From assembly GCA_951406725.2 (NCBI GenBank), contig CATOCA020000001.1:9796001-9860000 (forward strand): a stretch of DNA of 64,000 nucleotides. Direction: 5' to 3'. Under the pieces are notes generated by a model. The model worked only from the letters and a program-made list of their open reading frames with translations. It ran no database searches and was not told where the DNA came from. Positions 1 to 64,000 of this stretch are shown piece by piece; positions within the stretch are counted from its first letter, which is position 1; each line of letters opens with the position of its first letter. The stretch is from Octopus vulgaris (taxonomy: Eukaryota). The translations under genes were made by a program, and so were the position numbers.

Positions 1-3000
1 TGTCCCTGAATTACATGCACCTGAATTACCTGCCCGTCAATTACCTTCCCCTGAATTACATGTCCCTGAATGACATTCCTCTAAATTACCAACCGCTGCA
101 TTACCTGCCCCTGGATTACATTACCCCTGAATTACCCGCCCCTGAATTACATGCCCCTGAATTTCATGCCCCTGAATTAACTGCCCCTCAATTACCTGCT
201 CCTTAATTACATGGCCCTGAATTACATGGCCCTGAATTTCCTGCACCTTAATTACATGCCCCTGTATTACCTGCCCTTGAATTACCTGCCCCTGAGTTAC
301 ATGTCCCTGAATTACATGCACCTGAATTACCTGCCCCTCAATTACCTTTCCCTGAATTACATGCCCCTGAATTACATGTCCCGGAATTATCTGCCAATGA
401 ATGACATTCCTCTAAATTACCTGCCCCTGAATTACATACCCCTGAATTACCTTCCCCTAAATTACATGCATCTGAATTACCTGCCCCTGAATTACAAACA
501 CCTGAATTAGATGCCCCTGAATTACATGCCTCTTAATTACATGCACATGAATGACCTGACCCTGAATGATATGCCCCTCAATTATCTATCCCTAAATTAC
601 CTGCCCCGGAATTACCTGCCCGTGAATGTCATGTCCCTGGATTAACTGCCCCTGAATTACATGCCCCTGAATAACATACACCAGAATAAGATACACCTGA
701 ATTACCTGCCCCAAAATTACATACCCCTGAATTACCTGCCCCTAATTTACATGCAACTGAATTACCTGCCCCTGAATTACATGGCCCTGAATTATCTGCC
801 CCTCAATTACATGCCTCTTAATTACATGCACCTGTATGACCTGACCCTGAATTATCTATCCCTAAATTACCTGCACCTAGATTACCTGCCCCTGAATTAC
901 ATGCCCCTGGATTACCTAACCCAGAATTACATGCCCCTGAATTACCTGCCCATGAATGACATTCCTCTAAATTACCTGTCCCTGAATTACCTTCCCCTGA
1001 ATTACATTCCTCTGAATTACAAACCCATGAATTACATGCCACTGAATTACATGCCCCTGAATTACATGCCCCTGAATTACCTACCCCTCAATTACATGCC
1101 CCTGGATTACCTAACCCAGAATTACATGCACCTGGATTACCTAACCCAGAATTACATGCACCTGAATTACATGCCCCTGAATTACCTGCACCTGAAAAAC
1201 ATGCCCCTGAATTACCTCCCCCTGAATTACCATCCCCTGAATTTCATGCCCATGAATTACCTGTCCCTGAATTACCTGCCCCTGAATGACATGCCCCTGA
1301 ATGACCTGCCCCTTAATTACATACCCCTGGATTACCTGTCCCTGAATAACCTATACCTGAATAACCTGACACTCAATAATCTGCCCCTGAAGTTCCTGCC
1401 CCTAAATTACCTTCCCCTGAATTACATGCCCCTGAATTACCTGCCCATGAATTACATGCACCTGAATTACATGCCCCTGAATTACATACACCTGAATTAC
1501 CTGCCCCTGAGTCACATGTCCCTGAATAACCTGCATCTGAATTACATGCCCCTGAATTACATACACCTGAATTACATGCCTTTGAATTACCTGCCCCTAA
1601 ATTATGGGCCCCTGAATTACCTGTCCCTGAATGACATGCCCCTCAATCACCTGCCCATGAATGACATTCCTATAAATTACCTGTCCCTGAATTACCCCTG
1701 AATTACCTTCCCCTGAATTACACTCCTCTGAATTACCCCCTGAATTACCTGCCCCTCAATCACCTGCCCATGAATGACATCCCTATAAATTACCTTTCCC
1801 TGAATTACCCCTGAATTACCTGCCTCTGGATTACCTTCCCCTGAATTACACTCTAAATTACCTGCCCCTGAATTACCTGCCAATGAATGACATTCCTCTA
1901 AATCACCTGCACCTGAACTACCTGCCCCTGGATTACCTTCGCCTCAATTACCTTCCCATGAATTACATGCCCCTAAATTACCTGCCCATGAATTACATGC
2001 CCCTGAACTACCTGCCCCTTAATTACATGTCCTTGAATTATCTGCCAATATTCCTCTAAATTACCTGCCCCTAAATTACATGCCCCTGAATAACCTGCCC
2101 ATGAATTACATGCCCCTGAATTACCTGTCCCTGAATTACCTGACCCTGAATTACATGCCCCTGAATTATCTACCCCTGAGTCTCTGAATAACCTGCACCT
2201 GAATTACCTGCCCCTGAATTACATACAGCTGAATTACATGCCCGTGAATTACCTGCCCGTGAATTTCCTGCCCCAAAATTACATCCGCCTGAATTACGTG
2301 CCCCTGAATGACATGCCCCTCAATTACCTGCCCATGAATTACATACACCTGAATTACATGCCCGTGAATTACTTGCCCGTGAATTACCTGCCCCTAAATT
2401 ACATGCCCCTCAATTACCTGGCCATGAATTACCTGCCCCTGAATAACATACACCTGAATTAACTTCCCCTCAATTACCTGCCCCTGAATTATATACCCCT
2501 GAAGTACCTGCCCCTAAATTACATGCATCTGAATTACCTGCCCCTGAATTACAAACACCTGAAATACATGGCCCTGAATTACCTGCCTCTTATTTACATG
2601 CACCTGAATGACCTGCCCTGAATGACATGCCTCTGAATTATCTATCCCTAAATTACCGGCCCCTGAATTACCTACCCGTGAATGACATGCCTCTGAATTA
2701 CCTGCACCTAGATTACCTGCCCCTGAATCACCTTTCATCTGAATTACATGCCCCTGAATCACCTTTCATCTGAATTACATGCCCCTGAATTACATGCCCC
2801 TCGATTACCTGCCCCTAAATTACCTGCCCATGAATGACATTCCTCTAAATTACCTGTCCCTGAATTACCCCTGAATTACCTTCCCCTGAAATATATTGCT
2901 CTGAATTACCCACCCACGAATTACATGCCCCTGAATTACCTACCCCTGAATTACATACACCTGAATTACATGCCCCTCAATTACCTGCACCTCAATTACA

Positions 3001-6000
3001 TACCCCTGAATTACATGCACCTGAATTACCTGCACCTGAATTACATGCCCCTGAAATACATTGCTCTGAATTACCTTCCCCTGAATTACACACATCTGAA
3101 TTACATGCCCCTCAATTACCTGCACCTCAATTCCATGCCCCTGAATTACATGCCCCTGAATTACCTGCACCTGAATTACATAAACCTGAATGACATGCCT
3201 CTTAATTACTTAACCCTGAAGTACCTGCCCCTGAATTACCTGCCACTAAATTACATGCATCTGAATTACCTGCCCCTGAATTACAAACACCTGAATTACA
3301 TGACCCTGAAATACCTGCCCCTCAATTACATGTCTCTTAATTACATGCACCTGAATGACCTGCCCCTGAATGACATGTCTCTGAATTATCTATCCCTAAA
3401 TTATCTGCCCCTGAATTACCTGCCCGTGAATGACATACCCCTGAAATACCTGCACCTACATTACCTGCCCCTGAATTACATTTCATCTGAATTACATGCC
3501 CCTGAATTACCTGCCCCTGGATTACCTAACCCTGAATTACAAGCTCCTGAATTACCTGCCCATGAATGACATTCCTATAAATTACCTGTCCTTAAATTAC
3601 CCCTGAATTACCTTCCTCTGCATTACCTGCCCCTAAATTACCTGCCAATGAATGACATTCCTCTAAATCACCTGCTCCTGAATTACCTGCCCCTGGATTA
3701 CCTTCCCCTCAATTACCCGCCCATGAATTACATGCCCCTGAATTACCTGCCCCTGAATGAAGTGCACCTGAATTAAATGCCCCTGAATTACATACACCTG
3801 AATTACATGCCCGTGAATTACCTGCCCCTAAATTACATGCCCCTCAATTACCTACCCATGAATTACATACACCTGAATTACATGCCCGTGAATTACCTGC
3901 CCGTGAATTACCTGCCCCTAAAATACATGCCCCTGAATGACATGCCCCTCAATTACCTGTCCATGAATTACATGCCCCTTAACTACCTGCCCATTAATTA
4001 CATGTCCTTGAATTATCTGCCAATGAATGACATACCTCTAAATTACCTGCCCCTGAATTACATACCCCTGAATTACCTGCCTCTAAATTACATGCATCTG
4101 AATTACCTGCCCCTGCCCCTGAATAACCTGCCCCTGAATAACATACACCTAAATTACCTTCCCCAGAATTACATGCCCCTGATTTACCTGCCCCTGAATT
4201 ACATGGCCTTCAATTACCTGCCCCTCAATTACATGCACCTAAATGACCTGCCACTGAATTATCTATCCCTAAATTACCTGCCCGTGATTGACATACCCCT
4301 GAATTACCGGCACCTAGATTACCTGCCCCTGAATTACATGCTCCTGAATTACATGCCCCTGGATTACCTAACCCAGAATTACAAGCCCCTGAATTACCTG
4401 CCCATGAATGACATTCCTCTAAATTACCTGTCCCTGAATTACCCCTGAATTACCTTCCCCTGAATTACATGCCCCTGAATTACCTGCCCCTAAATTACAT
4501 GACTCTTAATTACATGCACATGAATGATCTGACTCTGAATGATGTGCCCCTGAATTACCTATCCCTAAAATACCCACCCGTGAATGACATGCCCCTGAAT
4601 TACATACACCTGAATTACATGCCCCTGAATTACCTGCCCCTGGATTACCTAGCCCTGAATTACCTTCCCTGAATGACATGCCCCTGAATGACATGCCCCT
4701 GAATGACATGCCCCTGAATTGCATACCCCTGAATTACCTGCCCATGAATTACATGCACCTGAATTACATGCCCCTGAATTACATACACCTGAATTACACT
4801 CCCCTGAATTATCTACCCCTGAGTCCCTGAATTACCTGCCCCTCAATTACCTGCCCATGAATTACCTGCCCATGAATTAAATGCCCCTGAAGTACCTGCC
4901 CCTAAATTACATGACCCTGAATGACCTGCCCCTGAATGACATGCCTCTGAATTATCTATCCCTAAATTACCAGCCCCTGAATTACCTGCCCGTGAATGAC
5001 ATGCCCCTGAATTACCTTTCCTCTGAATTACATGCCCCTGGATTACCTGCCCCTAAATTACCTGCAGATGAATGACATTCCTCTAAGTTACCTGTCCCAG
5101 AATTACCCCTGAATTACCTGCCCCTGGATTACCTTCCCCTGAATTACATGCTCCTGAATTACATTCCTCTGAATTACCCACCCACGAATTACATGCCCAT
5201 GAATTACAGACACCTGAATTACATGCCGCTGAATTACCTAACCCTGAATTACCTGCCCCTGAATTACCTTCCCTGAATGACATGCCCCTGAATGACATGC
5301 CCCTAAATTACATACCCCTGAATTACCTGCCCATGAATTATATGCACCTGAATTAAATGCCCCTGAATTACATGCCCCTGAATTACCTGCCCCAGAATTA
5401 CATGCCCCTCAAGTATCTACCCCTGAGTCCCTGACTAACCTGCACGTGAATTACCTGCCCCTGAATTACATACACCTGATTTACATGCCCGTGAATTACC
5501 TGCCCGTGAATTACCTGCCCCTAAATTACATGCCCGTGAATTACCTGCCCCTAAATTACATGCCCGTGAATTACCTGCCCCTGAATGACATGCCCCTCAA
5601 TTACCTGCCCGTGAACTACCTGGCCCTAAATTACATGCCCCTCAATTACCTGCCCATGAATTAAATGCCCCTAAATTACCTTCCCCTGAAGTACCTGCCC
5701 CTAAATTACATGCATCTGAATTACGTGCCCCTGAATTACAAGCACCTGAATTACCTGCCTCTTAATTACATGCACCTGAATGACCTGCCCCTGAATTTCA
5801 TGCCTCTGAATTATCTATCCCTAAATTACCAGCCCCTGAATTACATGCCCGTGAATGACATGCCCCTGAATTACATGCACCTCGATTACCTGCCCCTGAA
5901 TTACATGCCCCTGGATTACCTGCCCATGAATGACATTCCTCTAAATTACCTGTCCCTGAATTACGCCTGAATTACCTTCCCCCGAATTACATTCCTCTGA

Positions 6001-9000
6001 ATTACCCACCCACGAATTACATGCCCCTGAATTACATACACCTGGATTACGAGCCCCTCAATTACCTGCACCTCAATTACATGCCCCTGAATTACAAGAC
6101 CCTGAATTACCTGCCCATGAATGACATTCCTATAAATTACCTTCCCCTAAATTACATTGCTCTGTATTACCTGCCCCTGAATTACCTGCCAATGAATGAC
6201 ATTACTCTAAATCACCTGCACCTGGATTACCTTTCCCTCAATTACCCGCACATGAATTACATGCCCGATTTACCTGCCCCTGAATTACATACCCCTGAAT
6301 TACCTTCCCATAAATTACATACACCTGAATTACATGCCCGTGAATTACCTGCTTGTGAATTACCAGCCCCTAAATTTCATGCCCCTGAATGACCTGCCCC
6401 TTAATTAGTTACCCCTGGATTACCTGCCCCTGAATAACCTATACCTGAATAACCTGCCCCTGAATAACATACACCTGAATTACATACACCTGAATTACAT
6501 GCCCCTCAATTACATGCCCCTCAATTACATGCAACTGATTTACATGCCCCTGAATAACCTGCACCTGAATTACATACACCTGAATTACCTGCCCCTAAAT
6601 TACATGCCCCTGAATTACCTGCCCCTGAATGACATGCCCCTCAATTACCTGCCCATATATTACCTGCCCCCCAATTACCTGCCCATGAATTAAATGGCCA
6701 TGAATTACCTGCCCCTAAATTACATGACCCTGAATGACCTGCCCCTGAATGACATGCCTCTGAACTATCTATCCCTAAATTACCAGCCCCTGAATTACCT
6801 GCCCGTGAATGACATGCCCTGAATTACCTTTCATCTGAATTACATGCCCCTGGATTACCTGCCCCTAAATTACCTGCAGATGAATGACATTCCTCTAAGT
6901 TACCTGTCCCTGAATTACCCCTGAATTACCTGCCCCTGGATTACCTTCCCCTGAATTACATGCCCCTGAATTACATTCCTCTGAATTACCCACCCACGAA
7001 TTACATGCCCCTGAATTACATGCCCCTGAATTACCTACCCCTGAATTAGACACCTGAATTACCTGCACCTCAATTACATGCCGCTGAATTACCTAACCCT
7101 GAATTACCTGCCCCTGAATTACCTTCCCTGAATGACATGCCCCTGAATAACATGCCCCTGAATTACATACCCCTGAATTACCTGCCCATTAATTACATGC
7201 ACCTGAATTACCTGCCCCTGAAGTATCTACCCCTGAGTCCCTGAATAACCTGCACCTGAATTACCTGCCCCTGAATTATATACACTTGAATTACATGCCC
7301 GTGAATTACCTGCCCGTGAATTACCTGCCCGTGAATTACATGCCCCTGAATGACATGCCCCTCAATTACCTGCCCATGAATTAAATGCCCCTAAATTACC
7401 TTCCCCTGAAGTACCTGCCCCTAAATTACAAGCACCTGAATTACATGGCCCTGAATTACCTGTCTCTTAATTACATGCACCTGAATGACCTGCCCCTGAA
7501 TGACATGCCTCTGAATTATCTATCCCTAAATCACCAGCCCCTGAATTACCTGCCCGTGAATTACATGCTCCTGAAATACATGCACCTCGATTACCTGCCC
7601 CTGAATTACATGCCCCTGGATTACCTGCCCATGAATTGACATTCTTCTAAATTACCTGTCCCTGAATTACGCCTGAATTACCTGCCCCTGGATTACCTTC
7701 CCCCGAATTACATTCCTCTGAATTACCCACCCACGAATTACATGCCCCTAAATTACATACACCTGGATTACAAGCCCCTCAATTACCTGCACCTCAATTA
7801 CATGCCCCTGAATTACAAGACCCTGAATTACCTGCTCATGAATGACATTCCTATAAATTACCTCCCCCTGGATTACCTTCCCCTGAATTACATTGCTCTG
7901 TATTACCAGCCCCTGAATTACCTGCCAATGAATGACATTACTCTAAATCACCTGCACCTGGATTACCTTCCCCTCAATTACCCGCACATGAATTACATGC
8001 CCGAATTACCTGCCCCTGAATGACATTCCCCTGAATTACATACCCCTGAATTAGCTGCCCATAAATTACATACCCCTGAATTACATGCCCGTGAATTACC
8101 TGCCCGTGAATTACCTGCCCCTAAATTAACATTCCCCTGAATGACATGCCCCTCAATTACCTGCCCATGAATTACATGCCCCTGAACTACCTGCCCCTGA
8201 ACTACATGCCCCTGGATTACCTGCCCCTGAATTACATGCCCCTGGATTACCTGCCCCTGAATTACATGCCCCTGGATTACCTGCCCCTGGATTACCTGCC
8301 CCTGAATTACCTTCCCCTGAATAACATACATCTGAATTACCTTCCCCTGAATTACCTGCCCTGAATTACATACCCCTGAAGTACCTGCCCCTGAATTACC
8401 TGCCCCTAAATAACATGCATCTGAATTACCCGCCCCTGAATTGCAAACACCTGAATTACCTGCCTCTGAATTATCTATCCCTAAATTACCTGCCCGTGAT
8501 TGACATGCCCCTGAATTACCTTTCATCTGAATTACATGCCCCTGAATTACATACCCCTGAATTACCTGCCCATGAATAACATTCCTATAAATTACCTGTC
8601 CCTTAATTACCTTCCCCTGAATTACATGCCACTGAATTACATTCCTCTGAATACCTGCCCCTGAATTACCTGCCAATGAATGACATTACTCTAAATCACC
8701 TGCACCTGGATTACCTTCCCCTCAATTACCCGCCCATGAATTACATGCCCGAATTACATGCCCCTGAATTACCAGCCCCTGAATTACCTTCCCTAAATGA
8801 CATGTCCCTGAATTACATACCCCTGAATTACCTGCCCATGAATTACATGCACCTGAATTACATACACCTGAATTACCTGCCCCTGAACTATCTGCCCCTG
8901 AGTTACCTGCCCCTCAATTACCTGCCCAAGAATTACATACACCTGAATTACATGCCCGTGAATTACCTGCCCCTAAATTACATGCCCTTCAATTACCTGC

Positions 9001-12000
9001 CCATGAATTACATGCCCCTGAACTACCTTCACCTTAATTACATGCCCCTGGATTACCTGCCCCTGAATTACCTTCCCCTGAATAACATACATCTGAATTA
9101 CCTGCCCCTGAATTACATACCCCTGAAGTACTTGCCCCTAAATTACATGCATCTGAATTACCTGCCGCTGAATTGCAAACATCTGAATTACATGGCCCTC
9201 AATTAGATGCCTCTTAATTACAAGCACCTGAATGACCTGCCCTTGAATTACCTGCACCTAGATTACCTGCCCCTGAATAACATTTTCTCTGAATTACAAG
9301 CCACTGAATTACATACCCCTGAATTACCTGCCCCTGCCCATGAATGACATTCCTCTAAATTACCTGTCCCTGAATTACCTGCCCCTGGATTACCTTCCCC
9401 TGGATTACCTAACCCTGAATTACCTGCCCCTGAATGACAATCCTCTAAATTACCTTCCCTGAATTACATGCCCCTGAATTACATTCCTCTGAATTACCCA
9501 CCCATGAATTACCTGCCCCTTAATTACCTACCCCTGAATTACATGCACCTCAATTACATACACCTGAATTACATGCCCCTTAATTACATGCACCTGAATT
9601 ACATTCCCCTGAATTACCTGCACCTGGATTACATAAACCTGAATTAACTGCACCTGAATTACATGCCACTGAATTACCTTGCTCTGAATTACATACCCCT
9701 TAACTACTTAACCCTGGATTACCTGCCCCTGAATAACCTACACCTGAATAACCTGACCCTCAATTACCTTCCCCTGAATTACATGGCCCTGAATTACCTG
9801 CCCCTTAATTACATGCACCTGAATGACATGCCTCTGAATTATCTATCCCTAAATTACCATCCCCTGAATTACCTGCCCCTGAATTACATGCCCCTGAATG
9901 ACATTCCTCTAAATTACCTGTCCCTGAATTACCCCTGAATTACATGCCCCTGAATTACATGCCCCTGGATTTCCTAACCCAGAATTACCTGCCCCTGAAT
10001 GACAATCCTCTAAATTACCTTCCCTGAATTACATTTCTCTGAATTACCCACCCATGAATTACATGCCCCTGAATTACATGCCCCTCAAATACCTGCACCT
10101 CAATTACATGCCCCTGAATTACATGCCCCTAAATTACCTGCCCATGAATTACATGCCCCTGAACTACCTGCCCCTTAATTACATGCCCCTGGATTACCTG
10201 CCCCTGAATTACCTTCCCCTGAATAACATACATCTGAATTACCTGCCCCTGAATTACCATCCCCTGAATTACCTGCCCCTGAATTACCTGCCCCTGAATG
10301 ACATTCCTCTAAATTACCTGTCCCTGAATTACCCCTGAATTACATGCCCCTGGATTTCCTTACCCAGAATTACCTGCCCCTGAATGACAATCCTCTAAAT
10401 TACCTTCCCTGAATTACATTCCTCTTAATTGCCCACCCATGAATTACATGCCCCTGAATTACATACACCTGAATTACATGCCCCTCAAATACCTGCACCT
10501 CAATTACATGCCCCTGAATTACATGCCCCTCAATTACCTGCCCATGAATTACATGCCCCTGAACTACCTGCCCCTTAATTACATGCCCCTGGATTACCTG
10601 CCCCTGAATTACCTTCCCCTGAATAACATACATCTGAATTACCTGCCCCTGAATTACCTGCCCCTGAATAACCTAACCCTAAATAACCTGACCCTGAATT
10701 ACCTTCCCCTGAATCACCTGCCCCTGAATTACAAACACCTGAATTACCTGCCCCTCAATTACATGCCTCTTAATTACATGCACCTGAATGACCTGCCTCT
10801 GAATTATCTATCCCTAAATTACCTGCCCGTGAATGACATGCCCCTGAAATACCTGCCCCTGAATTACCTAACCCTGAATTACCTGCCCATGAATGACATT
10901 CCTATAAATTACCTGCCCCTGAATTACCTTTCATCTGAATTACATGCCCCTGAATTACATTCCTCTGAATTACCTGCCCCTGAATTACCTGCCAATGAAT
11001 GACATTCCTCTAAATCACCTGCACCTGGATTACCTTCCCCTCAATTACATGCCCCTGAATTATCTGCCCCTGAGTCCCTGAATAACCTGCACCTGAATTA
11101 CCTGCCCCTGAATTACATACACCTGAATTACATGCTCGTGAATTACCTGCCCCTAAATTACATGCCAATGAATTACCTGCCAATGAATCACATACACCTG
11201 AATTACATGCCCCTAAATTACATGCCCCTGAATGACATGCCCCTCAATTACCTGCCCCTGAACTACCTGCCCTTTAATTACATGCCCCTGAATAACATAC
11301 ACCTGAATTACCTGCCCCTGAATTACATACCCCTGAAGTACCTGCCCCTAAATTACATGCATCTGAATTACCTGCCCCTGAATTGCAAACACCTGAATTA
11401 CATGGCCCTCAATTACATGCCTCTTAATTACATGCACCTGAATGACATGCCTCTGAATTATCTATCCCTAAATTACCTGCACCTAGATTACCTGCCCCTG
11501 AATTACCTTTCATCTGAATTAATTGCCCCTGAATTACATACCCTGGATTACCTAACCCTGAATTACCTGCCCATGAATGACATTCCTTTAAATTACCTGT
11601 CCCTGAATTACCCCTGAATTACCTTCCCCTAAATTACATTCCCCTGAATTACATACACCTGAATTATATGCCCCTCAATTACCTGCACCTCAATTACATG
11701 CCCCTGAATTACATGCACCTGAATTACATTCCCCTGAATTACCTGCACCTGGATTACATAAACCTGAATTACCTGCCCCTGAATTACATGCCCCTCAATT
11801 AACTGCCTCTGAATTACCTTGCTCTGAATTACATGCCCCTGAATTACATGCCCCTTAATTACTTAACCCTGGATTACCTGCCCCTGAATAACCTACACCT
11901 GAATAACCTGACCCTGAATTACATACCCCTGAATTACATGCCCCTCAATTACCTGCCCGTGAATTACATGGCCCTGAATTACATGTCCCTGAATTTCCTG

Positions 12001-12158
12001 CCCCTTAATTACATGCCCCTGAATTACCTGTCCCTGAAATACATGCACCTGGATTACCTGCCCCTGAATTTCCTGCGCCTGGATTACCTGCCTTGAATTA
12101 CCTGCCCCTGAATTACCTGCCCCTGAATTACCTGTCCCTGAATTACATGTCCCTGAAT
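1..12158. repeat. 15-bp tandem satellite, consensus approx. CCCCTGAATTAC(C/A)TG; continues past the left edge
   Basis: Uninterrupted head-to-tail copies of ...CCTGAATTACCTGCC... with point variants and occasional indels. The LNYLP/PELPA/QGQVI ORFs are by-products of the 15-bp (5-codon) period. Confidence 0.98.
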
Positions 12159-12171
12159 GTATGAATATCTA

Positions 12172-12605
12172 TGTATGGACGCATGATGTGTGGACGAGGC
12201 TTGTGTGTATGGACACATGATGTTTTAACGAGGCTTGTTTGTATGGACGCATGATGTGTGAACGAGGCTTGTTTGTATGGACGCAAGATATGTGAACGAG
12301 GCATATTTGTATGGACGCATGATGTGTGAACGAGGCTTGTTTGTATGTACGCATGATGTGTGAACGAGGCTTGGTTGTTTGGACGCATGATGTGTGAACG
12401 AGGCTTGTTTGAATGGACGCATGATGTGTGAACGAGGTGTGTATGAGTGGACGCATGATGTGTGAACGTGGCTTGTTTGTATGGACGCATGTGTGAAAGA
12501 GGCTTGTTTGTATGGACGCATGATGTGTGAACGAGGCATGTTTGTATGGACGCATGATGTGTGAACGAGGCATGTTTGTATGGACGCATGATGGGTGAAC
12601 GAGGC
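12172..12605. repeat. 34-bp minisatellite GTATGGACGCATGATGTGTGAACGAGGCTTGTTT, about 13 copies
   Basis: The unit recurs at 34-bp spacing (e.g. 12241, 12275) and almost directly abuts the 15-bp array. Confidence 0.95.
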
Positions 12606-12607
12606 AG

Positions 12608-13000
12608 CACTTATTCTTTCTAAGCCTAGTATTTATTCTAACTTATTCTTTTCTGCCGAGCCGCTGAAATACAGGGAGGAAAACACACCAGCATTGTTTG
12701 AAAAATCTACTATAGCCCCGAGCCGACCAAAGCCTTGTGATTGGATTTGGTGGAAGGAAACTGGAAAACTCCAGTCATATATATATTTATGTGTGCGTGT
12801 GTCTTTGTTCCCAAACATTGCTACACAACGGATGCTAGTCTGTTTACGTCCCCATAACTTAGAGGTTCAGCGAAATAGACTGATAGAATAAGCACTAGGC
12901 CTACAATGAATAAGTCCTGGGGTCGATATGATCGACTAAAGGTCGTACTCCAACATGGCCACAGTCAAATGACTGAAACAAGTAAATGAGAGTAAAAGAG
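12608..13000. mobile_element. Degenerate SINE fragments in both orientations
   Basis: Matches parts of the SINE at 37056-37525: CTATAGCCCCG..CCGACCAAAGCCTTGTGA, and the tail ..CATGGCCACAGTCAAATGACTGAAACAAG. Confidence 0.75.
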
Positions 13001-13337
13001 TTAAATAACGAGAAAAGTCCATGACCTGTTAACTAGGGAGATAGCAGAAAATATCTCCTAGAGTTACTTCCCTAACGTCATATAATACGTTTCATGTTGT
13101 AATATCTGTAAGAAAGTAATAATGACATAATCAAGTTTCTTTTTTGTTTTATATAGTATATATGCGTATGTGGGTATATACACGTATATCTGTAAGTATA
13201 TATATATATATATATAAATACTGGAGCGCCGCCTTTAGTTGATCACATCGTCCGCAGCACTTCTTTGTAAGCCTAGTATTTTATTCTCTTTTGCCGAACC
13301 GCTAAAATACAGGGAGTAAAACAGCTACAGTCGTTCG

Positions 13338-13562
13338 AAGGTAATGACCAAACTGTCTACTTTTATCCACCAGTTCCAACACCATTTAACAAAAAAGGAG
13401 ACAAATTGCTTGACTAGATTTCACTGCAAAGCCAGTAACATCTATGAACTTCCCAAAATCTACAAAAGTTAAGCCATAAACAAAACCTGTAACAAGTTAA
13501 CTTCTATAGTTATAAATATTCCACACCCGAGAGATATCCGAATGAGGCCAATTATGGGAGGT
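13338..13562 (+). pseudogene. Relic of a Penelope-like reverse transcriptase (N-terminal part)
   Basis: Manual translation KVMTKLSTFIHQFQHHLTKKETNCLTRFHCKASNIYELPKIYKS*AINKTCNKLTSIVINIPHPRDIRMRPIMGG aligns with [52 protein letters not shown] of the RT at 39209-41119. Confidence 0.8.
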
Positions 13563-14287
13563 ATTGGGTGCTTAACACTCGCAAATCTGAAGTCGCTAAA
13601 GGTGCAATAAATTGAACTTCTTTTCATTTAGAACTTAGGGATCTGCAAATGTGGGTATCTTGGAGATGCTTAAGGTGTCTGCTGTAGCTGTAATCGTCGC
13701 ACAAACAAACGAATAAAAACACAGTCGCTCACACACACGTACACACAAAAATAAAAACATTCACACAAACACAGACACTGAAATGAAAATAGCAACACAC
13801 ACACACATATAAAAAGTCCCACGCACACAAACACTGAAAAAAAATTCTCACAAAAACACTCACATACGCACAAAAAATAAAAATACAGATACATATTCAC
13901 ACACTCAAACACGCGGACAAACACAGAAATGAAAACAGTTACATACCTACACATGCACAAACACAGACACACACAAATACAAATGGAAAATACGGTAACA
14001 CATCCAAACTCTAACACACTAACATACGCACAAACACACATACACACAAACATAAGCACCCACACACAGAAATGAAAACACAGTTACACACTCACACATA
14101 AACCCTAACCCTAACTAGCACAAACATACAATTTATTCAGAATGTAGAGGGGCATTGGGTGCTTTGCACTCGCAGTTAGAATATCAGCTCCCTCCACGCC
14201 TATATTAGAATTTCTGTCATCCACTTGTGAAATTAATACATTGACGACACATGGGAAAAATATGAGCAACATCTGAAGCCACTTAAG

Positions 14288-14950
14288 GTGCAATAAATTG
14301 AACTTATTTTGATTTAGTATTTAGTGATCTCAAAAGTGGATATCTTACAAATGGTCAAAGTGTTTGTTGTAGTTGTAAGTGTCGCACACACACAAACAAA
14401 TAGAAACACTCAGTCGCTCACACACTCGCGCACACAGAAATAAAAACACTCTCACACACAAACACTGAAATGAAAATACCCACACTCACATAAATAAAAA
14501 CAGTCCCACACACACAAGGAGCCCCAATAGGTATATCAAAAAAGTTTCTAGTATTTTTCCTAGCCCATAATTTATGATAATTGAAATTCTTACAATGAAT
14601 AAATACCTACTAAATCAGTATATCGAACATTACGTCCCCGTAACTTATCGGTTCTGCAAAAGAGACCTATACATTAATTAACTCTCGGAAGGGAGATAAC
14701 TAGATAACATCTTCCAGAGTTACTTTCCTTACATATAATTATATTACTTTTAATAAATTATAATGAGCAAGAGGAAGTAACTTTCGAATATATTATTCAG
14801 ACATGACGTAGATTTTACGATTTTTTGGAGTTTAACTGCTCTCTCTAGTGAGTCGGATGTCCCATTACGGCCATCCCATATATGTTTAAATATCTATACG
14901 TATATACATATATCTGTCAATATATACCTATGTCTCTCTCTCTCTCTCTG

Positions 14951-14989
<39 letters not shown>

Positions 14990-15517
14990 CTATCTATATA
15001 CAACGGGCTACTTTCTGTTTCGGTGTACCAAATCTACTCAGAAACGTTGGTCTGTCCGTGGCTATATTGGAAGACACTTGCCCATGGGGCCACGTAGTTG
15101 GACTGAACCAGAAACACCGTGTTTGGAAAGCAAGCTACGTAGCCACTCTTACTGCTACATTATATATATATAAATATATATATTATATATATACATATAT
15201 ATACATACGACAGTCTTCTTTTAGTTTCCGTCTCCCAAATCCACTCACAAGGCTTTGGTCGGCCCGAGACTATAGTAGAAGACATTTGCCCAACATGCCA
15301 CCCAGTGGGACTGAACTCGAAAACATTTGTTAGGTAAGCAAGCTAATTCTCATTCAGACACTACTGTTTGTTAACCGGACAAGTTCAAGGCGAGACCTAA
15401 TTGTTGGTCTGTCCGAGGCTATATTGGAAGACACTTGCCCATGGGGCCACGTAGTTGGACAGAACCAGAAACACCGTGTTTGGAAAGCAACCTACGTAGC
15501 CACTTTTACTGCTACAT

Positions 15518-15570
<53 letters not shown>

Positions 15571-15571
15571 C

Positions 15572-15618
<47 letters not shown>

Positions 15619-15619
15619 C

Positions 15620-15652
<33 letters not shown>

Positions 15653-17551
15653 CATACGACATTCTTCTTTTAGTTTCCGTCTCCCAAATCCACTCACAAG
15701 GCTTTGGTCGGCCAGAGACTATAGTAGAAGACATTTGCCCAACATGCCACCCAGTGGGACTGAACTCGAAAACATTTGTTAGGTAAGCAAGCTAATTCCC
15801 ATTCAGACACTACTGTTTGTTAACCGGACAAGTTCAAGGCGAGACCTAATTGTTTGTATGCAAATGAGTTCATTAATGTGATCCGAAACTTTCACGGCTG
15901 GTTCTTATGAGACAATGCAACCAGCTTGGGTATAGGTGGACTGTGCTCACACACGCACAAACACTCACACGTCCACACCCACGAATATAGATACATGCAA
16001 AGACGCAATCTCGTACCTATTTATGTTTTAAATATGTTGACCTTAAAACTGAGACATTCTGGAAACAGACGTCCGCACTCATGCACAGAGATACATGCAT
16101 ATACGCAAACTCGTAGTTATTTATGTTTTAAACATGTTGACCTTTAAACCGTGACATTCTGTGTCTGTTTGTGCGCGCATTTCTGTGAGAATGATTGCTC
16201 ACGAACCGCAATGTGCTGAGCTCAAACCAACAGCGTTGCACCTTCGGCAAGTGTATTCGACTATAGCCTAGGGCCGACCAATGTATTCTGAGTGGAGTTT
16301 GTAAAGGGAAACTAAAAGAAGCCGTCGTATACATGAATATCGACGTGTGAATGGCTATGTTCTAAGTAGTTTGCTTACGAACCACATGGTTTCGGGTTCA
16401 TTCCCACTGCCTGTCATCTTCTGCAATTGTCTACTATTGAAGCCCAGGGCCTAGCTAATCCTTGTGATGGGATTTAGTGGAAGAAAACTGACAGAATCTC
16501 GTCGTACATATGTTTAAATGTGTGTGTGTGTGTGTGTGTGTGTGTTTGTTTGCACTCGAAGGGCACACGAGAATGCACGGACGCACGTACTATCACACAT
16601 ACAGATGCAAGTTTTCTTAATAAAACGGAAAGAACTCCCATTCCATACCTTACAGTTTCTTTTTTGTTTTAGATACTACATATATGTGTGTTGGTATATT
16701 CACGTATATCTGTATATATATATATATATATATATATACGCTATATATATACGACATATAAATACACAAACACATACATGTGTATGTGTGTGTGTATATA
16801 TATATAAATGTGCAATAAGTTGAACTTATTTTGATTTAGTATTTAGTGATCTCAAATGTGGGTATCTTACAAATGGTCAAAGTGTTTGTTGTAGTTGTAA
16901 GTGTTGCACACGCACAAACAAATAGAAACACTCAGTCGCTCACACAGAAATAAAAACACTCTCACACACAAACACTGAAATGAAAATACCCACACTCACA
17001 TAAATAAAAACAGTCCCACACACACAAGGAGCCCCAATAGGTCTATTAAAAAAGTTTCTAGTATTTTTTCTAGCCCATAATTTATGATAATTGAAATTCT
17101 TACAATGAATAAATACCTACTAAATCAGTATATCGAACATTACGTCCCCGTAACTTATCGGTTCTGCAAAAGAGACCTATACATTAAGTAATAGGCATAC
17201 AAAGAATAATTCCTGGGGTTGATTTGCTTCACTAAAGGCGGTGCTCCACAATGGTCACAGTGAAATAACTGAAAGGGTCTAAGAGCGACAAAGTGTATAT
17301 TACGAAGACTACATACTTAAGGGAGATAACTACAAAGTATCTTCTACAGTTACCTCCCTTGAATATTATAATTTAACAATAAAAAAATATGAAGAGAAAT
17401 CAACTCTCGGAAGGGAGATAACTAGATAACATCTTCCAGAGTTACTTTCCTTACATACAATTATTTTACTTTTAATAAATTATAATGAGCAAGAGGAAGT
17501 AACTTTCGAATATATTATTCAGACGTGACATAGATTTTACGATTTTTTAGA

Positions 17552-17609
<58 letters not shown>

Positions 17610-19673
17610 CTATCTATATACCACGGGCTACTTTCTGTTTCGGTGTACCAAATCTACTCAGAAACGTTGGTCTGTCCGTGGCTATATTGGAAGACACTTG
17701 CCCATGGGGCCACGTAGTTGGACAGAACCAGAAACACCGAGTTTGGAAAGCAAGCTACATAGCCACTCTTACTGCTACATATATATATATATATATACAT
17801 ATATATACATACGACATTCTTCTTTTAGTTTCCGTCTCCCAAATCCACTCACAAGGCTTTGGTCGGCCCGAGACTATAGTAGAAGACATTTGCCCAACAT
17901 GCCACCCAGTGGGACTGAACTCGATAACATTTGTTAGGTAAGCAAGCTAATTCCCATTCAGACACTACTGTTTGTTAACCGGACAAGTTCAAGGCGAGAC
18001 CTAATTGTTTGTATGCAAATGAGTTCATTAATGTGATCCGGAACTTTCACGGCTGGTTCTTATGAGACAATGCAACCAGCTTGGGTATAGGTGGACTGTG
18101 CTCACACACGCACAAACACTCACACGTCCGCACAAACGAATATAGATACATGCAAAGACGCAATCTCGTACCTATTTATGTTTTAAATATGTTGACCTTA
18201 AAACTGAGACATTCTGGAAACACACGTCCGCACCCAGGCACATAGATATATGCATATACGCAAACTCGTAGCTATTTATGTTTTAAACATGTTGACCTTT
18301 AAACCGTGACATTCTGTGTCTGTTTGTGCGCGCATTTCTGTGAGAATGATTGCTCACGAACCGCAATGTGCTGAGTTCAAACCAACAGCGTTGCACCTTC
18401 GGCAAGTGTATTCGACTATAGCCTAGGGCCGACCAATGTATTCTGAGTGGAGTTTGTAGAGGGAAACTGAAAGAAGCCGTCGTATACATGAATATCGACG
18501 TATGAATGGCTATGTTGTAAGTAGTTTGCTTACGAACCACATGGTTTCGGGTTCATTCCCACTGCCTGTCCTCTTCTGCAATTGTCTACTATTGTAGCCC
18601 AGGCCCTAGCTAATCCTTGTGATGGGATTTAGTGGAAGAAAACTGACAGAATCTCGTCGTACATATGTTTAAATGTGTGTGTGTGTTTGTTTGCACCCGA
18701 AGGGCACACGAGAATGCACGCACGCACGTACTATCACACATACAAATGTAAGTTTTCTTAATAAAACGGAAAGAACTCCCATTCCATCCCTTAGTTTCTT
18801 TTTTGTTTTAGATAATACATATACGTGTGTTGGTATATTCCCATATATCTGTATGTGTATATATATAAATATATAAATATATATAAATATTTATATATAT
18901 ATATATACGACGCAATATACGACATATAAATACACAAACACATACATGTGTGTGTGTGTGTGTGCGTGTATATATATAAATGTGCAATAAATTAAACTTA
19001 TTTTGATTTAGTATTTAGTGATCTCAAATGTAGGTATCTTACAAATGGTCAAAGTGTTTGTTGTAGTTGTAAGTGTCGCACACACACAAACAAATAGAAA
19101 CACTCAGTCGCTCACACACTCGCGCACGCAGAAATAAAAACACTCTCACACACAAACACTGAAATGAAAATACCCCCACTCATATAAATAAAAACAGTCC
19201 CACACACACAAGGAGCCCCAAAAGGTATATCAAAAAAGTTTCTAGTATTTTTCCTAGCCCATAATTTATGATAATTGAAATTCTTACAATGAATAAATAC
19301 CTACTAAATCAGTATATCGAACATTACGTCCCCGTAACTTATCGGTTCTGCAAAAGAGACCTATACATTAAGTAATAGGCATACAAAGAATAATTCCTGG
19401 GGTTGATTTGCTTCACTAAAGGCAGTGCTCCACAATGGTCACAGTGAAATAACTGAAACAGTCTAAGGGAGATAACTACAAAGTATCTTCTACAGTTACT
19501 TCCCTTGAATATTATAATTTAACAATAAAAAAATATGAAGGGAGATTAACTCGCGGAAGGGAGTTAACTACATAACATCTTCCAGAGTTACTTTCCTTAC
19601 ATACAATTATATTACTTTTAATAAATTATATTAGCAAGAGGAAGTAACTTTCGAATATATTATTCAGACATGG

Positions 19674-19729
<56 letters not shown>

Positions 19730-19895
19730 CTATCTATATACCACGGGCTACTTTCTGTTTCGGTGTACCAAATCTACTCAGAAACGTTGGTCTGTCCGAG
19801 GCTATATTGGAAGACACTTGCCCATGGGGCCACATAGTTGGACAGAACCAGAAACACCGTGTTTGGAAAGCAAGCTACATAGCCACTCTTACTGC

Positions 19896-19953
<58 letters not shown>

Positions 19954-20813
19954 CGGCAGTCTTCTTTTAGTTTCCGTCTCCCATATCCACTCACAAGGCT
20001 TTGATCGTCCCGAGACTATAGTAGAAGACATTTGCCCAACATGCCACCCAGTGGGACTGAACACGGAAACATTTGTTAGGTAAGCAAGCTAATTCCCATT
20101 CAGACACTACTGTTTGTTAACCGGACAAGTTCAAGGCGAGACCTAATTGTTTGTATGCAAATGAGTTCATTAATGTGGTCCGGAACTTTCATGGCTGGTT
20201 CTTATGAGACAATGCAACCAGCTTTGGTATAGGTGGACTGTGCTCACACACGCACAAACTCTCACACGTCCACACCCACGAATATAGATACATGCAAAGA
20301 CGCAATCTCGTACCTATTTATGTTTTAAATATGTTGACCTTAAAACTGAGACATTCTGGAAACACACGTCCGCACCCAGGCACAAAGATACATCCATATA
20401 CGCAAACTCGTAGCTATTTATGTTTTAAACATGTTGACCTTTAAACCGTGACATTCTGTGTCTGTTTGTGCGCGCATTTCAGCGAGAATGATTGCTCACG
20501 AACCGCAATGTGCTGAGTTCAAACCAACAGCGTTGCACCTTTGGCAAGTGTATTCGACTATAGCCTAGGGCCGACCAATGTTTTCTGAGTGGAGTTTGTA
20601 GAGGGAAACTGAAATAGCCGTTGTATACATGAATATCGACGTATGAATGGCTATGTTGTAAGTAGTTTGCTTACGAACCACATGGTTTCGGGTTCATTCC
20701 GACTGCCTGTCATCTTCTGCAATTGTCTACTATTGTAGCCCAGGGCCTAGCTAATCCTTGTGATGGGATTTAGTGGAAGAAAACTGACAGAATCTCGTCG
20801 TACATATATTTAA

Positions 20814-20859
<46 letters not shown>

Positions 20860-21020
20860 CTTTGCACTCGAAGGGCACACGAGAATGCACGCACGTACTA
20901 TCACACATACAGATGCAAGTTTTCTTAATAAAACGGAAAGAACTCCCATTCCATCCCTTACAGTTTCTTTTTTGTTTTAGATACTACATATACGTGTGTT
21001 GGTATATTCACGTATATCTG

Positions 21021-21078
<58 letters not shown>

Positions 21079-21993
21079 TATATAAATATATATAAATATA
21101 TATATATATATAAATATATATACGACGCAATATAAGACATATAAATACACAAACACATACATGTGTGTGTGTGTGTGTGCGTGTATATATATAAATGTGC
21201 AATAAATTAAACTTATTTTGATTTAGTATTTAGTGATCTCAAATGTGGGTATCTTACAAATGGTCAAAGTGTTTGTTGTAGTTGTAAGTGTCGCACACAC
21301 ACAAACAAATAGAAACACTCAGTCGCTCACACACTCGCGCATGCAGAAATAAAAACACTCTCACACACAAACACTGAAATTAAAATACCCACACTCACAT
21401 AAATAAAAACAGTCCCACACACACAAGGAGCCCCAAAAGGTATATCAAAAAAGTTTCTAGTATTTTTCCTAGCCCATAATTTATGATAATTGAAATTCTT
21501 ACAATAAATAAATACCTACTAAATCAGTATATCGAACATTACGTCCCCGTAACTTTTCTTTTCTGCAAAAGAGACCTATGCATTAAGTAATAGGCATACA
21601 AAGAATAATTCCTGGTGTTGATTTGCTTCACTAAAGGCGGTGCTCCACCATGGTCACAGTGAAATAACTGAAATAGTCTAAGAGCGACAAAGTGTATATT
21701 ACGATAACTACATACTTAAGGGAGATAACTACAAAGTATCTTCTACAGTTACTTCTCTTGAATATTATAATTTAACAATAAAAAAATATGAAGGGAAATT
21801 AACTCTCGGAAGGGAGATAACTAGATAACATCTTCCAGAGTTACTTTCCTTACATATAATTATATTACTTTTAATAAATTATAATGAGCAAGATAACTGC
21901 TCTCTCTAGTGAGTCGGATGTCCCATTATGGCCATCCCATATATGTTTAAATATCTATATGTATATACATATATCTATCAATATATACCTATG

Positions 21994-22056
<63 letters not shown>

Positions 22057-22124
22057 TTTATTTTAAGCAGCAGAAAATTCAGTACTCTTTTTTCCACCTT
22101 GTTTCACATTTATGTGTTTACTCC

Positions 22125-22172
<48 letters not shown>

Positions 22173-22336
22173 ATCTATATACCACGGGCTACTTTCTGTT
22201 TCGGTGTACAAAATCTACTCAGAAAAGTTGGTCTGTCTGAGGCTATATTGGAAGACACTTGCCCATGGGGCCACGCAGTTGGACTGAACCAGAAACACCG
22301 TGTTTGGAAAGCAAGCTACATAGCCACTCTTACTGC

Positions 22337-22378
<42 letters not shown>

Positions 22379-22928
22379 CGACAGTCTTTTTTTAGTTTCC
22401 GTCTCCCAAATCCACTCACAAGGCTTTGGTCGTCCCGAGACTATAGTAGAAGACATTTGCCCAACATGCCACCCAGTGGGACTGAACTCGGAAACATTTG
22501 TTAGGTAAGCAAGCTAATTCCCATTCAGACACTACTGTTTGTTAACCGGACAAGTTCAAGTCGAGCCCTAATTGTTTGTATGCAAATGCGTTCATTAATG
22601 TGGTCCGGAACTTTCACGGCTGTTTCTTATGAGACGATGCAACCAGCTTGGGTATAGGTGGACTGTGCTCACACACGCACAAACACTCACACGTCCACAC
22701 CCACGAATATAGATACATGCAAAGACGCAATCTCGTACCTATTTATGTTTTAAATATGTTGACTTTAAAACTGAGACATTCTGAAAACACGTCCGCACTC
22801 ATGCACATAGATACATGCATATACGCAAACTCGTAGCTATTTATGTTTTAAACATGTTGACCTTTAAACCATGACATTCTGTGTCTGTTTGTGCACGCAT
22901 TTCTGTGAGAATGATTGATCACGAACCG
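14288..22928. repeat. Tandem array of four ~2.2-kb composite units (SINE heads and tails plus microsatellites)
   Basis: The unit start GTGCAATAA(A/G)TT(G/A)AACTTATTTTGATTTAG occurs at 14288, 16810, 18982 and 21197. Unit 1 has an internal ~360-bp duplication and unit 4 is truncated at ~22928. Confidence 0.93.
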
Positions 22929-22929
22929 T

Positions 22930-23023
22930 AAATTTTGGAGTCAATACGACGGGATGTAGTGGTCTTTAAACCGTTCCAGACAAACAAACAAACAAACTTT
23001 TCGCATTTCAGTTTTATAAATAG

Positions 23024-23024
<1 letters not shown>
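22930..23024 (-). mobile_element. Possible 5' end of a non-autonomous Helitron-like element
   Basis: Minus strand reads TCTATTTATAAAACTGAAATGCG..(GTTT)n, similar to the A|TC..TATAAA starts of the other Helitron-like elements in this window. Confidence 0.4.
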
Positions 23025-23069
<45 letters not shown>

Positions 23070-23073
23070 TGCT

Positions 23074-23520
<447 letters not shown>

Positions 23521-23802
23521 GAGTGAAAGAGTAATTAGCGAAAACAGTGTATATTCTGTTGTGTCTGGGGATAGTCTTTCTCTTTTAGTGCCTTATTATT
23601 AAATACACACTCACCAGTAAAAATTCAAGGAGTGATATTAGTAGAGGCCAGAGCCCATGGAGAACTAGCCCGTAGATTTAGAAAAGCTCTGAAAGAGACC
23701 AAACTCAACATTAAAATTGTTGAAAAGCCAAGGAACTCCGTCAGGTCACAATTATGAAGGACATGCCCGTTTAAGAATACCATATGCACAATTGATAACT
23801 GC

Positions 23803-24087
23803 ATGGCATGTAGAATTAGCCCTGGTATTAACTGTAGAACTCGAAATGTAGTTTACAATATAAGATGCATAGAAGGTGCTTGTAAGGACATGAACATGAT
23901 GTACATAGAAGAGACGTCTAAGAGCATTGCGGAACGGATAAATGAACATTTAAGACAACTTGACGACAGAAAACAGTCTTCTATACTCTACCAACATGCC
24001 AAAGACCACCATGGAGATAACTTGGATCAACCTGACATCCGTATCTTATCCAAGCACCCAGCCCCCATCCCTGCTTTTCAATGCTAA
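23803..24087 (+). pseudogene. GIY-YIG endonuclease relic of a Penelope-like element
   Basis: NCRTRNVVYNIRC..MYIEETSKSIAERINEH..LYQH parallels [30 protein letters not shown] in the intact PLE of this window. Confidence 0.7.
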
Positions 24088-24305
24088 ACCCGATATAAAA
24101 CAGTCATCAACACTATAAATAAACCTGTTCAATCTCTACTCTCCTCATCACCCCAAATCCCAACCTCTAGTTCAAACTTTGATCTCTTACTTGACTATTC
24201 TCTCTAAAAACCCTTCACAAATCCTCAAGCTGACCCTAATATAGACTAAACTCTGAAAACCAATCCTAACAGTAAACCCACACCAAAATAAGAAAGACCA
24301 CTTAC

Positions 24306-24322
24306 CTTTGGCCATTTGGGAT
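24306..24322 (-). CDS. Candidate 17-bp micro-exon (..PKWPK) of the same gene
   Basis: ttgtattatag|ATCCCAAATGGCCAAAG|gtaagt: strong donor, phase-compatible with the 41-bp exon. Confidence 0.3.
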
Positions 24323-24971
24323 CTATAATACAAGGCATGATATGCAAACAACAAGCAAAATATCAACCAACATTTGAAAGTCAAGTTTTATCTGTGTCAA
24401 ATCATGATATACACTTGTTTAATAAATACAGTTGTCCTTACATTTACACAGTACATTGCTTCCACAAGTCATCAAACTAATCATTCTGATGCGAAATCAA
24501 TTGTTTTTATTTATAAATAGAAACAAATTAATTATTGAAATTAATATAAGAAATACAATTAACGTGTATGTGTGTCATCATCATTTAACATTCGTTTTTC
24601 ATGTTGTCATGGGTTGGACTATTTCACACTATCTGAGATGAATTACTACACGTACATCTAATGTCTGTTTTCACATGGTTTCTATGTCTGAGAAAAGTTT
24701 TGGTAACACTGACACTAGTAAAATTAAAAAGTAAATTTCAAGGATGAGTGGACTGCTAGTAGTGAGAGAGGTGGCTTCATCCTAACCTGTAGTATGATAG
24801 AGAGACAGGCAGAGGTGTGTCGCTGTAGAGAAAGTACATGGCTACCCTGCATATATGTATGTATATAGGTAGACATCGATTAGAGCGCTTTCTCATTGCT
24901 AATATGTTAACATATGCCTGATGTGTGCTTTAAAAATAAAGTGCTTGCACTGGCACTAATTTCTTCAGATG

Positions 24972-25213
24972 ATGAAAATCACGGAGAGGATCATAGCCCA
25001 ACTTATTAGGAAAAGACTTAATCTAGATGAGATGCAATTTGGTTTTGTATCAGGAAGAAACACCAGTCATGATATATTTCTGGTAAGAAACCCCAGGAGA
25101 AGTACCTAACCAAGTATAAACCTATGTACTTGACTTTTGTTGGTATCATAATCATTCAGGTAATAACAGATAAATATAAAACAGGCAGACCCTAGCAACT
25201 CCTCTATGCTGAT
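24972..25213 (+). pseudogene. Decayed RTE-clade LINE RT, left part, ending in ..LLYAD
   Basis: Translates as MKITERIIAQLIRKRLNLDEMQFGFVSGRNT..DIFLVR..QEKYL..KPMYLTFV, then IIQVITDKYKTGRP*QLLYAD. Confidence 0.8.
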
Positions 25214-25397
25214 TACAGGATTACAACTAAACACACATATATTACAATTTATTACATTACATTCAATTCGCCATATATTATTCATTTTATTATCCATCAT
25301 CTTTCCCTTCACATTTCAGGTATACTGAAGACCCTTTACTCATTGCTTCAGACTGCATAAAATATTGGTGAAAGCAAACAGTTGTCAGACTTATTTA
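25214..25397 (+). repeat. 5' LTR
   Basis: TACAGGATTACAAC...CAGACTTATTTA aligns end to end with 26957-27144. Confidence 0.78.
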
Positions 25398-26956
25398 TGA
25401 CAAAAAGCGAGTCAGTATGACCAACGTACCCTGTCCTACACCTGATTGTGCCATGAGTTGGCCTGTAAACAATCCATGGGAGAGAGTACTGACAAGCCTC
25501 ATCGATCATCTGCAACAATGACACAGAATGTATGCACCTGCCACCTACAACAAATACAACCCCCTCCTCCAACTACACTACCATTCCCAGCCACTGAGGA
25601 AAAACGTTGTCGCCTGAGGAAGTAGCTGCTACAATACTACAGCTCCAGCACATTCAACGTCTGCAACCATCGGCAATTCTCCAAGATGTCTGACCAACCG
25701 ATCCGCTTAATGCTAAACCAGTCGCCCACACCAGTCCTGGTTCATTGGCAAGAGGAAGTAAAAGCAGGTCTCGACCGGAATGTTCCACTTGGAGTTATCA
25801 AGCCTATTCCCATTGGTACATCTGTCAATTGGTGACAGACAATGGTGGTATGTCCTAACAGGTCTGGAAAACCATCTTAAAGGAGCATCGAATGGCGCAC
25901 AGGCACTTAACACTGCCCTATCAGCTATGAGCTGACATTGTACCTTCTTCCACAATTGGGGAGAATCACCGCCATTGCATTTCCCCATGACAACTGCCGC
26001 GCCAAAGTCGGTATTGAGACAATAAAGGGCCTCGTTACAGACAACACTGACACCAATGGCTTCCTTAACACTGACAGTTTCCAGTGCACAATGCTACAAT
26101 AAAGAAATACACCTGACTGGGACACACACTTGTCCCCAGCCATGTGCATCTTTGGCAGCCCTATACAATACTTTATTCCCATCCATCCCGGCAAGTACAA
26201 GCTACATTCCACATGGCATGAAACTATGACTTATTGAAAAGAAGACCTGCGTAAACACAACATGAGTGCTACTGAACGGTTGTCAAAACACACATGCTCA
26301 CTTCTTTCGAACTATGTCCTAATCCAGAGCCAAGTTTGACCCAATCCTACAAATGGGGGGAAAACTGGTGCCATTTAGATGTACATCATTTCGATCCGTA
26401 CATGTTGAGAGTGGATGGATCAGGCCAAGTCACACTGTGCAACAAAATTCCTCTGGAAGTATCTACTGCTTCTTCCCCATGGCCCACTGCTCATGGTGTC
26501 TGGACCACATGCGTTCCCTACGCCAACACCAGTGATGAGACTACCTTCTCAAACGACTTTAACAGCACCTCATGCAGCTGCAACACCAATGCCCACTTCC
26601 CGATTCCAAAATTACCATGACCAGAAAAGCATCTCACCGCCTACCCACAGAGCCACGCCAACTTACCCCACCTTTACCACAAGTGGTCATACCCCAACAC
26701 CCCTTGAAACCCCTGCTTTCCAAAAGCAACCCTTGCCTGATGCAGTTTATCCTCCATCCAGCAATTGTCCTGTTTGTCGCTCTGCCAGACTCGCAAAGAC
26801 TGACACAAAAGCCTGATGCACAACTGACACGTTGCTCCTTGATCGTCACACCGTCAATATTGATTAAGGGTCTCTTGCACTAATTATTATTTTCGTTAAT
26901 CATTTAATACATATTATTAGTCTTCTTTGCTTCTCTCAAAGGAATTGGGGAGGGCA

Positions 26957-27144
26957 TAGAGGATGACAACTGAACACTCATATATTATCATTTATTACAT
27001 TACATTCAATTAGCCATACATTATTAGTTTCATTATCCAAATATTTTCCTTCACGTTTCATGTATACCGAGGACCTTCTTTTTCATTGCTTCAATCAGTG
27101 TACATAAAGTGTTTGTGAAAGCAAAGAGTTTTCACACTTATTTA
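26957..27144 (+). repeat. 3' LTR
   Basis: TAGAGGATGACAAC...CACACTTATTTA, preceded by a polypurine tract. Confidence 0.78.
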
Positions 27145-27149
27145 CTAAT

Positions 27150-27700
27150 GAGCTTCTTCTTATAGCTAAATCACTACCAGAACTAGAGAACAAATTGTGC
27201 GTACGGAAGCAAGGTCTAGAATTGAAAGGTCACAGAATTAACCTACCCAACCCTAACACAAAGTCTTAGTAAGTAGGAAAACAGATAAATCGTAAAGCCC
27301 TTCAGGTACATGGCCATCCTCAATATGAAGGAAACAGGTAGGTAGATGTACTCTGTATAACACATAATAGGTGTAGCAATATCAGAGGAAGGTAAACTGG
27401 GAAAATATTTTTTGCATGTGGAAGGTGCACATGTACAGTAAACACTAAAAGTGTACAGAAAATGGGCTTCATCAAATACCAGAGGAGTACAATAAAGATT
27501 GTTGAGCAACAAAGTCAGTAGCAGAGGTGGATGAACCAAGAGTGAGGCTGCAAGAATAAAAATAGGCTGAGCAAATTCAGAGAGCTCCTTCCTCTGTTTA
27601 GTAACTAAGGGTCTCTCCTTCAGAGTGAAAGCCAGATTTATTATACCTGTGCAGACAACTATGCTACATGGCAGAAGAAGTAGACATAAGAAGGCATTGG
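27150..27700 (+). pseudogene. Decayed RTE-clade LINE RT, right part
   Basis: Resumes as ELLLIAKSLPELENKLCVRKQGLELKGHRINL right after the LTR element. Later RTE-like ..KFRELLP..TKGLSFRVKAR..TMLHG remnants. Confidence 0.75.
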
Positions 27701-28748
27701 ACAAGGTGGTAATGCATGATCTTTGACTGTTGGAACTTATAAAGGCAATGACTAATGACTGACACCTTTCATGACATGCCGTGCCTTAGAAGACAATATA
27801 TTGTAATTAATTTCCCATCAATTAATTTTTTCACAACCCCTGCCCACAACACTCATGGAGTGCTTGATGTTAAGAAGGGCATCCAGCCATAGAAACAATG
27901 ACAAATCAAGACTGGAGTCTGCTGCAGACCCTCAGCTTACAGCCCTGATGAAACTGTCCAACCCAAGCCAGCATAGAAAATGGACATTAAATGATGATGA
28001 TGATGATGAGGACAATTCTTTTTGTAAAACTTTTACATTTGATGCTGAACATCTAGTTTAAAGTTAATTTTATACATTGAATTTTCATTTCCAGTGAAAT
28101 CAATTTTAATATTTCAAATTCAAAAATATTTAACAAAATATAATGAGAAACTGAAGCAAGTACTACTTCTATATTTGTAAAAACAAAAACAAAAAGAAAG
28201 AAATAGAGGAAAATGAGCAAAATTGTGCTAAAGTGAAACTAAGAAACAATACTGTGTAAGGCAAGAGACGACTGTATTTTATGAAAGTACCATATTGCAT
28301 AAACACAAAAAAAGAAACTATTGCAGAGGGAATTAAACTGAAACAGATATCAACATGACACACACAACCCATGCTAGTATGGATAAAATGATTAGATACT
28401 TCTGTCGAGAGAAAATTCAGTGACAATCTTATGCAACCAACAATAACCTCAAACTTATCAGATTATTGTAGATGAGCAACAACTCAAGAAAACCTGTCAA
28501 AATTCTATGTTCTTACAATGAATTAATTGCAAGTATTTAAGTATGTAGACAACATAATTTCATGTTTTATATGCATCAATACATGTGTAAAAATAAGTCT
28601 CATAACTACGTTCATTTTTCCATCCTAGCATGAGTTTGAAAAATATAAGATTTAATAGTTGGGTAACGTTGTCGTAGCTAATGCTAATTTTCTACTAAAG
28701 GTTTTCTTTTTCTTTCAAAGTGCAGTTGTAACAAATGATACATTTGTA

Positions 28749-29949
28749 CACAAACATGACAAAAGTAAATAGATACCCATTAACACATTGTTATTATAAC
28801 TTGAAGAGGTTTATATTTTTTTTATTAATTGACATTTATATGTTTCAGGTTCTATATGTAACTGTTTAATCATGCCATGTACAAAAGAAGCCTTAAAAAT
28901 GTCCAATTTACAAAGAGGCCATATGCTGCACCTATTTCAAGGCTGACTTAGCCTAAAACCACAGAAAACATTGTGATTCTACTTTCTACAGTAAATAGAG
29001 TAATTTTTCAATTCACTAAACGGGAAAGTAGTCCATATCACCTTACCCAGGTAGACTAAGGCCCTCTGACAACACTTTGCTTTCTTAAGAGAAGTGTGTA
29101 AGATAATCCTCATTGCAAGGCCTCCAATATAGCAGAATAAGTTGATGTCAGTCCCAGAATAGCTGTCAGTTATCTCCGCAAAATTGGCTATTATGGCAGA
29201 GCAGCAAGAAAGAAGACACTGCTTCGACCAGCCAATATCAAATGGAGAAAAGATTGGACAAGTGAAATGGTAGAGAGGTCACTAGCACTTTGGGACACAG
29301 TCAAATCCTCTGATGAATCCAGATTTGCTGTATTTTCTGACACTGATCGAATGTGGGTCTGGAGAATCAGTCACCAATATTTTCACGTGAATATATTGCA
29401 GCCAACAATGAAACATGTGATGGTCTAGAGAGCAGTTTGGAGCAATAGTCAATCAGAAATGGTGGAATGTGAGGGATACATAAACTCAGATAAAAATGTG
29501 TCCATATTATAGAAAAATCTTCTTCCTATAACCTCCAGGAGTAAAATGATTAAATAACACTATTTATGGAAGATAGGGCTTTCTTGCACAACTAAAAGAC
29601 CCAGGATTGGTTGGAAGAGAATGGCATTAAAAAGCTTCCATAGCTAAGCCAATCACCAGATATGAACCCTACTGAACACATCTGAGGCATGATGGATGGG
29701 ATACTTCCTAAAAAGAAAAAGAAAGCATCCTTAAAGCCAGATCTTTTGATATTACTGCAAGAAACTTGGCAAGAAAATCATGAAGAGAATATTCATCAGA
29801 TCAGTAGCATGCCTGCTAGGGTCCTTGCATTCAAAAATGCAAGGAGCCTGTCTACTAAATATTAGATATTCACATTATAATAATTAATAAATAATTTAAA
29901 TAAATTTTAACAATTATAAGGATGTCTATTTAATTCTGTCATGTCTATG
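28749..29949 (+). mobile_element. Tc1/mariner DNA transposon with a decayed transposase
   Basis: 30-bp TIRs (CACAAACATGACAAAAGTAAATAGATACCC and the reverse complement of GGATGTCTATTTAATTCTGTCATGTCTATG), flanked by TA on both sides. Motifs GYYGRAARKK, SDESRF, FMED, SQSPDMNPTEH and SMPARV..STKY* survive among stops and frameshifts. Confidence 0.88.
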
Positions 29950-29999
29950 TAGTTTTTGAAGCAAAACACAATGGAAACATTAATATTAAGACCTTTTCA

Positions 30000-30706
30000 A
30001 AAATCTCTCTCAAGCTTTTCATGCACACTAAGATTTTATTGACATTCATTCAAATTCACTCATTCCAACATGAAACAATTTTTTTCCATCAAAAACTTAG
30101 TGATGTTTTCACTGTCTCTAATTTGATCTAGATCCTCTAAGTGTCTCTAATGCATTCATGCCTTAATTTCAATTTGTTCCCTAGATTTTTCCTCAGGGCC
30201 AACTCACCAAACAGAAATTAATGAGACCTAATTGCCTTTCATCTTGATCACATAAATACTCCCACATATTTGGTGCTCAAATACAGCATGCTCCACACTA
30301 GGAGATTGACAGTTACCCAGTATATGCAAAAATCGAACACATTTGCAGTACTAAACAAGCCATTACTATTGCATTTTCTGGCTTCATGTTTCCCAATTAT
30401 ATCCCAATTTTTTTTATCTCTGAAATCACCAAGTATGAAGATTTTATAAGCAGAAAGAATACTGCACAGAAGCTTTTTTCATGAAAGATAAAATATTAGT
30501 CCTTTTTTCTCTTCAGAGGAACACATGGTTGGAGGGTAGACACTTACTAAGGTAACAAATCTCTTGTTTGACAATGGCAATCTCACTGACATCAAGGTAA
30601 TCAGTAAATCCAAAGAGTTCATAATCTTAGATGCCAATATTTCACAAACATTCAATGGTCTGTACTCTCTTGCAGTAGCAAGATGACACATAGGCCCAGG
30701 CAGCAA
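30000..30706 (-). pseudogene. Decayed RTE-type APE endonuclease fragment
   Basis: LMSVRLPLSNKRFVTLVSVYPPTMCSSEEKK..FY matches the RTE endonuclease signature RLMxxRLPL...TLISAYAPT...EK..FY. The left boundary is approximate. Confidence 0.65.
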
Positions 30707-31137
30707 TACTGTGGGACACCTTCCAAGCCAGACCTTTCACTATCCATTCCACATCCCTTCTTGACATTACTCTAAATTATTTTGATTTTTCAATGAGTAT
30801 TTTGCACTTTTTGTCAACAGTTACCTATAACATGCATCACATAATTGATATGGTGTATACACACACATGCAATAAGCTTCATATAGTTCCCATCAACCAC
30901 TTTCACTAAAAATGCATTTGTTGGTCCCTACCTATAGTCGAAGACTCTTGCCCAAAATGCCACACAGTAGAACTAGACCCTAAACCATGGCATTGGGAAA
31001 CAAACATATTTTAAATTTGCAAACATATATGTCTTATGGAAATTGTTCAATATACACAGAGAAACAGTTGTTCAATTTACAAACAGCTATGGTTAACTAA
31101 CAGAAAACTTAATTTAACAAAAAAATTATGTACTTAC

Positions 31138-31178
31138 ATATAGGTGAAGCTTCGCATGGGCTACTTGCTTGGTAAAAT
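31138..31178 (-). CDS. Candidate 41-bp internal exon of an unidentified host gene
   Basis: Minus strand: ttttctttatacatgtag|ATTTTACCAAGCAAGTAGCCCATGCGAAGCTTCACCTATAT|gtaagta. Both splice sites are canonical and the sequence is unique. Confidence 0.5.
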
Positions 31179-32594
31179 CTACATGTATAAAGAAAAGTCT
31201 ACATGTATAAACTGTTGTGGTGAGAGTCATTGGCACCCCTATGGGATTGGAAGAATGGACTAGCAAAACTCTTATAAAAAAATTAGCATATTGGTTGAGA
31301 CAAAGAGAGTCATTGGGAGTTCATGGAAGTTGTTGACATTGTTCAGAGTTTATATTTATTAGAAGTATTGTGTTTAGTAGAGTAATCTGAAGTGGGTTGT
31401 GTGAAGACAGTTGTGTCTATCCCCGCTTCGTGAAATTTGCATATCCAACATATAGAAGGATATAAAATAAACAAAAGTTCGCATGTAAACAAATAAGTGT
31501 AATCATTCATTTTTTAACTCTGAAAGTAAAAATGAAAAACTTCCTAATAGTAGCGAAAGGAAAATTTTGGCTTTAATATCAGTTCAATACTCTTTATTTG
31601 AAGTGACAAGCAGCCAAGTATTATGCAAATGGAAACTTTTACATGTCTCATGTTACATGCATATATATGCATGCTTGCACCCAGTTTCTGTGCACATCTA
31701 TAGACTTAACTTTTTTTTTCCTTTGCATGCAACTCTTTTCTCATGAGAAGAATATCTCCTCCTCATTTTATAACTCACCCGTCTTTTTCTTACCATATCA
31801 CCATCGTCACATCAACAGAGACATTAAGGCTGCACAATAGCAGTCGACAAGGCATGTATAACGATTAAATAAAAAAAAAATGTGTCTATATCTTCGATCA
31901 ATGTCATTATTCCATTGAGTCAACCTCATTGTTTTCTACATAGCAGACCGTTACATAAACAGGCAAAGGTAATCTCTCGTTTTAACTCGAAATAATGTAA
32001 ACACTGAATCGGCCATACATACATACACACACACACACATACATACATAGATACATACACACACACACACATACATGCATACATACATATACACATACAC
32101 CGAGTAAAAAATTTCAGTTATCTCTCTCTGTCTCTTCACACACACTAACAGAAGCACTTCACTTACACAACATACTTTCTGTCTCGCACACCCCATCAAA
32201 CACACACACACACACACACATGTACATCAAAGCTTCCCATTCGCGGTAACTTCAAAAAGAAATTCCCTCCTCATACAATCGCTTCCTCTTAATCTCTTTC
32301 GCTCTCATTACTTCAAAAGTTCCCGCAAACCCATATGTAAAAAAAAATAAAAGTTTTTTACGAAATCGACGGAAAAGGTCTACTAGAAACGAAAGATAAT
32401 CTTTCGTTTTAACCAACATCTTAATTATGAACCTCAACTCCAAACTTTTTATACATTTTGCCACTAAATAAAATGAAAACCGAGCGGCCTTCCGTCACAA
32501 CAGACTTCCTTCAGCTTTTCTCTTTACATCGTCACCAACTACTCTCACTTATTTTTTCTAGATATTAACAATAACAATAATAATAATTTCTTAC

Positions 32595-32740
32595 CTACTT
32601 CTTTCATAATTGTTAGCTGCAGGAAAAACATTCAAAGACGAAAATTCAATAAAAAAACAGAGACCGTCGCCATTGAAAAGCATACGACAACAATCCCACA
32701 ATGCTTTGCGAAAAGTCAGACACCAGTTTTTAGCCGCCAT
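32595..32740 (-). CDS. Candidate first coding exon(s) of an unidentified host gene (MAAKNWCLTFRKALWDCC...)
   Basis: ATGGCGGCT start at 32740 and donor AG|gtaaga at 32594. An optional 69-bp GT-AG intron lies at 32685-32617. The flank is CpG-containing and non-repetitive. Phase is compatible with exon 31178-31138. Confidence 0.45.
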
Positions 32741-33151
32741 AGTTTCGTATTTGCTTGGTTCATAAATTGTAAAATAGATACATTTACAGCTTATTTTCTT
32801 CTGTTTTTTTTTTTGCGGAACACGTACAAAAATACGGAGTTTATGATTCATGTGTGAGTGTGTGTTCTTGATAATCGTTTAGAACAGGTATTCTATAAGC
32901 ACCTCTCTCTCTCTCTCTCTCATTTATATGTAGTAATCCATGCATAAATGTTGAAATGCATGGTACTAAAATACATATATGCAGTTATATATAACCGTGC
33001 GAGCGTACATTGTTTGATACGTATGTACATATGTGTAGATGTATATGTGTGTATACGTGTCTGGGTATGTGTGTGCCGTATGTTGTGTATATTTGTGTAT
33101 AAATATGTACATGCATGCACATATGAGCATGTGTAAATATACATATGTATT

Positions 33152-33231
<80 letters not shown>

Positions 33232-33411
33232 CATATGTATGTCTCTCTCTCTCTCTCTCTCTCTGTCTTTTACGCTCTCTCTCTGTCTGTATTTAACTCA
33301 CTATCTAACATATAAGTTTCTCTCTCTCTCAATATAAAACTATTTTTCTCTATTATTACCCGTTGCTAAGCAACTCAGGGAAAAGGTGTGTGCGTGTATG
33401 ACTGTATTTTC

Positions 33412-33449
<38 letters not shown>

Positions 33450-33450
33450 A

Positions 33451-33500
<50 letters not shown>

Positions 33501-34583
33501 TCTGCGTGTATTTTAAAAATCTTCCGATTATCGCTGACTTGAAATATACATTTCATTTCGTTTGCCATTGTAAAGTCAGATTGTATCTGAGACAGAATTG
33601 GAAATGCAAAGTTTCTGTTGACAGGATACCTGAATTTTCTGTATCTTTTGCTGACCCACCCCACTCACGCCATTTAATTTCATCAGTACTTAAGGCCTTC
33701 TTCTCTCTCTCTGTCTACCCCTCTCTCTCTGTCTACCTCTCTCTGTCTGTCTGTCTGTCCGTCTGTATTTAACTCACTACATAACATATAAGTTTCTCTC
33801 TCTCTCTCAATATAAAACTATTCTTCTCTATTATTACCCGTTGCTAAGCAACTCAGGGAAAAGGTGTGTGCGTGTGTGATTGTGTTTTCAATTGTGTGTG
33901 TGTATGTGTGCGTTTGTGCCTTTCGACACCAGTGCGTGCGTGCGTAACGATACACACACAAACCTCCACAAACATAAACGCACAAAATTGAAAAGACACA
34001 GTTACACACTCAAACACTCGCACACAGAAACGAAAATACACACGCACACTCACACTCACACACGCACACATACATACAGACAAACACCACACACACACAC
34101 ACACAAAAATGAAAATACACAGTTACACACTCACACGCACACACACACGCACACACTAGAGCGCACATACACATGCACACGCACAAGCAATGAACTGGAA
34201 ACGCGCGCACGCAGACACAGAAAGGAAAGCACACATATGTGTGTGTGTGTGTGTGTGTGTATTTATGAATAGATTTTGTAGATGGAAACTGAAAGAAGCC
34301 CATCGTATATAAATGTATACATATATGTGTGTGTGTGAGTGTGTGTGTCTGTTTGTCCCCCTTCAACATCGCTTGACAACCGATGCTGGGGTGTTTACAT
34401 CCCCGTCAATTAGCCGCTTGGTAAGAAACGCTAGGCTTGAAAAGAATAAGTCTTGGGATCGATTTGCTCGACTAAAGGCGGTGCTCCAGCATGGCCACAG
34501 TCAGATGACTGAAACAAGGAAAATAAAAACATATATATATACATATATGTATATGTTTATGTATATATATGTATATGTTTACG

Positions 34584-34615
<32 letters not shown>

Positions 34616-34955
34616 GGCGCAGGAGTGGCTGTGTGGTAAGTGGCTTGCTAACCAACCACTTGGCTACGGGTTCAGTCCCACTGCGTGGCATCTTGGGCAA
34701 GTGTCTTCTGCTATAGCCCCGGGTCGACCAATGCCTTGTGAGTGGATTTAGTAGACGGAAAGTGAAAGAAACCTGTCGTATATATGTATATAGACTTAGG
34801 GGTGGCTGTGTGGTAAGTAGCTTGCTAACCAGCCACATGGCTCCGGGTTCAGTCCCACTGCGTGGCATCTTGGGCAAGTGTCTTCTGCTATAGCCCCGGG
34901 CCGACCAATGTCTTGTGAGTGGATTTTGTAGACGGAAATTGAAAGAAGCCTGTCG
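34616..34955 (+). mobile_element. Two tandem SINE heads (tRNA-related region); duplicated at 49205-49545
   Basis: A-box-like TGGCTGTGTGG and B-box-like GGTTCAGTCCC each occur twice. Confidence 0.88.
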
Positions 34956-34987
34956 TATATATGTATATATATATATGTATATATTTA

Positions 34988-35455
34988 TCTCTTATTATAA
35001 AAGGTAGATTTTATCTGCCTCCCTTTGTCAGTTATAGAAATCTACAATATAGGATTTCTTCAATTACAATTTACCTAGCATTTTTAAGAGTAGAATGCAT
35101 CGGTATTTGCCAGGTCCGGTTTTTAAAATTTCAACCCCAATTAAGCAAAATTTAGAGAAAACTCACATTCTGGTGTATATGTCAAATGCTTTTCTTAATT
35201 TGGGTTACAGCACACGCAAACGCACACACACAGTGTGCAACGAATAAACTGAAACTAATTCACTGTGTGTTGACAGGTAGACAATAGAATGCGATGGCGA
35301 TGTAATATTTGTTTGTGTCTATGACGCTGATAGATACATGAGTAAAATGTATGGGAAGCTAACAGATAAGAGTGAGTGAAAATGTTCTTGGAAGAGAGTA
35401 AATAGCGAGAGTGTGATTTGAGGAAGACTTTACATTAAATAACCGTAGTGGCTTG
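34988..35455 (+). mobile_element. Possible non-autonomous Helitron-like insertion
   Basis: Starts A|TCTCTTATTATAAAAG, ends ..CTTG|T, sits between TA tracts and is absent from the duplicated copy. No clear 3' hairpin. Confidence 0.45.
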
Positions 35456-35480
35456 TATATATATATATATATATATACAT

Positions 35481-35747
35481 ACATAAGACAGTAAGGTGTA
35501 ATTTGAGGGAGATTTGGCTGCTATTTCTACCATGTCTAGCTGCCATGTAGGGGTCTCCCTCATAGGCTCATACATACATATATACATAGATAAGACAGTA
35601 AGGTGTGATTTGGGGGAAATTTGGCTGCTATTTCTACCAGGTCTAGCTACCATGTAGAGGTCCCCCTCATTGGCTCATATATATATACATACATAAGACA
35701 ATGAGGTGTGATTTGAGGGAGATTTGGCTGCTGTTTCTACCAGGTCT
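35481..35747. repeat. About 2.5 tandem copies of a ~105-bp unit
   Basis: ATAAGACAGTAAGGTGT(A/G)ATTTG(A/G)GGGA(G/A)ATTTGGCTGCTATTTCTACCA recurs at ~35483, 35590 and (with variants) 35693. Confidence 0.85.
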
Positions 35748-36074
35748 GTTAGGCCTTCTCATGTAAACTCAAGCTTTCTCATGCCTTGAACATAAGACCA
35801 AAGCAGAGAATGTATTCTTTTATTCTTCTGCTTTTTCAAGCCATTGGTCTGTGGCCATGCTGGGGCAATGCCTTGAAGAATTGTAGTTTAATGAATCAAC
35901 TCCAGTTTTATTTTTGTAAGCATTGTACTTATTCTATCTGTTTCCTTTGTCAAACCACTAGGTGACAGGGATGTAAACAAACCAACATTCGTTGTCAAGC
36001 AGTGGTGGAGGACAATCACAAGCACAGACACGCACACACACACACATACATGCATACACATATACACACATACA

Positions 36075-36110
<36 letters not shown>

Positions 36111-36128
36111 TTTGTGTGTATATATATA

Positions 36129-36387
36129 TTGCAGCGTGGAAGGTGTTTGTAAGCCATTTAAGAAACACACAAAAACCGTTAGATTCACTTCAACATTTAA
36201 ATTTCATTTGCCAAAATATTTTCCTCGCTTTGAGACCGCGACCTGTTCACTGAAAAAAATATCGTGCTAACAGGTCGCGGTCTCAAAGCGACGAGAATAT
36301 TTTGACAAATTAAATTTAAATGTTGAAGTGAATCTAACGGTTTTTGTGTGTTTCTTAAATGGCTTATAAACACCTTCAACGCTGCAA
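36129..36387. repeat. Long inverted repeat, 119-bp arms and 21-bp spacer
   Basis: TTGCAGCGTGGAAGGTG...GACCTGTT (36129-36247) is the near-perfect reverse complement of AACAGGTC...CACCTTCAACGCTGCAA (36269-36387). Confidence 0.95.
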
Positions 36388-36545
36388 CTGTTTTCGCTCC
36401 AGCACACGATCTCAGATCAAGTCACTTGCTATGCAAGTACATCTCTGTAACTATATATATATTTATATATATATATGTATATTGGTAAAAACAGTAAGAT
36501 AACAAAAGAAAGAAAGAGACCTCAATATTATGTAAATAGAGGAAA

Positions 36546-36939
36546 TCTTTATATATAAAAGTGAGGTTGTGTGTCTGTCTCCTACGATTTAGATTCCTAA
36601 CTACTCCCACATTTTGCGGTGCAGTTTAACCAAAACCGGGTATCTTATAGTCGTGATTCATATCGAGCCCGTCTGGGTAATAGCGCGCGTCTACGATGAG
36701 TCTACGATTTAAAAAAAATTTACCATCAATTTTTCCTATTTTTAATCCATTTTTGACATATATAAGGGAAGTAACTCTCTAAAATTTATTATTAAATCTC
36801 AGAACGTAAAAAGCTACAGTAACACCCCGCCACCTTTCTGGTTAGCCATATTGAGATGGCTATTATACTTTACATCTCTAAAAATGCTTATATAATTATT
36901 TCCCTTACAAACCCGAGCAACGCCGGGCGATACTGCTAG
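36546..36939 (+). mobile_element. Non-autonomous Helitron (394 bp)
   Basis: A|TCTTTATATATAAAAG...ACCCGAGCAACGCCGGGCGATACTGCTAG|T: 5' TC, subterminal GC hairpin, 3' CTAG, AT target. Confidence 0.88.
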
Positions 36940-36942
36940 TGT

Positions 36943-37525
<583 letters not shown>

Positions 37526-37556
37526 AATATATACATACATATAGATATGTATTTAC

Positions 37557-37601
<45 letters not shown>

Positions 37602-37702
37602 GATATGTATGAACGTATGTGTGTACATATATATAAACGTGTGTGTATATGTAACATATTTCTAAGAATAGATACATTCATACATACATCTACATATACA
37701 TA

Positions 37703-37750
<48 letters not shown>

Positions 37751-37781
37751 GAATTTAGCTGAAATTAAGAATTTAGCTGAA

Positions 37782-38885
37782 ATGATACCAACAATTATAA
37801 AATCTACAAGAGAAAGCCTACCACAACCTCCTTGGATGTCAGAAATAAACGAAAGAAATCTGGAAAAAGAGGCACACCGAAAAAGAGAAGAGATACAGAA
37901 GACATGGAAAAAACTCCTTAACATAAGAAAACAAAACTTCTGGAAGGCATATAAATGCGAAAAATATGCTGAAATACATTCGAAATGGATATCTTTAGCG
38001 GCACCCATACTTCCTCGGAAGTACCTAATTAAAGAAATTGCAGGAGAACCAGAGGAAGAAACTAAACTTCGATGGGACCTTAGTTTGATAAAATTCAGGA
38101 CCGACATCTCCATTACCCTGTCTAAACAATCCCGCTACAAAGCCAAATACGAAGCTATCGATGATCAAATCAGAGATGAAATATCCAAACTAACGACCGG
38201 CAATATAGCAGAAAAAATGCGAGAACTATGGATCAGAGATATCTCAAAAGAAGAAAGCAGATCAAGAAAGTTTTGGCAGCGGAAACAATTATTTCTCGAC
38301 AAATATGCTACAAATTACGGTAAAGACACCAGAACTCCGAGAAATAGCATTAAAAGTGGACAACCTCACCAACGCAACATACACCAGAACACGTGGCAAC
38401 ATGAACACCCGTTTCACCACGAATCGAAGACGAACTACGGTAAGAACTCTTCCCATTTTGTATGCAAACACCCTAATGCACACAGCATGAACAAAAAGCA
38501 CAAACAAAATAGATATTGTTTTGAACAGACCATTAGCAGTAGAAATAACAGGAGATCATTTTCAAGACCTCAACAGAGATTACCCACAAGAAACTGGACA
38601 AAAAACCGATCTAGATCTAGAAGTAAACCCAGATCATTTCTCCAGGTGGTTAAAAACAATGCTAACAAGAAATTGAAAAGTAGCATACATAATACCAAAA
38701 ACAAGACAGAAAACATAACGAAACCAAGTAAAGTACCACAACCAAAACGCAAAATTCATCAAGCAAACATCAACAGGAATATAAATCATAACCAGAAAAA
38801 AATCCATTTTTTTACGTCAGGACAACAAACACCGGAGAAAGAAAAAATCCAAGAGGAAACATACCCCAAACAACTGAACGTATAG
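37782..38885 (+). CDS. PLE upstream ORF1: predicted helical/coiled-coil N-half and basic, RS-rich low-complexity C-half
   Basis: Open from ATG 37782. The ORF-track start at 37563 lies in microsatellite. Stops at 38885 and overlaps the RT frame. Confidence 0.75.
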
Positions 38886-41119
38886 ATCCTAAAATAATTA
38901 ATTTATCAAAAAGAGATCTTGACAATGATGAAATCCAACTTCTGTCAAAAGGACTGAAATTCACACCTACACCAACAGCCAACCACCAAGAATTAAAGGA
39001 GGATATCCAAAAATTCTGTCGAAAATTACGACTTGTAGAATTCTTCGCTAACAAAAGTAATGAGATTGATGAATCCCTAGTAAGGAATAAATCAAATTTC
39101 ACCCCACCAAAAGGAAGAAATAACTACCTTGACCAATACATTGATATCCTGTCTAAATTTCCCCTTAGACGCAATACCAATGTTAGGCCAAACATTAGCA
39201 AATCAGAGATGTCTGCATGTAAACGTATACAAAACGATCAAACAATAATAATTAAACAAGCAGATAAAGGTGGTGCAATTGTTATTATGGATACCGAATA
39301 CTATAAGGATTTGGTTGAAGACCAACTGAAGGATACAACCTTCTATTGTGAAATACCCGCAAATATAGACCACCACATCATGAAAAAGATCAACAACCTG
39401 ATTTCAACACACCACAACTCACTTACGGATAATGAAAAAGACTACATCACCAATTTTGAACCAAAACCCAGCAACTTCTACGGCTTACCAAAAATACACA
39501 AATCAAAAAACATTCAACAGGCAGTAAAAGAACAAGAAAGTGAGTACATAAAATTATTACATCCAAAAGACCTAAAACTTAGACCTATTATAGCTGGTCC
39601 AGCATGCCCTACACACCGTCTAAGCAATTTTATTGACATTGTTTTGAAACCACTATGTACTTACATACCAAGTTTCATCAGGGATGACATCGACTTCCTG
39701 TCCCATCTTCCCAAAACAACAGAAACAAATTCAGTTTTGCTAAGTTTTGATGTGGTAAGCCTCTACACCAATATTCCACACGATTTAGGAATAAAGGCGA
39801 TTAAATACTGGTTAGAAAAACATAGAGAAGTGATTCCCAGCAGATTCACAGTGCCATTTATATTAGACACAGTCAAACTTATTCTAGAAAATAACACATT
39901 CTTCTTCAATGGAAAGAATTACATCCAAATTAGAGGCACGGCGATGGGAACGAGGTTTGCTCCCGTTTACGCCAACTCTGTAATGGGATACTTAGAAGAA
40001 CAACTCTACCAAGAGGTGGAGGTAAACTATGGCACTGGATTTAGAAAGTATATTGAAAAGGCATGGAAGAGATACCTAGACGACTGTTTCATAATCTGGA
40101 CAGAATCTCTAAATACTCTGGAAGAGTTCAATATCCTCCTGAACAACCTACACCCATCTCTCAAATTTACAAAGGAGATGAGTAGTACCAAATTACCATT
40201 CCTGGATATAATGGTAATTAAAAAAGACACCACCATCACCACAGATATATACTATAAACACACAGACACACATCAATACCTAAATTTTAAGTCGTGCCAT
40301 CCACCACATACAAAACGTAACATCCCATACTGCCTAGCCAGAAGAATTTGTACTATTGTAGAAGATGCAAATATCAGGAACAAACGCCTAATAGAACTAA
40401 GAGAATTTTTGCTCAAACAAAAATACCCATCTCTACTTATAGAAAATGGCATACAGCGGGCTATAAAAATACCTATACAACAACTTAGGACAACCCAAGG
40501 AAGAGGAAAACAAGAACAAGTCATACCATTCATAGTGACACACAACCCATGTCACCAGAATATCTTCAACATTGCCAAAGCAAACCTACCAATCATTGCC
40601 CAAAGTAATGAATTAAAAGACATAATCAAGGATCGAGCTATGGTGCTTAGTAAAAGACAGCCTAAAAACTTGAAAACATTACTAACAAAGGCAAAATTTG
40701 ACCTCAGCAACAAAGACCAAACATTCACGGTATCTAAATGCAATGATAGCCGATGTGGCACATGCCAATTCATACATACCGGTCAATATATAAACACAAA
40801 AACCGGGAAAATATTCACAAACGCGAATATGAACTGCAAAAGCAGAAATTTAATTTACTGCATCAAATGCCCAAATTGTGAAGAAATATATGTAGGTCAG
40901 ACGGGAAACGCACTATTAGAACGCTCACGTGTACACCGGCAACAGATTAGAGACCCAGAGGTCCGTCAGATACCTTTGAGTAACCACCTAGCAACATGTG
41001 GTCGGAAAATATATATAATATTTCCATTCTACAAATTACACAGCCCAAGTGAAATCGAGAGGAAAATCAGAGAAAAGAATTTTATTGATAAATTCGAACC
41101 CAAGCTAAATAAGCAATAA
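38792..41119 (+). CDS. PLE reverse transcriptase plus GIY-YIG endonuclease
   Basis: Frame is open from 38792 (first ATG 39209). Motifs: [50 protein letters not shown], CxxxxCxxC linker, NLIY..YVGQT..R..H. Confidence 0.95.
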
Positions 41120-41433
41120 TAATAATACTTAGAGGTATTACTTCCACTGCTACGACCATGACCACTAACAACAACAACAATACTAAAGGTGATCAAGACG
41201 AAGATAGCAGGAAAATTATCTTATTTAGGGTTAAAAGTTCTATTGCCACCACCATCACCACTAGCAACAATAATTAAGGTGCTGACAATGATGATGATGA
41301 CAATTGAAATATAAAAATATAAAAATCTCTGACAAAGGATATTTACATTTCTAAAAATAACCCAACAATTGCTGCTTCGGCCAGGGTCAAGATACAGGAC
41401 TCTTGACCTGTCCAACAAAGCGTGATGCCTAAA

Positions 41434-41548
41434 CCAATCAGCTCAACCAACCAATCAGCTTAAGTAATTGAGTGATACTACACACTGATTGGTCAGAATA
41501 CAGTTTGCAAAACCTAGCACTCTGGAGCCTACCCAGCTGTATTTATAG
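41434..41548 (+). promoter_or_regulatory. Putative pseudo-LTR promoter of the PLE
   Basis: CCAAT at 41434 and 41451, ATTGG at 41488 and TATA-like TATTTATAG at 41540, just upstream of the hammerhead. Confidence 0.4.
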
Positions 41549-41610
41549 CACAGAATCACTCATCTTGCTACAGTCAAAAATTGTGAAGCATGACTGTCAA
41601 CACTACTACA

Positions 41611-41655
41611 TGAACCCGAAGATTGCAGAATTCAATGCATGAAAGTACTAGTTCA
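41611..41655 (+). ncRNA. Minimal type I hammerhead ribozyme with a variant core (CCGAAGA)
   Basis: Stem I TGAAC/GTTCA; core CCGAAGA; stem II TGCA-GAATTCAA-TGCA; GAAA; palindromic stem III AGTACT followed by the cleavage-site A. Confidence 0.75.
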
Positions 41656-41781
41656 ATCAGAATGAATATTTAACATTCTACTATTTCATTTTATTTTATT
41701 CAATTATAATATATTATCTTATAATATATCATTATAAGATTGTAAATAAAACGTGAAAATCAGACAAGGTTGGAATTCTTT

Positions 41782-41837
<56 letters not shown>

Positions 41838-41840
<3 letters not shown>

Positions 41841-44800
41841 TGATTGATTGATTGATTCTAGTTTCAGCTCATGAGCTGTGGCCATGCTGGGGCACCGCCA
41901 TTTGGTGTTGCTACTTGGTTTTACTTCACGAAAGCTTTTTAGCAACTGCCATTTGGTGCATGAGAGAGTTCGATGCAGCTGCCCTCATCTGCACCTCCTG
42001 CCGTGAAGTTGGTTCATCTGGGACACCTGACAGGAAGAAATCCAGTTCCATTTTAAAGACATCTGCATCCACCCCATGCAGGTCTCTCAGGTTCTTCGGG
42101 AGGATATTGAAGAGCTGTGGGCCACGGAAGCTCGGGCTATCACAGTATCGTGTCCTACATCTTGATGGCAAATTTGGAGTCCTAGGCACCACGTAGTGGC
42201 GCCCAGTTCTGGCATTTGTGTAACTCTCGATGCCAAAGTTTGGGACACGTCCCTCCAGGATCTTCCAGATGTATATTATGGCATATCTTCCCCGCCTACG
42301 CTCCAAGGAATATAGTTTTAATCTCTTGAGTCTTTCCCAGTAGCTTACATTCTGCATAGAGGCTATCTTCTTCGTGTAGCTTCGCTGGATCGCCTCGAGC
42401 TCTGTGATCAACTCGACACTGGATGTTGACAATAACTCAGAGCAATAGTCAAAGTGGCTTAGGACAAGTGTCCTCCAGAGGACCATCAGGGTTTCTTGTT
42501 CTCTTGTTCTAAAGGTTCTGAGAATCCATCCGGCCAGCCGTCTACATTTCATTGCCAATTTAGCAACATGAACACGAAAGGTTGCGTCATCACTCATGCA
42601 AATACCCAGGTCACGCACTGATTGTGCCTCTGGGATTGCTATTCCTCCGGGTCCAGTGTATTCATTGGGTATTGCATTTAGTTTTGCATGCTGATAGTAT
42701 AAAGCTTGAAACTTTTCAGCATTGAACTGCATGCTATTCTTTTCAGCCCACTTGTATATTTCGTCCAGCTCACATTGCAGGTGCTTAGTGTCTTCAGGGT
42801 TCTGTATTGCCTGTGAAACTTTTGTATCATCTGCATAACTTGTGATCGTGGCTCTCTGCGTGGCTGAGGGCATGTCTGAGAGGGCCATTATTAACAGTAG
42901 TGGTCCCAAAACAGTGCCCTGCGGAACACCGCTCACTATTTGTGTGTTAATGGAAGTGGCCTCATTGGCTGCTACCACCTGACTTCTATTCTTCAGAAAG
43001 TCATGAAGCCATTCTCCCAATTTTCCAACTATGCCAAGATCACGCAGTTTGTGACATATCATTCCATGATCGACTTTATCAAAGGCCTTTGCAAAGTCGA
43101 GATATATGACTTCCACATTTGAGTGGTTGAGCAGTTGTTTCAGCACCCAGTCATAGTGTTGTAGGAGCTGAGTTAAACAGCTTCTTCCTGGTCGGAAACC
43201 ATGTTGGGTGTCAGGCAGCAAGTCATTTTCTTCAAGGAAGGTGATTAGTTTCCTTCTGACTATTCGTTCCATGACCTTGATGATGTGTGAGGTGAGAGAG
43301 ATAGGTCTGTAGTTCTTGGCCTCTGCTCTGCTACCACCTTTATGAATAGGGCATATTTTACCTTCCTTCAGTTTTTTTGGAAGTTTGCCAGCTGCTAGGA
43401 AGCTCTGAAAGAGGATCTGCAGTGGTCTTGCTAGGACTCTCTTACATACTTTTAGGAGGATTGCCGGGAATCTATCGGGGCCAATAGCTGATTCTGTTTT
43501 CATTTCATCTATGGCCTTTATTACATCGTCTTCCTTTATATCGATGTAATTTATCGTCGCCGCCTCTGATTTTATATCTGCAGTGGTAAAGAAGTCAGTT
43601 GGATTGGTGATTTGGAAATGCCCGAGGGGTGGAATGAAAACACTCTTGAATTGCTCATTCAGTATTTCACTTACCCTCATTGGTTTTCCTGTGAGTGTAC
43701 CATCCTTTTCAAGGAGTGGCCCTATCCTACAGTGCACCGTAGCTGTTTCTTTGGCATACCTGTAGAAAGCTCTGGGGTTAGATTTTATGTTGTCTATAGT
43801 CCAGGCTTCTTTGTCTGCTCTTTCCTTTTCATGGGAGAGTTGCAGACATTTTTCAATTTCCAACAGTTTTATTTTCAGGCGGGACTTTTCACTGCTTTCA
43901 ATCTGTTTGTTTAGGCGATTTGAAATTTTTGTACGCCGTCTCATTAAGATTTTCCTCTCTCTGGGGATTTTGTTCTTGTGTACAGTGGCCTTTCTCTCTG
44001 GGACACATTTGTAGCATATGGCTTGCGTTACAGACATGAATTGTTGAAGTTTCACGTCGATGTCTGGCGAGGAGAGACATTTAGGCCAGTTTTGTTTGAG
44101 GATCTCTTTCTCAATTTGTTTCCAGTTTGCCTTATGGTAGTTCAAGCTGGAAAGATTCTGAGGGTTTCTTGTAGGCTGCATGTCCGTGCTTTCTTTTGGC
44201 CCGTACATGGTCAGCTCTACCATGTTGTGATCCGAGAGTAGTGTCGGTGTCACTTTCACATTATGGATGAGATCCATATTATTTGTGAAGTAGAGATCCA
44301 GTGTGTTACCTGCCCTGGTTGGTTGGAGTATTACTTGCTCCATGTACAGGGTGTTGATGAGGTTCAGGAGGGACCTCGCCTGTCCTCGTTCACATCTTGT
44401 CATTCCTGGGAGAGAAAGGCCCTCGGGCCATCTGACATTGGGTAGATTGAAGTCTCCCATAAGAAGTACACTTATGTGTTGTTCTAATGTGATTAGAACT
44501 TCTTCTATTTTTATAAGGCAGTCTTCAAACTTGCCCACATGGCTTGGGGCATCTGGAGGGCGATATGTAGCACACACAACTACATCAAGTTGCCTTATAT
44601 GTACAATTAGTGTGTCACACACCGAGTTTGAGTATGACAAGAGGACCTGGGGTGTGAGGTCCTCACGGATGTACATAGCAACTCCTCCATGACTCCTTTC
44701 TTTTCTGTCGGTCCGTAGTACAACATACTGTGGTATGTGTAACTCCGCATCTGCTATGTCCGGTTTCAGGTGCGTTTCTGTAAGTGCTATGCATAAGGCT

Positions 44801-45417
44801 TGATTGCATGCAACAAAGTCTCTCAAGAACGGGATCTTTGTCCTGTTACTGAGTGTTTGCAGCCCTCTGATGTTCAGTAGGAGCATCGAGGTGAGGTGTA
44901 TGTTGTTGCCGGCGGTGTCCATCCTGGGTCTGTTTGCTGTGGTGGTCTTGTATATAGTGGGTAGTCCCACCTGCGGGCTTGGGTTTGATGAAGCCAGGTC
45001 AGCTGCTGTACAATCTTTTGTGCCATGCACAAAAAAGATTGCTGCTGCTGCCCTTTTTAACAACATCATGTTTGCGGTTTGTGGCACGCAAACATCTGCG
45101 TACCTCCGCTTTGAGGCAGGTGGTGCGTGGACCTTCCCTTTTCCTTGTGTTGATGGCTTGTCCATCTGCCTCGTGTCTCTGCGGCAGGGTCCCCGATGTG
45201 CAAAGCGGAAGCCTGCACCTTCCTTTCCATGCCAGCAGGTACCTCTCAGGTAGAACCTACACACCCGTCGGCGCTGTTTGTTTCCATCCTTTGCAGTTCC
45301 ACTTCCATTCCTGGTTGTTTCACCCTTTGGTCCTGCTTGAGCTCTTCCTTTAGCTCTTTCAGTCCTTCTTTTAGTTCTTCTTCCTCCCTCTACCTCTTCC
45401 CCGGGTTCTCCGTCTAC
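41838..45417 (-). mobile_element. CR1/L2-group non-LTR retrotransposon, 5'-truncated within ORF1, (AATC)n tail
   Basis: APE and RT ORF; (TGAT)n at 41838-41857 abuts (TA)n; absent from the duplicated copy. Confidence 0.93.
41926..45264 (-). CDS. LINE polyprotein: CCCH-like Zn-finger remnant, APE endonuclease and RT
   Basis: Motifs LNIRGL, LTETHL, YRPP, GDFN, LDL, SDH (APE); NYRPISL, QHGF, YLDFAKAFD, GVPQG, YADD (RT). No stops over 1112 codons, and the frame stays open upstream to ~45417. Confidence 0.93.
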   Translation of the reverse strand: MCRFYLRGTCWHGKEGAGFRFAHRGPCRRDTRQMDKPSTQGKGKVHAPPASKRRYADVCVPQTANMMLLKRAAAAIFFVHGTKDCTAADLASSNPSPQVGLPTIYKTTTANRPRMDTAGNNIHLTSMLLLNIRGLQTLSNRTKIPFLRDFVACNQALCIALTETHLKPDIADAELHIPQYVVLRTDRKERSHGGVAMYIREDLTPQVLLSYSNSVCDTLIVHIRQLDVVVCATYRPPDAPSHVGKFEDCLIKIEEVLITLEQHISVLLMGDFNLPNVRWPEGLSLPGMTRCERGQARSLLNLINTLYMEQVILQPTRAGNTLDLYFTNNMDLIHNVKVTPTLLSDHNMVELTMYGPKESTDMQPTRNPQNLSSLNYHKANWKQIEKEILKQNWPKCLSSPDIDVKLQQFMSVTQAICYKCVPERKATVHKNKIPRERKILMRRRTKISNRLNKQIESSEKSRLKIKLLEIEKCLQLSHEKERADKEAWTIDNIKSNPRAFYRYAKETATVHCRIGPLLEKDGTLTGKPMRVSEILNEQFKSVFIPPLGHFQITNPTDFFTTADIKSEAATINYIDIKEDDVIKAIDEMKTESAIGPDRFPAILLKVCKRVLARPLQILFQSFLAAGKLPKKLKEGKICPIHKGGSRAEAKNYRPISLTSHIIKVMERIVRRKLITFLEENDLLPDTQHGFRPGRSCLTQLLQHYDWVLKQLLNHSNVEVIYLDFAKAFDKVDHGMICHKLRDLGIVGKLGEWLHDFLKNRSQVVAANEATSINTQIVSGVPQGTVLGPLLLIMALSDMPSATQRATITSYADDTKVSQAIQNPEDTKHLQCELDEIYKWAEKNSMQFNAEKFQALYYQHAKLNAIPNEYTGPGGIAIPEAQSVRDLGICMSDDATFRVHVAKLAMKCRRLAGWILRTFRTREQETLMVLWRTLVLSHFDYCSELLSTSSVELITELEAIQRSYTKKIASMQNVSYWERLKRLKLYSLERRRGRYAIIYIWKILEGRVPNFGIESYTNARTGRHYVVPRTPNLPSRCRTRYCDSPSFRGPQLFNILPKNLRDLHGVDADVFKMELDFFLSGVPDEPTSRQEVQMRAAASNSLMHQMAVAKKLS

Positions 45418-45523
45418 ATATATATATATATGTAGATGTATGTATGAATGTATCTATTCTTAGAAATATGTTACATATACACACACGTTTATATATATGT
45501 ACACACATACGTTCATACATATC

Positions 45524-45574
<51 letters not shown>

Positions 45575-45699
45575 TTATACATACATATGCGTGCATATTT
45601 CTATTGCATATATAAATATATATATTTATGTGTATATATGCACATACATGTGTGAGTGTACGGCGTCTCAGCTGTGTTCAATGCAGAAAAATGAATATA

Positions 45700-45870
45700 G
45701 TCGCAGGAGTGGCTGTGTGGTAAGTAGCTTGCTAACCAGCCACATGGCTCCGGGTTCAGTCCTACTACGTGGCATCTTGGGCAAGTGTCTTCTGCTATAG
45801 CCCCGGGCCGACCAATGTCTTGTGAGTGGATTTGGTAGACGGAAACTGAAAGAAGCCTGTCGTATATATG

Positions 45871-45901
<31 letters not shown>

Positions 45902-46110
45902 TTGTGTGTCTGTGTTTGTCCCCCTAACATTGCTCGACGACCGATGCTGGTGTGTTTACGTCCCCGTCACTTAGCGGTTCGGCAAAAGATACCGATAGAA
46001 TAAGTACTAAGCTTACAAAGAATAAGTCCCGGGGTCGAGTTGCTCGACTAAAGGCGGTGCTCCAGCTTGGCCGTAGTCAAATGACTGAAACAAGTAAAAG
46101 AGTAAAAGAG
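45700..46110 (+). mobile_element. Full-length tRNA-derived SINE; duplicate at 58106-58507
   Basis: Same head, internal microsatellite and tail as 37056-37525. Confidence 0.9.
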
Positions 46111-46145
46111 TAATATATACATACATGTCGATATGTATTTACGTA

Positions 46146-46189
<44 letters not shown>

Positions 46190-46574
46190 GATATGTATGT
46201 ACGTATGTGTGTACATATATATAAACGTGTGTGTATATGTAACATATTTCTAAGAATACATACATTCATACATACATCTACATACGCCGTGTGTATGAAT
46301 GTGTTTCTAAATGTGCATTTATACATGTGTGTGTATTATAAATATATATGTGTGTGTGTGTATGTGTATGTGTATGCACATATGTATGTATGCATGTATA
46401 TATGTTTGTATGTATGTATAAATGTATATATATATATTTGTGTTTGTATGTGCGCGTATATGTGTGTGTATGTATGTATATATATATACATGTGCGTGCA
46501 TATATATCTGTATAAATGCATTTACATGTGCATATATATATGCTTAGACACAAATACATACACGTACAATATAT

Positions 46575-46610
<36 letters not shown>

Positions 46611-47019
46611 ATAGATTGATGGATAGTTAGATAGATAGATACATGCATACATACACACATTCATACATATATACAGACTCACACACACACATATATATAT
46701 ATATATATCTGTGTGTGTGTGTGTGTGTATAGATATATATATATATATGCTAACACGTGTATATATACACGTAAATAAGTATAAAAATATATGTATGTAT
46801 AAATGCCAGAAAATAATGGATCGTGCCAAGATTTTGCTGCTACTTCTAGCATGTAGAAATTACCTGTTAAAGCGTAATTTTCTATTTTGAAATATCTATA
46901 TATCTATATATTTACTACCCACAAGGGGCTAAACATAGAGGGGACAAACAAGGACAGACAAAGGGATTAAGTCGATTACATCGACCCTAGTGCGAAACTG
47001 GTACATATATATATTCTTT

Positions 47020-47293
47020 TATTCTTTTCTTTTACTTGTTTCAGTCATTTGACTGCGGCCATGCTGGAGCACCGCCATTAGTCGAACAACTCGACCCCGG
47101 GACTTATTCTTTTGCAATCCCAGTACTTATTCTATCGGTCTCTCTTGCCGATCGGGGACATAAGCACACCAGCATCGGTTGTCAAGCAATGCTAGGGGAC
47201 AAACACAGACACACAAATACACACTCAGTGGGACTGAACCCGCAACCATGTGGTTGGTAGACAAGCTACTTACCACACAGCCACTCCTGCGCC
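47020..47293 (-). mobile_element. Internally deleted SINE in reverse orientation; duplicate at ~59355-59628
   Basis: Reverse complement of the SINE tail (TTTCAGTCATTTGACTGCGGCCATGCTGGAGCACCGCC) and head (CCACACAGCCACTCCTGCGCC). Confidence 0.85.
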
Positions 47294-47378
47294 TATATAT
47301 ATATGTGTATATATATATATATATATTGTTATATTTCGGAATGGTCATATTGCCAGTTTAGCCAATAAATATTTAAAC

Positions 47379-47467
<89 letters not shown>

Positions 47468-47479
47468 TATATATTTATG

Positions 47480-47521
<42 letters not shown>

Positions 47522-47740
47522 CTATATATATTTATATATCTATATATCTATATATCTATACATATGTGTGTGTGTGTATATATATATATGTAGATGTATA
47601 TATATATACATATATAAAAAAATAAAGGTCTTTATTTTTCATGTACTTCAAAATTTGCCAGAAAATAATGGATCGTAGTAATCTTTGCTGCTATTTCTAG
47701 CATGTAAAAATTGCCTGTTAGAGGGTAATTTTCTATTTTG

Positions 47741-47814
<74 letters not shown>

Positions 47815-47831
47815 GTATGTATGTACGTATG

Positions 47832-47872
<41 letters not shown>

Positions 47873-48013
47873 TTTACGCTCTCTCTCTGTCTGTATTTAA
47901 CTCACTATATAACATATCAGTTTCTCTCTCTCTCGATATAAAACTATTTTTCTCTATTATTACCCGTTGCTAAGCAACTCAGGGAAAAGGTGTGTGCGCG
48001 TGTGACTGTATTT

Positions 48014-48089
<76 letters not shown>

Positions 48090-48825
48090 TCTGCGTGTAT
48101 TTTTAAAATCTTCCGATTATCGCTGACTTGAAATATACATTTCATTTCGTTTGCCATTGTAAAGTCAGATTGTATCTGAGACAGAATTGAAAATGCAAAG
48201 TTTCTGTTGACAGGATACCTGAATTTTCTGTATCTTTTGCTGACCCACCCCACTCACGCCATTTAATTTCATCAGTACTTAAGGCCTTCTTCTCTCTCTC
48301 TGTCTACCCCTCTCTCTCTGTCTACCTCTCTCTGTCTGTCTGTCTGTCTGTCTGTATTTAACTCACTATCTAACATATAAGTTTCTCTCTCTCTCTCAAT
48401 ATAAAACTATTCTTCTCTATTATTACCCGTTGCTAAGCAACTCAGGGAAAAGGTGTGTGCGTGTGTGATTGTGTTTTCAATTGTGTGTGTGTATGTGTGC
48501 GTTTGTGCCTTTCGACACCAGTGCGTGCGTGCGTAACGATACACACACAAACCTCCACAAACATAAACGCACAAAATTGAAAAAACACAGTTACACACTC
48601 AAACACTCGCACACAGAAACGAAAATACACACGCACACTCACACTCACACACGCACACATACATACGGACAAACACCACACACACACACACAAAAATGAA
48701 AATACTCAGTTACACACTCACACGCACACACACACGCACACACTAGAGCGCACACACACACACACACACGCACAAGCAATAAACTGGAAACGCGCGCACG
48801 CAGACACAGAAAGGAAAACACACAT

Positions 48826-48856
<31 letters not shown>

Positions 48857-49546
48857 AATAGATTTTGTAGATGGAAACTGAAAGAAGCCCATCGTATATA
48901 AATGTATACATATATGTGTGTGTGTGAGTGTTTGTGTCTGTTTGTCCCCCTTCAACATCGCTTGACAACCGATGCTGGGGTGTTTACATCCCCGTCAATT
49001 AGCCGCTTGGTAAGAAACGCTAGGCTTGAAAAGAATAAGTCTTGGGATCGATTTGCTCGACTAAAGGCGGTGCTCCAGCATGGCCACAGTCAGATGACTG
49101 AAACAAGGAAAATAAAAACTTATATATATATATATTTATATGTATATGTTTATGTATGTATATGTATATGTTTACGTATATATATATATATGTATATATA
49201 TATAGGCGCAGGAGTGGCTGTGTGGTAAGTAGCTTGCTAACCAACCACTTGGCTCCGGGTTCAGTCCCACTGCGTGGCATCTTGGGCAAGTGTTTTCTGC
49301 TATAGCCCCGGGCCGACCAATGCCTTGTGAGTGGATTTGGTGGACGGAAACTGAAAGAAGCCTGTCGTATATATGTATATAGACTTAGGGGTGGCTGTGT
49401 GGTAAGTAGTTTGCTAACCAACCACATGGCTCCGGGTTCAGTCCCACTGCGTGGCATCTTGGGCAAGTGTCTTCTGCTATAGCCCAGGGCCGACCAATGC
49501 CTTGTGAGTGGATTTGGTAGACTGAAACTGAAAGAAGCCTGTCGTA

Positions 49547-49641
<95 letters not shown>

Positions 49642-50774
49642 GGCAGTTTGTCTGTGCGTGTTTCTGTGTGTCTGTTTTCTCGTACCCTCACTCTGACCAC
49701 GGCTTTCAACCGATTCTGATGAAACTTGACACACACATAGCCCAATGTCATAATTCAAAACTAACGTAGCGAAAATTTTGAAAAGTTCCCCCAGTTCTGA
49801 AAAAAATTGATAAATTCGACATGGGGTCGAGAATCAGAAACACGAACCACAGACTATCTAGGGGACGCAACTCGAGAATCTAAGCTTTTTTTATGCAACG
49901 CATTATCTATGGTAGTTTTCACAACTTGCAATCGATTTTCACCAAACTCATGGTGAAGCTTAATGTTACCCTAAGAAACTCAATTCTGAAGTTAGTTTTC
50001 CATGCAATACCTTACCATCAGAAACAGTCGATAAAATCATGCCATTTTGGGAAATCGCGTTCAAATTCAAGATGACATATTTTCGACAATATCTTTCACA
50101 AATTGGCAGGAATTTTTTTTTTTTCACAACGAGCATCATGTCTGCTCCAAGGAGCTATATAGCCCTTTTTATTCCAATAGGATACATTATTGGAAAAAAT
50201 CGGTTAATTTAATCATATGTGGCACACATAGCAAACAAATTTGTGTATTAAACACAAACCAGACTGCCTAGGGGACGCAACTTGACCTTTTTAGCTATCG
50301 ATAATTCGATCCAACCAATTCCTACCAGGAAGAAATTACATTCGAGACTTTACCCCCAACACCGCCACTTCTGCTAATAGCTGCTGCAGCCGCAAGTTAT
50401 TCGAATACTTTTTTTGTTTAAACTTTCTTTATAACTACCACCCCAAACGTTTTACCTTCAATTTTTGACGTACCCTAACGGTCCTCGGACGCTACTTGCA
50501 AACTCTTGGTTTATTATAAACCACTTTTGTCGTGTGCATCAAAAAAACTTTTCCTTTCGTTTGTTCAGTTTGATCACTTTTGACTTTTTCGTTGTTGTCA
50601 CTCACATTGCTACCCGCTTTTTGGCCGTTTTTGTACATTTTTATACATTTTCGGATACTTACCCCACGAGCTCCTTTTTATTACACCTTTACCAAACACA
50701 TTGCTATCCACCAAAATACTTACCCCACGTGTTCCTTTTTATTACACCTTTGCCAAACATTGCTATCCACCAAA

Positions 50775-53384
50775 ATGCCACCCAAGAAGAGAAGGACCCT
50801 CCTCAGCCCTCGGACGGCCAAGGCATCGGCTGCTAGGGCTAGAAGGGCACGCGAGACCCACGAGGAAACCGCCTTGCGCTTCTCGCAAACAGCTTCCCGT
50901 TATGCCGCTGCTCAGGCATCTGAAACTACTAGCGACCGTTCTACCCGACTTGCAAGGGTCGCAGCGTACAGATCTTCCCTCCGCTCGAGGTTGACGAAAG
51001 AGCAACAGTCCAGCCAAAACATGCGGGCTTCTTACTGTGCTTCCATCCGCAGAGCTCGCGAGAACCACGAACAAAGGGCCATTCGGAATGCGGCTAACGC
51101 CACTAGCACCGCCAGGACACGATCTGTCGAAACCTCACAGCAGAGGAGAACTCGCCAAGATGCTGACGCCGCAAACAAAGCCATAGCCCAAGCTGCCGAA
51201 ACACCTCAACAGAGGAGAGCTCGCCAAGCTGCTAACGCCGCAAACACAGCCAGGGCTCGATCTGCCGAAACTCCACACCAACGAAATATTCGGACATCCA
51301 GACAGGCCATTAACACTGCTTCTGCTAGGGCTTCAGAGGGTGCTGAGGCGAGAGCTGAAAGGCTTTCAAGGGATGCCACTGCTACCGCTGTCGCACGTGC
51401 ATCTGAATCTGCTGAGGCACGGTGCACTCGACTTGAGAGTATCAACAAACGTCGGGATATCATTCTTGGTGTACGTACCCCTTCCCCCGCTTTCTGGTTG
51501 TCACTAGCATTCAACTACGACGCCACAATTAACTTCTCCTTGCGTGACGACATCAAGATAGGGTCAATGAGAATTGTATGCCAGTTTTGCAAAGCCAAGA
51601 AATGGCCCGGAGAGACACCTGGTTTGTGCTGCTCTGGTGGCAAAGTGGACCTGCCACCCCTACGGGAACCACCTCAACCACTGAAGGATCTCGCGGCGGG
51701 TTTAATCCCCAAATCGTCACAATTCCTTGAAATAATTCGAAAGTACAACTGCTCATTCCAAATGACCTCTTTCGGGGCCAAAATTCCTCCCAGAGAAGGC
51801 TGGATGCCTACTTTCAAAGTGCAGGGACAGGTCTACCATCTTATTGGGTCACTTCTGCCAGACGAGATTCAGCAGTCTTCTTTCCTCCAAATATACTTCA
51901 TTGCCGACTACAACCACCAGGTTGATGCACGCCTTGGAATAATACCGGGTACAAGCTATGTTCCCCGCAAAGACATTCTTCTCCGTCTCCAAACCATGCT
52001 TCATGATATCAACAGCTACGTCTGCAGCTTCAGATATGTCTTGGACAGTGCTCCATCTCCAAACTTCACCGTTGTCATTGATGCTGATAAACGACCCCAC
52101 AGGGAGCACGAACGCCGTTTCAACGCACCTGCGTGCAACGAAATTGCCGCAGTCATACACGGAGAGCGGCGACACAACAGCCGTGACATAATCATCTCCT
52201 CCCGTGGTAACAACCTACACAGGATCAGCGAGACTCACAGATCTTATGACGCGCTTCAGTATCCATTGCTTTTCCCTTATGGGGAAGACGGCTACCACTT
52301 CGGAATTCCTTTACGGCAGCCCTCCAATCAAACTACTGCGGCATCAAAGACGGTTTCCTGCAGGGCGTTCTACTCATATCGGTTCATATTCAGGGAGGGT
52401 GAGTTCAGCTTATTGCCCCGTTGTCGTCAGCTATTCAACCAGTTCGCCGTCGACATGGCCGCAAAAATGGAATCGGAAAGGCTGCTATACATTAAACTTA
52501 ATCAGACCAAACTTCGCTCCGACTCCTACATTCATCTCCGTGACGGTTTGCAACAAGAAAATGACCCTCGCAACATCGGCAAGCCATGCATTCTACCCTC
52601 CACCTTCACGGGAGGACCGCGATATATGCGTGAAAGGACCCAAGACGCCTTGACCTACGTGCGCATTTACGGCCGGCCGGACCTCTTTATCACCTACACG
52701 TGCAATCCCAGCTGCGACGAAATCACTCGCGAACTCCTCCCGGGTCAATCTCACACCCATCGACACGACATCGTTGCTAGGGTTTTCCGTCTGAATTTGG
52801 GCAAAATTAAGGATTTGATAGTTAAGGGTCAGATTTTCGGGCATGTCAGGTGCCACGTTTTCGGTCGAGTGGCAAAAGAGGGGCTTGCCACATGCTCACG
52901 TCTTAATTTGGCTCACTCATAAAATCGAGACTAATGACATTGACAAATTCATTTCCGCCGAGATTCCTGACCCCGATGAGGACCCCGGACTCTACGAAAT
53001 TGTCCGCACTACCATGGTACACGGGCCCTGTGGACCAAATTACGCCAACACACCATGCTACAAAAACGGATTAGCCTGCTCAAAGGGATTCCCTAAACGG
53101 TTCACTTTGGAGACTCAAACAGGCGGCGATGGGTATCCGCTGTACAAACGAAGGAGTCGAGCCAATGGAGGCCGCACGATTACGGTTGGGCGACATCAAG
53201 TGGACAACAGCTACATTGTCCCCTACTGTCCTCTCCTGTCGAAGATATTCAAAGCCCACGTCAACGTTGAGTTCTGCAGCTCCATCAGGTCAATACAATA
53301 TGTCTGCAAATATATCAACAAAGGCAGCGATGTTGCCATGTTCAGCATCCAGAGGACCACCAGTCGCGACGAAGTGTCCAACTA
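50775..53384 (+). pseudogene. Helitron Rep (HUH endonuclease) half of RepHel; frameshift at ~52860
   Basis: MPPKKRR start, Cys motif CQFC..CCSGG, PSTFTGGPRYM, PDLFITYTCNP, (frameshift) VEWQKRGLPHAH (HUH), MVHGPC, YVCKYINKG. Confidence 0.92.
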
Positions 53385-55037
53385 TTTTCAAACAAGATGA
53401 TGGTCGTGAACCCCCTCCATTTGATAGATCGGTACCTCCAATGCTTCGATTGATCATCACGCGGGACGAAGTCAAACGTGTTATCCAAGGCATCGATGTC
53501 AACAAGGGTCACGGCCCTGATGGCATACACCCACGGGTTATCAAAGCGTTGGCTCCGGTCATCTGCGAGCCCTTAACACGACTATTCAATATGTCATTGG
53601 CGACGGGTGTTATACCTGCAGACTGGAGAACAGCGATAATCTGCCCAATTTTCAAGAAAGGGAGCCGCGAAGACCCGCTTAACTACCGACCGGTTTCCCT
53701 TACATCAATAATCAGCAAGATGTTCGAAACCATCCTTAAGAAAAGTATGATGCTCCACCTCCTAAACACAGCCTCGATCACTGATTCCCAACACGGCTTC
53801 GTGCCGAAGAGATCATGCTTGACCAACTTACTAGTAATGGAAGAATTGGTGACGTGCATCCTCGATGATAGTGATGCTGTTGACATCGTTTTATTGGACT
53901 TTGCCAAAGCTTTTCACTCGGTAAACCACCGCCTACTACTTGTCAAGCTTCAAGCATATAGTTTCCATCCGGATATTGTACGATGGGTTGGTGCCTTCCT
54001 CTCAGATCACTCCTTCCAAGTTCAAGTTAATGGTTCGCGGTCCGACGTCTCCAGTGCGAGCAGTGGCGTGCCTCAAGGTTCAGTGCTTGGGCTCTTGTTG
54101 TTCTTAGTCTTCATAAATGACTTGCCCGACGACCTCACGCAACACACCCTTCTATTTGCCGACGATATCAAACTGGTCGCTCCTCGCGGTAGTATAGAGG
54201 ATCTTCGTCGATGCCTCCACCAAATTTGGAAGTGGTCTAACGATTGGGACCTGTGTCTGAACGTGTCAAAGTGCTGTCATCTGCCTGTCGGCTCTACTCC
54301 TGCAACTCAACTTGATTTCGAGCCGGGTCGTCTGCTGCTGGAGAGGACCGATCAGGTAAAGGACCTGGGTATCTTGGTGGATTCCTCCTTTTCGCCTTCG
54401 GCCCAGTGCGTCCATGCTGCCAACAAAGCGCGCGGAATTCTGTTTTTGATTCGACGGTCATTCGGAATGCTCACAGCAGCCATATTCCTGCCACTCTATG
54501 TCACGCTGGTGAGACCCATATTGGAGTATGGGATTCAAGCCTCTTCTCCTTATCTTCTCAAAGACATACAGCATCTCGAAAGAGTCCAGAGGCTGGCTAC
54601 CCGCATGGTTCATGGTCTCAAAAATTTGTCCTACGAAGAAAGGCTGAGGACGCTCGACCTTTATTCTCTTGAAAAACGCCGCCGCCGTGGTGATCTCATT
54701 CTCGCCCACAACATCATAAGCGGGAAGTGTAACCTCTCGAAAGAGCTGTTCTTCACTCCTGCTCCGGAACGTCGGCTGCGGGGTCATTCCGAAAAGCTCT
54801 ACCTGCGACGATTTCATCTCAATCGAAGGAGAGGAGCTTTCTCCGTCCGGGTTGCGGATCCGTGGAACAAGCTGCCAGACGAGATGGTGAAGATGCCGAC
54901 GACCGCTTTGTTCAGAGCCTCCCTGGACCTCAAGTGGCCTGAACTCTTTACATGAACACCACCCTGTACTTAACTCCATATCCCCCTACATGGCCTTGCT
55001 ATTTGCTTTTGAGCCAAATTAACTAACTAACTAACTA
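53385..55037 (+). mobile_element. 5'-truncated CR1-clade LINE inserted into the Helitron RepHel ORF
   Basis: RT motifs GPDGI, NYRPVSL, QHGF, LLDFAKAF, GVPQG, FADD, RRRGDL; stop at 54955; (AACT)n tail 55021-55037; AACTA on both sides. Confidence 0.93.
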
Positions 55038-57278
55038 CTTGGCTGGCCGGTACCTCAGCAGCAACGAAGCGTTTTGGCGCATTTACGGCTTCCCGTTCCA
55101 TCAGAGACACCCGGCTGTGGTGCAGCTTGCTGTACACTTGGAAAATGGACAGCGGATTTACTTCACAGAGCAAAGTGCTGTGCAGGTAGCCACCAGCCCT
55201 AAAGACACAACGTTGACTGGTTTCTTCAAATTATGCCAACGTGATGACTTCGCTCGAACGCTTTTGTACCCACAGGTCCCATCGTACTTCGTGTGGTCTA
55301 AAAACACCTGGGTTCGACGGAAATCCGGCAAAAACGTCGAAGGCTTCCCAGGCGTCAAGTTTGACTTCTGCCTGGGTCGAGTTTACAACATCCCGCCAAA
55401 CCAGCAAGAATGCTTCTACCTCCGTCTCCTTCTACATGAGGTCAATGGTCCAACAGGTTTCGCCAATATACGTACCATCAATGGGGTTCTGTGCGACACC
55501 TTCAGGGAAGCATGTATGAGACTTGACCTTCTAGAGGATGACTCCCAGTGGGACGCCACGATGGCAGAGGGCGCTTTACTGCAAACGCATTCGGCCCTAC
55601 GACATCTTTTCGCAATCCTTCTTCAAAAATGTCAGCTTAGTGATCCACTAAGTCTCTGGATGAAATACAGGGATGACATGTCGCACGACTTCTTACGTAC
55701 GGCTCAGCAACACTGCCCTTCCGCCGAGATCACGTTCACCAACTTCATTTACAATTTTGCGCTCATTCAACTCGAAGACGCTGTCATCGATATGGGTGGG
55801 TCTGCTTTAACAGAGTACGGCCTTCCACCACCCACACGTGAACACGCCAATGTTATGTCTGCTGAATTGTTACGCGAAACTTCCTACTGCATTGAGGAAC
55901 TGCACCAGTACGTCCAAGATAATGAACCACGGCTGCTTCCAGACCAGCGCATAGCCTACAACACCATCGTAGACTCTGTCAGACAGCAACGTGGAGGGAT
56001 TTTCTTCCTTGATGCACCCGGCGGCACTGGCAAAACCTTCGTCACTAAACTAATTCTGGCAGAGGTCAGATGCAACACGGACATTGCCCTGGCTGTAGCT
56101 TCCTCTGGTATCGCGGCCACGTTGCTTCCGGGTGGCAGAACCGCCCACTCTGCCTTCAGACTCCCGCTCGATCTGGCAAAGTCCGAGTCACCTATCTGCA
56201 ACATCGCCAAGAACTCAGAACATGCCGACATTCTGCGCAGATGCAAACTCATCGTATGGGACGAGTGCACTATGGCACACAAAGGCGCCCTTGAGGCACT
56301 GGACAGGTCCCTGCAAGACATCAGAGACTCTACGGCCCCCATGGGAGGATTAACTTTACTTCTTTCAGGAGACTTCAGGCAGACTCTAACTGTTATTCCA
56401 AAAGGAACCCGTGCCGATGCCGTGTGCGCGTGCCTTAAGTCGTCAGCTCTTTGGGCACATGTGCGGCCCTTGCACCTCCAAACTAACATGCGCGCGCAGT
56501 TAATTGGTGACAGCGGATCCGCTGCATTCTCCAGGGACCTCTTATCGCTCGGTGAAAATAGGATGCTGTCTGATGCGGATGGCTACGTTCAATTGGACTC
56601 ACTTTGCACCATTGTCGACACCCCTGTTAGCCTCCGGGACGCTGTCTTCCACGACCTACAAAACAATTTACGCGACCTAAAATGGCTGGCAGGCAGAGCT
56701 ATTCTCGCACCCAAAAATACAACCGTCAACTCCATCAATGTCCAGCTACTTGAAGCTATTCCTGGTGATGTCCACGTCTACAAATCTATAGATAGGACAG
56801 CAGACCCCGCCCAGCTTGCCGATTATCCTGTTGAATTCCTGAATTCACTTGAACCGCCAGGCCTGCCACCACACATCCTGAAGTTAAAAGTCGGTGCGCC
56901 CATTATGCTCATCAGGAATTTGGTTCCACCTAAACAGTGCAACGGCACACGTTTGGTTGTGAAACATTTGGCACCACATTTAATAACGGCCACAATACTT
57001 ACCGGTTGTGGGAATGGAGAGGACGTCTTCATTCCACGGATGCACCTTCAATCCACTTCAGGCGTTCTTAGTTTCCTGTTAAACTCTGCTTCGCAATGTC
57101 CATCAATAAATCCCAAGGCCAAACGCTACAAGTCGCTGGGTTACATTTGGGCGAACAGTGCTTCGCCCACGGTCAACTCTACGTGGGCTGTTCACGCGTT
57201 GGGAGGCGCAATGATGTTTTCATGTTTTCGCCCAAACGGACAGCTAGGAACATCGTATATACAGAAGTATTCCAGTGA
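55038..57278 (+). pseudogene. Helitron PIF1-family helicase half of RepHel; frameshift and stop near 57040-57075
   Basis: AGRYLSSNEAFWR, DAPGGTGKT (Walker A), ASSGIAA, GRTAHS, WDE, GDFRQ, ILAPKN, CNGTR, then shifted AMSINKSQGQTL..HGQLYVGCSRV. Confidence 0.92.
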
Positions 57279-57400
57279 AGACAAGACATTGCAACGTCCA
57301 CATGCACCTTCGTTCCATGGAGGGAAATGACTACATTGGGATTAGTCGTTGCCTATTAGGGGCTCTTACATACCCGGGCAACGCCGGGCTATGCTGCTAG

Positions 57401-57432
<32 letters not shown>

Positions 57433-57684
57433 CGTGTGTGTGTGTTTGTGTGTCTGTGTTTGTCCCCCTAGCATTGCTTGACAACCGATGCTAGTGTGTT
57501 TACGTCACTTAGCGGTTCGGCAAAGTAGACCGATAGAATGAGTACTAAGCTTACAAAGAATAAGTCCCGGGGTCGATTTGATCGACTAAAGGCGGTGCTC
57601 CAGCATGGCCGCAGTCAAAATGACTGAAACAAGTAAAAGAGTAAAAGAGTAATATATACATACATATAGATATGTATTTACGTA

Positions 57685-57732
<48 letters not shown>

Positions 57733-57830
57733 GATATGTATGAACGTATGTGTGTACATATATATAAACGTGTGTGTATATGTAACATATTTCTAAGAAT
57801 AGATACATTCATACATACATCTACATATAT

Positions 57831-57884
<54 letters not shown>

Positions 57885-57915
57885 GTAAATACATATCTAT
57901 ATGTATGTATATATG

Positions 57916-57965
<50 letters not shown>

Positions 57966-58539
57966 TATATATATATAAACTTATACATACATATGCGTGC
58001 ATATTTCTATTGCATATATAAACATATATATTTATGTGTATACATGCACATACATGTGTGAGTGTACGGCGTCTCAGCTGTGTTCAATGCAGAAAAATGA
58101 ATATAGTCGCAGGAGTGGCTCTGTGGTAAGTAGCTTGCTAACCAGCCACATGGTTCCGGGTTCAGTCCCACTGCGTGGCATCTTGGGCAAGTGTCTTCTG
58201 CTATAGCCCCGGGCCGACCAATGCCTTGTGAGTGGATTTGGTAGACGGAAACTGAAAGAAGCCTGTCGTATATATGTATATATATATGTGTGTGTGTGTG
58301 TTTGTGTCTGTGTTTGTCCCCTAACATTGCTCGACGACCGATGCTGGTGTGTTTACGTCCCCGTCACTTAGCGGTTCGGCAAAAGATACCGATAGAATAA
58401 GTACTAAGCTTACAAAGAATAAGTCCCGGGGTCGAGTGGCTCGACTAAAGGCGGTGCTCCAGCTTGGCCGTAGTCAAATGACTGAAACAAGTAAAAGAGT
58501 AAAAGAGTAATATATACATACATATAGATATGTATTTAC

Positions 58540-58584
<45 letters not shown>

Positions 58585-58941
58585 GATATGTATGTACGTA
58601 TGTGTGTACATATATATAAACGTGTGTGTATATGTAACATATTTCTAAGAATACATACATTCATACATACATCTACATACGCCGTGTGTATGAATGTGTT
58701 TCTAAATGTGCATTTATACATGTGTGTGTGTGTATGTGTATGCACATATGTATGTATGCATGTATATATGTTTGTATGTATGTATAAATGTATATATATA
58801 TATATGTGCATAGATATATGCTTACACACAAATACATGCACGTACAATATATCCGCATATATATATATATGGATAGATTGATAGATAGTTAGATAGATAG
58901 ATACATGCATACATACACACATTCATACATATATACAGACT

Positions 58942-59024
<83 letters not shown>

Positions 59025-59633
59025 GATAGATATACATATATGCTAACACGTGTATATATACACGTAAATAAGTATAAAAATGTATGTATTAATACTAGTA
59101 CATGCACATATACATACATCTCTGCGGGACTTCATAATTTGCCAGAAAATAATGGATCGTGCCAAGATTTTGCTGCTACTTCTAGCATGTAGAAATTACC
59201 TGTTAAAGCGTAATTTTCTGTTTTGAAATATCTATATATCTATATATTTACTACCCACAAGGGGCTAAACATAGAGGGGACAAACAAGGACAGACAAAGG
59301 GATTAAGTCGATTACATCGACCCTAGTGCGAAACTGGTACATATATATATTCTTTTATTCTTTTCTTTTACTTGTTTCAGTCATTTGACTGCGGCCATGC
59401 TGGAGCACCGCCATTAGTCGAGCAACTTGACCCCGGGACTTATTCTTTTGCAATCCCAGTACTTATTCTATCGGTCTCTCTTGCCGATCGGGGACATAAG
59501 CACACCAGCATCGGTTGTCAAGCAATGCTAGGGGACAAACACAGACACACAAATACACACTCAGTGGGACTGAACCCGCAACCATGTGGTTGGTAGACAA
59601 GCTACTTACCACACAGCCACTCCTGCGCCTATA

Positions 59634-59704
<71 letters not shown>

Positions 59705-59727
59705 TTATATATTTATATATTTATGTA

Positions 59728-59789
<62 letters not shown>

Positions 59790-60800
59790 CTATATATCTA
59801 TATATCTATACATATGTGTGTGTGTGTATATATATATATGTAGATGTATATATATATACATATATAAAAAGATAAAGGTCTTTATTTTTCATGGACTTCA
59901 AAATTTGCCAGAAAATAATGGATCGTAGCAATCTTTGCTGCTATTTCTAGCATGTTAAAATTGCATGTTAAAGGGTAATTTTCTATTTTGAAATATATAT
60001 ACATATGCATGTATGTATGTATGTATGTATGTATGTACGTATGTATGTATGTGTGTGTGTGTTTGTGTGTATGTGTGCGTGTGCGTGTGCGTGTGCGTGT
60101 GCGTGTGTGTGTCTGTGTGTGTGTTTGTCTGCGTGTATCTTTAAAATCTTCCGAGTTTTGGTGACATATGAAATAGACATTTCGTTTTGTAACCGAAAAA
60201 TGAAGCGAAAGAGGTTTAGCTACTGTAGCGTTCGATTGTATCTTTTGCAGACAAACTGAACGACTCCATTTAATTTCATCAGAAAGTTACTTAAGATCTT
60301 CTTCTCTCTGTCTGTCTGTCTCTCTCTCTCTGTCTTTTACGCTCTCTCTCTGTCTGTATTTAACTCACTATATAACATATGAGTTTCTCTCTCTCTCAAT
60401 ATAAAACTATTTTTCTCTATTATTACCCGTTGCTAAGCAACTCAGGGAAAAGGTGTGTGCGTGTGTGACCGTATTTTCAATTGTGTGTGTGTATGTGTGC
60501 GTTTGTGCCTTTCGACACCAGTGCGTGCGTGCGTAACGACACACACACAAACGCCCACAAGCATACACACACAAAATTGAAAATGCACAGTTACACACTC
60601 AAACACTCACACACAGAAACGAAAATACACACGCACACATAAATAAAAACAGTCACACATACACACTGAAATGAAAATACTCACACACACTCACACTCAC
60701 ACATGCACACATGCATACGGACAAACACCACACACACACACACAAAAAAAGAAAATACACAGTTACACACTCACACACACACGCTCACACGCATACACTA

Positions 60801-60836
<36 letters not shown>

Positions 60837-61269
60837 ACAAGTAATGAACTGGAAACACGCGCGCACGCAGACACTGAAATGAAAACACACATATGTGTGT
60901 GTGTTTGTGTGTGTGTATGTATGAATAGATTTGGTTGATGGAAACTGAAAGAAGCCCATCGTATATAAATGTATACATATATGTATGTGTGAGTGTGTGT
61001 GTCTGTTTCCCCCTCCCCCCTCCAACATCGCTTGACAAGAACCGCTAGGGTTAAAAATAATGTCTTGGGATTGATTTGCTCGACTAAATGCGGTGCTCCA
61101 GCATGGCCACACTCAAATGACTGAAACAAGGAAAATCAAAACATATATATATATATATGTTCTTTTATTTTACTTGTTTCAGTCATTTGACTGTGGCCAT
61201 GCTGGAGCACCGCATTTAGTCAAGCAAATCGATCAGGCCTTCAAGAAGGCTTTCCATATGCTAGAAATA

Positions 61270-61424
61270 GCAGGCAAAGTCGACCTCGGCGGAATTTGAA
61301 CTCAGAGCGTAGCGGCAGATGAAATACCTATTTCTTTACTACCCACAAGAGGCTAAACACAGAGGGGACAAACAAAGACAGACAAACGGATTAAGGCGAT
61401 TATATCGACCCCATTGCGTAACTG

Positions 61425-61430
<6 letters not shown>
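61270..61430 (-). mobile_element. 3' part of a second SINE family; also at ~46905-47004 and ~59245-59340
   Basis: Shared TTTACTACCCACAAG(A/G)GGCTAAACA(C/T)AGAGGGGACAAACAA..ATCGACCC..AACTGGTAC motif. Confidence 0.6.
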
Positions 61431-61495
<65 letters not shown>

Positions 61496-61593
61496 CAAAT
61501 TGATATAGGGTGTAATAAAGTATTATCTGATAATTGATATTTGATTTAGATGTATTTCTCCATTTTCTCATGTTGTATATGTATGTATATATA

Positions 61594-64000
61594 TCTCTTC
61601 TCTTCTCCCCGTCTGTCTTGATAGACAATGGGTTGCGCCAAGTGTGGGGCCTACTTTGATGATGTGCTGCGTCTGCTGTGACTGAACAGTCCAATTCTAG
61701 AGTGGCAGTCCCTGGTACAGTTGCTGCACACGAACATCGATGGGTACGTGTGGGGTGTTGCTGCAGTTGTCCTCCTCCTGTCCCGCCTGTCCGACCACGG
61801 CTGTGCTCTCCTTTCCTCAGCCATGGAAACGCCTTTCCTCACTGTCCGACGCCAGGCAGAGCGGTCAGCAGCTGTTACCTCCCACGTGTCCACACAGATG
61901 TTGGCAGTCCTCAGGTCGCGCTTGCACACATCCCTGTATCGTAGCTGTGGACGTCCCTTGGGTCGGGATCCCGTGGTGAGTTCGCTGTACAGGATGTCTT
62001 TAGGCATGCGACTGTCCTGCATGCGGCAGACGTGTCCGAGCCAGCGCAGTCGTCTCCGCACGAGGAGGGCATGCATGCTTGGCATATTAGTCTGTTCCAG
62101 GATGACTCCGTTTGGTACTGGGTCCTTCCAGGAGATGCCAAGGATCCGTCGAAGACACCGCATGTGGAAGCCGCTGAGGCGGCATTCCTGCCGGGTGTAT
62201 GTTGTCCAGCTCTCGCTGCCGTAGAGTAGGGTGCTCAGCACGCAGGCTCGGTACACTGCGATCTTGGTGGTTATTGTGAGCATGTTGTTTTCCCACACTC
62301 TCCTGGAGAGCTTAGCCATGGCAGCAGCAGCCCTCCCAATCCGTCTGTTCAGCTCCGGCTCGAGGGACAGGCTGCTGGAGACCGTCGATCCCAGGTAAGT
62401 GAACTCGTTCACCACCTGCAAGCTGTGGTCGCCGACACTGATGCTGGGGACCCCTCCGACGTCCTGGCCCATGATCTCTGTCTTTTTCAGGCCGATGGTA
62501 AGGCCGAACTCTTGGCAGGCATCCGCCAGGGAGCTGAACAGCCTCTGGAGACCCGGCTGGTTGTGTGATGTTAGGGCGGCATCGTCAGCAAAGAGGACCT
62601 CTCTGATCAGCACCTGACGGACTTTGGTCTTAGCTCTGAGGCGCGCAAGATTGAACAACCCACCATCAGCTCTGGTGTGGAGGAACACTCCGTCGTCGGA
62701 CGTTCTGAAGGCATAGGACAGGACAAGGGAGAAGAAAATTCCGAAGAGCGTCGGCGCCAGAACGCAACCCTGTTTCACTCCACTCTGGATGGCGAACGAC
62801 TCCGAGGGCAATCCGTCAAACTGCACTGTTCCCTGCATACCGTCGTGAAAGGAGGTGATGAGTTTCAGCAGTCTGGGAGGGCAACATATCCTACCCAGGA
62901 GCGCAAACAGCCCCTCCCTGCTGACTGAGTCGAACGCCTTAGCCAGGTCGATGAAGGCCACGTATAGGGGCTGTCTCTGTTCTCGACTCTTTTCTTGAAG
63001 CTGCCTGAGTGAGAAGATCATGTCGATTGTAGACCTCTCTGCCCTAAAGCCAGACTGAGACTCGGGGTACACACGCTCTGCAAGCATTTGCAACCTCTTC
63101 AGGACCACCCTGGCAAATGCCTTACCGACAGTGCTGAGCAGGGATATGCCCTTGTAATTATTACAGTCGCTTCTGTCCCCTTTGTTTTTATACAGTGTGA
63201 TGATGTTTGCGTCACGCATATCCTTAGGGACAGAGCCCTCCGCCCAGCACTGACAGAGCAGCTCGTGGAGATGGCCCAGAAGGGCTGGCTTCCCGCACTG
63301 GATGACTTCTGCGGGGATGCCGTCTTGCCCTGGTGCCTTGCCCCGAGCGAGTGAGTCAATTGCTTTGCTCAGTTCTTCCTTTGTTGGAGGCAGGTCAAGC
63401 TCCTCCATGACAGGCAGAGCAGGAATGCCGGCGAGGGCAGACCTGGTGACCACATTCTCAGTGGAGTAGAGGTTCTGGTAATGCTCGACCCACCTCTCTA
63501 TCTGCTTCGCTTGGTCCTTGATGACCTCGCCATCCCTGGACTTCAGTAAAGCAACCTTGCTGACAGTGGGCCTGAATGCTTTCTTCATCCCCTCGTACAT
63601 CCCTTTCACGTTACCACTGTCAGCACAGCACTGGATGTTCTGGCATAGGTTCTGCCAGTAGATGTTGGCGCAACGTCTGGCCGTCCTCTGGGCGTCACTT
63701 CTGGCTGTTCTTAGAGTAGCCAGGTTCTTTTCTGATGGGTCGCGCTTATAGTTGACCAGTGCTTCCCTCTTGGCAGCAATGACAGGCTCCATCTCAGGCA
63801 GGTGAGCCTCAAACCAGTCTTGATTTCTCCGCTCCCTCTTTCCTAGGGATGACATGACTATTCTGCAAGTGGTGTCGCGAATAAGCTGCCATCTCTCCTC
63901 GATGGACGTGGCTGCGTGATCTTTAAGGGCCTCCTCCATGCGGTTGGTGAATTCCGAGCGGAGGTCGGGGTTGGTTGTCCTGGCGGTGTTGATGCGTGGG
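61594..64000 (-). mobile_element. RTE-clade (BovB-like) LINE, extends past the right edge
   Basis: Intact RT ORF, short 3' UTR ending (GAAGA) into a TA/TG tract. Confidence 0.93.
61651..63939 (-). CDS. RTE reverse transcriptase with a C-terminal C2H2-like finger; N-terminus lies outside the window
   Basis: GKAPGQDGIP, CNNYKGISLL, PESQSGFR, FIDLAKAFD, GVKQGCVLAP, FADD, YLGS, LLYGSE, CSNCTRDCHSRIGLFSH. Confidence 0.95.
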   Translation of the reverse strand: MEEALKDHAATSIEERWQLIRDTTCRIVMSSLGKRERRNQDWFEAHLPEMEPVIAAKREALVNYKRDPSEKNLATLRTARSDAQRTARRCANIYWQNLCQNIQCCADSGNVKGMYEGMKKAFRPTVSKVALLKSRDGEVIKDQAKQIERWVEHYQNLYSTENVVTRSALAGIPALPVMEELDLPPTKEELSKAIDSLARGKAPGQDGIPAEVIQCGKPALLGHLHELLCQCWAEGSVPKDMRDANIITLYKNKGDRSDCNNYKGISLLSTVGKAFARVVLKRLQMLAERVYPESQSGFRAERSTIDMIFSLRQLQEKSREQRQPLYVAFIDLAKAFDSVSREGLFALLGRICCPPRLLKLITSFHDGMQGTVQFDGLPSESFAIQSGVKQGCVLAPTLFGIFFSLVLSYAFRTSDDGVFLHTRADGGLFNLARLRAKTKVRQVLIREVLFADDAALTSHNQPGLQRLFSSLADACQEFGLTIGLKKTEIMGQDVGGVPSISVGDHSLQVVNEFTYLGSTVSSSLSLEPELNRRIGRAAAAMAKLSRRVWENNMLTITTKIAVYRACVLSTLLYGSESWTTYTRQECRLSGFHMRCLRRILGISWKDPVPNGVILEQTNMPSMHALLVRRRLRWLGHVCRMQDSRMPKDILYSELTTGSRPKGRPQLRYRDVCKRDLRTANICVDTWEVTAADRSAWRRTVRKGVSMAEERRAQPWSDRRDRRRTTAATPHTYPSMFVCSNCTRDCHSRIGLFSHSRRSTSSK

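Follow-up and report, generated by a model that had tools for sequence, protein, structure and literature searches.

The window analysed here, a stretch of 64,000 nt of the Octopus vulgaris genome, carries a non-LTR retrotransposon whose 3′ end resembles that of its most abundant SINE, and this raises the question of whether the LINE, or a relative of it, supplies the enzyme that mobilises the SINE. A reading made from the sequence alone had proposed the pair on the basis of two 46-nt strings, one at the 3′ end of each element, and both strings are present where it placed them. Aligned with the SINE, the LINE tail reaches a local score of 47, compared with 27 for the best of 2,000 shuffles. 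The two kinds of tail differ greatly in number, with 16 of SINE type and one of LINE type in the window; in the 2.8 Gb of genome searched, an exact 34-nt piece of the LINE tail has 886 matches and the equivalent exact piece of the SINE tail has 46,316. With SINE tails this common, a SINE fragment might have become fused by chance to the end of this particular LINE. The proposed pairing had been staked on other copies of the LINE also having the tail, and 30 of the 30 fetched loci with the LINE 3′ end carry it in identical, family-specific form followed by (AATC)n; these are the window copy, its two paralogues on contigs C42 and C48, and 27 others truncated at many lengths from the 5′ end. Together with the 886 matches genome-wide, and with the finding that every related LINE family has its own version of the tail, this leaves a chance fusion with practically no probability, and it was rejected. 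The tail belongs to the LINE, and that of the SINE comes from the same lineage.

The homology between SINE and LINE begins at the base of hairpin 1, the first of two hairpins that are predicted in all six tails that were folded. Hairpin 1 is almost invariant among families, while hairpin 2 is family-specific. The sequence-only reading had described a hairpin set between nearly identical flanking blocks; its hairpin exists as the second of the two, but the best-conserved one, in which LINE and SINE share 19 of 20 nt, was not named there. The near identity of the flanks does not extend to the 3′ block, which agrees at 4 of 11 positions including the terminal repeat (AATC in the LINE, TAAAAGAG in the SINE). 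In an alignment of ten hand-picked rows, 99.2% of cells pair in the predicted twin hairpin, against at most 42.5% in slid controls. The covariation that had been put forward as a check is partly borne out, as two pairs of hairpin 2 are changed on both sides in a compensating manner and the covariation score was reached by 0 of 500 shuffles, but the pair count was reached by 37 of 500 and is not significant in this small alignment, the structure having been derived from the same ten sequences. Fold z-scores are weak for the A, B and D tails (−0.9 to −1.6). By look, distant LINE families with about 40% amino-acid identity (L108, L103, L347, L318, L044) have a similar twin hairpin with a longer first loop, followed by GAAAC and a short repeat. 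The features of the window are collected in Table 1.

Table 1. Elements of the LINE, the SINE and their surroundings, in positions of the 64,000-nt window
Feature	Position	Strand	Remark
LINE family A copy, 5′-truncated APE-RT non-LTR retrotransposon	41838..45415	-	sits in a (TA)n tract
ORF2, 998 aa counted from first Met, APE endonuclease and reverse transcriptase	41926..44922	-	open but decayed
ORF1 remnant from codon 121, zinc-finger region	45045..45415 (lower end approximate)	-	now in frame with ORF2
Predicted hairpin 1 of the LINE tail	41880..41899	-	conserved across families; truncations and joins fall at its 5′ base
Predicted hairpin 2, plus AAAC	41861..41878	-	stem and loop family-specific
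Family A terminal repeat (AATC)5	41838..41857	-	
Full-length SINE, in which a head with motifs resembling A and B boxes (by eye) is followed by an internal (TA)n/(TG)n, the body and a tail derived from the LINE	37056..37526	+	
SINE predicted twin-hairpin module	37466..37505	+	LINE homology from the hairpin 1 base
Spacer AAG of the SINE, then terminal repeat (TAAAAGAG)2	37506..37524	+	identical to the family D end
Penelope-like element between SINE and LINE, RT and GIY-YIG ORF 38792-41119	37750..41786 (ends approximate)	+	absent from the C48 paralogue
Local duplication, second unit, with the same two SINEs	57427..58807	+	without the LINE and Penelope insertions

The window LINE, a member of what we call family A, had been taken for an intact element, and this description does not survive comparison with its relatives. 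Pfam places APE and RT domains in a 1,175-aa open frame and gives no RNase H family match in the LINE ORF2; a PDB search matched nothing but proteins of L1, R2 and group II introns. Longer family A copies reveal the real layout, an ORF1 of about 300 aa (with Myb/SANT-like and CCCH matches in other A copies that are weak and all below Pfam cut-offs) followed by an ORF2 of about 1,000 aa. In the window copy the 5′ UTR and the first 120 ORF1 codons are missing and a frameshift fuses the ORF1 remnant to ORF2. Only ORF2 is still open, and it has 14 changes at residues where three other A copies, B and D agree. The C48 paralogue carries a frameshift. The copy had also been held to be younger than the local duplication, the second unit of which is without the LINE. 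Its private divergence of 0.83% is not below the divergence between the duplicated flanks (0/242, 6/545 and 3/410 substitutions, or 0 to 1.1%), and for this reason divergence does not settle the age of the LINE relative to the duplication. Elsewhere, contig C28 carries several tandem arrays of family A copies spaced about 5.66 kb apart (L231-L232, G000:C28, 6.8-22.8 Mb), apparently amplified together with their flank.

Much of the window is repeated on contigs C42 and C48 (78 kb), which are either paralogues or uncollapsed haplotypes; C48 differs by about 0.5-0.7% outside microsatellites. The Penelope-like insertion, whose RT and GIY-YIG ORF is open, is likely recent, because the C48 paralogue has the LINE insertion but not this one. 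A TA-rich sequence of about 110 nt lies in inverted orientation on both sides of the block formed by the Penelope and LINE elements (37590-37700 and 45415-45520). Further along, a Helitron with Rep and PIF1 domains (50574-57330) is interrupted by a second LINE piece (53075-54955), which looks like a canonical CR1-type element and is only 33% identical to family A. The window opens with a 12-kb tandem array (4-12158) of about 816 copies with a 15-nt period.

Families B, C and D were found in the flanks of fetched loci. Their amino-acid identity to A is 72% for B, about 57-67% for C (from decayed pieces) and 63-65% for D, and their exact tails number 1,669 (B, with a 27-nt pattern), 46 (C) and 499 (D) in the genome. 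Single copies represent further families, E (L259), F (L190) and a distant G type (L108, L318, L044). Families A to D and a protein of Argonauta form one clade (100/100), apart from two stork proteins and the second LINE of the window at 53075. The Argonauta protein is the closest named relative (64% to family D), and the only named vertebrate matches are the stork proteins at 34-35%, which we take to be CR1. Families A to D are filed in the CR1 group by anatomy only, that is, by an ORF2 with APE and RT, a separate ORF1 and a short tandem terminal repeat, the reference tree being one without L2, Crack and Daphne. Several terminal repeats besides AATC occur in the A lineage (L427-L454); the repeat is therefore labile and a weak marker of partnership, and there are subfamilies that the exact pattern missed. 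Family D appears the freshest in sequence, with copies on different contigs 99.9% alike over 1.8 kb and with two-ORF open copies (L336, L341, L342). Words of family D (L336:1060-4300) also occur at 87-94% in sequencing runs with four organism labels, a near-identity that may reflect close relatives or transfer. No RNA sequencing data containing family D were listed, and contigs from runs only guessed to be RNA cover it, one of them with 3,847 nt from ORF1 to the terminal repeat and 15 differences; we do not count this as a sign of expression.

Turning to the SINE, 87 untargeted copies, sampled so as to leave out SINE-targeted loci and the window paralogues, fall into three age layers of 2.4%, 7.4% and about 16%. 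None of the 87 equals the majority sequence of its subfamily (one single-member cluster at K=4 was left out). The terminal repeat of the young subfamily is mostly TAAAAGAG (20/32), and that of the middle subfamily is TAAAAGAG in 16/40 and the repeat of family C, TAAAAGAA, in 14/40. Neither ARAGORN nor Rfam gave a match for a tRNA origin of the head, whose A and B boxes were seen by eye only. Ohshima and Okada are said to have described three tRNA-derived octopus SINEs, OK, OR1 and OR2, in 1994. The present SINE, which resembles them, may be one of the three. All three are named in later work on other molluscs (PMC4758252; PMC4824008), and a report on O. vulgaris puts SINEs at 11.6% of the genome and mentions recently active CR1 and SINE families (PMC13282606).

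Which LINE family drives this SINE depends on whether the tail, the age or the target is compared. Over 50 nt of tail, the SINE is identical to A at 34 positions, to B at 34, to C at 43 and to D at 44. Its hairpin 1 matches that of C at 20 of 20 positions, its hairpin 2 stem is likewise that of C, and its last 11 nt match D throughout; by comparison, A differs in both loops and in the terminal repeat, agreeing at 11 of 19 positions in the hairpin 2 region besides the poorly matched end. Because of these matches, the SINE tail most likely descends from a C/D-type family and not from the family A of the window. The median ages point elsewhere. Measured as distance to the majority sequence over 165-250 nt, in samples of 11-87 copies in which the LINEs were selected by pattern, they are 2.6% for A (ages being inflated where subfamilies mix, as in A), 1.3% for B, 4.8% for C, 0.4% for D and 2.4% for the young SINE subfamily, from which the age test dropped 6 of 32 copies (7.9-17.3%) as misassigned. 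The young subfamily is older than D (p = 9e-8) and younger than C (p = 7e-5), overlaps partly with B, and overlaps with A (p = 0.08). Family C overlaps the middle SINE subfamily, and almost every sampled SINE copy is older than D; a search for an older D-like family came up empty in 1.7 Mb of loci and among the 100 matches listed of 441. Age thus favours A or B as the enzyme source of the last SINE burst, and that enzyme may have come from A, B, an ancestor of D or an unsampled family.

Insertion sites give a similarly divided answer. A run of (TA)3 or more follows 29/30 D, 23/30 B, 42/70 A and 16/30 C copies but 8/30 SINE copies, with a background of 13%; all of them lean towards TA-rich sites, but target preference differs, being lowest in the SINE. 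Nested insertions are of little help in dating. They consist of one young SINE inside a C copy (L037/L061) and one B copy between two halves of a SINE (L102); matches amounting to 177 kb for A, 77 kb for B and 111 kb for D (duplicates included) contain no inserted SINE. No sampled family fits both tail and age, and the driver may be any of several. The pairing of LINE and SINE is correct at the level of the LINE lineage, the "close relative" of the proposal being the better fit to the tail, and the suggestion that the system may still be active is best supported for D and B and weak for the SINE, given its lack of undiverged copies.

Two more specific answers can be set against this lineage-level one. 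Family A may have supplied the enzyme for the youngest and largest SINE burst by way of hairpin 1, ignoring hairpin 2 and the terminal repeat, in line with the overlapping ages, the 19 of 20 nt shared in hairpin 1, a TA-flank rate of the SINE closer to A and C than to D, and the open ORF2 of several A copies (L233, L237, L239). We consider this unlikely, because the tail identity is low and neither the loops nor the terminal repeat agree; the specificity of ORF2p is determined by the loop in zebrafish L2 (PMC4176376), which argues against A, although L2 is a different clade. Moreover, the SINE body is found at 0 of 70 A-tail loci, and copies consisting of the tail alone make up 49/70 A ends but 1/30 SINE ends (p = 2e-10), a difference that may reflect the RNA and not the enzyme. 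The true driver could instead be an unsampled family of the lineage, about 2-3% old and with a tail that matches the SINE's almost exactly, and the SINE would now be largely quiet. This would account for the mismatch of tail and age in every sampled family and for the 0/87 undiverged SINE copies, and more families (E, F and the G type) were indeed met by chance in flanks, yet the roughly 1.7-2.0 Mb of loci examined, which make up only 0.07% of the genome, contain none of this kind, and all four cases of a SINE-type hairpin 2 without a SINE body are also without a LINE body upstream; we regard it as doubtful to the same degree. Far less credible is a site-specific Tx1 LINE as driver, as SINE head sequence follows only 7 of 209 SINE tails, at seven different positions, and the 79 unassigned module matches include no other repeated carrier except 5S copies and families E and F. 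No Tx1 copy was recognised in the fetched loci.

The tail-only copies proved to be a general feature of the lineage. They account for 49/70 ends in A (taken as genome-ordered pattern matches), 13/30 in B, 13/30 in C (where 3 of 16 "short" copies were reclassed as long on inspection), 3/30 in D and 1/30 in the SINE. Their 5′ ends are not scattered. In family A, an 8-nt zone at the hairpin 1 base holds 30 of them and hairpin 1 itself another 17, and 5 ends lie in the next 234 nt, compared with the 30 in the 8-nt zone (p ~1e-39); 8 of the 13 short B copies end at the same boundary. Pairs of LINEs and SINEs have been described before, as have chimeras with small RNAs; a fixed truncation and joining boundary at the hairpin 1 base appears to be new. 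Neither the pair nor the boundary is reported in the available text of the literature searched, which includes PMC3531059, PMC9115989, PMC8967140 and PMC4494074 and has Repbase, Dfam and the 1994 octopus SINE paper outside its scope, and the same literature names no driver for the SINEs of O. vulgaris. A term search finds no mention of octopus in the available text of PMC3747384 or PMC5786205, and so no octopus pair in the former, and the words "partner" and "tail" are absent from that of PMC13282606; the families themselves may already be in the supplements of PMC13282606, in Repbase or in Dfam.

The same boundary is used when small RNAs are joined to the tail. A search that detects only joins within 30 nt found 46 joins of 5S rRNA to the tail genome-wide, all with different junctions, and its reversed-pattern control found 0; for comparison, a slightly longer 5S end motif has 232 genome matches. 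The different junctions identify these as independent one-off events and not as a family. A SINE3 family founded by the 5S-tail element in L098 (Rfam 94 bits) was considered and rejected, as 46 of 46 junctions differ and several tail types are involved. A family could be assigned to 28 of 30 fetched joins (A-type in 19, B in 4, D in 1 and SINE in 4), and in every one of these the match to the family stops 1-6 nt upstream of hairpin 1. A complete U6 precedes one A tail (Rfam 102 bits) and 5S precedes one C tail (Rfam 97 bits), and many of the 5S copies in chimeras are near full length. When 30 5S ends were taken in genome order with tails disregarded (L456-L485), the module came next in 10, this SINE's very start in 7 and the apparent starts of two other SINEs in 6; by eye, none of the 30 was directly followed by a body of families A to D. 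It follows from the joins to the module and to the very start of the SINE that 5S is added where an RNA begins. Dispersed 5S copies in this set are mostly joined to something, and a U6 copy abuts the start of this SINE in L205.

Target-primed reverse transcription is well-established biology, and it is from this that we infer a mechanism, which we think probably correct as a whole. The 40-nt predicted twin-hairpin module is common to at least four LINE families, and ORF2p would bind it, nick TA/AT-rich DNA with its endonuclease and prime reverse transcription on the short terminal repeat. The SINE, with its C/D-derived tail, would likely borrow the ORF2p of the lineage and would likely have been passed between drivers as families rose and fell; its three age layers (about 16%, about 7% and 2.4%) make such a change of drivers within the lineage likely. 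Decay of the Pol II LINE RNA from 5′ to 3′ would halt at the protein-bound module and leave an RNA of 55-70 nt; Pol III SINE RNA would mostly escape this decay. Inserted alone, the short RNA would yield the tail-only copies; a jump of the reverse transcriptase from it onto 5S or U6 RNA would yield the chimeras; and one such join to a tRNA-like RNA may have founded the SINE. The hairpin 1 base likely acts as a 5′ end of RNA, because 5S is appended alike at true SINE starts and at this position.

A near-equal rival dispenses with the short RNA. On full-length RNA, the reverse transcriptase may stall or switch template just past the GC-rich hairpin 1, aided by microhomology of AAT with the target, and we judge this only somewhat short of an even prospect. 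It is in keeping with the 17 of 49 short A copies that end inside hairpin 1, with the AAT just upstream in A and C that resembles their AT-rich targets, and with template switching as the accepted model for U6-LINE chimeras (PMC4476161). Stalling fares less well with family B, which is without an AT-rich upstream sequence and has the same boundary in its short copies, and with the 5S joins, which occur at this boundary without target DNA. The SINE, moreover, has the same hairpin 1 and rarely stops there (1/30), while 5S is joined more often at its 5′ start (7/30). The low tail-only rate of D (3/30) is unexplained by the decay model, and stalling fits it poorly too. Taking the decay model further, and more tentatively than either, the protein-bound twin hairpin might survive as a free RNA of 55-70 nt that is itself the minimal mobile unit, inserted alone to make up to 70% of the 3′ ends of a family and adding Pol III RNAs to its 5′ edge by repeated capture. 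The genome would then hold dozens of independent proto-SINEs built like the abundant SINE, and the latter would persist by passing between LINE families via hairpin 1.

The lineage provides a candidate partner for octopus SINEs, with young open copies and with natural variants of loop and repeat through which specificity can be approached. The first gain of a LINE tail by a SINE is usually inferred from a single ancient event, and this step becomes directly testable here through a minimum of 46 independent joins at the boundary that the SINE also uses. As a LINE-SINE pairing, the system is of a textbook kind in a new genome; the tail-only copies and the repeated capture of 5S at the boundary of the SINE itself lift it above routine.

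Among known systems, eel UnaL2/UnaSINE is reportedly based on a stringent LINE whose ORF2p was shown to need the 3′ stem-loop, with short terminal repeats and not poly(A). This pair is listed in a table of PMC3747384, and ZfL2-1 and ZfL2-2 of zebrafish, likewise stringent LINEs with an ORF2p shown to need the stem-loop and with short terminal repeats instead of poly(A), resemble the octopus elements in anatomy (PMC4176376). There one stem-loop with a family-specific loop was tested, whereas the octopus tail has two predicted hairpins, one near-invariant and one family-specific, and the twin hairpin, unlike the structures of ZfL2 and UnaL2, is common to four or more coexisting families and a SINE. 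Closer to octopus, the bivalve BivaV-SINE2, BivaCORE-SINE1 and Vhc_1 share a structured 3′ tail and compensatory stem changes with CR1-labelled LINEs (oyster CR1-14_CGi and CR1-1_CGi), and more than one LINE family is named for one tail, a likeness by description and not by sequence; unlike for octopus, the available text reports no tail-only copies, fixed boundary or small-RNA chimeras (PMC4824008; PMC4758252). The chimeras U6-L2, U6-Mon-1 and U6-AnolisSINE2 of platypus and lizard, like those of octopus, combine a small Pol III RNA with a short stretch from the 3′ end of a stringent LINE or its SINE, and the work on them names template switching as the way in which SINEs acquire LINE tails (PMC4476161). 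These chimeras contain U6 where the octopus ones mostly contain 5S, and the octopus joins keep to 1-6 nt from a single structural boundary, which the SINE shares, a kind of boundary that does not appear in the available text of that report. Finally, the 5S-derived SINE3 and SINEU also combine a small-RNA head with a 3′ part derived from or mobilised by a LINE, but they are families amplified from master copies (PMC4494074), whereas the 46 octopus elements have 46 junctions and form no family.
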